NCBI GenBank assembly: GCA_020632255.1
Contig: JACKFX010000003.1
Location: 48,119-112,118, forward strand
DNA length: 64,000 nucleotides
Reading direction: 5' to 3'
From: Pseudomonadales bacterium
GTDB taxonomy: Bacteria; Patescibacteriota; Microgenomatia; UBA1400; PJMF01
Shown here: one piece after another, positions 1 to 64,000 of the stretch
Position numbering within the stretch: the first letter of the stretch is position 1
How the letters are laid out: each line of letters starts with the position of its first letter
Notes under the pieces: model-generated
The model's input: the letters and a program-made list of their open reading frames with translations, nothing else
Database searches by the model: none
What the model was told of the DNA's origin: nothing
Translations under genes and position numbers: made by a program

Positions 1-773
1 TTGCTTGGAATATGTTTGGCTATGCGTTCCGTGATGTCATTGATGAAGAAAAAGCCAAAGATTTCTGGATGACCTTGGCAAGATTCAAACGCGCAGTGGT
101 TGAGGAAGCTGAAGAGTACTCAAAGAAGTTGGGTGTTACTGTGCCTCACACAAACACTACTATTAAGCCATCAGGAACAATTTCTAAGCTCTTTGCTCTG
201 ACCGAAGGAGCTCACCTTCCAAGTATGCGTGAGTACATCCGTTGGGTGCAGTATCGCAGTGACGACCCAATGGTCAAAAAGTACGAGAAAAAAGGGTATC
301 CAATTAAAGAGCTCAAGAGTTACCAAGGTTCTACCGCAGTTGGCTTCCCAACTCAGCCACTCATCTGTCGAATTGGTATGAATGGTGAACTGGTCACCGC
401 TGGTGAAGCTACCCCAGAAGAACAGTATAAGTGGTTGATGCTTCTGGAAAAATACTGGATTGTTGGCGTTGATGAAGAGGGCAACTCGCTTGAAGAAGAC
501 ACTGGAAATCAAGTTTCATACACACTCAAGTATGATCCAAAGAAAGTCTCATACAAGGCATTTGCAGAAATGGTTCGCAAATACCAAGGTGAAGTGAAGT
601 GCTGTAGTGTGATGCCACAGCAAGACACGACTGCTTATGAGTACCAGCCAGAACAACCGGTTACCACAAGCGAGTTTATGCGAGTGCTCAACGAAATCGA
701 GAAGGATGAAAACCTCTTAGAAGATATTGACTATGAGCACCTCAAATGCGAGAGTGGCGCTTGTCCTATTTAA
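1..773 (+). CDS. ribonucleotide reductase catalytic subunit, C-terminal part (5' end cut by window edge)
   Basis: The frame is open from the window start. The motif TNTTIKPSGTIS resembles the RNR active-site loop (..APTGTIS..). The protein ends CESGACPI, matching the C-terminal redox cysteine pair (CESGAC) of RNR large subunits. Class I versus class II cannot be decided from this fragment. Confidence 0.6.
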   Translation, partial: AWNMFGYAFRDVIDEEKAKDFWMTLARFKRAVVEEAEEYSKKLGVTVPHTNTTIKPSGTISKLFALTEGAHLPSMREYIRWVQYRSDDPMVKKYEKKGYPIKELKSYQGSTAVGFPTQPLICRIGMNGELVTAGEATPEEQYKWLMLLEKYWIVGVDEEGNSLEEDTGNQVSYTLKYDPKKVSYKAFAEMVRKYQGEVKCCSVMPQQDTTAYEYQPEQPVTTSEFMRVLNEIEKDENLLEDIDYEHLKCESGACPI

Positions 774-801
774 GTACAACGGATTGAGAAAAAATAGCCA
801 C

Positions 802-830
802 TTGACAAGGCTTTGTCAAGTAGTTATACT
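802..830 (+). promoter_or_regulatory. sigma70-like promoter (TTGACA-17-TATACT) overlapping a perfect 8-bp-arm palindrome CTTGACAA-GGCT-TTGTCAAG
   Basis: Read directly: -35 at 802-807, -10 at 825-830, palindrome 801-820. The downstream 5'UTR has the inverted repeat TTTCTATT..AATAGAAA (848-877) and three TATCAA(A)(A) direct repeats (859-910). Confidence 0.4.
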
Positions 831-920
831 CGTAGAGATGAGGTATGTTTCTATTGATATATCAATTTAAATAGAAATACACCAAAAGATATCAAAACGT
901 ATCAAAAAGCAAGGAGAGAC

Positions 921-1484
921 ATGGATCTACAGCAAGTACTCGATCGTTTCAAGGCCGATATTGAGTCATACATTAAAGAAGAAGTTGCTCGCCAAATCGC
1001 TACCCAGTCCGGTGGTACTGAGGCTAGATCAGTAGTTACTAATAATCACGGTACGGAGACAGCAACTTCAGCAGCAGATATTCAAGCATCCCTTGATGAG
1101 TTAGCTGTGTTGGCACAGTCAGGAAAAAAAGGTGGTAGTTCGGATCAAGTAGATAAGTTTATATCAGAATTTGGAATGCAATCTCCTCAAGTTTCAGAGC
1201 CAGAGCCAGTTTCAGCAGTTAATGATGCAGTAATAAATATTAAAGCTTTAAGTTCACTACAAAGCTTAGGACAAAGAAATTACGGACAAACACAGAGCTC
1301 AGCTCTTGATGAGCTTTCTTCCTTGTCTTCTTCATCAACCCAGGCTGAAACAATACCGCAACCTCCACAGCCACCACCTTCTGCAGTGACTGACACTTCA
1401 AACACAGCTGAATCTGAACAGATGTCTGGAATTCAATCATTCTTACAGAAAATTAGACAACGTAAAAATTTAAGTACAAATTAG
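921..1484 (+). CDS. hypothetical protein, S/Q/T-rich, low complexity
   Basis: 187-aa ORF with an upstream AAGGAGAGA RBS. No recognisable domain. Confidence 0.4.
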   Translation: MDLQQVLDRFKADIESYIKEEVARQIATQSGGTEARSVVTNNHGTETATSAADIQASLDELAVLAQSGKKGGSSDQVDKFISEFGMQSPQVSEPEPVSAVNDAVINIKALSSLQSLGQRNYGQTQSSALDELSSLSSSSTQAETIPQPPQPPPSAVTDTSNTAESEQMSGIQSFLQKIRQRKNLSTN

Positions 1485-1518
1485 AGCTTATTAAAAGAAA
1501 GTATAAAAAGGAGAAAAT

Positions 1519-2178
1519 ATGAACGAACCAGGAGGAATCCCAGTACAAGAGCAGGTAGATATCGATCTAATCAAGGTTGGAGAAACAACGGATATGAGTC
1601 CGGCTGAAAAACGTATAGAAAGTGCAGCAAGAAAACGTCAAGAAAATAAGCAAAAGTCAGCAGAGAACAGAGCAAAATGGCGAGGAAGATGGGAAAAGGT
1701 TGTTAAAGTCAAAGATGCAGTAGTGGGGGCAGCTAAGCATGTGCCTGAAACTGCTGGAAAAATATATGATTATGCTAAGGATATTCCAGCTAAAGTTGAT
1801 GTGAAACTAGCTCAAATTGATGATGCTATTGATAAGAAAACTGACGCTTGGGCTGAAAGCTTAGATGGAACAGTACAGTGGACTGAAGACACGTTAGGTG
1901 GAAAGGGAGAGCATTTCTCAGCTACAATTAAAAGTGCTCAGGAAGCTCTTAAGAATGCTAAAAGCGACGCTATAGATGCTATTGGTCAAATTGATAGAGA
2001 TGAATACAACCGAGGAGAGCATGCTAAGGCAACAGTTCGTCTTGAAGCTGCACAAGCTGCAGTTAAAGCATTAGAAGCCTCAAGAGATGAACTTGCTCGA
2101 CAAGGGTCCAAAGCAAAAGATCGAGCTCCTCTTACACGTGCTTTGGCAGGCGGATTACGCAGACTAAGAGGTGTATAA
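1519..2178 (+). CDS. hypothetical charged/coiled-coil protein
   Basis: 219-aa ORF, RBS AAAGGAGAAAA. K/E/A-rich and helical. No recognisable domain. Confidence 0.4.
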   Translation: MNEPGGIPVQEQVDIDLIKVGETTDMSPAEKRIESAARKRQENKQKSAENRAKWRGRWEKVVKVKDAVVGAAKHVPETAGKIYDYAKDIPAKVDVKLAQIDDAIDKKTDAWAESLDGTVQWTEDTLGGKGEHFSATIKSAQEALKNAKSDAIDAIGQIDRDEYNRGEHAKATVRLEAAQAAVKALEASRDELARQGSKAKDRAPLTRALAGGLRRLRGV

Positions 2179-2211
2179 GGAATACTAACTAATTAAAATT
2201 GGAGGAAAAAT

Positions 2212-2520
2212 ATGGTAAAGAAACAAGATCTTGTTGATATGATGATGCAAGAAAATAATGGAGAGGCAGATGAGGAAGTCATGGCTGTCCTCGAAAAGTA
2301 CCCAGAAGAGATTGATGACCAAGCTGCTGAAACTCTTCAAAAAGAGTTAGATGATATTGCTATTAATGCTGAATTGCTAGCCAAGGCATATGACGAAATG
2401 GAGAGAGAATTTGACGCTCAACTTGATTCAATTGGTGATGACATTGATAGTGGTATTAATACTGTCGCTCAACAAGCTCATGATGATATAACTTGGGCAA
2501 TAGATCGAAGCAAAAATTAA
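2212..2520 (+). CDS. hypothetical small acidic protein
   Basis: 102-aa ORF, RBS TGGAGGAAAAA, very acidic (D/E-rich). Confidence 0.4.
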   Translation: MVKKQDLVDMMMQENNGEADEEVMAVLEKYPEEIDDQAAETLQKELDDIAINAELLAKAYDEMEREFDAQLDSIGDDIDSGINTVAQQAHDDITWAIDRSKN

Positions 2521-2537
2521 AGATAATTTGTTTAAAG

Positions 2538-2569
2538 AAAACGGGAGCTATTATATGCTCCCGTTTTTA
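2538..2569. terminator. bidirectional rho-independent terminator
   Basis: Hairpin ACGGGAGC-tattatat-GCTCCCGT followed by TTTTT. It overlaps the tsaD stop codon and lies between convergent genes. Confidence 0.6.
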
Positions 2570-3625
2570 TTTAGTCTCAATTTTCCACCGCGGTTTTCTG
2601 TCAATTTTTTTTGTACCGTTATTTTCATTTGCAGATTCTAATTTATAGCTCGCCACAATGCCAATCATCGCTCCATTATCCTGATTTAATCTTCGGGTGT
2701 ATGGGACTTTTAATTGCAAACCATCCGGCTTGATTGTTTCGCGTATCATTCGGCGCAAGGTTGTGTTTGAAGCAACGCCACCACCAAGCCAAATTTCTGC
2801 ATATTTCTCTTTTTCAATTAATTTACTCAGTTTATACATAATATGCCTAAATACCGAGTATTGAGCTGATGCACAAAAATCATATATTTGTTGTTTGTTT
2901 AATGCTTTTTCTTTCGTGATTTCTTCGAGTGTGTTTCGAGCAAAGGTTTTTAGTCCCGAGAAGCTCATGTTGTAGTCACCACTGCTTGTCATAGGGAGTG
3001 GAAACTCTATTGCTTTCGGGTTTCCCTGTTTAGCAAATTCTTCGATCACTGGGCCAGCTGGATAGCCAAGGTGGAGCATGCGGCCAATCTTATCTAAGCA
3101 TTCACCAGCAGCATCGTCCAAAGTTGTTCCAACAATTTCATACTTTCCAATGCTTGGAATAGAAATAAACTGGGTATGACCGCCACTCACAATAATAGCT
3201 AGAGCTGGAAATTTTGGCTGCGCATGTTTTTTGCTTAGCTGTGTTTTGGGAAGAGCTAGGTTTGAAAGAGCGTGTCCTTCAATGTGATTTACAGGAATAA
3301 TTGGTAGTGAGTGCTCCTGTGCAAATGCTTCAGCAGCTCTAATTCCCACTTCAAGCGCCGGAGCAAGCCCTGGGCCTTGGGTAACTGCAATAGCTGCTAG
3401 TTGCTGGGGTTTTGTTTGAGCTCTTTTAAGTGCCAACTCAATAACTCGATTAATATTTTCCTTGTGGGCTTGTTTAGCTACAGTTGGAAAGACCCCGCCA
3501 TATGGTTTATGCAGTTCTGTTTGCGAAGCAATTACGTTTGAAAGGACGACTCGACCCTCGACAACAGATGCTGAAGTGTCGTCACAAGATGTGTCGATGG
3601 CCAGAATGCGCGTTTTAGTTTTCAT
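2567..3625 (-). CDS. tsaD: tRNA N6-adenosine threonylcarbamoyltransferase TsaD (Kae1/Gcp family)
   Basis: The protein has MKTKTRILAIDTSCDDTSASVV.. and ..GPGLAPALEVGIRAAEAF..IPVNHIEGHALS, which are typical TsaD motifs. The start is placed at the internal ATG at 3625; the ORF-track start at 3673 adds 16 non-conserved aa and would overlap the upstream gene further. Confidence 0.85.
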   Translation of the reverse strand: MKTKTRILAIDTSCDDTSASVVEGRVVLSNVIASQTELHKPYGGVFPTVAKQAHKENINRVIELALKRAQTKPQQLAAIAVTQGPGLAPALEVGIRAAEAFAQEHSLPIIPVNHIEGHALSNLALPKTQLSKKHAQPKFPALAIIVSGGHTQFISIPSIGKYEIVGTTLDDAAGECLDKIGRMLHLGYPAGPVIEEFAKQGNPKAIEFPLPMTSSGDYNMSFSGLKTFARNTLEEITKEKALNKQQIYDFCASAQYSVFRHIMYKLSKLIEKEKYAEIWLGGGVASNTTLRRMIRETIKPDGLQLKVPYTRRLNQDNGAMIGIVASYKLESANENNGTKKIDRKPRWKIETK

Positions 3626-4721
3626 ATGAGGTCGTTTCAATGTCAGAAATATGTAAGATTCGTTTGGTACCATCTTGTTGGAGCTGAATGTGCACTACTG
3701 GTACTTTTTTGTCTTCGGCTACTGACAGTATGTAATCCTTTGCTACATCAAACCACTCGACGAGTAAGAGAGAGTTGGGTCCGAGCATTTCATCGATGCC
3801 CAAGCGCGATGCTTCCTCAGCAGATGCAACTTTCCAAATATCTGCGTGATAGAGTCTTCCAGATGTCTGGTGACGCGTGTAGTCATACTCTTCAACATAG
3901 GCATATGTTGGGGATGTAATTGTTTCAGTGATTCCCAAAAACTTGGCGATTCCTTTAGTGAAAATAGTTTTGCCCACTCCAAGTGGACCATCAAGAGCAA
4001 TGATCAGGCCTGTTTTTGCAATATCATTCCAATGTTGCAGAGCTATTTTTCCTGCTAAATCCATAGTTTCTTGCTCTGATTGAGTAATAGCTTTCTGTGT
4101 CATTTCGGCATTGAAGGCAGCTTCTCCTTGCCGAAGAGTGATGGGTGTTTCTAATGTGGTATCAATTACCGTTGAAGGCGGGTTGTGTGGCAGTTTCCCC
4201 GCATCAAGAATGAGGTCAATTTTTTCTTTTTGGGTATTTGAGAGATTATCAAGGATATCTTGTACGGTGTATGGACGCTTTTTTCCTGAAGCGTTGGCTG
4301 ATGTGGCAGTCATGGGTTTGCCATAAGCAGCAACGATATCTAAGATTAATTGATAGTCGGGAATTCTGAGGCCAAGGGTGCCAAATTCAGATGCAACACC
4401 AGGAGAAACAACGCCTTTGTCTTTGCACACAACCGTCACGGGTCCAGGTAAAAACTGAGAAATAATTTGGTCTGCTTGATCATTGATTTCAACGTAGGTA
4501 CGTGCCATTTCTTTGTCGGTAACAGCAATCGAGAGTGGTTTGCCTTCTCGGCGGCTTTTGTACGCCAAAAGTTTTTCGATTGCCACAGGATTGGTCGCAT
4601 CCACACCTGCCCCGTAGGTTGTCTCAGTTGGAAAAATAACTAAACCACCACTTGAGAGTACTTTCCGAGCGGTTGAGATAATATCTTTGACTGGTGTATG
4701 AGCACAATCGATGATTTGCAT
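3615..4721 (-). CDS. fusion protein: L-threonylcarbamoyladenylate synthase TsaC (YrdC domain) + t6A ATPase TsaE (YjeE domain)
   Basis: The N-terminal half has VIFPTETTYGAGVDATNPVAIEKLLAYKSR (YrdC/Sua5 fold). The C-terminal half has GPLGVGKTIFTKGIAKFLGI..SPTYAYVEEY..LYHADIWKV..LLLVEWFD, with the TsaE/YjeE P-loop and signature. It overlaps tsaD by 11 bp. Confidence 0.8.
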   Translation of the reverse strand: MQIIDCAHTPVKDIISTARKVLSSGGLVIFPTETTYGAGVDATNPVAIEKLLAYKSRREGKPLSIAVTDKEMARTYVEINDQADQIISQFLPGPVTVVCKDKGVVSPGVASEFGTLGLRIPDYQLILDIVAAYGKPMTATSANASGKKRPYTVQDILDNLSNTQKEKIDLILDAGKLPHNPPSTVIDTTLETPITLRQGEAAFNAEMTQKAITQSEQETMDLAGKIALQHWNDIAKTGLIIALDGPLGVGKTIFTKGIAKFLGITETITSPTYAYVEEYDYTRHQTSGRLYHADIWKVASAEEASRLGIDEMLGPNSLLLVEWFDVAKDYILSVAEDKKVPVVHIQLQQDGTKRILHISDIETTSYEN

Positions 4722-4822
4722 GACTCCCTATTATACCAGGCGGGAGCAAGTCACGTGACCTTCTGCGTATTCTTGAGAGAATTCTCAGGAAAAATCTAAA
4801 AAAAACTGTATAATGAGCTCAT

Positions 4823-5152
4823 ATGACAGGAACTGTATCATTCGTCTCGGGGCACGAGGTGTCCAAAAAAACTCAATTATTCCTCAAAGTTCGTGAAATT
4901 AAAGAAATACGGCGCATTTTGTCAAATGTTGAAGCTATGTCCCAGTTAGATCAAGATCAGTGGGTTGAAGAATATGGTGAGATGATTAACGATGCAATAG
5001 ACTCTTTTATTGATGATTCTCAGTTTTCACTTGAGCATGCATTCGCAGATGACGAAATCCTTGCGTTGTCACAGGAATTATTACTTACTCTCAAGGAAAC
5101 CATCGAAACGGTAGAGGGCATAATGTATGCTCAGTCCCAGCTTGAAAGCTAG
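4823..5152 (+). CDS. hypothetical acidic protein
   Basis: 109-aa ORF downstream of an extended -10 (TGTATAAT at 4806-4814). No domain recognised. Confidence 0.35.
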   Translation: MTGTVSFVSGHEVSKKTQLFLKVREIKEIRRILSNVEAMSQLDQDQWVEEYGEMINDAIDSFIDDSQFSLEHAFADDEILALSQELLLTLKETIETVEGIMYAQSQLES

Positions 5153-5155
5153 AGC

Positions 5156-5929
5156 ATGCAACTATTTATTACTCTGATTTATCAGCCTTTTTTCAATATT
5201 CTTGTGTTCACCTACTGGGTGCTTGAGAAGCTAACGGGCGGGAATGCCGACATGGGTATTGCTGTGATTATTTTTACCATCATTGTGCGTTTTATTATGT
5301 TGCCAATGTCTCTTCGTGGGCATCGCACCGAAGAAGACAGACGCAAGATTATGGCTGATCTCGCACAACTCGAAAAAGATTATGTGGGTGACCACATTGG
5401 TTTCGAAAAGGCAAGAAAAGGGCTGCTCAAGACGAATAACAGTATTCTTCTCGGGGAACTTGTGTCTTTGGTTATCCAGGTGTCGCTTGCTTTGATGCTT
5501 TGGAAAATGTTTAAGACAGGTCTTGAGGGAGCTGATTTGCACTTGCTCTATCCATTCATGCCAGATGTGGCAACACCATACAATCTCATGTTTTTAGGAA
5601 AGTACGATCTGAGTCACCCAAATGTGATTTTAAACATCATTCAATCATCCTTCATTTTTATTTTTGAAACGCTTTCGGCGTACTACTCGAGGTACCGAGT
5701 AACTCGGGCTGAGGTAGTTCGGCTACAGCTGGTGTTGCCAGTAGTATCTTTTATACTTTTCATGGGGTTGCCAGCCGGAAAGAAATTATTTGTGATTACG
5801 ACGCTGGCATTTAGTATTGTTTTAATGATTATTCGCATTGTGATGCGAAGTTTTTCTGATTATAAGTATAAGAAAGAGCAGGAAAGTGTTCAGCCTCAAG
5901 AAGAAAAAATAGTCGTCGCTACAAGGTGA
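5156..5929 (+). CDS. yidC: membrane protein insertase YidC/Oxa1 family (short form)
   Basis: The motif GIAVIIFTIIVRFIMLPMSL matches the conserved YidC TM helix (G.AIIL.TIIIRL.L.PL). It is a multi-pass membrane protein with a K/E-rich tail. Confidence 0.7.
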   Translation: MQLFITLIYQPFFNILVFTYWVLEKLTGGNADMGIAVIIFTIIVRFIMLPMSLRGHRTEEDRRKIMADLAQLEKDYVGDHIGFEKARKGLLKTNNSILLGELVSLVIQVSLALMLWKMFKTGLEGADLHLLYPFMPDVATPYNLMFLGKYDLSHPNVILNIIQSSFIFIFETLSAYYSRYRVTRAEVVRLQLVLPVVSFILFMGLPAGKKLFVITTLAFSIVLMIIRIVMRSFSDYKYKKEQESVQPQEEKIVVATR

Positions 5930-5930
5930 A

Positions 5931-6008
5931 TTGCGAAGTAAGAGAGGGTGCCCTGGGGTACAAGCTAAATTGTGAAGCAAGAGAAGGTCCCCTGGGGGAC
6001 GAAGTAGT
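5931..6008. repeat. tandem imperfect direct repeat, 2 x 39 bp
   Basis: TTGCGAAGTAAGAGAGGGTGCCCTGGGGTACAAGCTAAA followed by TTGTGAAGCAAGAGAAGGTCCCCTGGGGGACGAAGTAGT, immediately after the yidC stop codon. Confidence 0.6.
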
Positions 6009-6043
6009 GGTACAATAAGCTGTACTTTGTAAAAAGGAACTAT

Positions 6044-6661
6044 ATGGAATTTGATAGATTAGTTGTTTCGTTTCTTGTAGACGAAGTTGTTGGTGGGTTC
6101 TTCATTTCAGTGCCGCCAGGACATGTGGCTTGTGTGTACGACCGTGGACGTGGGGTACTTCCCCGTATTTGGGGACCAGGGCTTCACTTTAAAATCCCAT
6201 TTTGGCAGATTGCTAAGTTATTCAATGCTCAAGTACTTGAGTACTCAATTATGGAAGGCTTTTCTTTAGATCGAAATAGAGAAGCTTTAGGTGACATGCC
6301 AATCCAGACCACGACCGCAGATGGCAAGACTATTGCGATTGAAGGTTCTATTTTATTTAGAATTGATAAACAAAATGCTCCAGAGCTTTGGGAGAACTTA
6401 GGTGAACATGTGGTCTCAAAAGTTGTTCGGCCATTTTCACGAAGCAAAATTTCAGCACTATTTACCGAATGGACAATGGAGCAAATTATTCATAACCGTG
6501 GCCAAGTTGAGGTTATGGTTAAAGACGAATTGAATCGCTATTTCCAGGATAGAGGTCTAGATTGTGAGGGATTTCTACTTTCAAAAATTGAAGCGGTGGG
6601 CAAGCAAGGGGCAAAGGAAGTTATTCTTAAAGCCGAAAAGCCAGATGCTCCTCAGGCATAA
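6044..6661 (+). CDS. SPFH/band 7 (prohibitin/HflC-like) domain protein
   Basis: The block ..VPPGHVACVYDRGRGVLPRIWGPGLHFKIPFWQIAKLFNAQVLEY.. through TADGKTIAIEGSILFRI is a typical SPFH core. Confidence 0.6.
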   Translation: MEFDRLVVSFLVDEVVGGFFISVPPGHVACVYDRGRGVLPRIWGPGLHFKIPFWQIAKLFNAQVLEYSIMEGFSLDRNREALGDMPIQTTTADGKTIAIEGSILFRIDKQNAPELWENLGEHVVSKVVRPFSRSKISALFTEWTMEQIIHNRGQVEVMVKDELNRYFQDRGLDCEGFLLSKIEAVGKQGAKEVILKAEKPDAPQA

Positions 6662-6686
6662 GTATTTTTGCAATCTCAATTTCGTG

Positions 6687-6724
6687 TTGACAATTTGTTA
6701 GCAGTTGATTAGTATAACTGCTAG
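6687..6724 (+). promoter_or_regulatory. TTGACA -35 box plus CIRCE-like operator TTAGCAGTT-N9-AACTGCTAG upstream of groES
   Basis: A 9-N9-9 inverted repeat at 6698-6724 matches the HrcA operator consensus TTAGCACTC-N9-GAGTGCTAA at most positions. The -35 TTGACA is at 6687-6692 with a TAGTAT -10 at 6710-6715. Confidence 0.65.
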
Positions 6725-6794
6725 TTGGGTGGCAATCAGCTTGTTACCCAACTTCATCAAATTAGTATAAATGTACAAGAAAAAGAAAGGTGAT

Positions 6795-7097
6795 ATGTCA
6801 TCTGTTTCTGTTTCCAAAATTTCTCCATTGGCTGGATATGTTTTAGTAGAGCCAGCGGAAGTACAATCTCAAACTGCCAGCGGTATTTATATCGCCTCAG
6901 AAAATCAAGAGAAGCCACAGTATGGTACCGTTGTTGCTGTGGGTGATGATGCTGTTGTAGACGGACAAACTGTCAAAGCCCCAGTCAAAAAAGGCCAAAT
7001 TGTTGTCTTTAAAAAATGGGGTGGCACCGAATTAAAAGTAGAAGGTACCGAGTATACATTTTTGAAATTTGAAGACTTACTTGCTGTTGTTAAGTAA
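6795..7097 (+). CDS. groES: co-chaperonin GroES
   Basis: ..PLAGYVLVEPAE.. and ..GIYIASENQEKPQYGTVVAVG.. match the Cpn10 family. The internal ATG at 6795 is preferred over the ORF-track start at 6771 (MYKKKKGD extension). Confidence 0.9.
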   Translation: MSSVSVSKISPLAGYVLVEPAEVQSQTASGIYIASENQEKPQYGTVVAVGDDAVVDGQTVKAPVKKGQIVVFKKWGGTELKVEGTEYTFLKFEDLLAVVK

Positions 7098-7137
7098 GCA
7101 TCTTGTAAGAAATACGTTATAAAATCGAAAGGAAAAT

Positions 7138-8763
7138 ATGAGCGCAAAACAATTACTTTTTGGCGATGATGCCCGACAGAAGATGGTTTCAGGAGTTAGC
7201 CAGTTGGCTGCTGCAGTAACTACAACCCTTGGTCCTAAGGGACGCAACGTGGCGTTGGAAAAATCTTGGGGAGCTCCAGCGGTTATCCACGATGGTGTTT
7301 CTGTTGCCAAAGAAATTACTCTCGAAGATAAATTTGAAAATATAGGAGCCCAACTCGTCAAACAGGCTGCTGAAAAAACCAATGAGGCAGCTGGTGATGG
7401 AACGACTACTGCAACCCTTTTGGCCGAACAGATTACCGTTAAAGGTATGAGATATGTTACTGCTGGTACCAACCCAATGATCATGAAGAAGGGGATTGAT
7501 CGCGCCGTTGATGCAGTGGTCAAGGAAATTCGACGTCTTGCAAAACCAGTCAAGAAATCAGATTGGGCAAAAGTCGCTACTATTTCTGCTCAAAATGAAG
7601 TGATTGGTGCCAAAATTGCCGAAGCTCTCGAGCTTGTGGGCGAAAATGGTGTTATCGAAGTCGAAGAAGGCAAGACCATGGACATCACCATCGAGCACAA
7701 AGAAGGTATGGTCTTTGATAAAGGCTATGCCTCACCATACTTTGCTGCTGGCAGTGAAAATATGGAAGCTGAAATCAAGAATCCCTATATCTTGGTAACA
7801 GACGAAAAAATCACCAGTATGCAAGAGCTCGTACCACTTTTGGAGAAGTTCATGAATGTCAGTAAAGATTTGGTCATTATTGCTGATGATATTGAAGGAG
7901 ATGCACTGACGAATTTAGTTGTAAACAAGTTGCGTGGTGTATTTAATGTCTTAGCTGTGAAAGCTCCGGGTTTTGGTGACCGCCGTAAGGCGATGCTCGA
8001 AGATATCGCCGTCTTGGTCGGTGCTGAATATATTTCGGCTGCTCGAGGTATGTCTATCAAAGAAGCTTCAGTTGAACATCTAGGTCGTGCAGATTCAGTC
8101 AAAGCAACCAAAGACACCACAACCATTGTTGGTGGCAAAGGCAGCAAGGCTGATGTAAAAGCTCGCATTGCTCAAATCGAGCAAGAGATGAAGGCAACTG
8201 ATTCAGACTTTGATAAAGAGAAGCTCAACGAGCGTAAAGCTAAACTTGCCGGTGGTGTTGCCGTCATCCAAGTTGGTGCTGCGACTGAGTCTGAAATGAA
8301 GAACTTAATGGAGCGCGTTAAAGACGCTAAAGAAGCCACCAAAGCTGCTATCGAAGAGGGAATTATCCCAGGTGGAGGTGTGACTTTGCTCCAAGCAACT
8401 AAGGTTCTCGAAAAGATGACATCAGAGGTACATGATGAGCAAGTTGGTATTGACCTCATCAAGCAGGTTGCGCAGGAGCCTTTGAGAATGCTCGCTGAAA
8501 ATAGCGGTGAAGACGCTGGTTGGGTAGTGCGCACAGTTATTGCTAAAGATGATCCAATGTTTGGCTTTAATGCACTTACTAACGAGTTTGGTGACATGAT
8601 TAAAGCTGGTGTAGTTGAACCTGCCAAGGTGGCCACTGCATCTTTGACGAATGCTGCATCTGTTGCTTCAATGATTCTTACAACTGAATGTTTGGTTACC
8701 GACATTCCTGAAAAGGAAGCTGCTCCTGCCGGAGGTATGGGTGGGGGTATGCCGATGATGTAG
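7138..8763 (+). CDS. groEL: chaperonin GroEL
   Basis: MSAKQLLFGDDAR.., AAGDGTTTATLLA and the C-terminal GGMGGGMPMM tail. Confidence 0.95.
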   Translation: MSAKQLLFGDDARQKMVSGVSQLAAAVTTTLGPKGRNVALEKSWGAPAVIHDGVSVAKEITLEDKFENIGAQLVKQAAEKTNEAAGDGTTTATLLAEQITVKGMRYVTAGTNPMIMKKGIDRAVDAVVKEIRRLAKPVKKSDWAKVATISAQNEVIGAKIAEALELVGENGVIEVEEGKTMDITIEHKEGMVFDKGYASPYFAAGSENMEAEIKNPYILVTDEKITSMQELVPLLEKFMNVSKDLVIIADDIEGDALTNLVVNKLRGVFNVLAVKAPGFGDRRKAMLEDIAVLVGAEYISAARGMSIKEASVEHLGRADSVKATKDTTTIVGGKGSKADVKARIAQIEQEMKATDSDFDKEKLNERKAKLAGGVAVIQVGAATESEMKNLMERVKDAKEATKAAIEEGIIPGGGVTLLQATKVLEKMTSEVHDEQVGIDLIKQVAQEPLRMLAENSGEDAGWVVRTVIAKDDPMFGFNALTNEFGDMIKAGVVEPAKVATASLTNAASVASMILTTECLVTDIPEKEAAPAGGMGGGMPMM

Positions 8764-8766
8764 TTC

Positions 8767-8891
8767 GTAAAGACATAGACAAAAAGAGACGCTCAGCAAC
8801 ACTTCGCTGCTTGTAGCATCTCCAGAGGCTTTGTGCCATCTTCAAGATTACTTGTCGATGCTACAAAGCCTCTTTTTGTCTATGTCTTTAC
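8767..8891. repeat. MITE-like element: perfect 22-bp terminal inverted repeats GTAAAGACATAGACAAAAAGAG / CTCTTTTTGTCTATGTCTTTAC flanking ~81 bp with nested inverted repeats
   Basis: Left arm 8767-8788, right arm 8870-8891. Inner IRs are TGTAGCATC/GATGCTACA and GAGGCTTTG/CAAAGCCTC. The downstream spacer also has GAAGGCG-ttt-GCGCCTTC and GAGCCACGGA..TCCGTGGCTC hairpins, and a 24-nt direct repeat TCAGCAACACTTCGCTG.T..GTAG at 8793-8816 and 9032-9055. Confidence 0.45.
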
Positions 8892-9085
8892 TCACAGAGA
8901 ACTTGCTTTGAAGGCGTTTGGCGCCTTCTCCAAGCTCAGTGAGCCACGGACACAAATCACAAACAAGAACATGTAGATAGTCCGTGGCTCAAATGCTTCT
9001 GCAGCACTAAGTAGCTTTTTTTGCTAGTTGTTCAGCAACACTTCGCTGTTCGTAGAAGATTGATCTTTGACGTTTTACCTATTAA

Positions 9086-9113
9086 AATGCCTCGCTGTAC
9101 GCGAGGCATTTTT
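9086..9113. terminator. rho-independent terminator (groEL 3' end; convergent with pgeF)
   Basis: AATGCCTCGC-tgta-GCGAGGCATT followed by TTT. Confidence 0.6.
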
Positions 9114-9117
9114 GCGT

Positions 9118-9723
9118 CTATTTGAGTGCAATCCCAAAATAATTCATCTGTACCCCCTCACCCTCAACACGGTAGGAGTGGTACTCATCCGAGAAGCACT
9201 CGGTGCAATCGCCTTCAACGGTGAGGGAAATTTTTTCAGGATCAAATACTTGGTACGCTTGTGCCATATTTTCGGCAATCAAGCTGTAGTGAGTGTCGGT
9301 TTGACGGTCAATCTGGTAGCATTCTTCGCAGATTGCTGGGCCAAACCAGAGAGAAATACCTTCAGTAATATGCTTTCCATTTTTTAGAAAAGTGAGCACT
9401 TTTTTAAGTATTTCTTGCTGAGTTGATTTTCTGCCGGCATGGATAGCTCCAACTATTCCGGATGGGTGGTACAGCAAGATAGGGAGGCAGTCAGCAGTTT
9501 TGACGGTGAGTAAAAGTCTGGAGTTTGAGGTTAGAACCCCATCAACTCCAGGAATTTTTTCAATGAATTCAGTACGCTCAGTAAAGTCACTGCCATGAAC
9601 CTGTTCCATGGTGACGAGTTTTTTTTGATGTGCTTGTGAAAACGCTGTAACTTCTGAAAAATTGCCAAATTTGTTGGTTCTGATGGTGAGTGCTTTTTGG
9701 GGATGAAAAAATGACTGAATCAT
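9118..9723 (-). CDS. pgeF: peptidoglycan editing factor PgeF / YfiH (DUF152, laccase-domain) family protein
   Basis: ..MEQVHGSD.., ..KTADCLPILLY.. and ..GAIHAGRK.. match the conserved His/Cys/His motifs of the YfiH family. Confidence 0.7.
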   Translation of the reverse strand: MIQSFFHPQKALTIRTNKFGNFSEVTAFSQAHQKKLVTMEQVHGSDFTERTEFIEKIPGVDGVLTSNSRLLLTVKTADCLPILLYHPSGIVGAIHAGRKSTQQEILKKVLTFLKNGKHITEGISLWFGPAICEECYQIDRQTDTHYSLIAENMAQAYQVFDPEKISLTVEGDCTECFSDEYHSYRVEGEGVQMNYFGIALK

Positions 9724-9734
9724 TATGAAAAGTG

Positions 9735-9808
9735 TAGCAAGGGAGAGATTTGAACTCTCGACCTTCGGTTTATGAATCCGATGCTCTAACCAACTGAGCT
9801 ACCTTGCC
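9735..9808 (-). tRNA. tRNA with CAU anticodon (elongator Met or lysidine-modified Ile2)
   Basis: Reverse complement GGCAAGG-TA-GCTC-AGTTGGTTA-GAGC-A-TCGGA-TTCATAA-ACCGA-AGGTC-GAGAG-TTCAAAT-CTCTC-CCTTGCT-A folds as a 74-nt cloverleaf with U33 and A37. There is a G1-U72 wobble, and CCA is not encoded. Confidence 0.8.
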
Positions 9809-9850
9809 ATTTGTTGTTAATTGAGGGGGTTCCCTTGACAGAGTGTAATT

Positions 9851-9891
9851 ATACCAGATTTTTGACAGCGATAAAGATCTGATGTATACTA
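9851..9891. promoter_or_regulatory. divergent tRNA promoters: plus-strand TTGACA-17-TATACT, minus-strand extended -10 TGGTATAAT
   Basis: Plus strand: -35 at 9862-9867 and -10 at 9885-9890. The minus-strand extended -10 is the reverse complement of 9851-9859. A leader hairpin CTGTCC-taa-GGACAG followed by a T-run (9897-9922) lies between the plus promoter and tRNA-fMet. Confidence 0.4.
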
Positions 9892-9933
9892 TCATCCTGT
9901 CCTAAGGACAGACTTTTTATTTAAAAGAATACG

Positions 9934-10002
9934 CGCGGGATAGTGTACGGTGCACGTGAGGCTCATAATCTCACAGGCTAGGTTCGACTCCTAGTCCCGC
10001 AA
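9934..10002 (+). tRNA. initiator-type tRNA-fMet (CAU anticodon, C1xA72 mismatch), unusually short (~69 nt)
   Basis: CGCGGGA-TA-GTGT..CAC-G-TGAGG-CTCATAA-TCTCA-CAGG-CTAGG-TTCGACT-CCTAG-TCCCGCA-A. It has the classic CTCATAA anticodon loop, a TTCGACT T-loop, and an unpaired C1/A72 as in bacterial initiator tRNA. The D-arm and variable loop are short. Confidence 0.7.
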
Positions 10003-10003
10003 A

Positions 10004-10150
10004 TTAAATAAAAAGGCTCCCTACTGGGAGTCTTTTTATTTAAGTGTGTGGTTGAATTTGAGTTGGTTGGCTTTGCCAACACGAATCTGACCGAGCCTCT
10101 GCTAGGGAATATCCGAAGCATGGGCGGAGGACCCAATCCCGCAAACTGAA
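10004..10150. repeat. ~145-bp repeat element, copy 1 (terminator hairpin + conserved ~110-nt segment)
   Basis: It aligns with 11537-11686, e.g. GGGAGT.TTTTTATTTAAG..TGTGGTT.A.TTTG.GTT..TTGG....CCAAC.CGAATCTGACCGA...GGCGGAG..., with compensatory changes in the TTGGC-ttt-GCCAA / TTGGT-gaa-GCCAA hairpin. Confidence 0.6.
10015..10040 (+). terminator. rho-independent terminator after tRNA-fMet
   Basis: GGCTCCC-tact-GGGAGTC followed by TTTTTATTT. Confidence 0.55.
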
Positions 10151-10235
10151 GAAGAGACCTAATTATGGTTCCTTTTTATTACATATATTTGATTATGATA
10201 AAATATCTTAGTTAGTAAAAAATAAATGGAAACTT

Positions 10236-10796
10236 ATGGCGGAAATACATATTAGAGCTGATCATGAGAGATTTGTTAGTCAGGATTTCATGCCCTCATC
10301 AAAAGAAGACTTATCTATTGTGTTTGAAGCTTTGTATAGAACATTTTCAAAATTATATCAACTCAAGTATGGGGTTCCTAAAGATGATATTGCTGGAATC
10401 CTGACTGATTTTACTTCATTAGGAGAAAGTGAATTATTACAAGTTAATACTTGGTGGACGCCAACAGAAGACTGGCCAGTCGATCGAATGTTAGAGGTTG
10501 GCTCTCAGCAAATTGCCTTAGCGATTTACCAATTACATTTTTCTGAAAATATGTTGGTAACGAGCACGATTGAACAAAGAGGTGTTGATCCTCAATTGAA
10601 TAAGACAATATTTGTGTATGGCTATAAGGATAAAGATGGCATTGTTCATGTGACTCAAGAAAAACCAATGATTGATGAATTTGGTAAGCAGATTATTGTG
10701 AATGGCACGCCTCAATATGACTCTGTTCAAGTTGAATATACTCAAGAAGATCTGAGGGTTTTAGCTGATGAGCTTGGTGAGTCAGATGCAGAGTAG
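10236..10796 (+). CDS. hypothetical protein (orphan, AT-rich)
   Basis: 186-aa ORF in the AT-rich islet. No recognisable domain. Confidence 0.45.
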   Translation: MAEIHIRADHERFVSQDFMPSSKEDLSIVFEALYRTFSKLYQLKYGVPKDDIAGILTDFTSLGESELLQVNTWWTPTEDWPVDRMLEVGSQQIALAIYQLHFSENMLVTSTIEQRGVDPQLNKTIFVYGYKDKDGIVHVTQEKPMIDEFGKQIIVNGTPQYDSVQVEYTQEDLRVLADELGESDAE

Positions 10797-10980
10797 GTTC
10801 TATTAATGAATTATATCAAAAAAACTACAACTTACTTGCACTTACATAGTCGTAAAGAACTTTGAAAAAAGTGTTGATTTTTATACTTCTTTACTTCAAT
10901 TAAGACTCCCAATGGATCTACTATTGGATTATTCTTAATTCTCCAAAATAAAAATCATCATTCTTTATAAAATAGGTTCG

Positions 10981-11003
10981 GATATCATCCCACATTCTCA
11001 ACA
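10981..11003. repeat. short direct repeat GATATCATCCCACATTC.CAACA (copy 1; copy 2 at 11513-11536)
   Basis: 22/24 nt identical. The flanking ~130 bp also show patchy similarity (10870-11005 vs 11400-11535). Confidence 0.5.
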
Positions 11004-11170
11004 ATAGTTCTCAGAAATAAACAAGTAATTCTTCTCATCAATCCAATTTTTAGGTTCTAATCCTTAATTTCATACAACTTGTTCCCTCAAGAAGATTTTA
11101 CGATATATGCTGGGATTAGAACTTATGATATACTTTGTACCACTTAATAACTATTTGTAAGAAAGATAAA

Positions 11171-11401
11171 ATGACAAAAGAAGTAGTAATTGATTGCGAA
11201 CAACCTATTGATGGGTTTGGAGGTCTAGTTATAATTTTATCTTATGTGCTTAACAGCATTCCAGTGAATGAATTATCTGCTGAACAACAAAAACAAATTG
11301 TATTTAATTTACCAGATGATTTAAGTGACTCAGAAATTAGGGCAATTATTGAACCGTGCATTGGTAATTTTGTTTTGCAAGTTGTCATTAATACTCTATA
11401 A
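11171..11401 (+). CDS. hypothetical small protein
   Basis: ORF MTKEVVIDCEQ.., inside the ORF-track 11135..11401. No domain recognised. Confidence 0.3.
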   Translation: MTKEVVIDCEQPIDGFGGLVIILSYVLNSIPVNELSAEQQKQIVFNLPDDLSDSEIRAIIEPCIGNFVLQVVINTL

Positions 11402-11536
11402 CACATATTATCCATCAGGTATATTTCTCCACTCCCAGTACTCCCTTTCACTGGGAATTTCCATCGCCAGCTCGGGGAAAACAAACTTCTCACAGCTAAT
11501 AATCCAGATTCTGATATCATCCCACATTCGCAACAC

Positions 11537-11686
11537 TTAAATAATAATACTGCCTTTTGGGAGTATTTTTATTTAAGCTTGTGGTTAACTTTGGGTTATT
11601 TGGTGAAGCCAACGCGAATCTGACCGAAGCGCAAGCGAGAGAATGTCAGGGGCGGAGACGAAAGACCCAGCTTACGCAAATTCATT
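11537..11686. repeat. ~145-bp repeat element, copy 2
   Basis: See copy 1. It starts with a degenerate hairpin TACTGCC-tttt-GGGAGTA-TTTTT. Confidence 0.6.
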
Positions 11687-12042
11687 CATTAATAGCTAAG
11701 ACTATTTTTATCCCAATTCCTTATCTAAAACAATTTTGATTTGATTATTTTTCTCTGAAAAAGAAAGACAACATATGAAAAAGCCCATGACGATATTCAA
11801 CAATTACTTAAATCTGGTTTATCAGACAAATTAGGTTTTGATTACTAAACAAAACTCTATACGCCAAATTCGATTAAGGTTGAGTAAGTAGGCCTAGAGA
11901 TTGACAAATGGATTATTTCTTGAAATAGTTATACCAAGAAGTTAAGAGAAACCACGACAATGGGACTCATGCTGTAAACCACAGAAATAGAGCACATTCA
12001 GAAAGGATCGACTCTTCATTAAAGAATCTGTTAAAAATTTCT

Positions 12043-13398
12043 ATGCCCAAATATTCGAAAAAAAAATCAAAAACCCCTTCAATAATTTCTGTTTTTCAAG
12101 CAACTGTGGTAGCCATAGTCGGCATTGGATTAACCGCTTTGCTGTTTTTGATAACTCAAAATCAAGATCTGCGACAACAAGCCTCAACTCAAAACAATAC
12201 CGACATAGTCGTATGTCCCCTCGATTCTTCTCTTACTGATTGCAACTATTTTGGTCCTCTTGGTATCCAACAAGCGTTGTCGGCTGTAGAACCTAACGGG
12301 CAAATTCTCATTAAAGCCGGACAATACGCGCTAGATTCAACTTCACAAACTGTCTTTAGAATTGACTCTAAAAACATTTCTATCAAGGGCGAAGGTCGAT
12401 ATCAAACCACTTTACTTCATTCGTCCAACACCGAGAATGATCCCGGTAGTGTGATTTTTGACATTGGTGGAAATTCTCATGTTGCTATTTCGGATCTTGG
12501 AATTGTACAAAAGGGAAGCTCCTTAGATCAAAGAGTCTTTGCGGTTAAAGCATTTGCATACGGTAGAGATCAACAAAATATTACTGTCGAAAGTTGCTAT
12601 TTCGAGGGTGGACTTGGCTTTATTCCGATCAGCATTGGTTCGTATGATCATAGTCTTACCAACAGTCTTGTGGTCGGTAACATCATGATCGCTCATTATG
12701 GAGGAATAAAAGTCTATAGTGGCAGTACTTCAGACACAAAGGCCGAAATAAAAAATAATATTCTCTTTGGTTCTATTGATCCAGAAAGAAGAATCGTTTC
12801 AATTATTTCCTCCGATCCCATTGATGGCGTGTCTGGAGTTCTAACTGCAGTTGTTCAAAATAATGCTGCTGGTGGTAATGGAGCTAATGCTTTTGATTGT
12901 TATAATGCCTCTGGAAACGAACACTCTCTTAAGTGCGAATTAACCAACAATATAGCTTTTCAAAACAGTCGCCTTGGGTTTTCAAGTAACACTGTAGTAA
13001 ATTTCGCATTGTTTGAATATAACCTAGGATTTGAAAATCGCGCTGGAAATTGGCCATCGGGTTGGCCAGGATTTCCACCCACAACTAATATCTCTGCGGA
13101 CGCCCTTTTTCAGACATCAAATACAACCAAAAGAGTAAAGGCAGAAGATTATATGCTACTCCCTAACTCTCCAGCTCGTAATGGGGGAAATCCACAAATT
13201 TTTGATCCAGATGGCTCCAGATCAGACATAGGACCTTTGGGCGGACCAAATGCTTGCAAATTATTGGCAACCTTGCCAGGTTGCACATTGCCCTCGACTC
13301 CAGAGTCTAAAACTGATCCTAAGGAAAATAAAGAAGCAGGCTCGCAAATACTGCGTCAGCAAAAAGAGGTGGATGTTCCCATCCGTGTGTCTAAGTAG
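12043..13398 (+). CDS. membrane-anchored right-handed parallel beta-helix repeat protein (pectate-lyase/NosD-like fold)
   Basis: N-terminal TM helix SIISVFQATVVAIVGIGLTALLFLI. This is followed by G/N/S/I-rich repeats typical of beta-helix proteins (NISIKGEG.., IGGNSHVAISDLGI.., GNIMIAHYGGIKV..). Confidence 0.5.
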   Translation: MPKYSKKKSKTPSIISVFQATVVAIVGIGLTALLFLITQNQDLRQQASTQNNTDIVVCPLDSSLTDCNYFGPLGIQQALSAVEPNGQILIKAGQYALDSTSQTVFRIDSKNISIKGEGRYQTTLLHSSNTENDPGSVIFDIGGNSHVAISDLGIVQKGSSLDQRVFAVKAFAYGRDQQNITVESCYFEGGLGFIPISIGSYDHSLTNSLVVGNIMIAHYGGIKVYSGSTSDTKAEIKNNILFGSIDPERRIVSIISSDPIDGVSGVLTAVVQNNAAGGNGANAFDCYNASGNEHSLKCELTNNIAFQNSRLGFSSNTVVNFALFEYNLGFENRAGNWPSGWPGFPPTTNISADALFQTSNTTKRVKAEDYMLLPNSPARNGGNPQIFDPDGSRSDIGPLGGPNACKLLATLPGCTLPSTPESKTDPKENKEAGSQILRQQKEVDVPIRVSK

Positions 13399-13433
13399 TC
13401 AGAATCAATCTACAATCCTTTTGGTCGAAAAAT

Positions 13434-14219
13434 TTAGGCATCAAACCAGGCTACGCACACTGCATTCGCATTGTGGAACGGTTGATCATACTTTGCTTTT
13501 GAAACATCCTTGTAACGAACCTGCCTCCATGCATTTAGATGCGTGGTTCTTTGTAGAAAATATGTTCGTGTAAATCCAAAAAAACCAGATTTCAACAATA
13601 CATCCAAATTAGGATTATATCCCAGTGGAAACGTCACTAATAATCTACCTCCAGGATTGAGTAAACCTTTTAGAGTATGTAGTGCTTTTAAAGTTTTACA
13701 TCGATCTGGCGCGTCTTCATCATAACCAACATGTTCGAGTGTGGAAATTCCACAGATGTAGTCGAACTTAGTTCTTGGACTGTACTCAATTACATCTTCA
13801 TTAATAACATGGCCTGCTTTTTCATATTTGTCTAACACAGTGTAATTTAGAAATCCACACTTCTTCGCACCTTCTTGGAGGTTACTTAGCGGAAAGTAGT
13901 GAGACAACACATCGCCCACCTCAAGCACAGAAAATGAAAACTCTTTGCTCTCAATAGTATCTCTCCAAGGCTTTGAAGCCGTCTGCAAAAGTTTTTTTCT
14001 AAGTTGTATATGTAAAAATCTCCATGCGATAGGAACTTCTACTGCTCGCTCATTCTTCCAGGTAGCGTTATAGCGATGACAGAAATATGAATACTTCTTA
14101 CCTAAAAATACAAACCTTTTATAACGAAAGGTTTTTCGAGCAAACTCAAAACTGTGAATGAGTCGTAGAAATGGTGATTGAATATCAAATGGGAGTAAAA
14201 ACATTACATGAATTATCAC
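13434..14219 (-). CDS. class I SAM-dependent methyltransferase-like protein
   Basis: LEVGDVLSHYF.. and ..ISTLEHVGYDEDAPDRCKTLKALHTLKGLLNPGGRLLVTFP resemble MTase motif I/II and post-II regions. Confidence 0.45.
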   Translation of the reverse strand: MIIHVMFLLPFDIQSPFLRLIHSFEFARKTFRYKRFVFLGKKYSYFCHRYNATWKNERAVEVPIAWRFLHIQLRKKLLQTASKPWRDTIESKEFSFSVLEVGDVLSHYFPLSNLQEGAKKCGFLNYTVLDKYEKAGHVINEDVIEYSPRTKFDYICGISTLEHVGYDEDAPDRCKTLKALHTLKGLLNPGGRLLVTFPLGYNPNLDVLLKSGFFGFTRTYFLQRTTHLNAWRQVRYKDVSKAKYDQPFHNANAVCVAWFDA

Positions 14220-14370
14220 CTACGTCTAATCAGGAGTAAACTAGCACATTATAATTTTGCTCGAGCGAGACACTTGCTAGTTTCAGGTAAATGAACTCAA
14301 TCAATGCTGGAAGGGAACACCTTACTTGAAATGGACCCTTCACTAGATGACTGCAATTGGACAAGGTGTA

Positions 14371-17300
14371 TTACAATCCGTTTAAAAATCCAAATACTTC
14401 ACGCAAATTGGTTATGACAAGATCAAATGCATTATCCGTTGCTTTTGGGGTAATCGTAACGGTATCGATAGATCTCGACTCATTGTTAGCGCTATCTCTT
14501 GAAATTGCTCGTAAATGATATACCTTAGAAGGGGTTAAGCCCGAAACAATAACTAGATGATTGTAGGTGAGTGTTCGATCTTCTTGAGTGGTTTGAGAAT
14601 AACTCACTCCCGTGCCATCACCAAATTCAACCTGCGAAGTCGCTGGCTCATCTGTTGTCCATGTCACAACAAGTTGCGAATTAGACTCTTGGGCGGTTGT
14701 ATTTACCTGAGGAACATTAGTTCCCTCAACAGTTAGATCGGTAATTCTTGGTGGTCGTGTATCTGTGGCCGTAGTAAATCGTAAGTTGTCAGATACTGCC
14801 TCATTACCAATTCTGTCTCTTCCTTTTACAATTAAAATGTACGATGTTTCGGGCAGTAAGCCAGGCACTATCATTTCATGTTCTCCATCAAGCAGTTCTA
14901 TATCGACTGCATCTCGAGCATATTCCGGGTTTGACTCAGGGTAGAAGGTAATAATTGATGAAATCGGCGTGTTCGATTCCCATGTCACTCGTATTGACGA
15001 CTGAGCTGTGTTGGCAACTTGCTGTACTCTCACATTACTCACTTCAGGTCGTGGTAGGGTTTCAAAATCGAGGATTGTGCCAGCATATGTGTCTGCTTCA
15101 GAATCTTCTGTGTCAATTTTAAAGTAATATTTTGTGCCATCATCCAAATCCGAGAGTTGAATCGCGTACGTCGTTTCTAAAGAAGACGTTGCAATTGTTT
15201 CAATGCCACCAAATGAGGTTGACTTGCCGTAACTAATGTTGGCTGCAGATGCACCAACTGTAGTAAATTCAATCAAAGCCGAATCTATGCCAATGTTTTT
15301 AACTACAACATCTTTCACCAACGGTGCAGGATTTGTCTGGAAGCTTTTTTCTTCTGACTCTCCAGTGTTACCATCCTCGTCGGTCCATTTTGTTTTATAG
15401 TAGTATGTCTTTCCGGGTTCTAAATTAATGAGATTAATTGTGTGTTCAGAAACTTGAGTAGAATTTGAAGTTTCTTCATCCTCGTAATTGCCTGAGCTCG
15501 TTCCAATAGAAACTTTACTATCACTAGTTCTAGCGGTAGTCCACGTAATGGTTGCACGTTTGGTTGTAATTGATGAAGCTGCGGGTCCAGAGGTCAGCTC
15601 TGCTGGCTCAGTGTATGCGCCTTTGGGAATAAGTGAGACCGCATTACTGTATGAGGGACTTGCGATCGATTCGTCAGATGAGTCAGTCGCGGCAACGCGC
15701 CAATAGTACAAGCTGGACGTACTGAGAGTGTCTAAAAAGGCCAAGCCGCTTGTGCTATCTATGTCTGTCCATGAATTGGCATCATTCGATCTTTGAATGG
15801 TATACGTAAGATCTCCTGTGCCTCTATAATCTGGGCTAGACCAAGCTAATGATGCTCTCCACAACGAGGCAGTCTTGACCGATGCGTCTGAAACAACGAG
15901 TGATTGGGGGGCATCCGGTAACGACGAATCTAGAGTGAAGTTTCCATAAATATAATTACTCTGTGAATAATTTTGGTTGTCATCAACTGCCACTACATAT
16001 ATCGTATTTGAACCCTTCCGCACATTAGACAATGACGTTGTAGAAATACTTGTTTGGGTTGTGGGCACATATGTTGCCGAATTTGAAGTAATAGTTTGAT
16101 ACAAGGCTGGTGGAGCAGTATTAATCATATAGTAGTAGTTTGTAATGGTTCTGCCATCTGATGGGGTCGCATCGGGCCAATTAAATGAATACATATTTTC
16201 CGTATTGGTGGAAGGTGTTATTGTGACCACAGCCGAGCTGTCGAAAGCCGGTGCTTCTCCTCCATATTCTAGGGGGGCAGTTGTAAACGCGGAAGCATTA
16301 CCCGCCCTATCAACGGTTCTAAAATAGAGTACATTACTCCCAACAATAATGTCGTCTCCAACCACGCTTGCATTCAGTGAAAAGGGCTGAGCCGAATCTG
16401 TGGCAATATACTCATATCCAGTGGTGACGTCGGTTATAATTCCTCTCCACGTGTCTGTTGAATTAACAGCGTATTGATAGCCCAAAATACCCGAACCTGC
16501 ATCGCTTGCTGCTTGCGGACCACTGATAGGCCAATAAAAATTCATATCAGCAATACTAGATACACTCCCCGAAGAAGCGGAGATTGTTTTGACATTATTA
16601 GGAGATGTACCATCAAAATAAAATGAAAAAGTACTACTAGCTGTATCATTTTGCCCAGCATTATTCGCAGTATCTATTGGTCGAATTTTGAAGTAATAGG
16701 GTTCACTGCTAGAGGAAAGCCATGTGTTTCCTCTCAACGCCGTATTGGAAAAATCAACCGAGTTATCATCGATAATAAATTGGCAGTTAGATCCTGTGGT
16801 AGAAACTGGAGAGGCCCCCAGTAATCCCTTTTGAGTTGAAGGATCACCGTCAGGATCAGTGCCTAAATACAGGCAGTAGCCCTTGAGTCCAGAAGTATCG
16901 CCATTTGTAATCCAAGAAAAGTAGATATCCGAACGACTAAACCAGACCACAGATGAATCGTCTGTGTGCGTTGTGGGATGGGCCGCATAAGCCTTCATGT
17001 TTGTGGTCACCACATTTGTAGGGGAAGTCGTATCAATTGCAAATGCTGGGTCTCCGGATGCATCAACCCAGGCTGATTCAGCGTCGTTTTCATCAATTGT
17101 TTTTACTCTCCAATAATAGTCACCTTCTGCCAAAGTCTGCCCTGCAGAACCAACTGCATATGTTCCAGATCCAGCGTTCTGACCAACGGTAAATGAAGCA
17201 GATCCCTGCAGCATTAGCGATCCAGTAAAGTCAATGACCACTGAAGAAAAATCGGCAGTATCAGCAACTTGAATTTGATACTTTACCTGATTTTCTGAAT

Positions 17301-19416
17301 CTGGATCTGACTGCGAAAACAAAAAAGTGGGAGTTGTATCATTGCTACGTTGACTATCAATAAAAACTGATGTTCCGGGGATAATAGGATCACTTGGATT
17401 GGCATTGAGTACAACGGAAAAGTCGGTTTCAGACTCAGCGTTCTCTCCATACACAATCCATTGAGAGCAATAATCTGACGAATTACACACCCGTGATTGC
17501 CAATGGTAGTTTGTTAAGTCTTCTAATCCTGACACAGTGACCGAGCCCACGACGGGGGTGTCGACATAACTCGTTTCAGGGCTGGTATGAGTAGCAGTAT
17601 CGGTGAATGCATCGCCCACTACTCTAACTTCGAACTCTGCGTATAGTTGATCGGAAGAATCTGGGTCGCTCATCAAAACCTCAAGAACTATTGAGTCTTC
17701 ATGGACCTGGCCACCAACTTCAATTTCTGAATCTTCAGAATCCAATTGGGTTGATGATCCGGGCTTAGAGGGAAGACCACTTAAGAAGAATGTGCCATCT
17801 TCTCCCACATATAATGGGTTGGAGTGCGTTCCAGCAGCAACCGAAAATGATCCCAAAAATTCATTGATGTGGCTAATAATTGAAACTCTTCCGCCTCCTC
17901 CAGAACCGCCAACTCCGTTTGAATTGCCCCCTTTCGCTGAAATTGATCCCGATCCAGATAACACTCCGTGGGCCAATAACCACAAGCTACCTCCAGCTCC
18001 TGCTCCATTTTCACTCGTATTTTCTCCACCGTCGGCCGCAAGCGTCCCATTAATAGTGAGTTGATCGTAGGCAGTAATTTTAATTGCGCCACCACCCCGA
18101 CCAGTAGTTATTGTAGAACTTTGACCAAAGGCACCGCCGCTACCCAAAGTAATTGGACTTATTTCAGACCCATAAGTTATACCGCCATACACTGTAGAAC
18201 CACTTGATCCCTGAGTGTTTCCTCCTTTGCCCCCGTGACCTCCACCACCTCCAGTATATCGAGTTCGAACTCCTCCAGCTCCTGGTCCTTTTGCAATTTC
18301 ATATCCTAATCCGGTACTGGTAAGAGTACTTCCAGAATCAATGGTTAGAGTATCGACAGTAATATCCCAACCATAGCCGCTTTCATCTACTTGATCTGTG
18401 TTTTTTGAGGCTAGTTGCAAGGTACTATTGTTTGTAACTAGAATACTCGTAATGGTGGGAAATGTATCTCTAAAATACGTGTAAGAATCTGGATACCACT
18501 TTTGTGAGTTTCGAATGTTGAGTGAGTTATCATCGGTATCAAGCACTATGGCGGTACCATTTGTGCCAGAATACAGAGCATTTGAAGTATTCACACCACC
18601 TGTTGCCACCAAAGTCAATGTATCCGAAAATGAAGCCGTTTCTAAGACTATCCTCCCTCCTGCTCCAGCACCAGAACCACCCGTTGCTCCACCTCCCACT
18701 GACGAAATCGTTCCCGATCCACCAACAGCAGCATCCCCAACAATCCAGATACTACCTCCCGAACCAGCACCGCCCCATTGTGTGCCCGCTCCTCCATTTG
18801 TAGAAATCAATCCATCAACTACCACATCTCCTGCAGAAACTATTTTAATCGCTCCTCCTCCTGAACCTCCGGCAGGAGTGCCTTGACCAATGCCGCCTCC
18901 ACTTCCCAAATCTATGGGGGCAATCAAAGAACCATATATAATCCCTCCCAATGATATGTTGCCGTTTCCCCCTGTGCCTCCATATCCACCTCCTGCGCCA
19001 CTATATTGCCCCGTCCTGTTTCCACCAACTCCCGGACCATAAGTAAATGGGTAACCCTGAGCATCTGCCGCTAGTATGCCCCCAGATTCCACAGTGAGCG
19101 CTCCCACTTGCAGTGTCACGCCAAAATCATCGTCGTAATTAGTGTCTCCAGTTTCGTAGCTCTCCAATGTTACCGTAGTCCCTGAAGTAATATGTAATTC
19201 AACACTTGAACAATCAAAAATGCCGGAATTTGCTAATGAAGCAGATATAGATCGATTGGTATTAATCAAAATCGTGCCATTTACAGTAGAATCACCATCA
19301 CCGAATCCACCATCAACATAAGGACACGACACCGCACTTACTTGAGAAACAAAAAAAAGACGCAAGAACGAAATCGCGCTTAGACTCAAGAAAAGTCCTA
19401 CTTTCAGCTTATTCAT
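14371..19416 (-). CDS. giant secreted surface protein (1681 aa): signal peptide, two Gly-rich ~270-aa repeat modules, then Ig/FN3-like beta-rich domains
   Basis: N-terminal MNKLKVGLFLSLSAISFLRLFFVSQVSAVS. There are internally duplicated blocks (..GGGYGGTGGNGNISLGGIIYGS..GGGAIKIVSAGD.. versus ..GGGGGHGGKGGNTQG..GGITYGS..GGGAIKITAYDQ..). The long S/T-rich C-terminal two thirds has repeated YYWRV / YYFK beta-sandwich-like units. Confidence 0.75.
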   Translation of the reverse strand: MNKLKVGLFLSLSAISFLRLFFVSQVSAVSCPYVDGGFGDGDSTVNGTILINTNRSISASLANSGIFDCSSVELHITSGTTVTLESYETGDTNYDDDFGVTLQVGALTVESGGILAADAQGYPFTYGPGVGGNRTGQYSGAGGGYGGTGGNGNISLGGIIYGSLIAPIDLGSGGGIGQGTPAGGSGGGAIKIVSAGDVVVDGLISTNGGAGTQWGGAGSGGSIWIVGDAAVGGSGTISSVGGGATGGSGAGAGGRIVLETASFSDTLTLVATGGVNTSNALYSGTNGTAIVLDTDDNSLNIRNSQKWYPDSYTYFRDTFPTITSILVTNNSTLQLASKNTDQVDESGYGWDITVDTLTIDSGSTLTSTGLGYEIAKGPGAGGVRTRYTGGGGGHGGKGGNTQGSSGSTVYGGITYGSEISPITLGSGGAFGQSSTITTGRGGGAIKITAYDQLTINGTLAADGGENTSENGAGAGGSLWLLAHGVLSGSGSISAKGGNSNGVGGSGGGGRVSIISHINEFLGSFSVAAGTHSNPLYVGEDGTFFLSGLPSKPGSSTQLDSEDSEIEVGGQVHEDSIVLEVLMSDPDSSDQLYAEFEVRVVGDAFTDTATHTSPETSYVDTPVVGSVTVSGLEDLTNYHWQSRVCNSSDYCSQWIVYGENAESETDFSVVLNANPSDPIIPGTSVFIDSQRSNDTTPTFLFSQSDPDSENQVKYQIQVADTADFSSVVIDFTGSLMLQGSASFTVGQNAGSGTYAVGSAGQTLAEGDYYWRVKTIDENDAESAWVDASGDPAFAIDTTSPTNVVTTNMKAYAAHPTTHTDDSSVVWFSRSDIYFSWITNGDTSGLKGYCLYLGTDPDGDPSTQKGLLGASPVSTTGSNCQFIIDDNSVDFSNTALRGNTWLSSSSEPYYFKIRPIDTANNAGQNDTASSTFSFYFDGTSPNNVKTISASSGSVSSIADMNFYWPISGPQAASDAGSGILGYQYAVNSTDTWRGIITDVTTGYEYIATDSAQPFSLNASVVGDDIIVGSNVLYFRTVDRAGNASAFTTAPLEYGGEAPAFDSSAVVTITPSTNTENMYSFNWPDATPSDGRTITNYYYMINTAPPALYQTITSNSATYVPTTQTSISTTSLSNVRKGSNTIYVVAVDDNQNYSQSNYIYGNFTLDSSLPDAPQSLVVSDASVKTASLWRASLAWSSPDYRGTGDLTYTIQRSNDANSWTDIDSTSGLAFLDTLSTSSLYYWRVAATDSSDESIASPSYSNAVSLIPKGAYTEPAELTSGPAASSITTKRATITWTTARTSDSKVSIGTSSGNYEDEETSNSTQVSEHTINLINLEPGKTYYYKTKWTDEDGNTGESEEKSFQTNPAPLVKDVVVKNIGIDSALIEFTTVGASAANISYGKSTSFGGIETIATSSLETTYAIQLSDLDDGTKYYFKIDTEDSEADTYAGTILDFETLPRPEVSNVRVQQVANTAQSSIRVTWESNTPISSIITFYPESNPEYARDAVDIELLDGEHEMIVPGLLPETSYILIVKGRDRIGNEAVSDNLRFTTATDTRPPRITDLTVEGTNVPQVNTTAQESNSQLVVTWTTDEPATSQVEFGDGTGVSYSQTTQEDRTLTYNHLVIVSGLTPSKVYHLRAISRDSANNESRSIDTVTITPKATDNAFDLVITNLREVFGFLNGL

Positions 19417-21355
19417 ATCTCAATGCATTCAATGCAGAAATTTTCGTGGCCCTATATGCCGGATAAACTCCTGTTACTACTCCTACTAAAAATGATAGCA
19501 AAAGAATCGATACAGTAAAAGGCAGGGGGATATTAACAATAGTAATTGGACCGATCCCTTTTACAATCGAAAACAGAGATAAGGCGATCTCTAAGATTTT
19601 TCCTGATACAAATCCTAGCGCTAAACCGATAATACCTCCTAATGAACCCATTAAGATTGATTCAGCAAAAAACAAATCTTTTACCTCAGATGATTTCATA
19701 CCCATGGCCTTGAGAAGCCCTACTTCGCGCGTCCTTTCAATAAGCGAGACGGTCAAAGTATTAAACATACCCAAAGTTGAAATTGATAAAGCTACAAATC
19801 CTAAAACTCCCATGATTACACGCACAGATGAAAATAAACTCTCTATTTGAGCCACAGTATCAACCACCGAAAAAGTATTGAAACCAAGTGCCTCAATTTT
19901 TTGGCGAATAGCAGATAAATCACTCTCGTCGTGGGCAACTATTTTGATCTGTGAAAAATTTTGAACTCCAAGTGAACGGATATCAACAAAAGGTACATAA
20001 AAAAGTGGTGTTTTATTGTCTGGAGTAACACCAATTACTGTATAGGTAATTGGTTCTGATTGAATTTTTTGCTCATTAGAATCAAGTAAAATGCCCGTTA
20101 CAACGAAAGTTACTTCAAATGTTTTGCCTAGAATCTCATTTTCAGGGATTTGAAGCAATTCTAAGAATGCTCTATTTACTACTGCCTCGTTTTCACCTTG
20201 CGCCATTTGTACAATAGTTACGTTTTGGACTTCGGGTAAGTCATCCTGTAATGACACCCAATCTGAGTTTGTAACATCAATGGTATTTCCAAGTACACGA
20301 TTATCAAATTGAGTAATTTCAACAGTAATTTTAGCAATATATCCATCTGCATACACTTGGTTACCCTCATTATCTAGCAATGGCAGATATTCATCATTTT
20401 CTTGTTGCCACAACGGCACTTTCACCTTTAGCCAAAGACCCAACTGCGAACCATCGGGTCGCACACCCAGTTTTCCATTTCCATCATTATCAATATATGA
20501 ATCACCCCAAATCTCAGTACCCTTAATCTCTCCAATTTCATTATTGATATATCCCAAAATTTTGCCATTCTTGCTTGCTTGGTCACGCACTATAAGCCAG
20601 GTATCTGGTCCAACCCTAAAAGTGACGTCGGCTACTTTGTCTCCAAGTTCCGCTACGACTGCTTTTTTTTGTTCGGATTCTAGAGCAGTTTCAGTTGTTT
20701 TGGTTGAACTACTAACCGTTTCGTTATTTTCAAAAATCCTACCAATAACAGGCTTAATTGCAGATTGTTGTAGGTAATCTTTTGTGACTCCGTACACTGC
20801 CATATCAGTTCCAGAATTATTGTAGTTAACTTTTCCCACCACATTAATTACTGGCAAAACCTGATCAACGCCATCAATACCCTGAAAAGTAGCGATTGTT
20901 TCATCATTCAGCTTGATTTTACTACCTGGAGCTGTAGTCACATCAGACTGTTTTAATTCATCAAGCCGTGCGACTCTATTAACAACTAAAGACTGTAGCC
21001 CATAGCCAATTGAGATAAGAAATACGATGACGGAGATGCCGATCATCATTCCTCCTACAGTAATGTATGTTCTCGCTTTTTTCGAGAGCATATTTTGCAT
21101 GGCTAACTCGATTAAATCAAATCTTCTTGGACTTTTAGCTGCTGGTTTGTCAATCTTGGAAATAAGAAATAAAAGTTTTTTTGAAAGCTGTGTAAAAAAA
21201 CTTTTTGCTTTTGGAAACTGTATGCTACTCTTGTTTACTATAAAAAGAGCAAAATAAAGATAGACGAGTGCAAAGAACGAAGCGAACTTCTGTGCCTCAA
21301 TAGCCAGTTTTTTTGAATGGTAAAGTAAGGTAGTAAATAATCGTTTTTGCTTCAC
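19409..21355 (-). CDS. MacB/FtsX-family ABC transporter permease with large extracytoplasmic domain
   Basis: The C-terminal FtsX-type 4-TM region (..LLKAMGMKSSEVKDLFFAESILMGSLGGIIGLALGFV..) follows a ~300-aa periplasmic domain after TM1. The start is uncertain (ORF-track start 21355; the internal MQNMLSKKARTYITVGG at ~21103 is also plausible). It overlaps the giant gene start by 8 bp. Confidence 0.7.
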   Translation of the reverse strand: MKQKRLFTTLLYHSKKLAIEAQKFASFFALVYLYFALFIVNKSSIQFPKAKSFFTQLSKKLLFLISKIDKPAAKSPRRFDLIELAMQNMLSKKARTYITVGGMMIGISVIVFLISIGYGLQSLVVNRVARLDELKQSDVTTAPGSKIKLNDETIATFQGIDGVDQVLPVINVVGKVNYNNSGTDMAVYGVTKDYLQQSAIKPVIGRIFENNETVSSSTKTTETALESEQKKAVVAELGDKVADVTFRVGPDTWLIVRDQASKNGKILGYINNEIGEIKGTEIWGDSYIDNDGNGKLGVRPDGSQLGLWLKVKVPLWQQENDEYLPLLDNEGNQVYADGYIAKITVEITQFDNRVLGNTIDVTNSDWVSLQDDLPEVQNVTIVQMAQGENEAVVNRAFLELLQIPENEILGKTFEVTFVVTGILLDSNEQKIQSEPITYTVIGVTPDNKTPLFYVPFVDIRSLGVQNFSQIKIVAHDESDLSAIRQKIEALGFNTFSVVDTVAQIESLFSSVRVIMGVLGFVALSISTLGMFNTLTVSLIERTREVGLLKAMGMKSSEVKDLFFAESILMGSLGGIIGLALGFVSGKILEIALSLFSIVKGIGPITIVNIPLPFTVSILLLSFLVGVVTGVYPAYRATKISALNALRYE

Positions 21356-21362
21356 ATATCCC

Positions 21363-22079
21363 TCAATTTTCTATATCTTTTTGTGCAGGTTTTGTTTTTC
21401 TTGTATCTTTGGCGAGCATGCCATCAATAACCTTGAGTGAGATATCGGCATACTGTAAATAACTGAGGTCGTGGGTGACCATCAATACAGTTTTTCCGAG
21501 TGTTTTGGAAAGATTCTTTAGCATTTTCATCAGCTCTTGTCCCGAATCAAAGTCTAGATTTCCAGTGGGTTCATCTGCAATAATGATTTCTGGATCAGTT
21601 ATTAAGGCTCGAGCAAGTGAAACTTTTTGTTGTTGTCCGCTTGAAAGCTCAGATGGATGATGATACGCCCAAGCTTGCATCTTAAACATTTCGAGCGTTT
21701 GCATGGCTTTTTTTAATCTATTCTCTGTATCTTCGCCCAAAAGGAGTAGTGGTAAAGAAACGTTAGTAAGTACATTTACTGATTTTACCCAGTGTGATTG
21801 CTGATACACCATCCCGACATGTTCTTTGCGATACTCCGATCTAGCATCCTCAGTTAGATGAGCGTATATATCACGACCCAGCATGGTTACGGTCCCTGCT
21901 GTCGGTTCTTCTAGTCCCAAAATCGTGTGTAGTAGGGTTGACTTTCCAGAGCCTGATGGACCAAAAATAATCGCAAACTGACCCTGAGAAATACTAAAAT
22001 CGATCCCACGTAACACTGGTACTAGTTGCTGTCCAACTAAAAACGACTTTTTGATTCCCTGTACTTGGATGCTTGTCAT
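21363..22079 (-). CDS. ABC transporter ATP-binding protein (MacB/LolD-like)
   Basis: Walker A GPSGSGKSTLL, signature LSSGQQQKVSLARAL, Walker B IIIADEPTGNLD. Confidence 0.85.
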   Translation of the reverse strand: MTSIQVQGIKKSFLVGQQLVPVLRGIDFSISQGQFAIIFGPSGSGKSTLLHTILGLEEPTAGTVTMLGRDIYAHLTEDARSEYRKEHVGMVYQQSHWVKSVNVLTNVSLPLLLLGEDTENRLKKAMQTLEMFKMQAWAYHHPSELSSGQQQKVSLARALITDPEIIIADEPTGNLDFDSGQELMKMLKNLSKTLGKTVLMVTHDLSYLQYADISLKVIDGMLAKDTRKTKPAQKDIEN

Positions 22080-22438
22080 GATGTGTATATCCTACATACT
22101 ACACTAAAATCACTGATTTTAAAAAGAGAAAAGAAATCTACAGCGTTTCTAGCGTACAAGATAGCTTCTAGCGATACAGCATAAACTCTTTTCTACAGTT
22201 AGTTTCCCAGAAAATGGTAATCTTGTCAAAAAAAACACTCGAACAGACTCCTTCCAAATTACTGTAAAAATCTAAAAAAAGAAGTTTACTTCTTTTTGCA
22301 TGCTTCGCTTGCAATGCGCCCGCACAAAAAGAGCTGGTGCGGTTCGTGCTCAGGGCACTATGGCTGGAGGATCGTATCCAGCTATGAGAAGTTCGAAAAA
22401 ATGATCATTAGATTGTTGGCTGGACAGTGACCAATTAG

Positions 22439-22720
22439 ATGAAGGATTATACCTTCAAATTACCTGTAAATACGAGTGTCTCTGATTTGACAGTGGTATT
22501 TACAAATGATTACTATAATCCAGACACCGGTCAAAACCGTACACTCGAGTTTGATTACCTTAAGATTGGCAACAAAGTGTACCTGTCTGAAGTAGTTGCA
22601 ACGTACTCCAATGGAAGTTGTGGAGGGAGGCAATCGTATTTTCGCTGTTATTTTGAAAAAACACTATTGTGCACACATATGCAACCTAGAAGAGAATTTC
22701 CAGCCACTTTTCTTGGTTAG
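22439..22720 (+). CDS. hypothetical small protein (possible domain fragment)
   Basis: 93-aa ORF with no signal peptide. It overlaps the ftsB 3' end convergently by 35 bp. Weak call. Confidence 0.2.
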   Translation: MKDYTFKLPVNTSVSDLTVVFTNDYYNPDTGQNRTLEFDYLKIGNKVYLSEVVATYSNGSCGGRQSYFRCYFEKTLLCTHMQPRREFPATFLG

Positions 22721-23042
22721 AACGGCGATCTTGGGGTGTTATTTCCCTATCACTACTAGGCGTTTCTGGTACTGTAAGCTGAACAACATACTCACCTTCT
22801 TTTTGAAGAAGTAATTGGTCTCTGATAATCTTTTCCTTATATTCTGGGCTTTTTGAGTACTCGAGCTCAGTTTGAAGATCTTGGACTTCTTTTGATAAAT
22901 TGTATGCTTTTTCCTCGAGTTTAGAGATTTCAGAGGTAGATTGTTTAGAGCGTTGTCCTGTCTGGCGAAGTGAGACAATAAGTAAGATAACAATGGCAGA
23001 GATAGCAACAATAGTGATTGGATGTTCTAGGGTTTTTGCCAT
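22686..23042 (-). CDS. septum formation initiator FtsB/DivIC-family protein
   Basis: N-terminal TM helix, then a coiled coil, then ..EKIIRDQLLLQKEGEYVVQ.., which resembles the DivIC/FtsB C-terminal motif (ARe.LgmvkpgE). Confidence 0.5.
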   Translation of the reverse strand: MAKTLEHPITIVAISAIVILLIVSLRQTGQRSKQSTSEISKLEEKAYNLSKEVQDLQTELEYSKSPEYKEKIIRDQLLLQKEGEYVVQLTVPETPSSDREITPQDRRSNQEKWLEILF

Positions 23043-23192
23043 TGCAATAAGTCCAGCCTCATGATATTATAAGATACCTCTGAAACTAGAGAGTATTTTT
23101 ATGCCGATTAAAGAAAGCAAAAATTACTCATACAGAGAATACCTAAGTATAGCAAAGTATAAAAGAAATTAGAAATAAGAGGCACACTGTTT

Positions 23193-24059
23193 ATGCAAAA
23201 GACACTAACTGATGCACATGCGCTTTTTACTCAGCATCTTAAAGATTCTGGGAAGGCTCATGCTACTGTAATCGCATATAGTAAAGATATTGAGCAATTG
23301 GTTGAGTTTGTTGGAAAAAAGGGCAAAGGAACAATTGATGAGGTTTCTGACACTGATATCAACGAGTTCAAGGAATTACTCAAGAAACAACGCTACACTG
23401 GAAAATCTATTTCAAGAAAAATTAACTCAATTAAAGCCTTCTTTAGATTTTGTATTGGTCAAGGAATGATCAATGATAACCCCGCTGAAGTAATTACACA
23501 TCCAAAATATGAATTGACACCTCCTCGAGTATTATCTCGCATTGAGTATCGCGCGCTTCGTGATGCTTGCCGCGGCGACGCTCGTATGTACGCTGTTGTT
23601 GAGCTCTTGCTCCAAACTGGTATGCGTATTTCTGAGTTAGCAGCTCTCCAAATCGGAGATGTTGATTTTGATCGTAAGGTTTTAATCATTAAAGCTCAAA
23701 ATTCTCGAGAAGCACGCAAAGTTCCTTTGAATGAAGCTGCAAAAGAGGCCATCATGGACTATCTCCAAGTTCGCCCTCGTGCACGAGAAAAGACTGTTTT
23801 CCTTACAAAAACATGTCGACCATTCTTAGTTCGCAACATTCGTACTGCTATTGATCGTTATTTCCGCTTAGCTGGTATCAAAGATGCTAAAGTCAATGAC
23901 CTCCGTCACACCTTCATCGTCGAACAGCTCAAGGCTGGAACTCCACTTGTGTATGTTTCACAATTGGTTGGTCACAAGAGAATTACCACTACTGAGAAAT
24001 ACTTGAAGCTTATCGAAGCTCCAGAAATGACTCCTAACGTTCGAATTGAAGAGTTATAA
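23193..24059 (+). CDS. tyrosine site-specific recombinase (XerC/XerD/phage-integrase family)
   Basis: ..LLLQTGMRISELAALQIGDVD.. (catalytic R), ..LRHTFIVEQLKAGTPLVYVSQLVGHKRITTTEKYLKL (H-x-x-R ... Y catalytic residues). Confidence 0.75.
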   Translation: MQKTLTDAHALFTQHLKDSGKAHATVIAYSKDIEQLVEFVGKKGKGTIDEVSDTDINEFKELLKKQRYTGKSISRKINSIKAFFRFCIGQGMINDNPAEVITHPKYELTPPRVLSRIEYRALRDACRGDARMYAVVELLLQTGMRISELAALQIGDVDFDRKVLIIKAQNSREARKVPLNEAAKEAIMDYLQVRPRAREKTVFLTKTCRPFLVRNIRTAIDRYFRLAGIKDAKVNDLRHTFIVEQLKAGTPLVYVSQLVGHKRITTTEKYLKLIEAPEMTPNVRIEEL

Positions 24060-24087
24060 GATTTATTGTTCAGAATTGAAACAAAAG

Positions 24088-24113
24088 ATGCCGTGCTCTG
24101 CGCGGCATTTTTG
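24088..24113 (+). terminator. rho-independent terminator after recombinase gene
   Basis: ATGCCG-tgctctgcg-CGGCAT followed by TTTTT. Confidence 0.5.
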
Positions 24114-24306
24114 ATATTAAACTGAGCCAACCTCAACAAAATTGATACATTGTTAATTTTGATGTGTCATTTCTCAGACACTGTGTTTCACAGTCATTGT
24201 GATATAGTGGTATTGTGTATTTTTGTCAGTGAAAAATTAATATTTAACTGTTTTTTAATTTGAAAGTCATCAAGAATTAAGATATATAAGATATATAAAT
24301 AAGTTT

Positions 24307-27300
24307 ATGAATGAAATTTTAAATTATTTAAATATTGGTGGAGCTCATAAAGAAAAAGAAAAGTCAGAGCTTCATGCCGAAGAAGCAGAGGCTTATGAGC
24401 GCTACAAGAAATTACGATCTCAATTTGGTGTTTCTGAAAATCAACCATATAACGCATTGGTAAAAAAACGAACATTGGATATTAGTTCATATATAAAATT
24501 TCATATACAAGAAACAGCTGCGAGTACACCAGCTGAAACAGACGAAGCATCTTTTGAGGATGAAATTGCAAGTGAAGAAGGATTAATTTCCCATTTACAC
24601 TCAGCTTTAGGAGAAGGATATAAAGCTTCTAGACAAGAACATGTCCAGAAATTGACAGAACTCGGTGTAGCATATGCAGATAAAGTGTTGCGTGTATATG
24701 AAAGAGGCTTAGTTTTTGCTCGAAATGGTGCTTATAAACTTGAATTTGATCAGGAAACAATTGATTCTGAGTTAGCAAAAACTATTTCTTATGATCTCGA
24801 TCAAATGTATGCTTTTTTGGAATCAGAACAATCAATTAACTTTTTAGGTAAGTGTGAAAATTTTCCACTCGCATACGATCGTGCAAGAGAATTGTTTGGG
24901 AAGAATGCTAATAAGCTTGATGCTCAAGACAAAAAAACACCTGCTTTGCTTAATCTTTTGGCTGGTGTACCCCAAGAAACATATCAAAAAAATCTCTCAG
25001 TTATTAAACAATACAGTTTTTTGTACCCTCCAGTTGCTGAAGGTACTTTTATAGAATTTTCTACCCCCTACATTGAGATATTAATGAATGGTATTACGGA
25101 AAGTGAGCAGATGACCTTTAATGCGGTCATGAAGATTGGCAAAATATTGGGTGACAAAAAACTAGTGGGTCACCCAATAGTTTCTAAAGGTCCAAAAGAA
25201 ATACTTGCATCTGAAGAAGATATTCTTAATGAACTTGAAACACTAGAAGTGTTGATATACTCCCTCAAAGACAACCCAGATTTGCTTGCAGCAGTTATGG
25301 AAGATCCGTCAACAGTTTATAGTAACTTAAAATCATTGAGAGGAGTTGCATTTTGGCAGGATTTTGTTGCAATTTTAGTAAAGTTAAGCGCTGATGGGTG
25401 GGGAGTAAATGTTGAGGATGCGTATGATTTGCTGAAAGCCGATAGGTCTGGAAAAAATCGAGTAGATTCTATATGCGGTAATATTCGAAAATCTAATTGG
25501 GCCAACAGCAGACTTTTTGATGCCGAGCAACGAGAGTACTGGCTTTTTTTGCAAGATATACGTTCTCAGGAGCGAGCTGAACAAAACATAATTTCAATTG
25601 ATGAAGTTGCTATGCTGCAATCATTCATACGTCCTGACACGTCAAACCTATTTTTCAACATTACTGAGATTATTATCCGAAATACTGAGGATCCATTTCA
25701 GAGAAAAGATGTATTTAATTTGTTGTGTGAGCAGAAGGATGGCTTAGGATTTGGAATACATGTAGATGAAGTATCTGCGTATCTAGATAGTATCGATGAA
25801 AAAACTGCAGATGAAGTTGATGCCCGTTTTATTAAAGTATGGCAACACTGTCAAAATAAAGGGATTCTTAATGTTGTGTTTTTCCCTGAATTTTTGTTTT
25901 CAGTTATGAACCGAGTTGATGAGCTCTTTGATGCCAATAACGAGCCCCTATACTTATTGTACTTTGAGTTCCTACAGTACGTTAAATCATTACCTTTAGA
26001 CTCAACGAGTCTTTTTAAAACAATACAAGATACTGTTCTCTCGAAAGAGGAACCATTCACTGAGCTTTCCAAGCTTGTAACTGATAATGTTGACACACAA
26101 TTTCTTGAAAATTTACAGTTATATGTTCGCGTCATCGAAATTTTTAAAGAAGAAAACATTAAAGACTGGAAAAATTATCATATCCAGTTTTTTGACTATT
26201 TGTTGCAAGTAGATGACAAGGAGGAAGTCCTTGCAGATATCAAGACAGTTTTAGCTAATTCAGACATTCCAGATTTTGCAAAAATATATCGTGTTTTCGA
26301 ACGTGTCTATTTACAAGAGGGTGTATCTAGCTATGGATCTCGATTTATTACCCAAGCCCCAGATGGTTTATCTGATGTTGTAGTTAGTCCCGAGCTTGAA
26401 AAGGCGAGTCAGAGAAAGAAAGCGTTTTTATTGTATACAGATTTGTTGCGGATTCATGTTGATTCAAATAATGACTCACTGCGGGCGTATCTTCGACTCT
26501 TTTCAGAAGTTCAGCAACTAATTGATACTTTAGAAACTGATGGAGTCGTATCTTTAGGCGAGAAAGATAAACTTCAATTGTTTAGAGTTTTTTCAAAGTA
26601 TGATGGGCTTTTTGGTCAGACAAAATTGCCTCAATTTGAGTTTGATTTGGGTACAATTAATCCTGAAGAAATAGACGATATTCTCATTCTTTCATTACAA
26701 AAATTATATGCACAGTTTGCTGTGCCCGATGGTATGCGTCTAAGTGATAGAGTTACTGAAATATTTGCACGTACTTTAGGGGTTAGTTCAATTGAAGAGC
26801 TATTAAATAGAATGGACACTGTAACAAAAGAATCTGACACAAAAAATCGTGCTCGAGTTGAGCAGGGCAGCTTTTCTTTTGAAACAGGTGATTTGTGCAC
26901 CTCTGTTAATGTTGATGAGTGTGCCGAAATTCTAGAAGATGGATTGACAGCCCCAGAATTTTTAAAGGAAAAAATTGCACGAAATCACTTGCTATTTAGT
27001 TTAGAGCTTCTTTCAATTGGGAATATTGAGGATAGAGACCAAAAGCAAATAAGCGCTGATCTTCAGCAAGAATTGCAACTTGGCAAAAATGATGTTGCGC
27101 TTGTTTTTACTGAAATAAATCAAGTGGTTTCTGATGAATCTGCTACAAAATCAAGAGCTAAGCATGAAGTCTTTGATATTGAACAAGCTGTTGGTATTGG
27201 CTCAGTGTTTGGTCGAAAGGGTGTTAGAACAGGCCTTTCATCCTCTGAATTATCAGCAATCCTTGTCACTCCATCTATGAGAGAGAATGGTCAAAAAATG

Positions 27301-28104
27301 TATCAGCTTTTTTATAACATTGCCATTCGTGATAGATTTGTTCCTGTGATTGATATGGCAAGTGGAGAATGTATCTTAACTGAAGAAATATTTGATGCTC
27401 TTAGAGTAAAAAATGAGTTGATTTTAGAAGTTGTATCTGGGAATCCGACGCCAGAAGAACTTATTGCAGCATTTAAAGAGTCATTTTTCTTGAAAAAGCT
27501 GTATGATGCCCCCGCCTATGTGCTTGAAGGCATTTCGCTTGAACAACATACAATTACTGTACTAAGACAGTTCATGAGATATTTCTTTGAATCTGATTTA
27601 GGAGTGCTTTCAAAAGACGAGTTTTTGGTTCTTTTTGCGTTACATGATATAGGTAAACCATTAGCAAAAGTTATTGCAGGAACATCAACAGCTCAACACA
27701 TTTTTACACAAGCTTTGGTTACACCATTGTTAATGAGGATGGGATTTGATCAACTAACTGTTGATACTATTATTTCTATTGCAAGCCAGGACATTTTAGG
27801 GTTATATATGCAGGGTAAGATAGAGTTGCAGGATGCCGCTAAAAGAATTGTTGATTTATCGTTTGAACTTGGGTTAGATATCAACAAGTTGCTCAAAACA
27901 CTCAAAGTATATTATTTGTGTGATGCAAGTTCTTATACGCAAGATGCTTTAGATGTCTATGGAAAGAAGGGCTTCTTAAACCATCTTTTTAAGTTTGATC
28001 GAGAAAAAGATGCAGAGACTGGTACTCTAGCACTAGAGTCTCAGCAAGAAGTTAAGCTTTTTGAGCTTGAGAACGAAATTAGAAACGTCTTACAGTCAAA
28101 GTAA
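24307..28104 (+). CDS. orphan 1265-aa protein, mostly alpha-helical/acidic, with a C-terminal HD-phosphohydrolase-like motif
   Basis: Uninterrupted 3.8-kb ORF in an AT-rich stretch. Near the C-terminus, ..EQHTITVLRQFMRYFFESDLGVLSKDEFLVLFALHDIGKPLAK.. has H..(28 aa)..HD(I)GK, the core HD-domain signature. No P-loop was seen. Confidence 0.65.
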   Translation: MNEILNYLNIGGAHKEKEKSELHAEEAEAYERYKKLRSQFGVSENQPYNALVKKRTLDISSYIKFHIQETAASTPAETDEASFEDEIASEEGLISHLHSALGEGYKASRQEHVQKLTELGVAYADKVLRVYERGLVFARNGAYKLEFDQETIDSELAKTISYDLDQMYAFLESEQSINFLGKCENFPLAYDRARELFGKNANKLDAQDKKTPALLNLLAGVPQETYQKNLSVIKQYSFLYPPVAEGTFIEFSTPYIEILMNGITESEQMTFNAVMKIGKILGDKKLVGHPIVSKGPKEILASEEDILNELETLEVLIYSLKDNPDLLAAVMEDPSTVYSNLKSLRGVAFWQDFVAILVKLSADGWGVNVEDAYDLLKADRSGKNRVDSICGNIRKSNWANSRLFDAEQREYWLFLQDIRSQERAEQNIISIDEVAMLQSFIRPDTSNLFFNITEIIIRNTEDPFQRKDVFNLLCEQKDGLGFGIHVDEVSAYLDSIDEKTADEVDARFIKVWQHCQNKGILNVVFFPEFLFSVMNRVDELFDANNEPLYLLYFEFLQYVKSLPLDSTSLFKTIQDTVLSKEEPFTELSKLVTDNVDTQFLENLQLYVRVIEIFKEENIKDWKNYHIQFFDYLLQVDDKEEVLADIKTVLANSDIPDFAKIYRVFERVYLQEGVSSYGSRFITQAPDGLSDVVVSPELEKASQRKKAFLLYTDLLRIHVDSNNDSLRAYLRLFSEVQQLIDTLETDGVVSLGEKDKLQLFRVFSKYDGLFGQTKLPQFEFDLGTINPEEIDDILILSLQKLYAQFAVPDGMRLSDRVTEIFARTLGVSSIEELLNRMDTVTKESDTKNRARVEQGSFSFETGDLCTSVNVDECAEILEDGLTAPEFLKEKIARNHLLFSLELLSIGNIEDRDQKQISADLQQELQLGKNDVALVFTEINQVVSDESATKSRAKHEVFDIEQAVGIGSVFGRKGVRTGLSSSELSAILVTPSMRENGQKMYQLFYNIAIRDRFVPVIDMASGECILTEEIFDALRVKNELILEVVSGNPTPEELIAAFKESFFLKKLYDAPAYVLEGISLEQHTITVLRQFMRYFFESDLGVLSKDEFLVLFALHDIGKPLAKVIAGTSTAQHIFTQALVTPLLMRMGFDQLTVDTIISIASQDILGLYMQGKIELQDAAKRIVDLSFELGLDINKLLKTLKVYYLCDASSYTQDALDVYGKKGFLNHLFKFDREKDAETGTLALESQQEVKLFELENEIRNVLQSK

Positions 28105-28522
28105 ACAATACTTTTGTCATTATTTTTATGAGTGAAAACCCAAAAAATACAATAAAGAAGTTTGTTCCATAATAGGTAGGCCCTAGAATTAGTATTAGTG
28201 ATATTGATGTAGTACCTGCAAGTCTTGAAGATGCACTACACAAGTTAAAGATTGAGAAAAATATTACGTTTAGTAATGTTGATGAAGTAATAGATTACTT
28301 AAAAAGAAGACAAAATATATTTCCTAATTTGTCTATAATCAAATTATCAGTTATTTGCGCTACTCAGTTAATAATAGTTGTTAGATCTTATATATCTAAT
28401 GTGATTTTTTTGGTACTGTGATAGAATACAAGCCGTATGAGTAAACAAAGAATAGTAAACCAAAAAAACTGGTGGACTTCCTAAACTAAGGGAGTGGTTT
28501 GTTGGCGCTAATTTTCAACTTG

Positions 28523-28545
28523 TACTCCCGCTTGGGAGTATTTTT
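28523..28545 (+). terminator. hairpin TACTCCC-gctt-GGGAGTA + TTTTT
   Basis: Read directly. The same stem sequence recurs at 10015-10040 and 11551-11575. Confidence 0.5.
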
Positions 28546-28592
28546 CTTTTTGATAGGTTTAATTCCCATAGTAAAAATTTTGGGAGAAAACC

Positions 28593-29327
28593 ATGCAAAA
28601 ACATAAATGTATAGGAATTATTGGTGGAGTTGGTCCTCAGGCTACTGGGTATTTGTATCGTACCTTGATTGATTTAGCTCAAGAGCAGTATGGAGCTCCC
28701 GAAAATCACTTATTTCCTCGGGTATTAATTGTATCTGAACCTGTATTGGACTTTATTTCTTCAAAGGAAAACGTGCCTGTTGCAAGAAAACAAATTTTTT
28801 CAGCCACTGATCAGTTATTGGATGGAGGAGCTACTTGTATTGCAATTGTAAGTAATACCGTTCATTTGTTGGCGTCTGAAGTAGAAGCAGTCTGTGAAAA
28901 AGCTGGAGTCCAGTTTGTTTCAATGCTCAACGTAGTTGCAGAAACATGTGCTACTAGAGGGTTCAGCACAGTTGGTTTATTGGGTAGCCCAGTAACACTG
29001 CAGTCAGACTTGTATGATTTAGCAGTCGCGAAACAAGGTGTTCAACTTTTCAAGCCAAGTGCCAAGGCATATGCGCAATTAGGATGTATAATAAAAGAAG
29101 TGATTGCCGGAAATGTTTCTGCAAAAAACAAAAAAACATTTTTATGTTTGTTGTCGGAACTTTCGAAAGACACTGATGCGGTCATTCTTGGCTGTACAGA
29201 GTTGCCAGTGCTAAATGCCCAACTTAAAACCAAATACATGGTAGTAGATACCAGTAAAGTGCTCGCAATAGCCCTTCTGGAGTATTACTACATCACAACA
29301 GAAACTAATCACGAAGGAAACATATGA
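28593..29327 (+). CDS. aspartate/glutamate racemase family protein (likely aspartate racemase)
   Basis: IGIIGGVGPQAT.., ..CIAIVSNTVHL.. and ..ILGCTELPV.. are the three signature blocks of Asp/Glu racemases. Confidence 0.7.
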   Translation: MQKHKCIGIIGGVGPQATGYLYRTLIDLAQEQYGAPENHLFPRVLIVSEPVLDFISSKENVPVARKQIFSATDQLLDGGATCIAIVSNTVHLLASEVEAVCEKAGVQFVSMLNVVAETCATRGFSTVGLLGSPVTLQSDLYDLAVAKQGVQLFKPSAKAYAQLGCIIKEVIAGNVSAKNKKTFLCLLSELSKDTDAVILGCTELPVLNAQLKTKYMVVDTSKVLAIALLEYYYITTETNHEGNI

Positions 29328-30313
29328 AAAAAAGAGTATTAGCAGGAATGCGACCAACTGGTCGACTTCACTTAGGAAATTACTTGGGTGCTGCCAAGGG
29401 AATGTTGGCGCTTCAGGATGATCCAGATTATGAAACACTATTTACGGTAGTGGATATTCATGCCATTACGACTCCATATGATGCAACTAGTCTCCAGCAG
29501 AGTGTGCGTGATGTTTATTTGGATTATTTAGCAGTTGGTCTCGATCCAGAAAAGAGTGCGATTACAGTGCAGTCTGATTTAGCTGATTTGATTACCCAGC
29601 TGTCGTTTTACTTTTCTTCGGTGATGACGGTGGCTCGGATGCGTCATTTACCAACTTTTAAAGATAAGGTAAAACAACATCCAGACTATGTAACTATGGC
29701 ATTGCTGAACTATCCGTTGTTGATGGCTGCAGATATTTTGATTTACAAAGCTGGCATGGTGCCAGTGGGTATCGACCAAGAACCTCATTTAGAAATTGCT
29801 CGTGAAGTTGCCCGCAAGATGAATGAGCAGTACGGCATGGACTTTCCAGAGCCTGTTCGGTTCGCCACAAAAGGCGAGTATGTTCCGTCAATTCTAGGCG
29901 AGGGCAAGATGAGCAAGTCGGTTGAAGGATCTGCCATTGAATTGGGTGACGATCTTGATACAATCGTTGCTCGTCTTAAGAAAGCCCCAACTGATAGTGG
30001 CAAGGGAGAAACTGTGCCAACTGAGGGTGGTGTGGCCAACTTGCTTCAGTTTGTTGAACTTTTCCAAGGTGAAGCAAAACGCAGAGAGTACGAGGCTGCA
30101 TATGTAGGTGAGGGTATTCGCTACGGAGATCTTAAAAAGGAGCTGGCTGAAGCTATTTTTGCTGAACTACAGCCAATCCAAGAGCGTCGCCGTAAACTTG
30201 AAAATAATCCTGAGTATGTAGATCGCATGATGCGTGAGGGTGCCGAGCGCTCACGCGCAATTGCGGAAGCAACAGTGGCTGAAGTCCGTGAAAAAATGGG
30301 GCTTCGAAAGTAG
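29324..30313 (+). CDS. trpS: tryptophan--tRNA ligase
   Basis: ..AGMRPTGRLHLGNYLGA.. (HIGH-like) and KMSKSVEGS (KMSKS). It overlaps the racemase gene by 4 bp (ATGA). Confidence 0.9.
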   Translation: MKKRVLAGMRPTGRLHLGNYLGAAKGMLALQDDPDYETLFTVVDIHAITTPYDATSLQQSVRDVYLDYLAVGLDPEKSAITVQSDLADLITQLSFYFSSVMTVARMRHLPTFKDKVKQHPDYVTMALLNYPLLMAADILIYKAGMVPVGIDQEPHLEIAREVARKMNEQYGMDFPEPVRFATKGEYVPSILGEGKMSKSVEGSAIELGDDLDTIVARLKKAPTDSGKGETVPTEGGVANLLQFVELFQGEAKRREYEAAYVGEGIRYGDLKKELAEAIFAELQPIQERRRKLENNPEYVDRMMREGAERSRAIAEATVAEVREKMGLRK

Positions 30314-30326
30314 AGTACTATGCACG

Positions 30327-30349
30327 GTGCGCGGCCTGCGGCCGCGCAC
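30327..30349. repeat. GC-rich palindrome GTGCGCGGCC-tgc-GGCCGCGCAC (contains the 19-mer GCGCGGCCTGCGGCCGCGC)
   Basis: The identical 19-mer recurs at 49721-49739. There is no T-run after this copy. Confidence 0.7.
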
Positions 30350-30377
30350 TACATAACAAAAAAACAAAAAGGAAACC

Positions 30378-30707
30378 ATGAAAGACGAAATTCAATACGA
30401 CGATTTTGTAAAATTAGATATTAGAGTTGCCAAAGTTATTGCTGCTGAACCAATTGAAGGCGCAGACAAACTGCTCAAAATCACTTTAGATGTAGGTGAT
30501 TTAGGTGAGCGAACTGTAGCTGCAGGCATTAAAGCTTGGTATGAACCAGAAGATTTGGTTGGTAAAACAGTTACCTATTTGGCAAACTTAGCGCCAAGAA
30601 AACTGCGTGGTGTCGAGAGCCAAGGCATGTTGTTAGCAGGTGGTGAAGAAGAGGTGGCTTTGCTTGCTCCAGAAAAGCCGCTTGTTCCTGGCTCAATTGT
30701 TCGTTAG
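30378..30707 (+). CDS. tRNA-binding protein (Trbp111/CsaA/MetRS C-terminal-like OB-fold domain)
   Basis: ..FVKLDIRVAKVIAAEPIEGADKLLKITLDVGD..RTVAAGIK..YEPEDLVGKTV..LANLAPRKLRGVESQGMLLA is a typical myf/Trbp111 domain. Confidence 0.7.
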   Translation: MKDEIQYDDFVKLDIRVAKVIAAEPIEGADKLLKITLDVGDLGERTVAAGIKAWYEPEDLVGKTVTYLANLAPRKLRGVESQGMLLAGGEEEVALLAPEKPLVPGSIVR

Positions 30708-30793
30708 AATTCGGTATGTTTACGTATGTTTCGCAGTGCGCTGATTTGCGGTTGCAGAAGCATGTCAGCTTTGTGAAAGGCATTTAAGATACT

Positions 30794-32725
30794 ATGACTG
30801 AAAAGAAAAAAGAAACCAAAAAATTTGAAATGAAGATTAACCTCAACGAGTTTTTCAGTAAAGGATTATTGTTTTTACTGATTGCAGTTCTCTTCTTGCC
30901 CTATATTTTAACGTTGTTAAATGGTGGCAGTGTCGAGACAATTTCACTTTCCCAGTTTGTCACTGACGTTCGCGAAGAGAAAGTAGCTGCAGTTGAAGTT
31001 CGTAGAGACGAGTTAACACTTATCTATGAGGATGGGGGTAAAAAAGAGACGAGAAAAGAAGCTGGTCAGACAGTTTCCGAAATTCTTTCGGAAGCTGGTA
31101 TATCTGTAGAACAAGCGGATATCGAGATTAAGGACATCTCATTTGGAACAATGTTGGGTGAGCTAGCGATCAGTGCTATTCCAGTTATCCTAATGATTGT
31201 CGCATTTTTCTTTATTTTTCGCTCAGCCCGAGGTGGCGCTGGGGACATTATGGGTATTGGTAAAAGTAAAGCCAAGCTTTTTGTTAAAGGAAAACAAAAT
31301 AAGAAATTTAGTGATGTGGGTGGAATGGATGAAGCCAAAAAAGAGCTCGAGGAAATTGTTGATTTCTTAAAAAATCCAAAGAAGTATGAGAAGGTTGGCG
31401 CTCGTACACCAAAAGGTGTGTTGTTAGTTGGACCTGCAGGTACGGGCAAAACCTTGTTGGCACGAGCTGTTGCTGGTGAGGCGAATGTGCAGTTCCTCTC
31501 AATAGCTGGTTCTGAATTTATGGAAATGTTGGTAGGTGTGGGTGCCTCACGTGTTCGTGATTTATTTACCACCGCTAAAAAACTTGCTCCATCAATCATT
31601 TTTATTGATGAAATCGATGCTATTGGACGTATGCGCGGCCAGGGTAACATGGGTGGTCATGATGAACGAGAACAAACGCTCAACCAAATTTTGGTTGAGA
31701 TGGATGGCTTTGCTCAGAATGAAAAAGTGATTGTTATGGCGGCTACCAACCGTGGGGATATGCTTGATCCAGCGTTAGTTCGTCCAGGTCGTTTTGATCG
31801 AAGGGTGATGGTTAGACTGCCTGATCTTGATGAGCGTAAATATATCTTAAGCATTCATGCCAAAGGCAAGCCATTTGCAAAGGTGTTCGATTGGGAAAAA
31901 GTTGCCCGTCGAACCGTTGGTTTCTCCGGTGCCGATCTTGAAAACATGCTTAATGAAGCAGCCATTGCAGTTGCACGAGAAGATCGTAGCGAAATTGAGA
32001 TGGAAGACATTGAAGAGGCATCTCTCAAGGTTAAGCTTGGTCCAAGCAAGAAACGTCTCCAAGATGTGCACGAGCGCGAAATGACGGCATACCATGAGGC
32101 AGGACATGCCTTAGTTGCCCATGTTTCACCACACGCTGACCCTGTACATCGTATTTCAATTGTCTCTCGTGGTCGGGCGTTAGGATTTACCTTAACACCT
32201 CCAGAAAAGGACAAGTTACAGACCACCAAGTCTGAGTTGATCGATCGCATTGCAGTACTCATGGGTGGCCGAGCTGCTGAGGAACTCGTTTTTAATGAGT
32301 ATACTGCTGGTGCCAGCAGTGATATTGAACGCGCAACCCGTATTGCTCGAGCAATGGTCACAGAGTACGGCATGAGTAAGCTTGGTCCAATGAATTTCTC
32401 GCCACTATATGAAAGTCAGGATTATGGTCGAGCATGGGGAGAACCAAATAGGGTATCTTTGACGGTTCAGGAGCAAGTTGATGCAGAAACTAAGCGCTTT
32501 CTCGAAGAGGGATATGCTCGAGCATTACAGATTCTTAAAAATGATCGCACCATTCTCGATGCAGTTTCTCAGAAATTGATCGAGCAAGAATCACTAGATG
32601 CTGATGAGTTTGTCAAAATTGTTGGTAAGGATAAACAAAAATTCGAGTACTCACCATTACTCAAGCCCTCAAAGAACGGTAAAAAATCTTCTGAAGATAC
32701 AAAAACCACCGCTAAAAAGAAGTGA
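30794..32725 (+). CDS. ftsH: ATP-dependent zinc metalloprotease FtsH
   Basis: Two N-terminal TM helices, the AAA Walker [19 protein letters not shown], the SRH region, and the zinc motif HEAGHAL. Confidence 0.9.
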
Positions 32726-32743
32726 AAATGGTAGACTGAGGTC

Positions 32744-33733
32744 ATGCTCGATATAAAAGAATTTGAAACGTTAGCCGCCCAGGAAGAGTTTGAAGAACGC
32801 GATCGCTTTATTATTTTCGATGGACATGCACTTTTGTATCGTGCCTATCATGCTTTTCCTGAACTAACTTCTCCTGATGGAACTCTTGTGAACGCGGTAT
32901 ATGGTTTTAGCAGAATACTGTTGGCAGTGATCCGCGACTTTGAACCTGAGTACATTGCTGTGGCCTTTGATCACAAAGCCAAAACCAAACGTGCTGAGAA
33001 GTATGAGGAGTACAAGGCCAACCGACCAGAAATGCCAGATGATTTGAAACCTCAAGTTGAGTTGGTTAAAAAAGTTGTAAAAGCCTTGAATATTCCAACA
33101 TTCATCCAAGAAGGCGAAGAAGCTGACGATTTGATCGGCTCTATCGCCAAGGAAATGCGCAAGTCTGGTCTTTCAGATAACACCCTGACGACAGTTGTTT
33201 CAGGTGACAAAGATTTACTTCAGTTAGTCAGCGAAGATGTTTCGGTGTGGATTCCAGGAAACAAGTGGGTTCGAGACACCGAGTATTTTTTGCCTGAAGT
33301 TGTCAAAAAAATGGGTGTTCGGCCAGATCAAGTGGTCGATCTCAAGGCGTTGATGGGAGATGCTTCCGATAATATTCCTGGTGTGAAAGGAATTGGAAAA
33401 GTAACCGCTCAAAAGTTGCTGACCGAGTTTGGTACACTCGAAAAACTCTATGAAGCAGTTGACCGAATTGTCGAAACTAAAGAAAAGAATGCAGTAGTAA
33501 AAGGTGCTGTGCTTAAAAAATTGGTAGCCGACAGAGAAATGGCATTTGTGAGTCAGGAATTGGCGCGGATTGATCGTGACGTCAAAATAGATTTCGATTT
33601 GAACAAGTGTCGGGTTAGAGATTATGATAAACAAGATGTGATTGATTTGTTCGAATCACTCGAATTTTCATCACTTATTCGTATGTTACCTTCAGATAGA
33701 TTTGAAGAGTCACTGCAAGAGGCGCTGTTTTAA
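32744..33733 (+). CDS. 5'-3' exonuclease / flap endonuclease (stand-alone Pol I N-terminal-domain homologue)
   Basis: ..FIIFDGHALLYRAYHAF.., ..AFDHKAKTKRAEKYEEYKANR.. and ..GDASDNIPGVKGIGKVTAQKLL.. (HhH2) are hallmarks of the Pol I 5' nuclease family. Confidence 0.75.
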   Translation: MLDIKEFETLAAQEEFEERDRFIIFDGHALLYRAYHAFPELTSPDGTLVNAVYGFSRILLAVIRDFEPEYIAVAFDHKAKTKRAEKYEEYKANRPEMPDDLKPQVELVKKVVKALNIPTFIQEGEEADDLIGSIAKEMRKSGLSDNTLTTVVSGDKDLLQLVSEDVSVWIPGNKWVRDTEYFLPEVVKKMGVRPDQVVDLKALMGDASDNIPGVKGIGKVTAQKLLTEFGTLEKLYEAVDRIVETKEKNAVVKGAVLKKLVADREMAFVSQELARIDRDVKIDFDLNKCRVRDYDKQDVIDLFESLEFSSLIRMLPSDRFEESLQEALF

Positions 33734-33735
33734 GT

Positions 33736-34884
33736 ATGAAAAGCACTCAAAAAAACCTCAAGGTTGCCTTAGTACATGATTACTTGCGGGAGTATGGTGG
33801 TGCCGAGCGTGTAATTGAAGCTCTCCATGAAATGTATCCTGAAGCACCCGTGTACACAGCTTTTTTTGATCCCGATGCGTTAGGTATGCATGCCGTCCGT
33901 TTTGCCAATTGGGATATTCGCGAAACGTGGATTACCAACTTGCCTTTTTATAAAAAATTGTTCTCACCATACCGAATTTTTGCGCCAGCTGCCTTTCAAA
34001 GTCTAGATTTGTCGAACTATGACGTGGTGATTTCATCTTCTAATGCGTATTTTGCTAAAGCGGTGACAACTGAAAGCGGTGGCCATACGGCCGTGCACTT
34101 GTGTTATTGCCACACCCCAGCTCGCTCGTTGTATGGATATACAACTATGACTGACTGGAAGCGAAATCCACTCACGCGCATCGCAGGAACATTGATGAAC
34201 CACTATTTACGAGTTATTGATTTCACGGTTGCTCAACGGGACATCCACTTCATTGCCAATAGTGGAGAAACGCAGCGACGAATTGCAAAGTTCTATCGCA
34301 GAGATAGTACAGTGGTGTTTCCTCCAGTCGATGTTGAAAAACTGTCTCCTGCTGTGCAAAAAGCGCTTGGCAAGAAAAAAGGTGAGTACTACTTATACGT
34401 TGGTCGTTTGGCTGCAAGCAAGCATGTCGATCTGGCGATTGAAGCTTGTACAAAGTTGGGCGTGCCGCTTAAGGTTGTTGGTTCTGGCAAAGGTGAGGAA
34501 TACTTGCGAAGCCTGGCAGGCAAGACAGTTGAGTTTTTGGGTGGAGTTTCCGATGAGGTACTCCATGAGGTGTATGCCAATGCAAAAGCATTAGTATTTC
34601 CTGCAGAAGATGAAGACTTTGGTATTGTTCCGATTGAAGCCATGGGGCACGGGGTACCGGTGATTGCACATCGATCGGGTGGGCCTCGAGAGACAGTCTT
34701 AGAAGGTAGAACGGGAATGTTCTTCAATGAGCTGACTGTTGATGGTATGGCTAAGGCAATCACAGCTTTTGAAAAGCAAGCGAAAACATTTGATCGCACA
34801 AAGATTTATGAACATGCTCTCAGTTTCCGGAAAGAGCGATTTCAAAAAGAGATTTCAGATTTAGTGGAAAAAACTATTTCTTAG
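33736..34884 (+). CDS. glycosyltransferase family 4 (GT-B, group 1)
   Basis: ..EDEDFGIVPIEAMGHGVPVIAHRSGGPRETV.. matches the GT4 E-x7-E region. Confidence 0.75.
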   Translation: MKSTQKNLKVALVHDYLREYGGAERVIEALHEMYPEAPVYTAFFDPDALGMHAVRFANWDIRETWITNLPFYKKLFSPYRIFAPAAFQSLDLSNYDVVISSSNAYFAKAVTTESGGHTAVHLCYCHTPARSLYGYTTMTDWKRNPLTRIAGTLMNHYLRVIDFTVAQRDIHFIANSGETQRRIAKFYRRDSTVVFPPVDVEKLSPAVQKALGKKKGEYYLYVGRLAASKHVDLAIEACTKLGVPLKVVGSGKGEEYLRSLAGKTVEFLGGVSDEVLHEVYANAKALVFPAEDEDFGIVPIEAMGHGVPVIAHRSGGPRETVLEGRTGMFFNELTVDGMAKAITAFEKQAKTFDRTKIYEHALSFRKERFQKEISDLVEKTIS

Positions 34885-36289
34885 CGATGGTCACTAAGAC
34901 CACGGTATTTGGACTAAGATGAACGTTGGTGACGAGTGTGCCATCGCTGACGCTGGCTGCTGTCGATTGGAGTTGGCCGTTATGGAACTCTCGGGTAACA
35001 GTGTAACTACCACTTGGCATATCGGTGAGGGTTATTGGCACGGCTTCAGTATGTTTCCCGTAAACATCAAAGTTTGAGAGAACAATTTGAATGTCGCCTT
35101 GGTTATTTTTGGCAGCAAGAGCCTTGACCCAACTACCTTTTCCAAGCAGTTGAAGGCGCTGGTTTCCAATTTTATCGAGAAGTTTGAGGGCATTGTAGCG
35201 GGGTTTGGCGGTAGCGCCAAAGTCATTGTGGGTGAGAAGTCCCCAGCGGCCCCAGAGTTTTTCTCCTTTAGGATCTTTTCCATCTTGGATTTCAAATACG
35301 AAAGCTCGCTCAACGACGCCAACCATTTCGATAGCTCCAGCCACTGTATGCGCAGCCCCGTAGTTATTGTCGTAGCCAGAGTGGTTTTCGCTGTCATGGC
35401 CCCACTCGGTGATATGAAGTTCAAGAGATGGCTCAAGCGTTGGATATGCTTTGAGCCAGGTGCGAACTTCGGTCATGTCGTCACGGTAACGGTCGATACT
35501 GTGATCGTAGCGATGCCAGCTGAAGAAGTCGAAGCGAACGCGATTGTTGACGGCATTTTTTGCTAACGCATCGAACCAATTTTTGTAGAGGGCGGTGGTC
35601 GCGGCGCCGCCGAATTTGTATGGTTTCACCCCAGTAGCACGTGCGGCGCCGCGTGCCGACGCGTTGTAGAGGGTAATATAGTTTCGATCTCCGTAGTATT
35701 TCCAGCCGCCAAAAAGATCTGGTTCATTCCAGACTTCATAGTACACGTTGGCGGTGCCACGGGCTCCACTAATGTGCTCGATGGTGCGTTGGACTACAAG
35801 TTCCCAGTCAGCGTAATTTTGTGGAGGATCGATGATACTGCCCGATGAAATAGCCGGAGGCATGTACGAGAGGGATATGTATGGTGTGGCTCCAACGGCA
35901 GCAATGTCATCAAGTAGCCCATCAAGCTTGCTAAAGTCGAAGGTTAAATTGCCTGGGGAGCCACCAACGATATCATAAAAGTCATAAATATGGTCGATGC
36001 GAATGTATGTTGGGTGGAGGGCCCGAACTTGATTAGTAATTGGCTGTATTCGCCAGGCATGATCTTCACCGCCTTGGGCTAGGTTCCGCCAAGGACGAGG
36101 CATGACGCCAACCACTTTTGTCGCAGATACTTTAATATTGGCTGGTTCACCAGATGCTTCTGAAAAAAATTCTCGCACAACTTTGATTTGAAGGGCGCCA
36201 ACAAGTGCGACAACAACCAAGCCAAGGACTATCATTCCTTGAAAGATAAGTTTCAACCGATTTCGTCGTCTATATTTTGTTACGCGCAT
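34874..36289 (-). CDS. membrane-anchored clan GH-A glycoside hydrolase (GH5/GH39-like)
   Basis: N-terminal TM helix. ..NVYYEVWNEPD.. (acid/base NEP) and ..LHITEWG.. (nucleophile TE) are positioned as in (beta/alpha)8 GH-A enzymes. Confidence 0.55.
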   Translation of the reverse strand: MRVTKYRRRNRLKLIFQGMIVLGLVVVALVGALQIKVVREFFSEASGEPANIKVSATKVVGVMPRPWRNLAQGGEDHAWRIQPITNQVRALHPTYIRIDHIYDFYDIVGGSPGNLTFDFSKLDGLLDDIAAVGATPYISLSYMPPAISSGSIIDPPQNYADWELVVQRTIEHISGARGTANVYYEVWNEPDLFGGWKYYGDRNYITLYNASARGAARATGVKPYKFGGAATTALYKNWFDALAKNAVNNRVRFDFFSWHRYDHSIDRYRDDMTEVRTWLKAYPTLEPSLELHITEWGHDSENHSGYDNNYGAAHTVAGAIEMVGVVERAFVFEIQDGKDPKGEKLWGRWGLLTHNDFGATAKPRYNALKLLDKIGNQRLQLLGKGSWVKALAAKNNQGDIQIVLSNFDVYGKHTEAVPITLTDMPSGSYTVTREFHNGQLQSTAASVSDGTLVTNVHLSPNTVVLVTIAKK

Positions 36290-36383
36290 ACAGTATTCAG
36301 TGTAGCATTTTTACCTGGGGGGACCCAAGTGGAAAAATTTTATGAGGAGCGGCAATCTGTCACAATAATAGAGTGTTCATTTC

Positions 36384-36418
36384 TTGACATTTTAGCAATC
36401 TCAAACTATTATTGCTAA
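36384..36418 (+). promoter_or_regulatory. TTGACA -35 box plus CIRCE-like operator TTAGCAATC-N9-TATTGCTAA upstream of hrcA
   Basis: A 9-N9-9 inverted repeat (8/9 complementary) at 36392-36418. It lies inside the N-terminal extension of the ORF-track hrcA call, which argues for the downstream start. Confidence 0.65.
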
Positions 36419-36504
36419 TACAGCACTTCTATTATGTGCGCGGAGCGCAAAAAGATGAAAAAATCGATATCGTACAAACAAGTGCCCGTAGAAATGAGCA
36501 ACCT

Positions 36505-37227
36505 ATGATCGACTTAACCGCGAGACAGATTCAAATTTTGCGTGCAGTTATTGAAGAGTTTATCAATACTGCTGAGCCTGTTGGATCAGAGACGATCGAC
36601 AAGAAGTACTCAATTGGTGTCTCTCCAGCGACTATTCGTAATGAAATGGTCTATCTCGAAAAGCAAGGGTATCTCAAGAAAAGTCATAGCAGTGCTGGTC
36701 GAATTCCCACACCACTGGCGATGAAGTTGTACGTAAATGAGTTGATGAAAGAGCGTGAACTTTCAGTTGCCGACGAAGTTTCAGCCAAAGAAAAGATCTG
36801 GAATCATCGCAAAAAGATAGACGAGTTGTTGTATCACATGACTAAAGTCTTGGCAGAGAAGTCAAAAGCTCTCTGCGTGACTGTGGTAGATGATGACAAG
36901 ATCATTCAGTCTGGATATGCAAATTTGTTGCAGATGCCAGAGTTTTTCGATATTACGGTGATGCGTAATGTGCTGCAGCTTTCAGAAGAGATTAAGTTAC
37001 TCGGAGAGATCTTTGATTCGAGTACGAGCGAAAACCTCGTCCATGTCATCTACGGTCCAGAAATGGGGAACCGCTTTTTGGATCCCGTAGGTATGATTCA
37101 CATGTCATTTAAGCTGGATGAGAGTAAGATCAATGTGGCGATCATTGGCTCAAGCCGTTTTGATTACCCTTACATTATTCCAGTTATGAAGTATTTACGT
37201 GGACTCATTAGAGAAATTGTTGAATAG
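36505..37227 (+). CDS. hrcA: heat-inducible transcription repressor HrcA
   Basis: MIDLTARQIQILRAVIEEFINTAEPVGSETI.. is the HrcA winged-helix N-terminus. The start is set at ATG 36505, downstream of the CIRCE/promoter. Confidence 0.8.
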   Translation: MIDLTARQIQILRAVIEEFINTAEPVGSETIDKKYSIGVSPATIRNEMVYLEKQGYLKKSHSSAGRIPTPLAMKLYVNELMKERELSVADEVSAKEKIWNHRKKIDELLYHMTKVLAEKSKALCVTVVDDDKIIQSGYANLLQMPEFFDITVMRNVLQLSEEIKLLGEIFDSSTSENLVHVIYGPEMGNRFLDPVGMIHMSFKLDESKINVAIIGSSRFDYPYIIPVMKYLRGLIREIVE

Positions 37228-37269
37228 ACGTATGAAGTACATGCACAATCGTGCTTAGATGTAGCTCCT

Positions 37270-37743
37270 ATGCCAAAAAAACACACCCAACCAGTTGTAG
37301 AAACACAAACGGAAGCTCCTGTTCAGGAAGAAAGTACTGTTGTTGAAGAACTTTCGGCAAAACTTGCTGAAGCTGAACTCAAGTACCAACGAGCATTGGC
37401 AGATTATCAGAATTTAGTTCGTCGCACTCAAGAGGATTCACTCCGAAAAGCCAAGTTGGCTACCAAAGATTTTGTGACCAGTTTAATTACTCCTCTTAAC
37501 CATTTGACATTGGCAGCAGGACAGCTCGATGATCCCGGACTCAACATGGTGGTGCAGCAACTCTGGCAAACACTGAATGTCGAAGGCCTTGAATCTGTAG
37601 AAGTCATGAACAAACCATTTGATGCTGAAATCATGGAGGTTGTGGAGATTATCGACAAGGGCAAAAAAGTTATCAAAGTCTTAACTCCATGTTACAAATT
37701 GAACGGAGAAATCATTCAGTTTGCTAAAGTAGTTTTAGATTAA
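37270..37743 (+). CDS. grpE: nucleotide exchange factor GrpE
   Basis: ..KYQRALADYQNLVRRTQED.. followed by a C-terminal beta-domain. Confidence 0.85.
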   Translation: MPKKHTQPVVETQTEAPVQEESTVVEELSAKLAEAELKYQRALADYQNLVRRTQEDSLRKAKLATKDFVTSLITPLNHLTLAAGQLDDPGLNMVVQQLWQTLNVEGLESVEVMNKPFDAEIMEVVEIIDKGKKVIKVLTPCYKLNGEIIQFAKVVLD

Positions 37744-37824
37744 TACTGGGAATTTAACATTAAAAAGGCTGATATATAGAGATATTTATCTTGATGGAGA
37801 TATTAAAATAGGTTCCCTCAAAAA

Positions 37825-37851
37825 TTAGCAGTCAACATCAATTACTGCTTG
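37825..37851 (+). promoter_or_regulatory. weak CIRCE-like inverted repeat TTAGCAGTC-N9-TACTGCTTG upstream of dnaK
   Basis: Only the core AGCAGT/ACTGCT is complementary. Weak call. Confidence 0.25.
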
Positions 37852-37958
37852 CAGTCTAAATAAACGTTTGCTAAAATGGGTCCATAAAAAGAAAGAAAGT
37901 AGTAAGTAGTCGCTTGGAAAAAGACATGATTCTAAGCACACATTCATGAAGGAGATGT

Positions 37959-39881
37959 ATGGCAGATACAGGAAAAATTATCGGAATTGACCTCGGAACC
38001 ACCAACTCAGCAATTGCTGTGATGGAGGGTGGAACAGCTAAGATTGTTCCGACTGCTGAAGGTCGCAACACCTTTCCATCTATTGTTTCATTCAAAGGCG
38101 ATGATGTTTCTGTCGGAGACGTCGCTAAGCGTCAAATGGTGTTAAATCCACAGAAGACGGTTAACTCTGTTAAGCGTTTTATGGGTGGAAAGCTCAAAGA
38201 CAAAGCCGTTAAAGAAGCTATTAAACATGTTTCTTACGAAGTTACTGAAGGTAAAGACGGTATGGCTGTGGTCAAAATTGATGGCAAAGAATTAACTCCA
38301 CAAGAAATTTCTGCAAAAATTTTGGCCAAAGCCAAAGCAGATGCCGAAAGCTATTTGGGCGGAGAAGTCAGCCGTGCGGTTATCACTGTGCCGGCCTATT
38401 TTAATGACGCGCAGCGCCAAGCTACCAAACAAGCAGGTGAAATCGCAGGTCTCAAAGTTGAACGTATCGTCAACGAACCCACAGCCGCTGCGCTCGCCTA
38501 CGGTCTCGAAAAGAAAGGCAGCGAAGTGATTGCTGTCTACGACCTCGGTGGTGGTACCTTTGATATCTCAATTCTCGATATCGGTGATGGTGTGTTTGAA
38601 GTGAAATCAACCAACGGTGATACCTTCCTTGGTGGTGACGACTTCGACAGCAAGATCATTGATTGGATTGTTGCCGAGTTCAAGAAGGATCAAGGTAAAG
38701 ATCTTTCTAAGGATCCACAAGCATTGCAGCGTATCAAAGATGCCGCTGAAAAAGCTAAGATTGAACTTTCAAGCGCCACTTCAAGCGAAATTAACCAACC
38801 TTTCATTACCCAAGGTGACGACGGCCAGCCTTTGCACCTTACTTTGACGCTTACCCGAGCCAAGTTAGAAGAATTGGTTGATGACCTCATTAAACGCTCA
38901 TTTGAGCCAGTTAAAAAAGCACTTAGTGACGCAGGCATGAAGCCAAGTGACATCAGTGACGTCGTCCTCGTTGGAGGTATGACTCGTATGCCTAAGATCC
39001 AAAAAGAAGTTGAAAAATTCTTTGGTAAAGCTCCTCACAAGGGTGTGAACCCAGATGAAGTTGTGGCCATCGGTGCTGCAATTCAAGCTGGTGTGATCGG
39101 CGGAGATGTCCAAGATGTGGTTTTACTTGACGTGACCCCATTAACGCTTGGGCTTGAGACCTTAGGTGGTGTTCGCACTCCACTTATAGAGCGCAACACA
39201 ACTATTCCTACCAGCAAGTCACAAGTTTTCTCAACTGCTGCAGATAATCAAACCTCTGTTGAAATCAACGTGCTCCAGGGTGAGCGCGAGATGGCAGCTG
39301 ACAACAAGTCACTCGGAAAGTTCATTCTCGATGGTATTCCACCAGCACGCCGCGGTGTTCCTCAAGTTGAAGTGACTTTCGACATCGATAGTAACGGTAT
39401 TTTAAATGTAACTGCCAAGGATAAATCTACCGGCAAGGAACAAAAGATTTCTATCCAGAACTCTACGAACCTTTCTGATGATGAAGTCGAAAAGATGAAA
39501 GCAGATGCAGAAAAGCACGCTGAAGAAGACAAAAAGAAGAAAGAAACTGTCGAAGCTCGCAATCACGCTAACTCAGTTGCTTTTGAAATCGAAAAACAAC
39601 TCGAGGAGTACGGTGACAAGCTTGAAGAAGCTGACAAGAAGAGTATCCAAGAAGATGTTACCAAGCTCAAAGAACTGGCTGCAAAGGAAGATGTTTCTAA
39701 GGAAGAAATCGACAAAGCCGTCGACGCAACCTTTAAGTCAGCTCAAAAAATTGGCGAAGTTATGCAAAAAGCACAACAGGCCGAAGCCGATGCGAAGCCT
39801 GCTAGCTCAGATGCAGAAGATACAAAGTCCAAAAAATCAGACAAAGGCGCCGTCGAAGAAGGAGAAGTGGTCAATGAGTAA
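37959..39881 (+). CDS. dnaK: chaperone DnaK (Hsp70)
   Basis: [14 protein letters not shown].., DLGGGTFD and [11 protein letters not shown]. Confidence 0.95.
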
Positions 39882-40004
39882 CTTATAGTAACCGAACACT
39901 GCTTACTCACAGTCTTCTGAGTCGATATTGCGCAAGTCCTTGATTTGAGCATCATAATTCAACAAGTTATATCTAAAAAAATCGCTGGACAGACGCGAGA
40001 TAAG

Positions 40005-40034
40005 ACAGCCCTCGGCCTCACGGCCGGGGGCTGT
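40005..40034. repeat. GC-rich compound hairpin ACAGCCC-t-CGGCC-tcac-GGCCG-g-GGGCTGT
   Basis: Read directly. It shares the CGGCC/GGCCG core with the 19-mer palindromes. No T-run follows. Confidence 0.5.
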
Positions 40035-40231
40035 TCCTAACGATGTTCGAATACAAGATACTCATTTTCAATACATAACAAGTATGTATTGCATTATTAT
40101 AAGACATTAGATAAAATACTATAAGTAACTTATTGACTTTATGGTACACTTTTTAGTGTTTGAAAAAAAAAGAATAATACCTAGTATATAGTATATTACT
40201 GTGTATACATAAAGCGTTTTGAGGAACATAC

Positions 40232-41866
40232 ATGATTACATTAGACGGCCAAACCACTAGTGAGAGATCAAGGTTTGAGCTTTTCAACAAATCAAGAAGG
40301 TATAGAGCAGCATTGGGTCTTGTCTCCATTGCACTCCTTACAGCTTGTGGGTCAGTTAGTAGTCCCGAACCCCCTGCAGCTACCTATCCAGTTGCAAATG
40401 TGGATGAAACGCCAAGTGATGCAGGAGACGATCCCCCAGACCATTTGGATTTGCCTCCGACATTTGTACCGGCTACGCCTGAACAATTGCCATCTCCAGT
40501 AGTAATTGACATGAGTTCTGTAGAGGGTCCTCCAAAAAATCCAACCCGAGAATATTTTAGTGCATTTGAGGGATTTGATAAACTGTCACCTGTGTCGCAA
40601 AGCTTTTTTTTAAATTCAAAAGAAGCCGCTGCTTTTTTACTCGGCGACCCGTCATCTGTTGCCATTGAAATTATTCCTGAATTAGTTGGGGAAGAACCGT
40701 TTGATCATCAAATATATATTGTTGGAGAATTTCCTGTGGATTTAACGTATAACAAGGGTGATCGAGGCGTTCCCACAGAAGATGGATATTTTATTTTTTC
40801 TAATATTGCCATAGATTCCGATGGCAATTCAGTTCAGCTAAAATTTTTTACTCTTGAGATGTACAGTGATGGTAAACTCACTGGAAAATACATACCCGGA
40901 AGTACCCAAGTAGAATGGGTAAGTTTTGACGGAAAGGAGAAATATTTTTTTGATGAAATCTCTGGACAATTTCTTTCTGCCGAACGCATTGCCTATCTAA
41001 CCGATCTTCGTGCTGCACAGTTAGTCGCATCCGATGCTACTCGCATAGAAAAAACTGAAGCTGGGGATGGATGTGCATATAATGAAAAAGATGAAGTGGT
41101 TGCTACGTTTGATTTGCTCTCAAATTCTTGGATAGAAACTTCTTCTGAGACTTCGGGCGCACTATTTGGACCAGAACAACCTGTCGATTCCAAAATTGAA
41201 GGTGTAGAAGAGTATCCCACGACTGTAATAATCCAGAATTTTGAAACTGGCTGGAGTACTACTTCTATGCAAGAATTCCTTGGAGTATTCCCTGAAGCGA
41301 AAATTCCCACTCCAGATGAGTTTTTCGAAATGACTAGCAGTATAATCAATGGCTACCTTCCCGCTACAGCTTTAGAGGCACCAATCGGTTTCAATAATGT
41401 GGTTAATGGCATCGGTGGTGTATTTCCCCTAGGAGAATTTAGCATCACTAAGCAAGAAGCGACAATTTCGGGAGTGGTAGTTGGCACATACGTTCGAACG
41501 AATACCGGAGATTTGGCACTCTTTGTTTTCCAGTTGGTCACAGATCGACAGGGCGACGTTTTTAGTGCAGTTCCTAAGGTACAACTTGGAAAAATAGGAC
41601 CAAACGGTAGCATAGAGAATTTCTTTATTACTAGTACAGACCATGCTAGTAAAGCAGCACTTCTCTCTGGAATGCCTGCATTTTTTCTTGGCTTAAATCT
41701 TCAAGACCCTATTAATGAAGTTACCAGGGAAGCATATGAATCATATATGGCACAAACAGGACCATCAGGGGGATACGACCTCAATAGTGTTTCTACATGG
41801 AATCAAGCTACGACTGGTTTAAATGTCCAGGTGATTTTGCTTCCCCCAGATTACAACCAGCCTTAA
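40232..41866 (+). CDS. hypothetical lipoprotein (544 aa)
   Basis: The N-terminus ..RRYRAALGLVSIALLTACGSVSS has a signal peptide with an L-T-A-C lipobox. An acidic low-complexity linker follows, then a beta-rich body. No known domain. Confidence 0.5.
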   Translation: MITLDGQTTSERSRFELFNKSRRYRAALGLVSIALLTACGSVSSPEPPAATYPVANVDETPSDAGDDPPDHLDLPPTFVPATPEQLPSPVVIDMSSVEGPPKNPTREYFSAFEGFDKLSPVSQSFFLNSKEAAAFLLGDPSSVAIEIIPELVGEEPFDHQIYIVGEFPVDLTYNKGDRGVPTEDGYFIFSNIAIDSDGNSVQLKFFTLEMYSDGKLTGKYIPGSTQVEWVSFDGKEKYFFDEISGQFLSAERIAYLTDLRAAQLVASDATRIEKTEAGDGCAYNEKDEVVATFDLLSNSWIETSSETSGALFGPEQPVDSKIEGVEEYPTTVIIQNFETGWSTTSMQEFLGVFPEAKIPTPDEFFEMTSSIINGYLPATALEAPIGFNNVVNGIGGVFPLGEFSITKQEATISGVVVGTYVRTNTGDLALFVFQLVTDRQGDVFSAVPKVQLGKIGPNGSIENFFITSTDHASKAALLSGMPAFFLGLNLQDPINEVTREAYESYMAQTGPSGGYDLNSVSTWNQATTGLNVQVILLPPDYNQP

Positions 41867-41996
41867 ATTGGTAACTTAGGCTTGCGCGTGATACAACTTA
41901 GATTTGTAACCTGAAAGTAGAGCGATCATAGAATTCCTATTTATTACTGAGTAGTTACGCTTGCAATCATGACAGATGAAGCCCTATACTTAGGTA

Positions 41997-42572
41997 GTGA
42001 TGAAGTCTAAAAGAATTCTGTTCTACACTCTTTTCTTGTTAGGATCCATTATCTTAATGGGATATTTTGTGCTTTCAAGATATGGTTCTGCTTCTGTCTT
42101 CCTTTCTTCACGTTTGCCTTTTAGCAAAGAATCAAATTTGGGTGATCCTCCGTTTAGAGAACAAATTGACGCAAAGGGTAATTATCGCATTGAGATCGAT
42201 GCTCAGGTTATTGAAGTAACGAGAGAAGCGCCGTCACCAGATATGCCCGAACAATCATTTTTAGTCTTGCAAAGTAAGGGCGTAAAAAAGCCATTTAAAG
42301 TTGGTTTAGGACCAGATATTCAACATCGCTCTTTTCGGAATGAGAAATTACTGCAAGAAACCACCCAAGAAGGTGTGATTGTTAGTAGTACAATTCCGGT
42401 TACTGAAATAGCTTCTCTGTTGAATCCCGGTGATTCAATACTGATTCAGCTTGGAGTTATTTCGGAACACGCATCTTTTGTTGAGAGTTGGAAAGCATTT
42501 TTTAACTCTAATAATGGGGAGATAACTATTAATTATAATTTCGTAAGATCTATAACTCTGTTGCCATCATGA
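41997..42572 (+). CDS. hypothetical N-terminally membrane-anchored protein
   Basis: TM helix ILFYTLFLLGSIILMGYFVLS. Its stop overlaps the next start by 4 bp (ATGA). Confidence 0.4.
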   Translation: MMKSKRILFYTLFLLGSIILMGYFVLSRYGSASVFLSSRLPFSKESNLGDPPFREQIDAKGNYRIEIDAQVIEVTREAPSPDMPEQSFLVLQSKGVKKPFKVGLGPDIQHRSFRNEKLLQETTQEGVIVSSTIPVTEIASLLNPGDSILIQLGVISEHASFVESWKAFFNSNNGEITINYNFVRSITLLPS

Positions 42573-45500
42573 TTAAAAGATTTCTACTCTTATCTTTCTT
42601 ACTTGGTCTCTATGTGACGGCGGGGTATCTTATTATACTACAAGGAGTAGTGAAACCTGTGATGGCAACCCAATGTTTGGAGCCTGGGTGTTGTGGGTAT
42701 TATTTGAGATGGTATCAATGGCAATGTATTGAGACAGGGGCGGATACGGGTCGCTGTGCAGCTTTGGGTGAGCCACTGCATTACTTTTGTCCCACTGATG
42801 GCACAGACTGGACTACTGCGGATGAGTGTTTCTTCCATTGTCCAGTGACCTGTGGCACCGCTTGCTATAGTGATTGGGCGTCGGAGTGTGTGATCGAGCA
42901 TCACGACGAACCGTGTGTAAATCCAGATCCAAACACCTGTACTGCATCGTATGCAGCAATTCAGTGCTCAGAGCAGCAAGGGGCAAATGCTTGTGTTGGT
43001 AGTACAGCTCCTCTAGATACTCGCGGTTGTTGGGTGCTTGGTGCCCCAAGTCCGACTCCGACTCCAGGAGTGGATCCCTCTCCCACGCCAAATCCCGGCG
43101 ATTGTGATGGCAACTGGTATGGATGCACTGGAGCAACTACGTGCGCTCGGTTTGATACGCAAGCTCTTTGCCAAGCAGGAGCAAGTCAATGTGCTTGTGG
43201 CGAATGTGCTTGTCAAACTGATAAGGGCAAAATTGCATTTACTTTTTTTGAGGACTTAAACCAAAATGGAGTTTGGGACTTCGATCAAAATGAGAGACGA
43301 ATTCAACCCGACAATTCATGTCCTGTAGATGGCTCGTTCGTCGTTAGTGGTGTTCAACTTTGGTTTGATAGTAGCCAACTTACTCCGACCTGCAATGTTC
43401 TTAATACTGAGTTCGAGGGCACCACTTGCACTGGGAGCCAATCCTGTGGAGCAAATACTTGTAATAGTTGGGGCCCCGAATGGCAGGCGTATGGAGACAC
43501 ATGTTTTGCCGAACCCGAATACTGTAGTGCCTGTAACGCAGGGGGAATAAACTGCATTCCAGGAACTATTGAACAAGGTTTAGTTTGTTCGCAACCTCCT
43601 TTCGTATACTGCGATCCATACGTCGGTCCAAATATGAGAAATGGTTATGTATATATCAAGCAATCGCAAACAGGCGCCCGAAATGTACAAGTAGTGACTC
43701 CTCCAGGTTGGTTTGTCAGTCCTGGTACTCATGGTGGAAGCAATAATTTTACTGTGAACGTTACTACTAATTACAACAGAATTCGTTGCGAAGCAGGACT
43801 ACAAGTTATTGGACTCGTTAGAGATTATAATAAACAATGTACTGTGAATTTGTTCAGAGATAGTATTCCTTCTGATGAATCAACACTCGCCACCGTTTGG
43901 GCACTTTCTGGAAAACCAGGAGCAGATCCGGTCAACTTGGTTATTGGAAAATCAGATTATTCACAGATTTTAGACGAGAACAATCAACTGTATGTGCCTC
44001 CAGGCACCACTCACTACGAAATTTCGGGCAAGCATTACTACATTTGGCATCCACCCATCGATTTGATAAATGGCTCCTTCGAAACTGGTACAACAGCAAA
44101 CTGGACAGGGGGTGGAGCGCTTTCAGCCACTGGTTTTGCAGTGATAGATAGTAACATGTATCCGGCAGATGGCTTGGATGGGCGATTCTATCTCAAGATG
44201 CAGCGGGGAAGTGCTGGAGACGCCTATGTAGTTTCGGACTGGATAGATGTTGGAAGACAGCTGGGCGGCCAATCATTTACTCTAAACTTGATGATTCGAG
44301 GTCAAAATAATTCTGGCACACAAACCGTGAGTAACATTAGTTTGCAAGCAGATGATAATTATCAAGCATTTATTGGAAATGTTACAACCATTCCAACTAG
44401 TTGGACAACGTATACTAGAACAGTTACTTTCCCAGCCAATAACGCCCAGACAAAAATGAGAGTAGTGCTGAGAGTACCCGATAGCACAGCTGCTGTGTAC
44501 TATGATGGTATTTCTGTCGAGAATGCTGATGGTGAGGGTGGATGCACTACAGGCGATAATGTAGCATGTCAAAGTGACACCGTTATTTCGGGTCTGCCTG
44601 TGGGTGACTATAAGTTGCATTGCGAAGTTCCAACTGCTCCCCAGGGCTGTTCTGGAAATCCTAACTGTATTTATGAGGGAGGATCGTTATCTTGTCCCGG
44701 CTTAGAATCATGTAGTTTGCAAGATAATGCCGATCTTGAAGTGACGTGTTCACCTCAGTGTGGACAAACTGGTTGTAATTTCGACGATTCCGGTATACCT
44801 AACCCATCAAATATTCAACCACCAACTCAAAATATGACTACTAATCCGAGCAACCCTCTAATAACTTGGTCAGAATCGAGCACCTTAACCGATTACTGGA
44901 CCCTGATTATCTATAACAGCGGATTGCAATACACCAATGCGCAACTTAATGCAATTGCCGAAGATTGTGGGAACTACACTGGCTCGACCTCTCAACCTCT
45001 ATGTAGACAAATCTCATATGGTGCATTTGACACAAACCACGATGGAACTTTAGATTTACAACCTAGCTATCCGTACGATCCTCAAATTCTTAAAAAGAAT
45101 AACCTACGCATTGCCCTTAGAGGAGTTAATGATACGTGCTATGGGTATGGTGGTAACCAAAATTCTCCATGGATACACAGCACCCTCTTACTTACCGCAA
45201 ATGTAACTGGTACTATTTACGATGGTGAAGGTACGCAGGGGGTTACCCTCTGCACTGGGTTTCAAAACCCAGTCTCATTTCCCCCAACTACTACGCGTAT
45301 AGTGAGCGCTGCCTCTGGGGGGATTCCAGATTCAAGTTCGTTAAGTACATACACTATTTTTAACGTGCCATACTTGCCCGACCTTTCTTGGGGCACTGGC
45401 ACCGATATTATCCTAGACATAAACAACTCAGATTCAAATAACAGTTGGGCCTGTAACTGTCCTGCAAATGGGGATCCATACTCCTGTAGGTACACAAATA

Positions 45501-46504
45501 TTTTAACTCCGTCAACCGGACCAAATGTTAATTTTTGGGTACAACAAGAATTAGCAATCGATCTAGATAATGGACCATGGTGGCAAACATGGGGCGGTAT
45601 GGTGTATGCGGCTAGTGGGTCAGTGATTTCTAGAATTCCTCAGCCTTGTATCGATGATTCAACTGGTTACTGTCGGTCATTCATAGTAGCCAAAGACATT
45701 GATCAAACGACAGATTCTGCTGGTATTCCAATGTCTGGCTCTGGTGTGTTCTCTTCTGGTGATACTTCGGGATACTACACCGATCGTGCAACTCAGCAAG
45801 TAGCCGAAGGCACGTATCATGATCAACTTACACAAGAAAATTATGACTACTTTATTCGTGAAATCTTGATCTCGGAGTACACTGATACTGTTCCTGCAAG
45901 TGTGGAAACTTCTAGCGATATCTTTGATACCGATTTTACCATCGATGCAGATGATAATACGCGTATTTACTACGCAGCCGGTGATGTGACTATCGATCCT
46001 ACTGCCACCATTTCTACCTCTGATTTGCCAGCTGGTGTCGATAAAGCACTTGTGTTGATTAATGGCAACTTAACTGTTCGTGATAGTGATGATATCGAAC
46101 AGGTAATTAATGTTGACGATGGTGATTTCTTAGGATTTATCGTCAATGGCAACATCACTTTTGAGGCATCAGTCGGATTTGATAAAACAATGACAAACTT
46201 AGTACCTGTTGATGCAAATGCTAACGTTGAAGGGTTATTTGTTGCCGATGGCTCACTCATAGTTGATGGCTATGATGCGCTAGGACAGCTTCAGCTTAGT
46301 GACCGCAAGTTTATCGGAGCAGGTACTTTCGTTGGCTTCTCTGGGGTAGCACTGAATAGGGATTTCGAGAACAGTGTCGATCCGCTCACTCGATCGATAA
46401 ATAACCTCGATCCAGTTTCTACTTTTGTCTACCGCCCAGACTTAGTCGAGAGTCTGCCACGATTTATGCACACTCCGGGACTTGTCTGGCAGGAAGTAAA
46501 TTAG
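42569..46504 (+). CDS. giant Cys-rich secreted/anchored protein (1311 aa) with Pro/Thr linker and CBM4/9-like carbohydrate-binding domain
   Basis: N-terminal hydrophobic anchor. About 60 Cys in the first ~330 aa (C-x-x-C / CGxC patterns). PSPTPTPGVDPSPTPNPGDC linker at ~43048-43110. ..INGSFETGTTANWTGGG..RFYLKMQRGSAGDAYVVSDWIDV..YYDGISVENA (44069-44525) resembles a CBM_4_9 jelly-roll. Confidence 0.65.
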   Translation: MIKRFLLLSFLLGLYVTAGYLIILQGVVKPVMATQCLEPGCCGYYLRWYQWQCIETGADTGRCAALGEPLHYFCPTDGTDWTTADECFFHCPVTCGTACYSDWASECVIEHHDEPCVNPDPNTCTASYAAIQCSEQQGANACVGSTAPLDTRGCWVLGAPSPTPTPGVDPSPTPNPGDCDGNWYGCTGATTCARFDTQALCQAGASQCACGECACQTDKGKIAFTFFEDLNQNGVWDFDQNERRIQPDNSCPVDGSFVVSGVQLWFDSSQLTPTCNVLNTEFEGTTCTGSQSCGANTCNSWGPEWQAYGDTCFAEPEYCSACNAGGINCIPGTIEQGLVCSQPPFVYCDPYVGPNMRNGYVYIKQSQTGARNVQVVTPPGWFVSPGTHGGSNNFTVNVTTNYNRIRCEAGLQVIGLVRDYNKQCTVNLFRDSIPSDESTLATVWALSGKPGADPVNLVIGKSDYSQILDENNQLYVPPGTTHYEISGKHYYIWHPPIDLINGSFETGTTANWTGGGALSATGFAVIDSNMYPADGLDGRFYLKMQRGSAGDAYVVSDWIDVGRQLGGQSFTLNLMIRGQNNSGTQTVSNISLQADDNYQAFIGNVTTIPTSWTTYTRTVTFPANNAQTKMRVVLRVPDSTAAVYYDGISVENADGEGGCTTGDNVACQSDTVISGLPVGDYKLHCEVPTAPQGCSGNPNCIYEGGSLSCPGLESCSLQDNADLEVTCSPQCGQTGCNFDDSGIPNPSNIQPPTQNMTTNPSNPLITWSESSTLTDYWTLIIYNSGLQYTNAQLNAIAEDCGNYTGSTSQPLCRQISYGAFDTNHDGTLDLQPSYPYDPQILKKNNLRIALRGVNDTCYGYGGNQNSPWIHSTLLLTANVTGTIYDGEGTQGVTLCTGFQNPVSFPPTTTRIVSAASGGIPDSSSLSTYTIFNVPYLPDLSWGTGTDIILDINNSDSNNSWACNCPANGDPYSCRYTNILTPSTGPNVNFWVQQELAIDLDNGPWWQTWGGMVYAASGSVISRIPQPCIDDSTGYCRSFIVAKDIDQTTDSAGIPMSGSGVFSSGDTSGYYTDRATQQVAEGTYHDQLTQENYDYFIREILISEYTDTVPASVETSSDIFDTDFTIDADDNTRIYYAAGDVTIDPTATISTSDLPAGVDKALVLINGNLTVRDSDDIEQVINVDDGDFLGFIVNGNITFEASVGFDKTMTNLVPVDANANVEGLFVADGSLIVDGYDALGQLQLSDRKFIGAGTFVGFSGVALNRDFENSVDPLTRSINNLDPVSTFVYRPDLVESLPRFMHTPGLVWQEVN

Positions 46505-46520
46505 TCTTTCGTGAATAGGT

Positions 46521-47183
46521 ATGACAAAAACTGCAGAAACAGCTCAAAAAAATCTAGCTCGAGCTTCACTTACCAAATTAGCTTTTTTAACTGTGTGTGC
46601 GGTCTTGGTAGTGGGGCTGGTGAAAAACTGGATGGAGCGACGTTCATTATCTTCGTCAGATTTTGAGAACAGTTTCGTTGAACAGATTTTTCGTGGTTCT
46701 GGTCCAGTTGATTCGGTGGAGGCTGCCGAAATATTTTCAAGTGTATTGCCGAGCTTGTATACCAATACCTTTTTTGGTGATGGCCAAACTGATGATGGAT
46801 ATAGACTTATCTTTGCAGGCTTTGTGGGTGAAGAACGTGCTGGAGCAGGTCAGAATGAAGGTCGAATATATCTAAGTTTGTATCCGTATTTATATGATCA
46901 GCAGGTTCCTGTCTTTTTGGATATCACCGAAGCAAAACAAGAAGTCACCGTTGTAGAGAGAGGTGAATCAATTACTCAGCCTTTCGATAAGGCTCGCTTA
47001 AAGATGAGCGGACGCCGTCCAGCGGTACTTACTTTCTTTTTTTCAAATGATCAAGTCACTGAATTCACTTACCTCAAAATGAATCTTGAGAAGCTAAGTG
47101 ACAAAATGCTTTTTAATACTAATAAAGACATTTCTGATATAATTATGCACCCAGAGTTTATTACTACAATTCAACTTTTCTAG
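46521..47183 (+). CDS. hypothetical membrane-anchored protein
   Basis: TM helix LAFLTVCAVLVVGLV. No domain recognised. Confidence 0.4.
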   Translation: MTKTAETAQKNLARASLTKLAFLTVCAVLVVGLVKNWMERRSLSSSDFENSFVEQIFRGSGPVDSVEAAEIFSSVLPSLYTNTFFGDGQTDDGYRLIFAGFVGEERAGAGQNEGRIYLSLYPYLYDQQVPVFLDITEAKQEVTVVERGESITQPFDKARLKMSGRRPAVLTFFFSNDQVTEFTYLKMNLEKLSDKMLFNTNKDISDIIMHPEFITTIQLF

Positions 47184-47266
47184 CACTTCTCGAATACTAT
47201 TTGCTTTAGCAGTCAAGCAATTTAACTGCTTAACTTTTATTTCAAAAGTTGTTACAATAAGACGCT

Positions 47267-48136
47267 ATGTCAACCAAACGAGATTACTACGAAATTTTAG
47301 GGGTTACCAAGTCGGTAACCGATAAGGAATTAAAGTCTGCTTATCGAAAGATGGCACTCAAGTGGCACCCCGACAAGAATCCAGATAAAAAAGCTGAAGC
47401 AGAAGCTAAGTTTAAAGAAATCAACGAGGCCTATCAGGTGCTTTCGGACAGTAAAAAACGTCAAGCATATGACCAGTTTGGTCATGCGGCCTTCGATCCT
47501 GCCAGTGGTATGGGCGGTATGGGTGGAAATCCATTCGGAGGTGGTTTTGGCCAAGGTCCATTTACCTATACCTACACATCGAATGGCCAGAGTCCATTTG
47601 GAAATGCTGATTTTGGAGATCCATTCGAAATTTTTGAACAGTTTTTCGGTGGGGGGTTTGGTCGTGCTGCGCAACGTCGACCTCGCTACTCACTTCAAAT
47701 TGAGTTTATGGAGGCTGTGAACGGAGTAGAGAAGGAAGTAGAGATCGAAGGCAAAAAGCACACCATCAAAGTGCCTGCAGGGGCAAATGACGGTACACGC
47801 ATTCGTTTTAGTGGGTTTGATGTTACCATCGATGTTAAAACGCACGAACGGTTTAAGCGTGATGGGTATGATGTTTTTGTTGATCACCCTATTTCTTATT
47901 CTTTAGCAGTTTTAGGTGGGGTAACAGAAGTTGAAACATTGCACAGTACATTAAAGTTAAAGGTTCGACCTGGAACAACATCACACTCATTAGTAAGACT
48001 TCGCGGGGAAGGCATTCAGTACCTTCGGGGAACTGGAAAAGGTGACTTATATGTGCGCTTAGTTATTGAAGTTCCAGAAAAACTGAATAGACAACAGCGA
48101 AAAGCGGTAGAAAAGATTGGGGACGTTGGTCTCTAG
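47267..48136 (+). CDS. J-domain co-chaperone, class B (DnaJ/CbpA-like, no zinc-finger repeats)
   Basis: ..[22 protein letters not shown] (HPD motif), a G/F-rich linker and C-terminal beta-domains. No CxxCxGxG repeats. Confidence 0.75.
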
Positions 48137-48146
48137 AAAGTTCAGC

Positions 48147-48272
48147 ATGGCAAAAAAACGTGTTCTTTTAACGGGAGACGACGGATACAACTCATTGGGA
48201 ACACGGTTAGTCATTGCAGCGCTTAAGGAGTCATACGAGTTGCAGATAGCTGGCACGCTGCGGCAGCAGTAA
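48147..48272 (+). pseudogene. surE (5'/3'-nucleotidase) N-terminal remnant, 41 codons
   Basis: MAKKRVLLTGDDGYNSLGTRLVIAALKESYELQIAGTLRQQ* matches the SurE N-terminus (..ILLTNDDG..G...L...L), but it terminates after 41 aa. Full-length SurE is ~250 aa. Confidence 0.45.
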
Positions 48273-48443
48273 GCTTCTCGCACCTCTTGAAAAAAAACAC
48301 CAGAATTGCTATAATGCATCCAGGTATGAAGGGAAGGGCTCAGGAATGGAGCTCTTTTTGTTTCTTACCGCATGAAGAAAAGTATTTCGAAAAGAAAATA
48401 AACTGGCAGAAAGAAGTATCAATTCAGCCAGAAAAAGGAAGTT

Positions 48444-49712
48444 ATGCAAACAACGAACAGTCGTGTTGTCCGAACAGAATTTGCCGCAGCAATTACACAG
48501 ATTGCTAATGAGCGCAAAATCAGTACTGATTCAATTTATACTGCTATTAAGCAAGCGCTTGTTTCTGCTTACCGTAAACAGTATGGTGATCTTGAAGAGG
48601 ACGCTTACTATTTTGTCGAACTTAATGAAGACAATGGTGAATCTCGTATTTTTAAAGCTCCAGCAACTAAGGTTGACGAAGAGACTGGCGAAGTCCTTGA
48701 ATGGGACGAGTCAAAATCAAAGGACGTAACGCCAGCTGGTTTTGGTCGCATCGCTGCACAAACTGCAAAACAAGTGATCTTACAAAAAATTCGTGAGTCA
48801 GAAAAAGATCAGATCATTAGCGAGTATGAAGATCGTATTGGCGAAATTATCACCGCCCAAATTCTTCGTATGGATGGCCGAAAAGTTGTCCTCGATCTTG
48901 GTCGAGGTCAAGGTATCATGCCTCCTGAAGAACAGATGCGTGGCGAGTTTTACAAGGTGAACAGCCGTATCACCGTTCTCATTAAAGAAATTCGTGAGAC
49001 CCATCGTGGTCAAACCATTATTGCTTCACGCGCTGACAAAGATTTAGTTGTTAAGCTTTTTGAGCGTGAAGTTCCGGAAGTGCAAACTGGCGCTGTCGAA
49101 ATTGCGTTGATTGCTCGCGAGGCTGGTGTTCGAACCAAGTTAGCTGTTCGCTCAACCCAAGACGGGGTCGATCCTGTCGGTTCTTGTGTGGGACAGCGTG
49201 GTGTTCGTGTTCAAGAAGTTATTCGTGAGCTCAACAACGAAAAGCTCGACATTATTCCTTGGTCAGATAACTCACGACTTTTACTCCAGGGTGCGCTTGC
49301 ACCAGCAGAAGGTCTCAAAATTGACATTAATGAAGAAGCTCGCACAGTCGAAGTCACTGCTCCAGATGATCAACTATCTCTTGCTATTGGCCGCGGAGGT
49401 CAAAATGTTCGTTTGGCTGCAAAGCTGACAAACTACAAGATTACGATCAAGTCTGCTGACGGTACCGTTGAATCTGCTGTAACCGGTGAAGAAGAATACG
49501 AAATCGACACTTTTGATGGTCTTAGTGAAGAAGCTAGAACCTTCCTTGTTGATAACAAACTCACCACTCTTGGTGACTTGGTACGTTTCAAAAACAAGTG
49601 GGTTGAAAGCGAAGATCTCGAGGAAGATCAGCGCGGTATACTCATGAAACTCGTTGAAGAGTTTGAAGCTCGAGACGAAGAAGTATCATTACTTAAGAGA
49701 GATAATCAGTAG
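48444..49712 (+). CDS. nusA: transcription termination/antitermination factor NusA
   Basis: N-terminal domain ..IANERKISTDSIYTAIKQALVSAYRKQYG.., the S1 domain, and two KH domains (..IGRGGQNVRLAAKLT..). Confidence 0.9.
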   Translation: MQTTNSRVVRTEFAAAITQIANERKISTDSIYTAIKQALVSAYRKQYGDLEEDAYYFVELNEDNGESRIFKAPATKVDEETGEVLEWDESKSKDVTPAGFGRIAAQTAKQVILQKIRESEKDQIISEYEDRIGEIITAQILRMDGRKVVLDLGRGQGIMPPEEQMRGEFYKVNSRITVLIKEIRETHRGQTIIASRADKDLVVKLFEREVPEVQTGAVEIALIAREAGVRTKLAVRSTQDGVDPVGSCVGQRGVRVQEVIRELNNEKLDIIPWSDNSRLLLQGALAPAEGLKIDINEEARTVEVTAPDDQLSLAIGRGGQNVRLAAKLTNYKITIKSADGTVESAVTGEEEYEIDTFDGLSEEARTFLVDNKLTTLGDLVRFKNKWVESEDLEEDQRGILMKLVEEFEARDEEVSLLKRDNQ

Positions 49713-49714
49713 GA

Positions 49715-49752
49715 GGAGAAGCGCGGCCTGCGGCCGCGCCCTCTTCTTTTGT
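49715..49752 (+). terminator. GC-rich palindrome (19-mer GCGCGGCCTGCGGCCGCGC at 49721-49739) with flanking AGAAG/CTTCT extension and T-run
   Basis: Identical 19-mer to 30329-30347. Here it is followed by CTCTTCTTTTG, so it can act as an intrinsic terminator between nusA and infB. Confidence 0.55.
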
Positions 49753-49775
49753 AACCATCCAGAAGAAAGGGATAT

Positions 49776-51242
49776 ATGGCACAAACAAAGCGTCCACCAG
49801 TCATCACCATAATGGGCCATGTAGACCATGGAAAAACGACATTGCTCGATTACATCCGTCACACCAGAGTGACTGCCGGTGAAGCAGGTGGAATCACTCA
49901 GCACATCGGTGCGTATAACATTGACTATAACGGTACTTCATTAACCTTTATTGATACTCCAGGACACGCGGCTTTTAATAAAATGCGTGAGCGTGGAGCT
50001 CAAATTACTGACTTAGTTGTGTTGGTTGTTGCAGCAAATGATGGCGTTAAACCTCAAACCATTGAATCAATTCGTCACATCAAGAATAGCAACGTTCCGG
50101 TGGTGGTTGCTGTCAACAAGATGGATTTACCAGATGTTAATCCAGATGTTGCCAAATCACAGCTGGCAGAGCACGGGATCGTGGTCAGCGAGTATGGTGG
50201 TGATGTTGAGACCGTTGAAATTTCAGCTCTCAAAGGTATGGGCGTCGACAAGTTGCTCGAAACCCTCATTTTGATGGCAGATATTTTAGAGCTCGAAGCT
50301 GATCCGTCTGCTCCGCTCGAAGCAGTGGTGGTCGAATCTTCAAAAGATGCTCGCCGTGGTGTGGTGGCAACGGTGATTGTTCAAAACGGTACACTGTCAG
50401 TTCGTACTGATGTGTACACCGATTCTGCAGAAGGCCGAGTCAAGTTGCTTACAAATGAGCAAGGACAACAATTGACTGATGTAAAACCAGGTTATCCTGC
50501 GGAAATTATTGGATTTAAGGATGTTCCTTCAGTTGGTTCGATCGTTCGTGATAGAGCAGCTGAGTATCCTGTGTCTGAAGAAATCGAAGAAGAAGTCGAA
50601 CTGGAAGAAAACCCTTGGGGTGATATTGACTTTGGATCTCTGATCGAGGACAAGCCAAAGCTCAAACTCATTATTAAGGCAGACACCGAAGGTACCCTCG
50701 AGGCTATCATGCAGACGATTGATGATGAGAGTACCGATGTTATTGATTTTGGAGTGGGTGAAATCACTGAGCGCGATCTTGAAATGGCCAGTACCAGTGG
50801 CGCATTACTGATTGCCTTCCACATCAAAGTTTCCGGTAAGATCAAACGTCTCGCAAAAGAGGATGGAGTCAAAGTTCGCAAGTACGACATTATCTACAAA
50901 TTGATTGAAGATCTTCAAAAAAGACAGCTCAAGCTTCTTGAGCCAACTATTGATGAAGTAGTGCATGGAGAAATTGAAATTCTTGAAATTTTCGAAATGA
51001 AAGGTGATCGTATTGCTGGGTGCCGTGTGAAGACTGGTGAACTCAAGAAGCGCGATCTCTTACACCTCAAGCGCGATGGTAACATTATTGCTGATCCTAA
51101 GATTAAGTCTATGATGCACGGTAAAGAAGAAATTGACAAAGTCACAGCAAAAAGTGAGTTTGGCTGTACCTTCCACAACAAGAAACTTGACTTCCAACCT
51201 GGAGATATTCTTGTTGCCTACACAGTTGAAGATGAGATCTAG
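49776..51242 (+). CDS. infB: translation initiation factor IF-2, short form (488 aa, begins at the G domain)
   Basis: MAQTKRPPVITIMGHVDHGKTTLLD.., DTPGH and NKMD. Confidence 0.9.
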   Translation: MAQTKRPPVITIMGHVDHGKTTLLDYIRHTRVTAGEAGGITQHIGAYNIDYNGTSLTFIDTPGHAAFNKMRERGAQITDLVVLVVAANDGVKPQTIESIRHIKNSNVPVVVAVNKMDLPDVNPDVAKSQLAEHGIVVSEYGGDVETVEISALKGMGVDKLLETLILMADILELEADPSAPLEAVVVESSKDARRGVVATVIVQNGTLSVRTDVYTDSAEGRVKLLTNEQGQQLTDVKPGYPAEIIGFKDVPSVGSIVRDRAAEYPVSEEIEEEVELEENPWGDIDFGSLIEDKPKLKLIIKADTEGTLEAIMQTIDDESTDVIDFGVGEITERDLEMASTSGALLIAFHIKVSGKIKRLAKEDGVKVRKYDIIYKLIEDLQKRQLKLLEPTIDEVVHGEIEILEIFEMKGDRIAGCRVKTGELKKRDLLHLKRDGNIIADPKIKSMMHGKEEIDKVTAKSEFGCTFHNKKLDFQPGDILVAYTVEDEI

Positions 51243-51378
51243 AGAAGATGTTCTGGTATATCAAACAAATGATGGTATACTATGAGCTACTTATAAAAAG
51301 TATAATTGGTTACTTTGTCTAGCAGGTTTGAGCAGTCGCTCTTCAAAAACTCGCTCTACAAGGGCAGAAAGGAATACC

Positions 51379-51648
51379 ATGGCTTTATCAAAAGCTCAAA
51401 AAATCCAAATTATCAAAGACTACCAACTCTTCGAGGGTGACACTGGTTCCCCAGAGGTACAGGTTGCAATCCTAACTGCTTCTATTCAGGAGCTCACCGA
51501 GCACTTAAAGCAGCACAAAAAAGATGACCACTCACGCAGAGGTCTCTTGAAGCAGGTTGCTAAGAGACGTCGTCTCCTTAATTTCTTGCTCAGTCGCTCA
51601 GAGGAGCGCTACAAGAAGCTCATCGACAGCTTAGGTTTAAGCAAATAA
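51379..51648 (+). CDS. rpsO: 30S ribosomal protein S15
   Basis: [45 protein letters not shown]... The start is set at ATG 51379 (RBS AAAGGAAT); the ORF-track start adds 17 aa. Confidence 0.9.
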
Positions 51649-51676
51649 TTTGTTTTTTGATTGAAATTAATCTTGA

Positions 51677-51707
51677 AAGCGCCAGGCAATTTGCCTGGCG
51701 CTTTTTG
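51677..51707 (+). terminator. rho-independent terminator AGCGCCAGGCAA-ttt-GCCTGGCGCT + TTTT
   Basis: Read directly. The same stem sequence recurs after pnp (56694-56722). Confidence 0.65.
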
Positions 51708-51750
51708 GCCACCTTTAGCTATTTTTGACTTGAAGGGTGTGCTGATTAGT

Positions 51751-52290
51751 TCATGGTGTGCTAGAGTCAGTTTTTTCGATGAATGGGCTGATTTGTAAGT
51801 AACAAAATGCAATAAAAACTGATTCTAATTGATCTTTAGTAAGTGTGGATGCATCTAAAGCATTTATTGAATTCATGGATGGGTATTCCTTAAGAGATCG
51901 CAGAATAGTTGCAATAATGAGTTTCATTTCTTCAGTATGCCAATCGTTTGGGTTTGTAAAAGGGGGAGTGAGTTCTCCATATGATTCTTCTGAAACGTGT
52001 TGGGCGTAAGCAGCTAGAGATCCTAACCACACTAGTGCTTTATTCAGAGTTTCTATCTTCATTCCTGGTGTGTGTTGGTCAAGCATGCGACAATATAGAG
52101 GAAGAGCATTAAGGGCAAAACCGAATGTCTTCGCTGGATTTTGTGGACCTATATCTTCTTGAGAATGAATCTGTATATATTCACGAACATATTCTTCGCG
52201 TAATGTTGCCTTTTGTAGTATCTCCAAGATAATATCAAATGATTGATAATCCACAGGCAATATTACCATCTTAGCTTCTTTATTGTTCAT
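51751..52290 (-). CDS. hypothetical protein
   Basis: 179-aa ORF with no recognisable domain. Confidence 0.4.
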   Translation of the reverse strand: MNNKEAKMVILPVDYQSFDIILEILQKATLREEYVREYIQIHSQEDIGPQNPAKTFGFALNALPLYCRMLDQHTPGMKIETLNKALVWLGSLAAYAQHVSEESYGELTPPFTNPNDWHTEEMKLIIATILRSLKEYPSMNSINALDASTLTKDQLESVFIAFCYLQISPFIEKTDSSTP

Positions 52291-52407
52291 AGGACCTTCA
52301 CTCTACTTAGTAGTATAGATTGCTTTTCTAATAATATAAGAAACAAATACACCAAAAAAATGTACCTCAGCAGCCCTGTCACTGCAGACTGCTGAGGTAC
52401 TACACGT

Positions 52408-53187
52408 TCATTTGTTAATTAAACACCTTCCTTCTCCCACCAGTGGTGGTTCGAAGATCGGATCAAAAACCACAGGCAGAGGGTATACCCTCAATGATGA
52501 GCAGCTTGACAACCTAAGTTGCCTGACATCCACTCTCCCGCCTGCTGATGTCTTAAAAATTATTGTTACCGCGCTTCCCCATTTGGGTTGCGCGACCGAG
52601 CCCGCATTGTTAAAGACCATCGCAACCGCCCCTATGACGGGGTCGTACGCGACCACAATGCACCTCAGACCCCCGAACTGGCTGTACTCTGTGCTGCCAC
52701 AGTACAGCTCAGCTTGCTGTGCATGTCTTATTAGCTCGAAAGCTAATAAGACTTTTAACATGCTGCCCCGACTTTCTGCAGCATGTTTCCAGTCCTCATG
52801 ATTCCAGTCTGGAAAATCAGGGATTGGCCAACTCACTGAGTTGGCCGAGGCCATTGCCAATTCACTCGCAGAGATGCTTGGCAACTCAAGCATCTCTGCG
52901 ATTTCATTGAGGGGTTGACCCTCAAATAACATTCTAATGTCTTCCTCACTTCCTTCCCCCCTCTCGATTGTTTCGAGAAGGGAAGTTACAGTTCTACTGC
53001 CTCCGTAGTGATAGTTGGTTGAAGAAGCTCCACCCAAATGAGGGATACTGATCTCAACCTTTGGAGTCAAGACCAACACTATCGCTACTACTATAATAAT
53101 GAGTGCGATTATGATCGCAACTCCTGCGACTGCCTGTCCCTTTTGATTCATTTCCTCTCCTACAATGAACGTTTTTTGCTCCCACAA
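52408..53187 (-). CDS. hypothetical N-terminally membrane-anchored protein
   Basis: TM helix AVAGVAIIIALIIIVVAIVLVL. No domain recognised. Confidence 0.4.
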   Translation of the reverse strand: MWEQKTFIVGEEMNQKGQAVAGVAIIIALIIIVVAIVLVLTPKVEISIPHLGGASSTNYHYGGSRTVTSLLETIERGEGSEEDIRMLFEGQPLNEIAEMLELPSISASELAMASANSVSWPIPDFPDWNHEDWKHAAESRGSMLKVLLAFELIRHAQQAELYCGSTEYSQFGGLRCIVVAYDPVIGAVAMVFNNAGSVAQPKWGSAVTIIFKTSAGGRVDVRQLRLSSCSSLRVYPLPVVFDPIFEPPLVGEGRCLINK

Positions 53188-53452
53188 AATGAGGGATGCT
53201 ACAAGCTGAGATTTGTTTAGCTCAACTTATAGCATGCTTCATTTACATAGGAATGTAATATTTGTTTCTTAATGTGCAATTTTGATTGTTTCATTAATAT
53301 CTTATAATAAATATGACTATCAGTCAAGAATGTGGAGCACGAATTACTTCATCTCAAGGAGAATATATCATCACTAGTTCCATAAGTATTCGCAATTGAG
53401 TGAGAGTAAAATGTTGTATACTAAGTAGATAAGTTGTATTGATGCATCTTTA

Positions 53453-54103
53453 GTGAGGTGTATGAAAGGCCGTATGTCCCAAAAAGAATCAGTTTTTGCA
53501 ATCTCAGACAGTATTCATGCTGCATGGGATTTATTTAAAGAAAAATGGTACATCATTTATGGCTTGTATCTTATTCCCGTTGTTGTTGCAGTTATATACT
53601 CACTAACACTAAACGCACTTGGAGAAAGCTTTGGTATAATGGCATTTTTTGTCATGTTTATTTACATGATTGTACAAACAGTGGTCAGCATGGGTGTTAT
53701 TCAAGGATATCTAAACTTAGCCCGTGGAGAAGAAATCAACATTGAAACATTTAAGACCATGTTGCCTTTAGTTGTAAATTACTTTTTGGGTACATTACTT
53801 TTGGGTGTAATTATTGTACTTGGACTTATCTTCCTCATTGTTCCTGGAATTTACTTCTCACTTAAGTATTTCTTTGTTCCATTTTTGCTTATCGATAAGA
53901 AGATGAAACCCATGGAAGCACTCAGGGCCAGTGAAAAAATGACTAAAGGTATTAAATGGGAGTTAGTCGGTTTGAGTGCGGCAGCAATTTTGCTCGCCTA
54001 CATGGGTATTTTTGCAGTAATTGTGGGTATTTTTGTAACAGCACCTGTTGCTGCTATGAGTTATGTGTACTTCTACGAAAAGGCAGTTAAGCGATTACAT
54101 TAA
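53453..54103 (+). CDS. multi-pass integral membrane protein (DUF975-like topology)
   Basis: 4-5 predicted TM helices. No catalytic motif. Confidence 0.45.
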   Translation: MRCMKGRMSQKESVFAISDSIHAAWDLFKEKWYIIYGLYLIPVVVAVIYSLTLNALGESFGIMAFFVMFIYMIVQTVVSMGVIQGYLNLARGEEINIETFKTMLPLVVNYFLGTLLLGVIIVLGLIFLIVPGIYFSLKYFFVPFLLIDKKMKPMEALRASEKMTKGIKWELVGLSAAAILLAYMGIFAVIVGIFVTAPVAAMSYVYFYEKAVKRLH

Positions 54104-54122
54104 TACAGAGTATAACTTAAGA

Positions 54123-54159
54123 AAAAAGCTCTGTGGGTTATATAAACAGAGCTTTTTTG
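54123..54159 (+). terminator. rho-independent terminator
   Basis: AGCTCTGT-gggttatataa-ACAGAGCT followed by TTTTTT. Confidence 0.6.
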
Positions 54160-54335
54160 GTATACTATACTCCTAGTAATAAGAGACAAAAAGAGAGCTG
54201 AGGATTCAAGAGAGTAGATAATCGCGATTTGCGGCCCCGAGTGCCATTTGCACTGCCCAACATAATTATCTCTTCTCCAGAATACTCAACAGTTCTCATA
54301 TGTCAGCTTTCCACAAAGGAAGGCGAAAGGATTAT

Positions 54336-56657
54336 ATGTCATACCCTGCGTACCCAAATACGTACAAACAGGATATTACTGTTGGTGATAAGACTATCAC
54401 CATCGAAGTTGGTAAGTACTCACAACAGGCAAGTGCAGCCGTGCTCTTAACCTGTGGTGAAACAGTTGTACATACAACTGTTGCTCTTGGTCGTAAAGTC
54501 AACCTGGGCTACTTCCCACTCTCTGTTGAGTTTACCGAAAAATTGAACTCTGCCGGTATTATTAAAGGTTCACGTTGGGTGAAGCGCGCAGGCCGCCCAC
54601 TCGATGAAGAAATCTTAAAGGCTCGGGTTATTGACCGCTCACTTCGTCCGATGTTCCCTGATGGAATTACAAATGAAGTGCAGATCATCAATACCGTCTT
54701 TTCATACGATGGTCAAAATGATCCAGATATGCTCGGACTCCTTGGAAGCGCACTTGGACTCTCAATCTCTGAGATTCCATTTGACGGTCCAATGGCAGGT
54801 CTTAAGGTTGGATATAGCAAAGCTGATGAAGCTTTCGTCTTTAATCCAACTGACGAAGAGCAAAAGACCTACAGTGACTTAGAGGTCATCGTCTCTGGTT
54901 CTGGCGAAGCTATTGTGATGGTCGAAGCTAACGCTAATGAAGTTAGCGAAGCTGTGATGGTTGAAGCTTTAGTTCGCGCTCAAGAAGAACTTGGTAAAGT
55001 TTGCCAAGTTATCACCGAAATTACTGCTGAAATTGGCAAGGAAAAAGTTGAACTTATTTCTGATGAAGACAAAGCTACTGTAGAAGCACTCAGTGTATTA
55101 GCAAAAACTATAGCAACAAAGTACGCCGAAGAAATAAAAGCTGCCGTTATTGCAAAAGGACTCCTTCAGGATGCAAAGCTCGGTGAGTTGGAAGCAACAG
55201 TTCTCGAAGCTTTGAATGTTGATCGCAGTGAAGAGGATCAACTCGATGCTCGACAGGTTGCTGATGCAATTCAAAAAGCAATGAAGCAAGCTGCTCGTAG
55301 CATGATTCTTGACGAAGGTACTCGCCCTGACGGTCGTACTACCGAAGAAATTCGCCCAATTTGGAGCGAAGTTGACGTTTTCCCACGTACTCACGGCTCA
55401 GCTATGTTTAAACGTGGAGCTACTCAAGCTGTTACCGTGGTAACGCTTGGCAACCCATCATTAGCTCAACTCATTGAGAGTATTGATGGTGAAGAAAGCC
55501 GTCACTACTTCCATCACTACAGCATGCCTCCGTATGCATCTGGTGAAGCTGGTCGCTTTGGTGCGCCAAAGCGTCGTGAGATTGGTCATGGAGCTCTTGC
55601 AGAGCGAGCACTCTTACCAATGATCCCTTCACAAGCCGAGTTTCCATACACCATTCATGTGGTTTCAGAAATTTTGAGCTCAAATGGTTCAACCTCACAA
55701 GCATCGGTTTGTGGTTCGACCCTTTCACTCATGGCAGCGGGTGTACCAATTAAGCGTCCAGTTTCTGGAATTGCCATGGGACTTATGTCTGATGGTGAGA
55801 AGTACGTTGTGCTCTCTGATATCCAAGGTCTTGAAGACCATGTCGGTGACATGGACTTTAAAGTCGCTGGAACCACCGAAGGTATTACAGCCATTCAGAT
55901 GGACATTAAGCTCAAAGGTATTCCTCGCCCAGTTTTAGAGCAAGCACTCGAGCAAGCTCGTGCAGGTCGTATCCACATTTTGGATGAGATGCTCAAAGCT
56001 ATTCCAGAAAAGCGCACAACTTTGAGTGAATATGCTCCAAAAGTACAACAGATCACTATCCCAGCTAGCCGTATTGGTGAGTTGATTGGGCCAGGTGGTA
56101 AGGTTATCAAGGGTATTATCGAGGCAACTGGCGCAGACATTAATGTTGAAGAAGATAGCGAAAATGAAGTTGGTTTGGTTAACATTTCTTCATCTGAACA
56201 GGCTCAAATCGATGCAGCCTTCAATACCATCAGCAATATGATGCGAGTGATTGAAGTTGGTGAAGAGTTTGATGGAACAGTGACCCGTGTCGAAAGCTAT
56301 GGTGCTTTCGTTGAGTACTTACCAGGTCGTGAGGGTCTTGTGCACGTAAGTGCTATGAGCGCTGATTACGTTAAAGACGCTGCTGATCTTGTCAAAGTTG
56401 GTGACTCAGTGCACGTTCGCATTGCTGAAATCAAAGAGGACGGTAAAATTGGTTTAACCATGTTAACTCCAGAACAGGAAGCCGAAGCAAAAGCTAAGAA
56501 AGCTGAGCGTGGTGATCGAGGTGGAGATCGTGGAGGCAGTCGTGGGGGTAGTCGCTTCGGAGGTGGAGACCGAGGAGGTCGACGCTTTAATGGCGGACGC
56601 GAACGACGTGATGGAGATCGCCGTGGAGGCGATCGACGTCGAAGTGACCGTGATTAA
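54336..56657 (+). CDS. pnp: polyribonucleotide nucleotidyltransferase (PNPase) with Arg/Gly/Asp-rich C-terminal tail
   Basis: Two RNase PH domains, KH and S1 (..FDGTVTRVESYGAFVEY..). The tail is GDRGGDRGGSRGGSRFGGGDRGGRRFNGGRERRDGDRRGGDRRRSDRD. The start is set at ATG 54336 (RBS AAGGAAGG). Confidence 0.9.
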   Translation: MSYPAYPNTYKQDITVGDKTITIEVGKYSQQASAAVLLTCGETVVHTTVALGRKVNLGYFPLSVEFTEKLNSAGIIKGSRWVKRAGRPLDEEILKARVIDRSLRPMFPDGITNEVQIINTVFSYDGQNDPDMLGLLGSALGLSISEIPFDGPMAGLKVGYSKADEAFVFNPTDEEQKTYSDLEVIVSGSGEAIVMVEANANEVSEAVMVEALVRAQEELGKVCQVITEITAEIGKEKVELISDEDKATVEALSVLAKTIATKYAEEIKAAVIAKGLLQDAKLGELEATVLEALNVDRSEEDQLDARQVADAIQKAMKQAARSMILDEGTRPDGRTTEEIRPIWSEVDVFPRTHGSAMFKRGATQAVTVVTLGNPSLAQLIESIDGEESRHYFHHYSMPPYASGEAGRFGAPKRREIGHGALAERALLPMIPSQAEFPYTIHVVSEILSSNGSTSQASVCGSTLSLMAAGVPIKRPVSGIAMGLMSDGEKYVVLSDIQGLEDHVGDMDFKVAGTTEGITAIQMDIKLKGIPRPVLEQALEQARAGRIHILDEMLKAIPEKRTTLSEYAPKVQQITIPASRIGELIGPGGKVIKGIIEATGADINVEEDSENEVGLVNISSSEQAQIDAAFNTISNMMRVIEVGEEFDGTVTRVESYGAFVEYLPGREGLVHVSAMSADYVKDAADLVKVGDSVHVRIAEIKEDGKIGLTMLTPEQEAEAKAKKAERGDRGGDRGGSRGGSRFGGGDRGGRRFNGGRERRDGDRRGGDRRRSDRD

Positions 56658-56693
56658 TTAATTCAATACTTCAGAAAAGTGAATTACAGAGAA

Positions 56694-56722
56694 GCGCCAG
56701 GCAAAAATGCCTGGCGCTTTAA
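56694..56722 (+). terminator. hairpin GCGCCAGGCA-aaaa-TGCCTGGCGC + TTTA
   Basis: Same stem as the rpsO terminator. Confidence 0.55.
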
Positions 56723-56892
56723 TGTAAGATAACTACACGTAGTTGTGGTAGTACAAGCTAAATTAATAACTAATAGTATATAGTTTAGATATGTCAGATG
56801 AAACTCTTTGCTACACTAAAACAGAGCCTAGAAAGACAGAAGAGGTCATTCTTAAAGAAAAAATGTGAGATCTTGAGGGAGAGCTACTTGCT

Positions 56893-57117
56893 ATGGAGCA
56901 ACTACTAACTTCACAACGTGAGTTACTGTCTGGGTTAGAAGAAGAAAATGAAGCAATTCGGGCACAAATTTCAAAAGAAAAATCGGCAGAGCGAAATCGT
57001 GTTTTAGACAAAAAGTATGCACTAGCTTTAGAAATGAGCTACTCAGAGCAGTTGCTATTATGGACAGATGAGGACGACTTATTTGGTAATCCATTTGACT
57101 TGCGTCAAGAAAAATAG
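56893..57117 (+). CDS. hypothetical small acidic coiled-coil protein
   Basis: 74-aa ORF. The overlapping 57068..57301 ORF (other frame) may be a separate small gene starting at ATG 57131, or a frameshifted continuation. Confidence 0.25.
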   Translation: MEQLLTSQRELLSGLEEENEAIRAQISKEKSAERNRVLDKKYALALEMSYSEQLLLWTDEDDLFGNPFDLRQEK

Positions 57118-57379
57118 AAAACTTTTGTTTGAAAAAGCTATGATTGAAGGGAAAATTCCCGATTTACTTGAGCACTTATACTACACATTTCAAATAGATC
57201 AGAGAAAGAGATACTATGGTTCGCCAACGTCACAAATTTTTACATTACTTGATGATACCTATGATTTCAGTTCTGTACCTGAGAACGTAAAGCGTGATTA
57301 GGAACCATCGGCTTTTTGGCAAACTATTGCTCGTCAGATAAAATCAGGAAGAATACCAAAAAGAGTTAAATGCGGCTTT

Positions 57380-59008
57380 TTAGGCTGTATGCATATCAAG
57401 GGTGCCTTGCAGCACGGGCATGCCATTTTCGTTGACTAACATATAGCCAATTTCTATTGGGGTGTTTGGCTCAGTAGGTGTTACGTCTATCGTAATAGCA
57501 TCCCACTTTTGTAGTGCAGAAAAAGTTATTGATGGAATGTTGTCTTGATCATCTTTATTCGAGTTTGCAGTAGATATTATTCTAGTTTGAGTGTCTTGAA
57601 AACTTTGTATCATGAAATACAGTTTTTTCTCAGAATCGTATGGCCAAACTGCGTCGGTCACCATAAAGTTAAGTTGAACTTTATTTGGTCTACCAACTTC
57701 TAGTTTCTGTAGTTTGGTTTCTCCAATGGGTTCAGTGCTTCTAGAAATAGTAATGTATTTAGGGAGTTCCCCTTCTATGGAGTTCTGCAAATCTTGAGCA
57801 ATCTTAGTAAGTTGTAATACCAAATTGTCATCATCATTTGTAAATAAGTCACTCCTCTGCTCTGGCATTTCTCTAACTTCCCTATAGTACTTCGATTTTG
57901 CAATTGCATAGCGAGTAGAGTCCATCTCTTGTAATTCTTTTTTTATTTCATCCAGAACCCTTTTTTTTGTTTCAAGATCATCTGCTAACTCGACTTTTTT
58001 TCTAAATTTCTCTAGTAAGGTTATACAGTATTTTTTATTTTCTAACGTAGTCTTAAGTGTATTCAGCGAATCAAAGGAAAATGTATTTCTTAAAAAGCTG
58101 CTATAGGTACCTTTTCCCCATTTTTTGTCAATTACTTGCGAAACTGCAGGCAAAAGTGAAAAATCTGTTCTTGCTCTAGTGATTAGAGCAAGAAGTTCTT
58201 TTTTTTCATTGTCGTCGTAGATACTCAGAAGTAAGTCAAAAATATCACCAGCATATTGAGTTAACTCTAGATTGAGTTTGATCTCCCCATCTGTATCTTC
58301 CAGAACAGTACAGTGTTGAGCCGATACATTTGAACCATTTGTGAAGTGCATAGTGTCGGTGGGTTTGAAACCAAATTCTTCGAGAATTTCTTTTTTTCTA
58401 ACTAAACTAGCACTGAATTCTTCATGCTTTGATAATTCATCGATAAATAGATTTGAAAAATATGCAAGATACCCATGTTCGAACAGTCTAGCCTGGATGG
58501 CCGTTTCTGCTGTCGCATGCTGTAAACCAATCCGAGCAGTTTTTACAGATTCATTTTTGACCAACAGTACTTCTTTGCCCATGGTGAGGAGCACTAATCT
58601 GAAAATTTCTCTGACTACATCAATTGGCAATACATCTGTATGAATTGGTATAGCATTTGTTCGTTCTGCTAATGAGAGTACATTTTTATATCGGATGAAA
58701 TCTGATTTTTCTTGTAGTTCATCAAGATCCTCATACATTTTTTGTTGTTGATCACCATCTATAAAAGTAAATTCGGGAAATTCAATTTGTTCTACTCCGT
58801 AATCAGCAAAGAGTTCTAAAATAAATTTTTTAGCTTTTTCGAGTGCAAGTACAAAAAGTGGATCAGGATTTTCTAGCTCATATTTTTTAGTGACTTCATT
58901 TCTTATTGTATTGAGTTGTGAGAGTTCTTTTCCTATATTACCTGCATCTGGATGAATTCCACCAGATTCATGGCTGCTTTGTGAAATAATATCGTATATT
59001 TTGTGCAT
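57380..59008 (-). CDS. orphan 542-aa protein (AT-rich, no recognisable domain)
   Basis: Long uninterrupted ORF in an AT-rich stretch, with K/E/D-rich helical composition. Confidence 0.55.
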   Translation of the reverse strand: MHKIYDIISQSSHESGGIHPDAGNIGKELSQLNTIRNEVTKKYELENPDPLFVLALEKAKKFILELFADYGVEQIEFPEFTFIDGDQQQKMYEDLDELQEKSDFIRYKNVLSLAERTNAIPIHTDVLPIDVVREIFRLVLLTMGKEVLLVKNESVKTARIGLQHATAETAIQARLFEHGYLAYFSNLFIDELSKHEEFSASLVRKKEILEEFGFKPTDTMHFTNGSNVSAQHCTVLEDTDGEIKLNLELTQYAGDIFDLLLSIYDDNEKKELLALITRARTDFSLLPAVSQVIDKKWGKGTYSSFLRNTFSFDSLNTLKTTLENKKYCITLLEKFRKKVELADDLETKKRVLDEIKKELQEMDSTRYAIAKSKYYREVREMPEQRSDLFTNDDDNLVLQLTKIAQDLQNSIEGELPKYITISRSTEPIGETKLQKLEVGRPNKVQLNFMVTDAVWPYDSEKKLYFMIQSFQDTQTRIISTANSNKDDQDNIPSITFSALQKWDAITIDVTPTEPNTPIEIGYMLVNENGMPVLQGTLDMHTA

Positions 59009-59271
59009 TGTAGTAAACTTTTAGAACTATTCTGTTGATGCAGAAATGTATATTTATATCTCCTACATATAAATATACATTGAATTCATATTGCTTTCCA
59101 TAGATAATATACTCTATGGTTAATTTGTAGATAACTGCGGAATTGCAAAGTTATAACTGTGCTAACACCCAAAAGAAGAAACTGTGACGCTCTCCACTCA
59201 ACTAGGAAGGATCCTTATTTTTTAGTAGGAGACAATAGATTGCAGTCAAGTATGATATTGACGGAAATAAG

Positions 59272-60066
59272 CTAGTTAAATCTCCCCAGCCCCAACTTAG
59301 TGCTGTACCGAAAACTCTTCACAAAAAACCAAAAGGCAAAACTTAAGAAAGCGATGTTAAGCGCAAAACTGACAGTTAGGTACAGCGGATCGACCTCTCC
59401 TCCCTGGATGAGCGCACGCATTGATTCGAAGATATATGTGGTTGGGATCATTCTACTAATTGGTTGAATCACTGCAGGCAACTGTGAAAGCGGGAAATAA
59501 ATGGCACTAAATGGCAATAAAATTCCTGGTAAAGTCCAGATCACCGTTTGAGCTTTGGGTCCATATCTCAACACAATACCAGCTGAAATAAATCCGAGCC
59601 ACCAGCCAGTCATAGTTGTACTTAAGAAGAACACAGGAATCCACCAACCCAATTCAAATACATTCACGGTATACAAGAAAAAGATGGCAGGTACTAACAG
59701 GATCATGGTGATGGCAGTTTTTATGACCGAGAGCAATAGCACTGACGTCACCCACTCATCAACACGTAAAGGAGTTGAGAAAAGGTTAATTAAGTTATTA
59801 TTCCAAATTTCATCCATTAAGTTACGAGAAACTTCTGCTTGTGAGCGCCAAATCACGTTCCAAAAAATCAGGCCCAACAGAATCGAAACAATCAAGAGTT
59901 GAGCACTACCAGGATCCTCACTTGCACTACTCAACCACTGACCAGTCACACCCCAAAGAAGGGTGTCAATCAGCGGCCAATAAATCATGTCAGAGAGTAA
60001 GTCAAAGTCACGTCTCAGTGGATATAAATGGCGATAGCAGAGTGCTTTTATTCGGTGTAGTTTCAT
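59272..60066 (-). CDS. ABC-2 type transporter permease
   Basis: 6 TM helices with ABC-2 topology. It is translationally coupled to the upstream ATPase (4-bp overlap). Confidence 0.6.
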   Translation of the reverse strand: MKLHRIKALCYRHLYPLRRDFDLLSDMIYWPLIDTLLWGVTGQWLSSASEDPGSAQLLIVSILLGLIFWNVIWRSQAEVSRNLMDEIWNNNLINLFSTPLRVDEWVTSVLLLSVIKTAITMILLVPAIFFLYTVNVFELGWWIPVFFLSTTMTGWWLGFISAGIVLRYGPKAQTVIWTLPGILLPFSAIYFPLSQLPAVIQPISRMIPTTYIFESMRALIQGGEVDPLYLTVSFALNIAFLSFAFWFFVKSFRYSTKLGLGRFN

Positions 60067-61004
60067 TTTTTAATTTCGCTTAAACTTAAAAAGTAATCTT
60101 CAAGCGTTGGAGCATCGATACTAATTTGTGAGTACGTGATGCCTTCACTTGCGAGCAACATCAAAAAGTCAGCGACTTTTTGTTCGTCAATTTGGATGTG
60201 TGCATCACGATGAGTAACGACGACTTCCAACGCTTGTTCTTTACAGAATCGTTGAACACGTTTTAAACCATCTTCAATACGCAAAGTCATCCGTGCGGTG
60301 TTAAGTGACCGCGCTAACGTTTCTGGTGTGTCATTGGCGACTATTGTTCCTTCTTTCAAAAAGAGTACACGCTCGCAAAGGTCGGCAACTTCATCCATAT
60401 TATGAGAAGTATAGAGAATACTGGTATTGTATTCAGCCTGTTGCATGCGAACAAAGTCACGCACTTGGTGGGCAATGTCAGGGTCGAGGGAAGCAGTTGG
60501 CTCATCAAGCAACACAACTTTAGGGTGCGGGATAAATGCTTTTGCCAGCATGATGCGAGTAATTTGCCCTGCAGACAAATTGTTCATAGTTTTATCACGT
60601 TGATTCCATACTCCGAAGAAAGATAGGAATTTTCTAGCTCTGGTTTTAAACGTGTTTTCAGAAACGCCATACAGGTAGGCATAGATACGCAAGTTTTCCA
60701 TGACAGTTAACCGCCAAGGCATTTTGATGTACGTACTGGCAAAGGTTACGTGGTTGAGCACTTCACTTTTATTGGTGTAAAAATCCTGACCAAAATAGGA
60801 AATTGAACCTTCAGTCGCACTCAAATTTCCCAAAAGCATTGAAATAGTAGTGGATTTACCAGCCCCGTTTGGTCCTAGCAATCCAAGAATTTTCCCTTCC
60901 TCTAAAGCAAACGAAATATCGTTTACTGCAGTAAAAGGCGTACCACCTTTTTTTTCAGCGGGGTAGATCTTTGTGAGACCAGTAACTTCTAAGACATTTT
61001 TCAT
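60063..61004 (-). CDS. ABC transporter ATP-binding protein (ABC-2 exporter type)
   Basis: Walker A GPNGAGKSTTISML, signature LSAGQITRIMLAKAF, Walker B VLLDEPTASLD. Confidence 0.85.
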   Translation of the reverse strand: MKNVLEVTGLTKIYPAEKKGGTPFTAVNDISFALEEGKILGLLGPNGAGKSTTISMLLGNLSATEGSISYFGQDFYTNKSEVLNHVTFASTYIKMPWRLTVMENLRIYAYLYGVSENTFKTRARKFLSFFGVWNQRDKTMNNLSAGQITRIMLAKAFIPHPKVVLLDEPTASLDPDIAHQVRDFVRMQQAEYNTSILYTSHNMDEVADLCERVLFLKEGTIVANDTPETLARSLNTARMTLRIEDGLKRVQRFCKEQALEVVVTHRDAHIQIDEQKVADFLMLLASEGITYSQISIDAPTLEDYFLSLSEIKK

Positions 61005-61099
61005 AGGAGAAGGTTATCTTATCACGTCTGGGAAGTGACTGGGAATAGTCAGGAGATGCTGAGTTAGCGAATCTGAGCTAAATCCAGTATACTGAAGGT

Positions 61100-61978
61100 A
61101 TGAAAATCGACGCACTACGTAGCAAAAACGGCATGATTACTCTTTTAGAGTTGGATCGTGTGCCAGTCATGGCTGAAGCCCTGGGTCTGCGAATTTCAAA
61201 CCTGGAAGAATTTCAGATTGCTTCAGCAATTACGAAAGAGATGGTGGCACAGTTAACACCTCACGTGCAGGGAGCGGTACTGTCTCCAGAACATTCTTTG
61301 CAGCACCGCCAAGATCTCTCAAAAAAGACAGTGCCTGTAATTAGCTTAGAAAAGAAAACCGCAGCAGTTGATCCCTTGGTTCCTCCAAGTTTTGTTGATA
61401 ATTGGGGGATTGAGAGTGTGGCCAACAACTATGGTATCGCCAAGCTCGAACTTTATTACCATCCCAAAGAAGCAAATGCAGCCATCAAAAAACAAATGGT
61501 GGCTGAACTGTATGATTATTGTAACTATGAGGGTATTGATTTCATTTTAGAGCTCCTTGTGTATCATCAAGCAAACGAAAAGCCATCTCCACAAGGCCTC
61601 ATTGAAACCCAACTGACCGCTGTACAAGAATTTCGTGAAGGTTGTGACCTGATGGCGCTTGAATATCTGGGAGACAGTTTGGCAGCAGTTACTATCACTG
61701 CTGAGCTGGATATCCCATGGATTATCACAAGTAGAGATCAAAGCTATGAAACAGTTAAAACAGAGTTACGTGCTGCACTCGAAAGTGGAGCGCAAGGATT
61801 TTTGTTTGGTGACATTTTTTGGCCGCAGTTAGAGCTGGCAACACATGACGGCGGTGAAGTTTCCGTGGAGATGCTTACAGCAGAAGTAAGCAAACATGGT
61901 CGTGATCATGTGATAGAATTAAGCCGAATCACCAGTGAATTTAGTGATAATGCGAATGCACAGGAGGGAACAGAATGA
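61100..61978 (+). CDS. class I aldolase-like TIM-barrel protein (LacD / tagatose-bisphosphate aldolase family-like)
   Basis: ..GMITLLELDRVPVMAEALG.., ..YCNYEGIDFILELLVY.. and ..IPWIITSRDQSYETVKTELRAALESGAQGFLFGDIFW follow the block order of LacD-family aldolases. Weak similarity judged by eye. Confidence 0.35.
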   Translation: MKIDALRSKNGMITLLELDRVPVMAEALGLRISNLEEFQIASAITKEMVAQLTPHVQGAVLSPEHSLQHRQDLSKKTVPVISLEKKTAAVDPLVPPSFVDNWGIESVANNYGIAKLELYYHPKEANAAIKKQMVAELYDYCNYEGIDFILELLVYHQANEKPSPQGLIETQLTAVQEFREGCDLMALEYLGDSLAAVTITAELDIPWIITSRDQSYETVKTELRAALESGAQGFLFGDIFWPQLELATHDGGEVSVEMLTAEVSKHGRDHVIELSRITSEFSDNANAQEGTE

Positions 61979-62277
61979 GTGGTGTAATGCAGAGAATGAC
62001 GTATATTTTTGTATCACTGATTGAGTTGTTGCTCTCACTTCGTTTTATTGCTAAGTTGTTTGGTGCAAACGCATCAGCATCTTTTATTGCTTGGCTTTAC
62101 GCGAACACCGAACCGTTGCTTAGTCCATTCCAGTATGTCTTTCCTTCTCCAAGTGTCAAAGGTAGATTTGTACTCGAGTTTACTACCTTATTTGCTATTT
62201 TTATGTATACTTTTCTTGCCTATTTAGTGCTCGAAATCCTAGGATTATTTGATACGATGGGAAAGAAAAGGAAGTAG
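61975..62277 (+). CDS. YggT/YlmG-family small membrane protein
   Basis: ..ANTEPLLSPF..SPSVKGRFVLEFTTLFAIFMYTFL.. matches the YggT signature (..TEPLL.P.R...P..GG.D.SP...). Two TM helices. Confidence 0.65.
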   Translation: MSGVMQRMTYIFVSLIELLLSLRFIAKLFGANASASFIAWLYANTEPLLSPFQYVFPSPSVKGRFVLEFTTLFAIFMYTFLAYLVLEILGLFDTMGKKRK

Positions 62278-62289
62278 TCTAAGTGTTCT

Positions 62290-62766
62290 ATGAAAATTAC
62301 TGTTAAGCGCATTTTTCCGTTAGTTGTTAGTGATGTCGTTACTTCAATTCAGAAGGCAGCAGTGTATCTTGTGGTGACTGTATTTGTGGTGGCTTTCATA
62401 TTAGTTGGAGTTGGCGTGGCATCACACTTAGTTCAACCAATAGCTTTTGGAGTGGGTTTGGTGGTGTTATTAGCATTTGTGGCTTCAAAAGTCATTGACG
62501 CGCAATTAAAAGCGAAAGGTAGTTACATGGAACTGACTGACTCTCAAATTCTTGGTGAGAGCACGGGGTTTAGCAACAACAGCTTCACTGTTCCCATCAA
62601 GCAAGTGGCTACTATGCACATTCACCAAGATTTTATTGATAAATTGCTTGGTGTTTCTGCCATTGTATTCACTCAGATGAACTCAAGTATTAGTGTTTTT
62701 GGATTTGAGCACAGTGATGCTCAGAAGTTTGTTAAAAAATTTGCCGAACTTCAAAGTAAAAAATAG
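62290..62766 (+). CDS. membrane protein with bacterial PH (bPH_2/YdbS-like) domain
   Basis: A two-TM hairpin followed by a ~90-aa beta-rich domain (..[50 protein letters not shown]..). Confidence 0.4.
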
Positions 62767-62779
62767 TAAAAGGATTTTT

Positions 62780-63382
62780 ATGTTCACCTTACCAGAACTT
62801 CAGTATGAATTTGCAGCCCTCGAGCCCCATATTGATGCTCGTACTATGGAGATTCACTACACCAAACATCATCAAGGATACACTGATAAGCTGAACGCAG
62901 CGGTTGAAGGTTCGTCACTCGAAGGCAACACCATCGAGGAAATCATGGCTCATGTGTCAGAAGAGTCAACAGCTGTTCGAAACAACGGTGGAGGATTTTA
63001 CAATCATTCACTTTTTTGGTCAGTGCTGAGTCCGGATGGCGGCGGCGAGCCTACTGGGGCTCTAGCTGATGCCATCAATGAAGCTTTTGGCTCATTTGAA
63101 GAGTTCAAAACTCAATTTAGCACCGCCGCCGCCACCCAATTTGGCTCTGGATGGGCTTGGTTGGTTGTCAATGATGGTCAACTTTCTGTTGGTTCAACTC
63201 CAAATCAAGACAACCCACTCATGGATGTTGTCGGTATGGATGGCACCCCAATTCTTGGTTTAGATGTGTGGGAACATGCCTACTATCTTAACTACCAGAA
63301 TCGCCGACCTGACTATATCGAAGCATTCTGGAATGTTGTAAACTGGGATGAGGTGGCTCGAAGATTTGAGGCTGCACAGTAG
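62780..63382 (+). CDS. sodA: superoxide dismutase (Fe/Mn family)
   Basis: ..[28 protein letters not shown].. and ..[19 protein letters not shown]... The start is set at ATG 62780 (RBS AAAGGA), not the ORF-track 62693. Confidence 0.9.
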
Positions 63383-63443
63383 TTTTTGCAAAAACAATAC
63401 CACTAGTAAAAAAATGTGAACTGCAGTTGCTTAGGAAGGCAGA

Positions 63444-64000
63444 ATGCTCCAGGTTATTCTTGACGTTGAAACCAAGAAAACATTCGATGAAGTTGGAGGA
63501 TATTTCCCGGAAAAATTGGGAATATCATTTGTTGGTGTCTGTATTCGTGAGGGTTTTACCGGCAAAGGAGAGATGCGAAGTTACTGGGAAAAAGATCTGC
63601 CCGACTTGTTTCCTCTGCTTGAAAAAGCTGATGTAGTCATTGGATTTAATATTGATGGCTTTGACATGCCAACCTTCACTAATTACTATAGTGCTGACAT
63701 AAGTAAAATCCCAACACTTGATGTGATGAATCGTATCAAAGACAGTGTTGGGCATCGTATCGGTTTGGATGCAGTGGCTCAGGAAACACTGGGGATTGGT
63801 AAGACAGGTGATGGACTTGACGCAATTAAGTACTACCAAAACCAGCAGTGGGAAGAACTGGAAAAATACTGTATCCAAGACGTAGCCGTAACACGTGATG
63901 TCTACGACTACGGCTTGCAAAAAGGCACCGTCAAGTTTCGCAACAGATGGAATCGACTTATTGAAGCCCCTGTAGACTTTAGCTTTACACCACAAAAAGA
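63444..64000 (+). CDS. DEDD-type 3'-5' exonuclease (PolB-exonuclease-like/YprB-like), 3' end cut by window edge
   Basis: This ORF is not in the supplied track because no stop falls inside the window. It is open from ATG 63444 to the window end. Motifs VILDVET (Exo I, D-x-E), GFNIDGFDMP (Exo II) and KYCIQDVAVTRDVY (Exo III, Y-x3-D). Confidence 0.5.
   Translation, partial: MLQVILDVETKKTFDEVGGYFPEKLGISFVGVCIREGFTGKGEMRSYWEKDLPDLFPLLEKADVVIGFNIDGFDMPTFTNYYSADISKIPTLDVMNRIKDSVGHRIGLDAVAQETLGIGKTGDGLDAIKYYQNQQWEELEKYCIQDVAVTRDVYDYGLQKGTVKFRNRWNRLIEAPVDFSFTPQK

Follow-up and report, generated by a model that had tools for sequence, protein, structure and literature searches.

A TsaC-TsaE fusion protein encoded beside tsaD in Patescibacteria of the Microgenomates type

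Two questions about the bacterial synthesis of t6A, a universal tRNA modification, remain open: by what route the unstable intermediate threonylcarbamoyl-AMP (TC-AMP) gets from TsaC to TsaD, and why the TsaE ATPase is needed. The canonical reference system consists of TsaC plus TsaB-TsaD-TsaE, represented by YrdC, YeaZ, YgjD and YjeE of E. coli and by the T. maritima TsaB2D2E2 assembly (PDB 6N9A/6S84). A first-pass annotation of a 64-kb window (the whole stretch of DNA analysed here) proposed that TsaC and TsaE are instead joined in one polypeptide, encoded by a gene whose end overlaps tsaD, in a region with no visible tsaB. Is such a protein real, are both of its halves active, and what would it do to TsaD?

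The open reading frame begins with ATG, ends with TAA and encodes 368 residues without an internal stop, so that nothing interrupts the passage from one domain to the other. Pfam and NCBIfam HMMs for both domains score above their curated cut-offs within this single polypeptide, as the first-pass annotation had supposed. PF01300 (Sua5_yciO_yrdC) matches residues 21-199 with an E-value of 6e-46 and 156.6 bits (cut-off 25.1), and the equivalog model TIGR00057 (L-threonylcarbamoyladenylate synthase) matches residues 9-202 with 169.7 bits (cut-off 123.2). In the C-terminal half, whose assignment to TsaE was in this way tested by profile, PF02367 (TsaE) matches residues 214-349 with an E-value of 2e-27 and 95.9 bits (cut-off 26.6), and TIGR00150 (T6A_YjeE) matches residues 215-337 with 81.6 bits (cut-off 60.1). 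The SUA5 domain, PF03481, is absent from the Pfam matches, in keeping with the earlier claim that the C-terminal domain differs from that of Sua5-type TsaC. We consider it likely that the gene encodes a genuine bifunctional t6A protein, TsaC at the N-terminus and TsaE at the C-terminus. Coordinates are collected in Table 1.

Table 1. Features of the fusion-tsaD locus, in window coordinates
Feature	Position	Strand	Basis
tsaC-tsaE fusion CDS	3615..4721	-	ORF list, Pfam and NCBIfam matches, identical protein in four assemblies
TsaC/YrdC domain (about aa 1-200)	4122..4721	-	PF01300, TIGR00057
Interdomain linker (about aa 201-213)	4083..4121	-	alignment gaps, pLDDT dip
TsaE domain (about aa 214-360)	3642..4082	-	PF02367, TIGR00150
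tsaD CDS (352 aa + stop)	2567..3625	-	TIGR03723; full-length alignment to known TsaD
Overlap ATGAAAACTAA, tsaD start / fusion stop, 11 nt	3615..3625	-	read from sequence
Extended -10-like element TGGTATAAT, ending 8 nt before ATG	4730..4738	-	read from sequence
12-bp perfect hairpin between convergent tsaD and ORF 2212-2520	2537..2568	.	terminator scan and sequence

In the literature, a KxR/SxN tetrad separates active TsaC/Sua5 enzymes from YciO-like paralogs (PMC10321239). The corresponding residues of the fusion, K55-x-R57 and S141-x-N143, are invariant in an alignment of 24 fusion homologs, and the pattern is present in 21 of the 22 listed GTDB-locus ORFs. Motifs of the TsaE half were assigned by mapping onto those defined for T. 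maritima TsaE (Walker A, GxxGxGKT; Switch I, SP(T/S)(F/Y); Walker B, Glu-Trp; PMC6614819). Walker A (G245-PLGVGK-T252), Switch I (S270-P-T-Y273) and Walker B (E322-W323) are invariant in the same 24-homolog alignment, and the domain also features R354. Mutagenesis of the T. maritima protein found Thr42, Ser61, Thr63, Asp80, Glu108 and Trp109 to be required for ATPase activity and multi-turnover (PMC6614819); their counterparts in the fusion, T252, S270, T272, D294, E322 and W323, are without exception invariant. Switch II departs from the canonical form, reading H292-A-D294-I-W296-K297 where the consensus is HxDx(Y/F)R. Across the fusion family its His and Asp are kept, Trp invariantly replaces Tyr/Phe, and the last position is Lys or Arg. 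Trp296 occupies the position of T. maritima Tyr82, whose replacement by Ala abolishes ATPase activity (PMC6614819), and Lys297 that of Arg83. Judged by the conserved catalytic residues, the fusion protein would have both TC-AMP synthesis and ATPase activities.

Structure prediction agrees with the profile matches. An AF2 model of the fusion is confident, with a pLDDT of 89 and a pTM of 0.79. By Foldseek, its TsaC half matches E. coli YrdC (1hru) with a target TM of 0.81 and YciO (1k7j) with an rmsd of 2.6 A, and the N-terminal half is thus predicted to adopt the YrdC-type alpha/beta twisted open-sheet fold. The other half matches 1htw (target TM 0.81, rmsd 2.3 A) as well as 5np9, 6n9a_E and 6s84, which predicts a TsaE fold for the C-terminal half.

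The downstream gene is tsaD. Its product scores 272 bits against PF00814 and 344.7 bits against TIGR03723 (cut-off 296.1), aligns over its full length with TsaD from E. coli, Salmonella and A. aeolicus, and contains the HxxxH metal motif, the SGGHT turn and DNGAMI. A start at ATG 3625 gives 352 residues and an 11-nt overlap with the fusion gene, while the longest-ORF start at 3673 would extend the overlap to 59 nt; the former fits the E. coli TsaD alignment, in which query residue 6 pairs with chain residue 2, and agrees with the start annotated by NCBI (L002). With that start, the 11-bp overlap described in the first-pass annotation stands. Since no Shine-Dalgarno-like sequence can be read upstream of the tsaD start, the overlap makes translational coupling likely. 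The arrangement is widespread: tsaD lies directly 3' of the fusion gene in nearly all species-representative genomes that carry it, and 14 of 19 related loci show an overlap of the two genes or a gap of at most 5 nt. Ahead of the fusion gene, the element TGGTATAAT is probably a promoter that would yield a leaderless or near-leaderless tsaCE-tsaD mRNA. It is not among the reports of a simple two-hexamer promoter scan; a TATAAT-like hexamer is found 6-9 nt before the start codon in related loci L005, L008, L011, L018 and L019. At the far end, the hairpin beyond tsaD is probably a bidirectional terminator that ends the operon. The terminator scan, which demanded a T-run tail, reported it on the + strand and gave no entry there on the - strand, the strand of tsaD, on which TTTTCTTT follows the stem.

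The source of the window is a metagenome-type assembly, which raises the possibility of two neighbouring genes joined by a frameshift error or in a chimeric contig. The identical 368-residue protein, however, occurs in four independent assemblies, three of them Logan assemblies of different runs and the fourth an NCBI MAG. All 120 nearest homologs listed from NCBI, JGI, ENA and Logan carry both Pfam domains. Further afield, among the 150 best-matching representatives of 50%-identity clusters, 133 have TsaC followed by TsaE in one chain, at identities down to about 32%, and in 22 GTDB species-representative genomes the fusion is a single uninterrupted ORF. Given an identical protein in independent assemblies and a conserved single ORF, we reject an assembly or sequencing artefact as almost inconceivable. 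Among species-representative genomes, the fusion appears only in Patescibacteria/CPR of the Microgenomates type, which are tiny and uncultured, and within that lineage it is the normal state. Candidates for complete, or nearly complete, fusion-bearing genomes are CP129475.1 (Dojkabacteria cMAG.21, 1.17 Mb), BOKX01000001.1 (1.15 Mb), DASPLQ010000012.1 (1.41 Mb) and a 1.19-Mb contig with P0009. The survey of relatives therefore bears out the fusion and qualifies its description as an unusual architecture, which holds against model bacteria and the searchable t6A papers but not within Microgenomates-type CPR. Fusion proteins are already present in public databases, named after one half only. No description of a TsaC-TsaE fusion was found in the searchable t6A literature, which misses most subscription-journal papers. 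The fusion is a genuine variant, hitherto undescribed, of an established pathway, and an ordinary one for its clade. A scan of viral contigs with the fusion alignment returned a single match, a viral locus with TsaC only.

Authenticity of the gene leaves the activity of each half to be considered. The YrdC-like domain could be a YciO-like or other carbamoylating paralog, or the TsaE domain a docking module only: the inactive TsaC paralog YciO is widespread (PMC10321239), YciO structures 1k7j and 1kk9 are among the fold and sequence matches, and Switch II is off consensus at two positions, where W stands in place of Y/F and K in place of R. Against this stand the above-cut-off match to the TIGR00057 equivalog, the invariance of the KRSN tetrad in the 24 homologs and its near-universal presence in the GTDB-locus ORFs, the invariance of Walker A, Switch I, Walker B Glu-Trp and the His and Asp of Switch II, and the tight, conserved linkage of the fusion gene to tsaD. 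The Switch II Trp, moreover, is shared with the standalone TsaE of a CPR relative, L078. A non-catalytic half seems very improbable. A more serious challenge grants that both domains function, just as separate TsaC and TsaE do, and denies only that their union matters: in a streamlined genome, tsaC may have landed beside a tsaE-tsaD pair and lost its stop, with gains in co-expression and economy and none in hand-over. CPR genomes are indeed small and compact, L078 and L091 have an unfused tsaE directly before tsaD without tsaC, and standalone TsaC proteins of about 200 aa occur at 43-50% identity. The linker is variable and poorly conserved, and other fusions of t6A genes, such as Alr-TsaE and TsaB-RimI-TsaD (PMC3571937) or TsaC-HemK (PMC4615747), have no obvious channelling role. 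A neutral origin does not readily explain why proteins diverged to about 32% identity always keep the same order and show few apparent fissions, why the tether is short, or why the partner is TsaE, the very protein placed on TsaD at TC-AMP loading (PMC6009658). We judge it unlikely, though well short of negligible.

The standalone CPR TsaE of L078 also served as a starting point in the search for TsaB. Used as a query against protein databases, it gave 44 matches. Of five whose neighbourhoods were inspected, three are ordinary bacteria with a yjeF-tsaE arrangement, and one is a CPR-like locus in which tsaE is accompanied by a HIT gene and tsaD, and by no tsaB. This route yielded no CPR TsaB.

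The linker itself bears on how the two activities might be joined. It is the least conserved, gapped part of the 24-homolog alignment, varying in both sequence and length, and in the AF2 model pLDDT falls to 66 in the block of residues 201-210. Most of the 133 fused representatives have 6-37 residues between the two domain matches, and a few have more than 100. Such variability, together with the rare long gaps, is more in keeping with a loose tether than with a precise channel. The linker reaches TsaE a few residues before a conserved SEQET segment (E216/E218), which we take, by motif position only, to be the counterpart of the adenine-stacking Glu11 of T. maritima TsaE. A tether of about 15 residues may be too short for a TobZ-like channel inside one complex; hand-over might instead be to the second TsaD of a dimer, or the fusion might merely provide a high local concentration.

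For a bifunctional fusion made with TsaD, the following sequence of events can be proposed. The TsaC domain would convert threonine, bicarbonate and ATP to TC-AMP, and the TsaE domain, as a P-loop ATPase, would dock onto the TsaD transferase and reset it after each turnover. The two genes would form an operon, transcribed probably from the extended -10 promoter as a leaderless mRNA, and tsaD would probably be translated through termination-reinitiation where the two genes overlap by 11 nt, with the result that the fusion and TsaD would be made together. In its ATP-bound state the TsaE domain would dock over the opening to the active site of TsaD, excluding tRNA; while it is docked, the linker would keep the TsaC domain beside TsaD, and labile TC-AMP would be passed across. 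ATP hydrolysis would then free the whole TsaC-TsaE protein and open the site to tRNA, and TsaD would move the threonylcarbamoyl group onto A37. Of these steps, we infer both enzymatic activities, the hand-over of TC-AMP, the leaderless transcription and the translational coupling.

Published work on the separate proteins bears on this scheme. TsaE covers the way into the active site of TsaD, in competition with tRNA (PMC10484737; PMC6614819), and a Phe of TsaE Switch I contacts the TsaD SGGH turn, which shapes the TC-AMP pocket (PMC6614819). Missoury et al. (2018) proposed that TsaE primes TsaD to receive TsaC, which loads TC-AMP onto it with TsaE bound (PMC6009658), a model that predicts a natural TsaC-TsaE fusion. 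A quaternary TsaC-TsaBDE complex has also been put forward, whose isolation was unsuccessful (PMC6009658), and a synteny survey noted no reported interaction between YrdC and the YgjD complex (PMC3571937). Whereas no stable complex has been isolated from the canonical system, in the fusion TsaC is covalently tied to a subunit of that complex. The suggestion in the first-pass annotation that the fusion would tie the making of TC-AMP to the resetting of TsaD by TsaE is a reasonable inference, in agreement with the published hypothesis (PMC6009658).

TsaE normally binds at the TsaB-TsaD interface, which weighs against the proposed scheme for a locus where searches brought no TsaB to light. No TsaB-like protein was found in the window by phmmer and jackhmmer searches from TsaD, with a profile that detects E. 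coli YeaZ and B. subtilis YdiC at E-values of 1e-22 to 1e-25 as controls, and a Pfam scan of 20 small and mid-size window ORFs gave no match to PF00814. These negative searches uphold the earlier remark that no tsaB is visible in the window. The suggested survey of relatives, run with the same control-tested profile, likewise found no tsaB in the 10 kb around the fusion gene of 23 related genomes. In a published table of CPR genomes, the TsaB family is present in 415 of 2321 genomes and TsaD in 1942 (Meheust et al. 2019, PMC6744442 Supplementary Data 1). A viral-contig scan with an approximate TsaB alignment as query gave no match, the available part of the Cavalier-Smith paper makes no mention of TsaB or TsaE, and the supplements of the paper on a complete Microgenomates genome contain nothing on t6A. 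The divergent ORF 4823-5152 (109 aa), which is kept upstream of the fusion in the closest subclade and lies 4 nt from yidC, was considered as a substitute for TsaB or Pcc1. Its single-sequence AF2 prediction (pLDDT 76, one of five models confident) is a three-helix bundle, not an ASKHA or Pcc1-like fold, and the candidate is rejected on that account. In L009, L013 and L025, the genes that separate the fusion from tsaD were also rejected as a hidden tsaB, being an opposite-strand 301-aa ORF, a 164-aa ORF and a HIT-family gene, all unrelated. Tentatively, it is possible that Microgenomates-type CPR make t6A from two polypeptides without TsaB, TsaD acting as a Qri7-like homodimer or with an unrecognised partner and the fusion as a "load-and-reset" module, which would deliver TC-AMP and reset TsaD during one ATP-driven visit.

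Comparison with known systems shows where the locus is conventional and where it is not. It shares with the canonical t6A system the same TsaC, TsaE and TsaD families and catalytic motifs, and should follow the same chemistry, with TC-AMP synthesis, threonylcarbamoyl transfer by TsaD and an ATPase-driven reset. It departs from the canonical four-protein system in having TsaC and TsaE as one polypeptide, in the window and in the whole family, in the Switch II residues described above, and in that searches of the window and of the surroundings of the locus in relatives yielded no TsaB. Sua5/TsaC2 (PDB 6F87, 3AJE, 9DSQ) offers a superficially similar plan, with an N-terminal TsaC domain, a linker and a second alpha/beta domain in a total of about 320-370 aa, and this likeness is probably why databases give the fusion generic "threonylcarbamoyl-AMP synthase" names. 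The second domain of the fusion, however, is a TsaE P-loop ATPase rather than the Rossmann-like SUA5 domain, its linker, unlike that of Sua5, is poorly conserved, and Sua5 structures superpose on the fusion model over the TsaC half only (TM about 0.5, rmsd 13-14 A).

Enzymes of the TobZ/HypF/TsaN type provide a parallel in logic, in that an adenylate-forming step is covalently linked to transfer machinery, the rationale being protection of a labile acyl-adenylate. There the synthase is fused to the transferase itself, with an internal channel in TobZ and HypF; here it is fused to the regulatory ATPase, and TsaD is separate and probably co-translated, its ORF lying in a different reading frame and overlapping the fusion stop, with no single TsaC-Kae1/TsaD-like polypeptide. 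The archaeal Kae1-Bud32 fusion (MJ1130, HVO_1895) similarly involves an accessory ATPase/kinase that regulates the transferase, and Bud32 and TsaE have been likened as counterparts (PMC6009658), but the partner in that case is the transferase Kae1 rather than a TC-AMP synthase, and the folds of Bud32 and TsaE are unrelated. Among bacteria, t6A genes have fused repeatedly, and such fusions serve as Rosetta-stone evidence of interaction; those reported include TsaB-RimI-TsaD, Alr-TsaE and hydrolase-TsaB (PMC3571937) and, in M. genitalium, TsaC-HemK (PMC4615747). Unlike the fusion described here, none of them joins TsaC to a subunit of the threonylcarbamoyl-transfer complex.

Names drawn from one half only have a practical consequence: gene-presence tables will list the fusion clade as lacking tsaE or tsaC, and this may be one reason why these families look depleted in CPR. 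For the pathway itself, a TsaC-TsaE fusion that selection has maintained, and that is probably co-translated with TsaD, provides independent evidence from evolution that the two proteins act on TsaD at the same step. It is also a ready-made construct for cryo-EM and kinetics, and could help to reveal how the precursor TC-AMP is handed over. If the fusion lineage also lacks TsaB, it would represent a new minimal bacterial t6A machine; the two-polypeptide reading, if true, would make this a distinct architecture and the fusion a naturally occurring, stable form of the TsaC-TsaBDE complex, a transient assembly that has so far escaped capture.

The tsaC-tsaE gene begins with ATG and, read from the sequence, runs as one ORF with no internal stop, over exactly the interval delimited by the first-pass annotation, which had read it as a fusion of a TsaC and a TsaE domain. 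Models PF01300 and PF02367 both match, in separate residue ranges of the same protein, and the equivalog models TIGR00057 and TIGR00150 both score it above cut-off (see table). The protein genuinely belongs to the TsaC family and to the TsaE family. In an alignment of 24 diverse TsaC-TsaE fusions (residue numbers here are those of the window protein), the TsaC tetrad K55-x-R57 plus S141-x-N143 is invariant; this KxR/SxN tetrad is the literature criterion for accepting an active TsaC/Sua5 and excluding the inactive paralog YciO (PMC10321239). Invariant in the TsaE half are Walker A (G245...G250-K251-T252), Switch I (S270-P-T-Y273), H292 and D294 of Switch II, and the Walker B pair E322-W323, with R354 nearly invariant. 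The TsaE motif residues match Thr42, Ser61, Thr63, Asp80, Glu108, Trp109 and Arg134 of Thermotoga maritima TsaE, where mutation of any of the first six abolishes both ATPase activity and multi-turnover t6A synthesis, and mutation of Arg134 leaves a robust ATPase and greatly slows multi-turnover synthesis (PMC6614819). Switch II deviates, reading H-A-D-I-W-K at residues 292-297 (nt about 3831-3848) where the consensus is HxDx(Y/F)R; the Tyr82 position is Trp throughout the fusion family, and Lys or Arg occupies the site of Arg83, the T. maritima residue that salt-bridges TsaD Asp11 (PMC6614819). The standalone TsaE of a related Patescibacteria (CPR) contig, L078, has the same Trp; Switch II of CPR TsaE reads HxDxW(K/R).

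An AlphaFold2 model built from this alignment has high confidence (mean pLDDT 89.4, pTM 0.79), with pLDDT falling to 66 in the linker. In Foldseek searches of the PDB, its N-terminal half matches YrdC/YciO/Sua5 catalytic domains (1hru, 1k7j) and its C-terminal half matches TsaE (1htw, 5np9, 6n9a_E, 6s84); a sequence search of solved structures found no chain matching both halves. Conservation across the alignment is lowest in the interdomain segment (about residues 201-213), and among fused 50%-identity representatives the distance between domain matches varies, mostly from 6 to 37 residues.

The fusion is widely conserved. An identical protein, with the same neighbours, occurs in three Logan assemblies from different sequencing runs and in the NCBI MAG GCA_020429005.1; these independent assemblies, with conservation across homologs, rule out an assembly artefact. 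Each of the best 120 matches in a collection of 5.8 billion proteins has both Pfam domains (345-400 aa, identity down to 54%); these matches come from NCBI, JGI, ENA and Logan. When 1.84 billion 50%-identity representatives were searched exhaustively with HMMER, 133 of the 150 best matches had both domains, TsaC always first (median 361 aa, identity to about 32%); the remaining 17 had TsaC only and were either short fragments or about 200 aa long. Standalone TsaCs of that length also occur, at 43-50% identity. When one genome was scanned for each GTDB species, 23 loci (L008-L030) matched over the full length, and 22 of them showed one uninterrupted ORF with the TsaC tetrad pattern, the TsaE motifs or both; the remaining loci kept matched a single half. 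Named fusion records belong to Patescibacteria (Beckwithbacteria, Roizmanbacteria, Dojkabacteria, Woesebacteria, Pacebacteria, Microgenomates group). The record of the window protein is labelled "Pseudomonadales bacterium", and other fusion-bearing MAG records (L009, L010-L012, L014, L017, L020, L021, L025-L028, L030) are labelled Pseudomonadales, Gammaproteobacteria, Vitreimonas or Clostridia. In our judgement these labels look wrong, because the fusion proteins and their tsaD linkage match those of CPR records.

The adjacent downstream ORF, also on the minus strand, encodes TsaD, which aligns end to end with the Escherichia coli, Salmonella and Aquifex aeolicus proteins and has the HxxxH, SGGHT and DNGAMI motifs. 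Compared with E. coli TsaD, 8 extra residues are inserted immediately ahead of the SGGHT turn (within SNLALPKTQLSKKHAQPKF, aa about 121-136, nt about 3218-3265). With ATG 3625 as its start, TsaD has the usual N-terminus; this start is used in the NCBI record of an identical contig and leaves 11 nt common to both genes, ATGAAAACTAA, so the 11-bp overlap claimed at first pass stands. Wherever the DNA downstream of the fusion is available in a related locus, tsaD is found there. The stop and start codons overlap by 1-19 nt or are separated by at most 5 nt in 14 of 19 scored loci, ATGA overlaps being common, and larger gaps reflect insertion of an unrelated gene. Since inspection of the window found no Shine-Dalgarno-like sequence before the tsaD ATG, tsaD is likely translated by termination-reinitiation coupling. 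Linkage of tsaE to tsaD also occurs without the fusion: L078 has a standalone tsaE 3 nt before tsaD, and the contig L091 has tsaE, then a HIT gene, then tsaD. In two CPR-like loci, L025 (11097-11462(-), a divergent TsaC-TsaE fusion) and L091 (9337-9789(-)), an oppositely oriented HIT-family gene (PF01230/PF11969) separates the tsaE-bearing gene from tsaD. HIT enzymes hydrolyse acyl-adenylates and nucleotide phosphoramidates, which makes a link to turnover of threonylcarbamoyl-AMP (TC-AMP) conceivable.

Upstream, TGGTATAAT ends 8 nt before the fusion ATG, and a TATAAT-like hexamer, often preceded by TG, also ends 6-9 nt before the fusion start in the related loci L005, L008, L011, L018 and L019. 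This suggests an extended -10 promoter that would yield a leaderless or nearly leaderless tsaCE-tsaD mRNA; a generic two-hexamer promoter scan did not flag the element, so this reading draws only on pattern and conservation. The hairpin beyond tsaD is probably a bidirectional terminator for tsaD and the convergent ORF. The neighbourhood (window 1-2520 and 5156-8763) is conserved in the closest relatives, L005-L007. The divergent 109-aa ORF keeps its position throughout the closest subclade (L005-L014), and its single-sequence AF2 model is a three-helix bundle (pLDDT 76). Elsewhere in the window, two divergent tRNA genes with CAT anticodons both carry T36-A37-A38, the context expected of t6A substrates.

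Features of the t6A operon and the surrounding window
Feature	Coordinates	Remarks
Class II ribonucleotide reductase		truncated by window start; one flank of t6A operon
Three small ORFs	921-1484, 1519-2178, 2212-2520	no Pfam matches; ribonucleotide reductase flank
Hairpin	2537-2568	perfect 12-bp, GC-rich; exactly between tsaD and convergent ORF 2212-2520; terminator scan
tsaD	2567-3625(-)	352 aa; TIGR03723, 344.7 bits (cut-off 296.1)
tsaC-tsaE	3615-4721(-)	368 codons
PF01300 Sua5_yciO_yrdC	fusion residues 21-199	Pfam, E 6e-46
PF02367 TsaE	fusion residues 214-349	Pfam, E 2e-27
TIGR00057 L-threonylcarbamoyladenylate synthase	fusion	NCBIfam equivalog, 169.7 bits (cut-off 123.2)
TIGR00150 TsaE	fusion	NCBIfam equivalog, 81.6 bits (cut-off 60.1)
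TGGTATAAT	4738-4730(-)	upstream of fusion
109-aa ORF	4823-5152(+)	acidic; no Pfam match; 4 nt upstream of yidC
yidC	5156-5929	opposite flank of t6A operon
Band_7 protein, GroES, GroEL	within 5156-8763	same flank as yidC
tRNA (CAT)	9734-9808(-)	
tRNA (CAT)	9934-10002(+)	C1/A72 mismatch, initiator-like
Very large ORFs	14371-19416, 24307-28104, 42569-46504	1681, 1265 and 1311 aa
HrcA	36412-37227	Pfam; heat-shock cluster
GrpE	37270-37743	Pfam; heat-shock cluster
640-aa ORF	37959-39881	
DnaJ-like protein	47267-48136	J-domain sequence; heat-shock cluster

TC-AMP, the product of TsaC, is very unstable; TsaD moves its threonylcarbamoyl group onto A37; ATP-bound TsaE docks where TsaB meets TsaD, covering the TsaD active site from within the cavity used by tRNA; and more than one turnover requires ATP hydrolysis by TsaE (PMC6009658, PMC6614819 and PMC10484737). 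[quoted passage not shown] Missoury et al. proposed that TsaE readies TsaD for TsaC, that TsaC hands TC-AMP to TsaD with TsaE bound, and that hydrolysis then frees TsaE and tRNA enters; by their account, a complex of all four proteins appeared only transiently (PMC6009658). The fusion fits this scheme. Its linker enters the TsaE half just before a conserved SEQET segment, which by motif position only we equate with the region of T. maritima TsaE around the adenine-stacking Glu11. Because TsaC is joined at this point, docking of the TsaE domain would keep the TsaC domain at most a few tens of angstroms from the TsaD pocket, and in a single "load-and-reset" visit the same protein would bring TC-AMP and reset TsaD.

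The chief alternative is that the fusion is neutral and secures no more than co-expression. We favour the load-and-reset reading because the position of the linker would keep TsaC near the TsaD pocket whenever TsaE is docked. The data show the identity of the domains, their intact motifs, and the conservation of both the fusion and its linkage to tsaD; both activities, the geometry and any kinetic benefit are what we infer. The variable linker points against a precise channel, as does TobZ, in which the TsaC-like module and the TsaE site are on opposite faces of the TsaD-like module (PMC6009658).

The first-pass annotation saw no tsaB in the window, and a TsaD-seeded iterative profile agreed, finding no TsaB-like protein in the 64 kb or within 10 kb either side of the fusion in related loci; the profile does detect E. 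coli YeaZ (E 4e-22) and Bacillus subtilis YdiC (E 6e-25), both approximate control sequences. Nor did any of 20 small and mid-size ORFs of the window match PF00814 when scanned against Pfam. In Supplementary Data 1 of Meheust et al. 2019 (2321 CPR and 1198 non-CPR bacterial genomes, with lineages pooled, one family per protein and fusions counted once), TsaD (1942 CPR, 995 non-CPR) and TsaE (1528, 949) are rated equally distributed, and TsaC (1303, 933) and TsaB (415, 840) depleted (PMC6744442). With TsaB in 415 and TsaE in 1528 of the 2321, these counts suggest that many CPR genomes, most in that set, keep TsaE without a recognisable TsaB. TsaB may be structurally divergent, as in A. aeolicus (PMC11648230). 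Term searches of the main text of PMC6744442 found no discussion of t6A.

Known t6A-related fusions include Kae1-Bud32, the TsaC-like plus Kae1-like domains of TobZ and HypF, and the Pandoravirus TsaD-TsaC-SUA5-TcdA protein TsaN (PMC4615747, PMC9654439, PMC10484737, PMC3571937), as well as TsaC-HemK in Mycoplasma genitalium (PMC4615747) and TsaB-RimI-TsaD, Alr-TsaE and hydrolase-TsaB (PMC3571937). These four sources do not mention a TsaC-TsaE fusion. Neither does a Sua5/TsaC family survey mention TsaE; one of its datasets was filtered to 100-400 aa, a range that includes the fusion lengths (PMC10321239). There appears to be no description of the fusion in the searchable literature, which leaves out most subscription journals; the architecture is visible in public databases under generic names. 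The protein is neither a Sua5 nor a TobZ-, HypF- or TsaN-type protein: the Pfam scan found no SUA5 domain in it, and Sua5 structures superpose on the TsaC half only (Foldseek). At least one defining feature sets it apart from the canonical four-protein system. The fusion is thus real and its first interpretation correct; "unusual", as it was first called, holds against model bacteria and the searchable t6A papers, in which it is apparently undescribed, but within its own clade the architecture is routine. Its interest grows if TsaB proves absent, and it offers both natural evidence and a practical tool for the problem of TC-AMP hand-over.

Follow-up and report, generated by a model that had tools for sequence, protein, structure and literature searches.

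A candidate modular structured RNA behind groEL in a genus-level clade of Patescibacteria

Directly behind groEL, the 64,000-nucleotide stretch of DNA that was analysed (the window) carries a unit of about 125 nt. With a probability of roughly 55%, we consider it to belong to a lineage-specific, vertically inherited, modular structured RNA in the groESL 3′ UTR which acts in the formation or protection of the mRNA 3′ end. The host group is a genus-level clade of Pacebacteria-like Patescibacteria, which are ultra-small bacteria. A preliminary description of the locus had named groEL and pgeF as the flanking genes, and domain searches agree with this assignment. It had left open whether the region between them is a MITE or other non-autonomous transposon, a REP-like cluster or a structured RNA, and it is the structured RNA that is backed by conservation at a single locus and by covariation. 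The spacer, which had been called unusual at about 350 bp, measures 354 bp and is indeed long for a convergent gene pair, but longer gaps occur in the window. As folded (361 nt), it has a z-score of -9.25 against shuffles. The locus comprises the following features:

7138-8763, plus strand: groEL (from the list of open reading frames; Pfam Cpn60_TCP1, E = 4.5e-66)
8767-8891, plus strand: type-1 unit, a structured RNA whose outer stem and two hairpins form a Y (covariance model R1: 134 bits, E = 3e-37)
8767-8788, plus strand: 5′ arm of the outer stem, A/G-rich, formerly the "left TIR" (22 of 22 positions complementary to 8870-8891)
8870-8891, plus strand: 3′ arm of the outer stem, U-rich, formerly the "right TIR", doubling as the U-tract behind hairpin 2
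8787-8821, plus strand: hairpin 1 (8787-8798 with 8808-8821; RNAalifold; 90.8% paired in 10 copies)
8791-8796 / 8802-8807, plus strand: P2, a small competing hairpin inside hairpin 1 (81.7% paired; 3 doubly changed pairs)
8824-8873, plus strand: hairpin 2, terminator-like (94.1% paired; 6 doubly changed pairs)
8811-8866, plus strand: alternative helix P3 (8811-8820 with 8857-8866; 10 of 10 pairs in the window, 95% paired across copies, 6 of the 10 pairs doubly changed)
8899-8995, plus strand: type-2 module (hairpin 8910-8916/8922-8928, UCC-AAGCU linker, 12-bp hairpin 8940-8951/8980-8991)
9031-9055, plus strand: remnant of a second type-1 unit, namely its 5′ part with the P2 region (22/24 identity to 8793-8816)
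9084-9112, both strands: bidirectional intrinsic terminator, AAAATGCCTCGC-N5-GCGAGGCATTTT (12/12 inverted repeat 9084-9095 / 9101-9112, with A and T runs on either side)
9118-9723, minus strand: pgeF/yfiH-like gene, a PgeF/YfiH-type ORF convergent with groEL (Pfam Cu-oxidase_4, E = 1e-30)

The repeats that had drawn attention to the spacer are real. The perfect 22-nt inverted repeat lies at 8767-8788 and 8870-8891 with 81 nt between its arms and is the sole long-range perfect inverted repeat in the window; by our own estimate, about 1e-6 perfect 22-nt inverted repeats within 400 nt are expected by chance in 64 kb. Its interior contains the nested inverted repeats that had been reported (8824-8846 with 8851-8873, 83% complementary, and 8811-8820 with 8857-8866, 10 of 10). 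Two further stem-loops are found in the rest of the spacer, namely the perfect 12-bp hairpin of the type-2 module and the 12-bp stem of the terminator at 9084-9112. The 24-nt direct repeat (8793-8816 and 9032-9055) is also present, with 22 of its 24 positions matching. When the window was dinucleotide-shuffled, the 22-mer and the 24-mer did not come up again.

The type-1 unit starts 4 nt after the TAG stop codon of groEL. The core of the basic unit consists of two adjacent hairpins and a conserved UCUCCA linker and, in the stop-codon-proximal unit, is clamped by the long outer stem, one arm being A-rich and the other U-rich. The long stem of hairpin 2 is interrupted by a conserved UU/UC internal loop and capped by a CAAG-NNNN-CUUG hairpin (8843-8854); the U-rich arm comes next. 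Tandem U.G/G.U wobble pairs are kept in most copies, and the folding energy of this hairpin ranges from -14 to -34 kcal/mol across copies. In the window, CUUUUUGU is found directly behind it. Among the 10 copies, the 8 nt behind hairpin 2 contain 6 U in four cases, 5 U in one, 4 U in four and 2 U in one (L011). A terminator consensus scan made no call at hairpin 2, owing to its internal loops. The P3 pairing is mutually exclusive with hairpin 1 and with the middle of hairpin 2, so that the unit can be drawn in two ways.

Both of these folds covary. In the 10 copies, pairing reaches 92.8% for the Y-shaped fold and 91.9% for the alternative fold (P2 and P3), with 12 and 14 doubly changed pairs, respectively; these counts come from about six independent lineages and thus from few evolutionary events. 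Helices that resemble a terminator and an antiterminator and exclude each other are conserved at about 92% pairing in either state. For both folds, none of 500 shuffles reached the observed covariation, and versions with slid partners dropped to 27-53% paired; the covariation of P3 was measured on alignments that had not been fitted to P3. The outer stem behaves in the same way. Its arm sequences are unrelated between the sub-lineages window/L008, L009/L017a/L126a, L119, L007 and L011, while complementarity is kept throughout, and the arms are thus not terminal inverted repeats of the transposon kind, as had been proposed. On the groEL strand about 31 G.U cells were counted in the 10 copies, against only a few A.C cells. 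From these G.U counts alone we favour the groEL strand as the RNA strand; the minimum free energy in the window is -72.5 kcal/mol for the minus strand versus -61.8 kcal/mol for the plus strand, and elsewhere both strands are about equal.

Between lineages, core identity is 60-97%, compared with 37-49% at the four-fold sites of groEL, which are saturated. In the pairs window-L008 and L009-L017, the element is the best-conserved 130 nt of the locus, with 90-98% identity, while groEL reaches 66-93% and the remaining spacer 10-56%. High identity stops at the element and, into groEL, covers only the universally conserved GGM tail. Conservation includes the loops and the junction. As judged from these sequence comparisons, the element is under purifying selection. 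The element tree and the groEL tree are not fully congruent (L007 versus L008; L119 versus L009), which we explain by paralog sorting in a tandem array, the alternative being recombination between lineages.

Orthologues of the type-1 element were found behind groEL in seven related Pacebacteria-like lineages (L007, L008, L009, L011, L017, L119 and L126), with groEL 86-91% identical. A genome-collection scan for groEL relatives gave no match from the window's own species. The element starts 3-6 nt past the groEL stop codon in the window, L007, L008, L119, L009, L126 and L017; in L011 the type-1 unit stands behind a type-2 module which itself adjoins the stop codon. The downstream neighbour is pgeF in most element-bearing relatives (synteny in L001-L013, L119 and L128), and a membrane protein gene on the strand opposite to groEL in L017. 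Four neighbouring lineages have a plain terminator alone behind groEL. On the groEL tree the element-bearing loci cluster, but an element-free branch (L120/L122) joins the same unresolved node, and L014 and L124, which have plain terminators, fall outside the group. The preliminary description had reasoned that a single copy conserved at this position in all relatives would speak for a cis-regulatory RNA structure rather than a mobile element; a single copy conserved in place is essentially what was found, in seven lineages though not in all relatives.

In the 64-kb window the element occurs once, both with covariance model R1 (default filters and filters off) and in a 22-mer search that allowed up to 3 mismatches. 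No second copy in the window was detected with the 24-mer or with R1, whose best extra match, at 2516-2627 with E = 0.4, corresponds to an ordinary bidirectional terminator. On a contig of 1.19 Mb from a relative, the core pattern matches the groEL locus alone. A metagenome-wide scan with this pattern yielded 25 stretches, of which 20 were negative by covariance model and are chance matches; the genuine copies in the collection are all linked to groEL. Viral contigs gave no matches to the core pattern.

Units are found singly, in tandem (a, b and a partial c) or as relics. Full second units (a and b) exist in L017 and L126, and a truncated last unit that forms a terminator is present in L009 and, as third unit, in L126. 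Units of type b, which have no outer stem, still keep the conserved core. In L007, a relic matches the 3′ arm of the L008 type at 41 of 45 positions. The array in the window consists of one full type-1 unit, one type-2 module and the relic of a second type-1 unit, and it is this relic that had been described as the second copy of the 24-nt direct repeat. The type-2 module has a homologue in L011, a long-stem element of 135 nt located ahead of the type-1 unit. Only the window module and L011/L012/L013 have the 25-mer AGGCGYTTGGCGCCTYCTCCAAGCT in common, and the alignment of window and L011 contains compensated stem changes (fold z-score of the L011 region: -9.28). Such an array would change via duplication, unequal crossing-over and decay.

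The element is presumably co-transcribed with groES-groEL, and groEL and the element are not separated by any promoter-like site. Within the groESL message, hairpin 2 with its U-rich 3′ arm would serve as a weak or auxiliary intrinsic terminator, and the compact, nearly fully paired Y structure would block 3′-to-5′ exonucleases. Together, the terminator and the exonuclease barrier would set the 3′ end and the lifetime of the chaperonin mRNA. The element cannot be the main terminator because most lineages carry an extra conventional terminator downstream; in L119 and L011 there is no other terminator between the element and the convergent pgeF. In the window the conventional terminator is the one at 9084-9112, which is separate from the element, lies 5 nt from the pgeF stop codon and closes groESL as well as pgeF. 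Conservation of 93-98% over saturated divergence is abnormal for terminators and stabiliser hairpins, which points to a specific protein or RNA partner beyond a mere block of exonucleases.

The unit may be bistable or may be processed into a small RNA. The competing helix P3, together with P2, would dismantle hairpins 1 and 2, and the module may thus toggle between a closed and an open state. In a fully bistable 3′-UTR device the closed Y would terminate and protect, while the open P2/P3 form would expose about 20 nt, including an AGAGG tract, and let transcription or decay proceed, with temperature, a protein or a small molecule as the trigger. We consider such a device unlikely. If it were true, the unit would be a tandem-array riboregulator that controls the output of heat-shock genes from the 3′ UTR in the Candidate Phyla Radiation (CPR).

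Instead of acting on its own message, the element could be released from the groESL 3′ UTR as a small RNA and act in trans or bind a protein, its outer stem being a processing stem (e.g. for RNase III) as in rRNA precursors. This has a minor though real chance of being correct, and so has the more specific version in which the released core acts via the unpaired UCUCCA junction, the GCAACAC loop and the UU/UC internal loop. Sequence conservation goes far beyond structural need, the core persists in b units without outer stem, a tandem multicopy layout is typical of some sRNA families, and the absence of a promoter fits release by processing. Like the enterobacterial 3′-UTR sRNAs CpxQ and SroC, the element belongs to the 3′ UTR of a stress operon, is without a promoter of its own and is conserved more than its structure would demand, but it has no sequence or structure similarity to any described family in Rfam. 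The window shows no enrichment of the 8-mer that is complementary to the loop, so that no target can be named, a search with CTTGAAGA was likewise uninformative, and the evidence fits a cis-acting role alike. A two-state switch of the attenuator type would make hairpin 2 with its U-tract the terminator, P3 the antiterminator and hairpin 1 the anti-antiterminator, with P2 competing with hairpin 1. We regard this arrangement as quite improbable, and equally so the idea that a factor, temperature or a ligand decides whether groESL transcription stops at the unit or continues through later units and, in antisense direction, into pgeF. It is consistent with the compensatory changes in both exclusive pairings, with the U-rich tract behind hairpin 2, with groESL being a stress operon and with the 3′ strand of P3, which follows its 5′ strand more closely than the partner in hairpin 1 does (window, L008 and L007). 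However, pgeF is convergent and there is no co-directional downstream gene to gate. P3-containing folds are 4-17 kcal/mol less stable than the minimum free energy fold in every copy but that of L011 and are kinetically disfavoured, b units have a degenerate P3 (L017b, -4.6 kcal/mol), and the four strands could resemble one another merely because of the element's origin. The likeness to intrinsic terminators and attenuators, which includes a stable hairpin, a U-rich tract behind it that pairs with an A-rich tract upstream, convergent genes and mutually exclusive helices, is offset by an element that is several times larger, branched and 93-98% conserved, and that usually has another terminator behind it.

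The palindromic structure could also be functionless, a by-product of template switching or slippage at the terminator of convergent genes, or it could be a site at the DNA level (a cruciform or a protein-binding site). Outer stems that are perfectly Watson-Crick paired and seemingly swapped wholesale between lineages would agree with such an origin, as would the single b-like unit of L119, which has a perfect 5′ arm where tandem b units have none, the unrelated long-stem hairpins behind groEL in distant relatives, and a minus strand that folds about as well as the plus strand. We nevertheless consider this very unlikely: neither neutral sites nor the remaining spacer come close to the conservation of the core, loops and junctions are conserved, and wobble pairs are kept that would be A.C mismatches on the other strand. 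Hardly credible, in our view, is a mobile or selfish repeat such as a MITE, perhaps one that is site-specific for the groEL 3′ end or spreads between related genomes. With 125 bp, no coding capacity and perfect 22-bp terminal inverted repeats, the element does look like a MITE, presence and absence differ among related lineages (0 to about 2.5 copies at the locus), the element and host trees disagree while near-identical elements occur in hosts with saturated synonymous sites, and in L007 a divergent copy adjoins the relic of another. However, there is no target-site duplication and no direct repeat at the ends (TAGTTC precedes the terminal GTAAAG, and CTTTAC is followed by TCACAG), the element is confined to a single locus in 64 kb and in the 1.19-Mb contig, and viral matches are missing. 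Arms that vary and yet stay paired are the opposite of repeats recognised by a transposase, covarying as an RNA stem does, and the internal helices covary with G.U pairs and are thus under selection of the RNA type. The "empty" site of L122 still holds a sequence similar to the 5′ arm of L007, which argues for descent in place, and identity ends sharply at the element, hence there is no long recombination tract.

The proposed 3′-UTR RNA shares several characteristics with the REP and BIME sequences of enterobacteria. These are barriers to 3′ exonucleases at the RNA level and weak terminators, and they modulate translation termination when they lie within about 15 nt of the stop codon. The groEL unit is likewise palindromic and extragenic, is found just past a stop codon and forms tandem or mosaic clusters (a/b/c in L017 and L126; a mixture of type-1 and type-2 in the window and L011). 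The earlier comparison with a REP-like cluster thus stands for position and tandem modular layout, but not for genome-wide repetition: REPs are 20-40 nt long, occur in tens to hundreds per genome and are mobilised by RAYTs, whereas the groEL unit is about 125 nt long, Y-shaped and confined to one locus, with a strongly conserved core. Integron attC sites are also imperfect palindromes of conserved structure and variable sequence, 57-141 nt long and directly past an ORF. However, the groEL element ends in GTAAAGAC ... GTCTTTAC, without R″/R′ core sites (RYYYAAC / GTTRRRY) and without AAC/GTT, groEL is no cassette gene, the core is conserved in sequence, and the G.U evidence favours RNA.

The non-coding RNAs known from Patescibacteria/CPR are very few, and genomes of about 1 Mb leave these bacteria little room for non-essential sequence. 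The element is a credible new orphan RNA motif and offers a handle on post-transcriptional control of the chaperonin in uncultured organisms. This view builds on a conservation above that of groEL itself, the one fixed place behind a core stress operon, the two covarying exclusive folds and the birth-and-death tandem organisation. General impact is moderate, as the clade is narrow and the function is deduced only. The locus is also a cautionary case, since RNA stems can pass for perfect "terminal inverted repeats" of MITE size, and comparative data separate the two readings.

Several other assignments were considered for the spacer. A GTG-initiated ORF (8833-8976) is not conserved in alignments read by eye, because the apical loop GUAA of L017a gives an in-frame stop after 5 codons and homologues have single-nucleotide indels. 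Stop-codon read-through or recoding was rejected, as reading past the TAG of groEL adds 4 codons only. An H-type pseudoknot of P3 and the base of hairpin 2 was discarded as well: by our inference, it would leave 0 nt between the 3′ strands and 5-6 nt to span about 15 bp. The three-way junction has none of the core motifs of a hammerhead, a twister or a T-loop. Our literature search found no described groEL-associated RNA from CPR bacteria. Searches of the spacer, the whole window and two relatives against Rfam 15, with its 6S, SRP, Y RNA, pRNA, ribozyme and other families, gave best scores of 13-22 bits (E = 0.2-9), compared with gathering thresholds of 34-200; these matches (microRNA precursors, a streptococcal sRNA and the hairpin ribozyme) are generic hairpin look-alikes at noise level. 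Two tRNAs were also picked up in the Rfam searches.

A perfect 22-nt inverted repeat (GTAAAGACATAGACAAAAAGAG at 8767-8788, reverse complement at 8870-8891) delimits an element of about 125 nt directly behind the groEL stop codon. All repeats which the preliminary description reported for 8767-9060 are present as described: this inverted repeat, the repeats nested in it, the hairpins, and a 24-nt direct repeat (8793-8816/9032-9055, 22 of 24 positions matching). The long repeats of the groEL-pgeF spacer do not recur in shuffled sequence, and its folding has a z-score of -9.25.

Features of the locus (window coordinates)
6771-7097, groES
7138-8763 (+), groEL
8767-8788/8870-8891, outer stem of the Y-shaped fold, previously read as terminal inverted repeats
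8787-8798/8808-8821, hairpin 1 of the Y-shaped fold
UCUCCA, conserved junction of the Y-shaped fold
8824-8873, hairpin 2 of the Y-shaped fold, with a conserved UU/UC internal loop and an apical CAAG-N4-CUUG hairpin
8824-8846/8851-8873, nested inverted repeat inside the 22-nt inverted repeat
8811-8820/8857-8866, nested inverted repeat inside the 22-nt inverted repeat
8940-8951/8980-8991, perfect 12-bp hairpin
9084-9095/9101-9112, 12-bp hairpin
9118-9723 (-), PgeF/YfiH-type gene, convergent with groEL

With A and T runs on both sides and a distance of 5 nt to the pgeF stop codon, the hairpin at 9084-9112 is an ordinary bidirectional terminator outside the element. The sole promoter-like match of the spacer (9060-9088, +; TTGATC, 17-nt spacer, TAAAAT) is aimed into this terminator and is probably fortuitous.

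Short contigs of MAG GCA_020429005.1, as well as several sequencing runs, contain an identical GroEL protein, with spacers 100% identical to that of the window. The nearest GroEL relatives are annotated as Patescibacteria, Pacebacteria or Woesebacteria, which places the window in a CPR bacterium of the Microgenomates/Pacebacteria type. Relatives with 86-91% GroEL identity share the gene order yidC, SPFH-family (Band 7) gene, groES, groEL and convergent pgeF. When orthologous groEL downstream regions were compared, as had been proposed, the element was found directly behind the stop codon in seven lineages (loci L007, L008, L119, L009, L126, L011 and L017, the last being Candidatus Pacebacteria CG_4_9_14_0_2_um_filter_40_15) and was absent from L120/L122, L014 and L124. 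Element-bearing lineages cluster on the GroEL tree. The element-free branch L120/L122 attaches to the same unresolved node, which implies either a loss of the element on that branch or an origin after its split; L014 and L124, which carry only a short terminator, lie outside the group. More distant Patescibacteria have ordinary terminators after groEL or unrelated long-stem hairpins. The latter (L016 4126-4215 and L019 4132-4215; GroEL 80-81% identical) are branched, sit directly behind the stop codon and have outer stems of 20 bp and 14 bp, respectively; elaborate hairpins behind groEL may be more widespread in this group. In L122 (4133-4162), the post-stop sequence TCTAAAGAAGATATAAAATTAGAAAG is similar to the outer 5' arm of the unit in L007 (4054-4082), a likeness hinting that the arm is older than the core or that the core has been deleted. 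Source gene calls for L126 (471-2171) and L127 (475-2175) give a GroEL of 566 aa that reads through a TAG into the element; under table 11 both genes have the usual end point. A similar long call (P0125, 582 aa) occurs in the L011 cluster.

The element had been considered a MITE, which is refuted, as three defining features failed, and we give this reading hardly any probability. Elsewhere in the 64-kb window there is no copy of the 24-mer or, with up to 3 mismatches, of the 22-mer, and a covariance model built from the element family (R1) has a single match there (8764-8892), even with filters off. On a relative's contig of 1.19 Mb, essentially a whole genome, the groEL locus alone matches a degenerate pattern made from the conserved core. 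Across the whole metagenome collection, this pattern yielded 25 stretches; the five that are true by covariance model all come from organisms with a copy behind groEL (one, L094, is cut at the contig start and identical to L011). Nine chance matches from related samples (L096, L098, L103, L107, L114-L118; contigs Ga0307xxx/Ga0325xxx) are identical over a 61-nt span, are not recognised by the covariance model and probably represent one conserved sequence of an unrelated organism. There was no match in the viral contigs searched, and no target-site duplication flanks the inverted repeat.

RNAalifold and covariance-model alignments led to a Y-shaped fold consisting of the outer stem and two hairpins. 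Ten distinct copies are 92.8% paired, with 12 pairs changed on both sides; none of 500 shuffles matches the observed covariation, and slid partners are only 34-53% paired. The outer arms are almost wholly different between sub-lineages but keep their complementarity (22/22 in the window, 21/21 in the first unit of L017, 21/22 in L008; one G.U each in L009 and L119), which is the signature of a stem and not of transposase-recognised ends. On the groEL strand, the ten-copy alignment has about 31 G.U cells and few A.C cells, and a tandem wobble (alignment columns 75-104 and 76-103) is kept in most copies. This excess speaks for an RNA on the groEL strand; the folding energies of the entire element do not tell the strands apart.

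In every pair of element-bearing genomes, four-fold degenerate sites of groEL are saturated (37-49% identity), and the core of the element retains 60-97% identity. Between the window and L008, and between L009 and L017, no stretch of the entire locus is better conserved than the element (90-98%, compared with 66-93% for groEL and 10-56% for the remaining spacer). The raised identity stops short of groEL, save for the universally conserved GGM-tail codons, and a long recombination tract is thus unlikely. These comparisons argue for purifying selection on the element, and a neutral or DNA-level palindrome is improbable. The element is single-locus, selected and structured on the groEL strand. 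Fold, covariation and conservation support what had been the fallback reading, a structured RNA, and we put the probability of a conserved single-locus structured RNA, not a transposon, at about 0.85.

A second fold competes with the Y fold. Its 10-bp helix P3 (8811-8820/8857-8866) takes the 3' strands of hairpin 1 and of the middle of hairpin 2, is mutually exclusive with the Y fold and is accompanied by a small hairpin, P2 (8791-8796/8802-8807). P3 is 95% paired with six of ten pairs doubly changed, in alignments not fitted to it; P2 and P3 together have 14 doubly changed pairs, a value reached by none of 500 shuffles. The strand common to both folds follows its P3 partner more closely than its hairpin-1 partner in the window, L008 and L007. 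Except in L011, folds with P3 are less stable than the Y fold by 4-17 kcal/mol. A pseudoknot uniting both was rejected as sterically implausible. The P3 fold may act as a functional switch, form in passing during folding or be left over from how the element arose.

Two complete units stand in tandem in L017 and L126, the second without a 5' outer arm. In L126 and L009 the array ends in a truncated further unit whose P2-like hairpin and U-tract form the terminator, while L119 has a single unit of the second kind with its own perfect outer stem. In L007, the closest relative of L008 by groEL, a divergent unit precedes a relic (41/45) of a 3' arm of the L008 type. In the window, too, the 24-nt direct repeat has as its second copy (9031-9055) a relic of a second unit's P2 region, and the two further stem-loops at 8899-8995 are a second module type. 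The latter is homologous to, and has a 25-mer and a compensated stem in common with, a 135-nt Y-shaped element (L011 4633-4768; also L012, L013, L128), which sits between the groEL stop codon and the ~125-nt unit and has a 24-bp near-perfect outer stem; both may belong to a separate RNA motif family. Units, relics and modules point to a small array changing by duplication, unequal crossing-over and decay, and these dynamics would explain the partial mismatch of element and host trees.

No promoter-like site was found in front of the element, which would form the transcribed tail of the groESL mRNA. Hairpin 2 (-14 to -34 kcal/mol) is followed by eight nucleotides with 4-6 U in nine of ten copies, and in L119 and L011 no further terminator stands between the element and the convergent gene. 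Hairpin 2, the U-rich tract and the A-rich 5' arm would together be arranged like an elaborate bidirectional intrinsic terminator. With nearly all its bases paired, the Y structure would also block 3' exonucleases, and the element start, 4 nt past the stop codon, would fall within the terminating ribosome's footprint. REP elements acting on translation termination are similarly placed close behind the stop codon. We slightly favour this whole package, a cis-acting module for forming and stabilising the 3' end of the mRNA. However, primary-sequence conservation exceeds the needs of such a role. It speaks for a processed small RNA binding a protein or another RNA, one of two live alternatives, which we rate as a minor possibility. 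The other, a true two-state attenuator-like switch, is rather doubtful: the element has conserved alternative helices of the attenuator type, but there is no downstream gene to regulate.

In its proposed working, the cis-acting module would most closely resemble REP/BIME elements and complex terminators. From the suggested REP-like cluster, the tandem modular array after the stop codon stands, but size and copy number do not fit and the element is not a REP family member; nor is it an attC site, as the core sites are absent. A search of Rfam returned no family. We regard it as a new orphan motif of structured RNA belonging to a known general kind, a 3'-UTR or terminator-associated RNA structure. 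It adds a previously undescribed, strongly conserved RNA element with a second fold to the CPR bacteria, limited to a narrow clade.

The PgeF/YfiH-like ORF (9118-9723, -) has only 201 aa, and Pfam Cu-oxidase_4 covers only profile positions 31-167 of 238; relatives' proteins have 203-205 aa, so that shortness and a divergent C-terminus are typical for the clade. Two divergent tRNA-Met (CAT) genes lie directly upstream of pgeF (9734-9808, -; 9934-10002, +), the second being far weaker in the Rfam tRNA model (45 vs 72 bits). Upstream of groES (6688-6735), a sigma-70-like promoter (TTGACA, 17-nt spacer, TAGTAT) is overlapped by a CIRCE-like inverted repeat, TTAGCAGTT-N9-AACTGCTAG, which suggests that groESL is controlled by HrcA/CIRCE in this CPR genome. 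The groESL 5' UTR contains an additional hairpin (GTTGGGT...ACCCAAC).

Follow-up and report, generated by a model that had tools for sequence, protein, structure and literature searches.

What is the short non-coding element that stands directly behind the initiator tRNA gene of a Candidatus Woesebacteria (CPR) genome, and why does it recur downstream, beyond two small open reading frames? The window, by which we mean the whole 64-kb stretch of DNA analysed, carries the element as two direct repeats, R1 (10004-10184) and R2 (11537-11714). The initial annotation had read the segment between them as an AT-rich islet, which agrees with an interior GC of 0.33 against 0.42 in the flanks, and had offered three readings for it: a gene-cassette array, the remnant of a tRNA-targeted integrative element or a duplicated small structured RNA. 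In what follows R3 and R4 are the copies of the relatives L079 and L081, the R family thus comprising four independent sequences (R1-R4), and both tRNA genes lie where they had been placed. The features of the tRNA locus and of R1 are:

9734-9808, minus strand: elongator-type tRNA-Met(CAT), from ARAGORN and the Rfam tRNA model (72 bits)
9862-9890, plus strand: initiator tRNA promoter TTGACA-17-TATACT, matching the consensus at 11 of 12 positions; the element is conserved in L079 and L081
9897-9924, plus strand: T0, terminator-like hairpin and T-run within the leader of the tRNA, similar to the 3' half of T1
9934-10002, plus strand: initiator-type tRNA-Met(CAT) with a C1.A72 mismatch, identical in sequence in L007, L052, L079 and L081
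10004-10043, no strand assigned: T1, symmetric (bidirectional), terminator-like hairpin opening R1, with 18-nt arms that are 94% complementary
10047-10094, plus strand: R1 core, covariance-model match of 79 bits, 84% identical to L079 across 51 nt
10047-10066, plus strand: block A, part of the R1 core
10067-10079, plus strand: optional distal stem P3, part of the R1 core
10083-10094, plus strand: block B, GAATCTGACCGA, part of the R1 core
10049-10054/10088-10093 and 10057-10060/10082-10085: predicted pairs P1 and P2 of R1, from RNAalifold and pair counts
10095-10155, plus strand: variable 3' half of R1 with GGCGGAG, which aligns with R4 and in part with R2 and is shorter in R3
10156-10180, plus strand: T2, weak hairpin and T-run closing R1, found by sequence inspection; a four-sequence HMM aligns it with the end of the L079 copy

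The repeat is real. A repeat search of the window joins 10004-10094 to 11537-11627 without gaps, at 79% identity and a spacing of 1533 bp, and global alignment gives 72% identity across the 145 nt originally delimited, for which about 75% and 1.5 kb had been reported, and 70% across the full unit, whose length we put at about 180 nt because a weak second hairpin and T-run also belong to it. R1 starts two bases past the end of the initiator tRNA, directly 3' of it as described. Both motifs named as common to the copies were recovered: CCAAC.CGAATCTGACCGA matches exactly twice in the window (0.05 matches expected by chance) and GGCGGAG is present in R1 and R2. A hidden Markov model (HMM) made only from the copies of two other species returned R1 (E 2e-22) and R2 (E 3e-16) as its two top matches in the 64 kb; since no window sequence entered this model, the similarity of R1 and R2 is far beyond chance. 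The window holds these two copies only, and their homology begins with T1 and stops where T2 ends, at the limits of the module. All four bases take part in their differences; because the mismatches are not confined to adenines, a template/variable repeat pair of a diversity-generating retroelement was discarded (no reverse transcriptase occurs among the annotated neighbours). The parts of the second copy are:

11537-11576, no strand assigned: T1', terminator hairpin opening R2, 82% identical to T1
11580-11627, plus strand: R2 core (75 bits), with block A at 11580-11599, P3 with a U.G pair, and block B at 11616-11627
11628-11714, plus strand: 3' half of R2 with the weak T2' (hairpin at 11692-11705 and T-run at 11706-11711)

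The order of parts is thus tRNA, T1, a spacer of fixed length, an imperfect hairpin of 45-58 nt, a variable tail and T2. The predicted hairpin forms by pairing of block A (TGTGGTTRA...) with block B (GAATCYGACCGA), the distal stem TTGGC-NNN-GCCAA being dispensable. A hairpin equivalent to T1 is present in L079 and L081; T0 is missing from the tRNA leaders of both. The compensatory changes that had been claimed for the terminator stem come down to one double change (G-C to T-A), one repaired wobble and a new G.G mismatch.

One copy of R lies directly 3' of an identical initiator-type tRNA-Met in two other Woesebacteria species, L079/L080 and L081-L083, whose GroEL proteins are 86% and 88% identical to that of the window, and an nhmmer search with an HMM of the window copies alone finds them at E 1e-22 and 8e-9. 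Relatives thus carry further copies, and the situation of no other copies anywhere, in which the initial annotation would have given up its reading, does not obtain. Only 39% of the four-fold degenerate sites of groEL are identical between these genomes, which means saturation at neutral sites; identity of the R core between species is 81-84%, on a par with the tRNA promoter and a conserved patch upstream of groES. Since the copies are conserved despite this saturation, R is a constrained non-coding module, and the comparison indicates that it has been kept by selection across species. It is followed by ORF1 in the window, by HSP20 in L079 and by an ORF of 91 aa in L081, and is therefore tied to the tRNA rather than to the downstream gene; gene content turns over to the right of T2 and not within R.

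R has a narrow range: three species are known to carry it, and it is missing from relatives whose GroEL is 77% identical. Covariance-model and HMM searches of 180 kb of Woesebacteria DNA recovered R1-R4 and nothing else, all but R2 at tRNA-fMet, which rules out a MITE or other dispersed repeat. Against Rfam 15 only the two tRNAs reach the gathering threshold, and at E values up to 10 nothing covers the R body. Scans for the R core in 185,579 species-representative genomes, JGI metagenomes and viral contigs returned no true copy: the 42 genome and 16 metagenome matches belong to unrelated, mostly high-GC taxa with similarity confined to the seed, and viral contigs gave either no match or a match within a coding region. 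These scans are blind to copies of the R3/R4 type because the pattern demanded CCAAC, and R3 has CCAAG and R4 a deleted stem.

Which of the two copies in the window is the original can be read from the same alignments. R3 is the nearest match to the 5' half of R1, R4 can be aligned with the 3' half, and the T2 of R1 aligns with that of R3; by these matches R1 is the native copy along its whole length. R2 is a complete extra copy of the module, diverged over its full length, with no hybrid pattern and no identical core between unrelated arms. It retains both invariant blocks, and in the strain variant L003 eight of the nine differences in 3.27 kb lie in R2 and break block B. Therefore, R2 appears to be redundant and decaying in at least one strain.

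Whether R acts as an RNA is less easily settled. A protein-coding role is ruled out, because a 13-nt indel separates conserved blocks and no open frame is common to the copies; by comparison of the copies R is non-coding, and it has no Rfam match. On the plus strand the consensus hairpin contains 15 predicted pairs (-3.0 kcal/mol), against 7 pairs (-0.6 kcal/mol) on the minus strand, and 96% of its cells are paired in the four sequences, against at most 47% with slid partners. Two U.G pairs are invariant, one pair occurs as AU, GU and GC, the loop of the distal stem is different in all three copies having the stem, and the 13-nt indel deletes exactly this stem in R4, both flanking blocks being conserved. 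On the other hand, only one pair shows a double change, which 245 of 500 shuffles equal, in a family of four independent sequences; covariation is too thin for calling R a structured RNA and below the level required in comparative motif studies. Folding of the single bodies is unremarkable (z-scores of -1.6 for R1 and +0.35 for R2), the structure of the 3' half is not conserved, and invariant blocks of 7 and 12 nt fit a protein-binding DNA site equally well. A duplicated small RNA-like element is nevertheless the best supported of the original readings, standing on conservation, non-coding character and a hairpin specific to the plus strand, and falling short in covariation.

Transcription of such an RNA would have to start at the tRNA. 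Near R in L079 and L081, sigma-70-like promoters occur on the plus strand only, namely those of the tRNA and of the next gene; promoter searches revealed none that serves R by itself, and T1 has the look of an efficient terminator. Therefore, plus-strand transcription of R depends on read-through of T1, and the position of R relative to T1 and T2 fits an RNA derived from a tRNA 3' external transcribed spacer only under this condition. Tentatively, and with a confidence that stops short of calling it probable, we infer that R is an RNA element of the tRNA-fMet 3' trailer, duplicated within a hypervariable region. It would be a conserved non-coding module that accompanies the initiator-type tRNA-Met gene within one subclade of Candidatus Woesebacteria and acts as RNA on the plus strand; the RNA would be made within the 3' trailer when T1 is read through, with termination at T2, and its role may be regulatory or related to processing, akin to that of tRNA 3'-external-transcribed-spacer RNAs. 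An old duplication or import may have brought R2 to its site behind ORF2 and S2, an event that would have fallen in the stretch between the tRNA and DivIC/Xer, whose gene content is turning over between species.

The segment enclosed by the copies bears on the readings that compete with this one. Its features are:

10236-10796, plus strand: ORF1, 186 aa, predicted tautomerase-superfamily fold
10931-11008, plus strand: S1 repeat, preceded by a hairpin at 10909-10927
11171-11401, plus strand: ORF2, 76 aa, without a match to any family and confined to contigs of the same species
11463-11535, plus strand: S2 repeat, preceded by a hairpin at 11433-11456 and abutting T1'; matched at E 2.7e-5 by an HMM made from L008 only

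The two frames had both been described as orphans, which does not hold for ORF1, for which five homologue clusters exist. The second repeat family that had been noticed behind each frame exists as well, confirmed at 10977-11003 and 11509-11535, and its flanking similarity extends over about 80 nt instead of the 130 bp proposed. It recurs in the Woesebacteria genome L008, where it flanks a small DUF6487 gene and precedes an ORF1 homologue within a run of small genes including toxin-antitoxin-like pairs; by these occurrences S is a separate repeat family that flanks small ORFs beside ORF1 homologues. An 83-nt repeat of L008 is absent from the window, S has no matches in viral contigs, and a search of the variable regions of L007, L079, L081 and the window yielded no other repeat-bounded units. 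A small ORF on the minus strand of S (MLRMWDDIRIW...) is open in all four copies; we rejected it because differences are flat over codon positions (59/65/67) and it has neither a Pfam match nor a homologue. A derivation of S or R from the tRNA or its promoter was likewise set aside, local alignments being no better than shuffles after the multiple-test count. At the right edge of the variable stretch lie:

22439-22720, plus strand: 5'-truncated remnant of a CBM60 gene (Pfam CBM60), right edge of an inserted or replaced block
23193-24059, plus strand: Xer-type tyrosine recombinase, outside the islet and given for context only (XerD 165 bits, integron integrase 81 bits, cut-off 265)

Among the alternatives, an unlikely one that must still be taken seriously is that R is a site on the DNA, for attachment, recombination or protein binding, which marks the entry of foreign DNA at tRNA-fMet, R1 and R2 being the junctions of an inserted ORF1-S1-ORF2-S2 segment. 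Direct repeats do bracket low-GC DNA; everything from R to DivIC/Xer is hypervariable and differs between species; the CBM60 remnant, 62% identical to residues 318-377 of a 403-aa protein adjoining DivIC in L081, marks a replaced block; and the invariant blocks TGTGGTT and GAATCYGACCGA are possible binding sites. R1 also contains TCCCGCAAA, which equals the tRNA 3' end (p 0.026 uncorrected), but this likeness is not significant after correction for 54 tests and R2 keeps only CGCAAATT. No integrase or recombinase lies in or beside the islet: the only tyrosine recombinase found is the Xer-type gene, 11.5 kb off and at the same syntenic position in L007, L079 and L081, ORF1 and ORF2 have no recombinase match in Pfam, NCBIfam or PHROG, and ORF1 as a small recombinase was rejected because of its predicted tautomerase-type fold. 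Moreover, R1 is native and R2 diverged, each over its full length and with no hybrid pattern, gene content changes right of T2 and hence outside R, ORF1 adjoins the identical initiator tRNA in L007 and L052, both devoid of R, and viral contigs yielded no genuine match. The remnant of a tRNA-targeted integrative element is thus weakly supported: hypervariability and low GC speak for it, and against it stand the missing integrase, a repeat that is not the tRNA 3' end, the native state of R1 and the presence of ORF1 without R in a relative. A replication origin or terminus (DnaA-box-like TGTGGTT, dif) was rejected as well, since there is no GC-skew switch here and TGTGGTTRAMT is no commoner than by chance.

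We regard as still less likely that R is a small RNA gene of the minus strand, transcribed toward the tRNA and ended by the bidirectional T1, with blocks B and A as single-stranded seeds. T1 is symmetric and scores as a minus-strand terminator, body and terminator read on this strand have the canonical layout of a small-RNA gene, and promoter-like hexamers lie beyond T2 in R1 (10219-10192) and R2 (11771-11744). However, such matches are no commoner than in shuffled sequence (10 found, 8.6 expected), there is no such promoter at the equivalent place in L079 or L081, the U.G pairs needed by the helix become A.C mismatches on the minus strand, where the consensus fold is weak, and T2, conserved between R1 and R3, would be left without a role.

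Two bolder proposals seem very doubtful to us: R may be a new functional class of RNA processed from the initiator-tRNA transcript in CPR bacteria or, in a linked alternative, R or S may be recognition sites for gene capture that involves neither an integrase of known type nor hairpin-forming sites. Were gene capture true, S-flanked small genes would have been inserted beside ORF1 homologues in different Woesebacteria.

That R2 is a neutral by-product of a local segmental duplication, neither copy being functional, is highly improbable. The window has only two copies, the core-motif scans of genomes, metagenomes and viral contigs yielded no true one, and R2 is disrupted in one strain; those scans, however, would have let R3/R4-like copies escape, two further species have kept orthologous copies although their neutral sites are saturated, R2 keeps both invariant blocks and is matched by the window-free HMM, and the limits of the R1-R2 homology coincide with those of the module. 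For R1 this reading is largely refuted. Finally, a small integron-like cassette array with S (and R) as recombination sites is hardly credible: the layout of ORF, S, ORF, S, the small genes around S in L008 and a 3' part of S that agrees better among copies of one genome (87%) than among those of different genomes (60-70%) would suit it, but the gene-cassette claim fails on the lack of an integron integrase (IntI), on S copies that are not attC-like because they have no stable single-strand fold on either strand (z-scores of -1.5 to +1.4) and number only two per stretch in the window and L008, and on the anchoring of R to tRNA-fMet in L079 and L081, which lack ORF1, ORF2 and S and have other genes behind their single R.

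CPR bacteria have tiny genomes, and to our knowledge few regulatory RNAs are known in them. A non-coding module that selection has retained behind the only initiator tRNA gene would make a candidate for such an RNA; alternatively, R may be a candidate insulating signal between fast-changing surroundings and a tRNA gene that is essential and strongly transcribed. The locus itself, from tRNA-fMet to DivIC/Xer, represents a gene-turnover hot spot open to comparison between species, though the practical value is modest for a family that is so narrow.

Of the known systems, integron cassettes with attC sites resemble the islet in their small, co-oriented ORFs with a repeat-family member (here S) behind each of them, and are unlike it in having IntI, imperfect palindromes and more than its two units. 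Islands or integrative elements linked to a tRNA and bounded by attL and attR share with it the adjoining tRNA, direct repeats around low-GC DNA and a neighbourhood that differs between close relatives; the islet departs from them in lacking an integrase, in a repeat that is a 180-nt module downstream of the tRNA 3' end, in an R1 that is not hybrid and in relatives that carry a single R without the enclosed genes. Comparative genomics of intergenic regions by Weinberg et al. in 2017 (PMC5737381) reportedly provided candidate structured RNA motifs, which R resembles as a short conserved intergenic hairpin of narrow range, detectable only by comparing relatives, although its covariation support lies below what such studies require and it is not in Rfam 15. 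In E. coli, 3'ETS-leuZ (Lalaouna et al. 2015) is described in PMC8383071 as an RNA from the 3' external transcribed spacer of a tRNA operon, between tRNA and terminator. R has no sequence similarity to 3'ETS-leuZ and sits after the strong terminator-like T1 and before the weak T2; like it, R is a conserved non-coding segment directly 3' of a tRNA, on the same strand and linked to the tRNA rather than to the next gene.

The non-coding repeat module R lies immediately 3' of an initiator tRNA-Met gene (copy R1) and recurs downstream (R2), in the order R1-ORF1-S1-ORF2-S2-R2, S being a second repeat family. The direct repeats proposed in the initial annotation are real: R1 and R2 are spaced by 1533 bp, align without gaps at 79% identity over their first 91 nt, and retain 72% over the suggested ~145-nt unit and 70% across the full ~180-nt unit. 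A 19-nt R motif occurs twice in the window against 0.05 expected, and the islet was rightly described as AT-rich (interior GC 0.33, flanks 0.42). The S repeats likewise exist, but the flanking similarity ascribed to them extends over about 80 nt instead of 130 nt. The genome behind the window belongs to Candidatus Woesebacteria (CPR); a protein of GCA_020429005.1 shares 99% identity with ORF1, and several public runs yield contigs that agree with the window at 99.7-100%. The left flank consists of a conserved block (TsaD, Sua5/TsaE, YidC, Band 7, GroES, GroEL and a YfiH-like gene), after which come the following features, with the copies of R in relatives listed last:

9734-9808, minus strand, tRNA-Met, after the left-flank block
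9862-9890, plus strand, near-consensus promoter of the initiator-type tRNA-Met
9934-10002, plus strand, initiator-type tRNA-Met, following the minus-strand tRNA-Met
10004-10184, R1; 11537-11714, R2
10931-11008, S1; 11463-11535, S2
23193-24059, Xer-type recombinase in a conserved position, scoring as XerD/C/A
L079:12812-12950, R3, species L079/L080 (GroEL 86% identical)
L081:10050-10188, R4, species L081-L083 (GroEL 88% identical)

Closer relatives were located through GroEL, and in two further species R was found directly 3' of a tRNA of identical sequence (R3 and R4). With an HMM built from R3 and R4 only, the best two window matches were R1 and R2, at E 2e-22 and 3e-16 respectively (4e-14 and 3e-10 without the terminator), and a covariance model run over 180 kb of Woesebacteria DNA retrieved R1, R2, R3 and R4 only. 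R was not found in the more distant relative L007/L052 (GroEL 77%), though the same tRNA is present there. Scans of sequence collections with the exact core gave no other copies, which holds for near-identical cores only, since R3 and R4 themselves mismatch the query. In GroEL, identity at four-fold degenerate sites is down to 39% between the window, L079 and L081 genomes, and neutral sites are thus saturated; that the R core nevertheless retains 81-84% identity between the window and L079, equalling the tRNA promoter and a conserved patch upstream of groES, shows that R is under constraint.

Every R copy has the same predicted build:

T1, a symmetric terminator hairpin, opening the module, then a spacer of fixed length
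block A, TGTGGTTRAMTYKRRGTT
distal stem, optional, TTGGC-NNN-GCCAA
block B, GAATCYGACCGA
variable tail, then T2, a weak hairpin with a T-run

The sequence of T1 is free to vary, the R4 stem being unrelated and still forming a 20-pair hairpin. Blocks A and B are predicted to pair in two helices, P1 and P2, in which two U.G pairs are invariant and another pair occurs as AU, GU and GC. R4 lacks precisely the distal stem, through a 13-nt deletion that retains both blocks, as the loss of a dispensable hairpin tip would look; a deletion of this length between conserved blocks also rules out R as coding sequence. At its outer end the distal stem has, by eye and outside the consensus prediction, a G-C pair in R1 and a C-G pair in R3, and its three loop bases differ in each stem-bearing copy. 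The four sequences gave no formal covariation support, single-sequence folding nothing remarkable and an Rfam search no matching family.

R1 is the native copy from end to end: T1 and the 5' half are nearest to R3, the 3' half is alignable with R4 and T2 with that of R3. R2 is about equidistant from R1 and R3 (74%), with divergence along its entire length. Detectable R1-R2 homology runs from the first base of T1 to the T-run of T2, so that the whole module was copied. In the strain variant L003 (SRR28385526) eight of the nine differences from the window in 3.27 kb fall inside R2 (window 11550-11618), destroying block B and the distal stem, and R1 is unchanged; R2 therefore looks redundant. The cluster could stem from gene conversion by an unseen R-like copy or from localised decay.

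The initiator-type tRNA itself is 69 nt long; its D loop is short, C1.A72 is a mismatch, and the anticodon stem (UGAGG/UCUCA) lacks the three G-C pairs that are customary there. Its sequence is shared at 100% identity by the window, L007, L052, L079 and L081, although GroEL identity is only 77-88%, and all public contigs of the window organism whose upstream end extends far enough start inside it. Between its conserved promoter and the tRNA lies T0 (9897-9924), a terminator-like hairpin with a T-run, which shares 79% identity with T1's 3' half and has no counterpart in the tRNA leaders of L079 or L081; an active T0 would attenuate initiator tRNA transcription. Further upstream, the 355-bp gap between GroEL and the YfiH-like gene (8764-9117) holds no credible gene (sole ORF 8833-8976, 47 aa) and shares two short conserved patches with L079; a Peptidase_M48 gene occupies this position in L078 and L081.

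ORF1 (10236-10796) and its homologues have a predicted tautomerase-superfamily (4-OT/MIF/cis-CaaD) fold, with an invariant N-terminal Met-Ala-Glu in place of the catalytic Pro1. The S family is also found in the Woesebacteria MAG L008 (GCA_964473195.1), where two copies lie either side of a small DUF6487 gene, ahead of an ORF1 homologue (58% identical); S HMMs from either genome recovered the other's copies as top matches (E 2.7e-5 and 3.9e-7). On neither strand did S fold stably; a minus-strand frame is open but bears no coding signature, and neither the tRNA nor its promoter resembles S significantly. L008 also carries an 83-nt repeat (1197-1279 and 3051-3133, 93% identical), not found in the window, which precedes two toxin-antitoxin-like modules and whose 5'-terminal sequence, TTCACCCACCGCGCAACA, is similar to the 3' terminus of the S repeats.

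The whole stretch between R and DivIC/Xer varies among species: in the window R is followed by ORF1, in L079 by HSP20, which has its own promoter, and in L081 by a 91-aa ORF. At the place where L081 carries a complete 403-aa CBM60-domain gene adjoining DivIC, the window has a 5'-truncated remnant of it (22439-22720), so that ~12 kb have been inserted or replaced in the window. The species-specific block holds a predicted 1681-aa surface protein (14371-19416) adjoining a MacB/FtsX-ABC pair, and low-GC stretches (0.35-0.37) occur at 22-28 kb.

We tentatively favour R as a plus-strand RNA element that would act within the 3' trailer of tRNA-fMet: the module goes with the tRNA and not with the downstream gene, the predicted conserved helix works on the plus strand only, and the sole recognisable promoters around R in relatives are on that strand. 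Less likely, R acts at the DNA level as a recombination or binding site; its neighbourhood is variable, and no hybrid pattern as from a crossover inside R was seen among the copies. That R is a small-RNA gene read on the minus strand and terminated by T1, for which the symmetry of T1 would speak, is rather improbable, the consensus fold being far weaker on that strand. A neutral duplication, for which the disrupted R2 of L003 might speak, is very improbable beside the constraint on R, and the integron-like array suggested by the cassette-like layout is scarcely credible, the Xer-type recombinase scoring as XerD/C/A instead of as an integron integrase and no second recombinase being present among the annotated genes. 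For the favoured trailer RNA, the nearest known analogue in kind comes from the E. coli glyW-cysT-leuZ operon, whose 3' external transcribed spacer gives rise to an RNA (PMC8383071); R differs from it in sitting behind a terminator-like hairpin.
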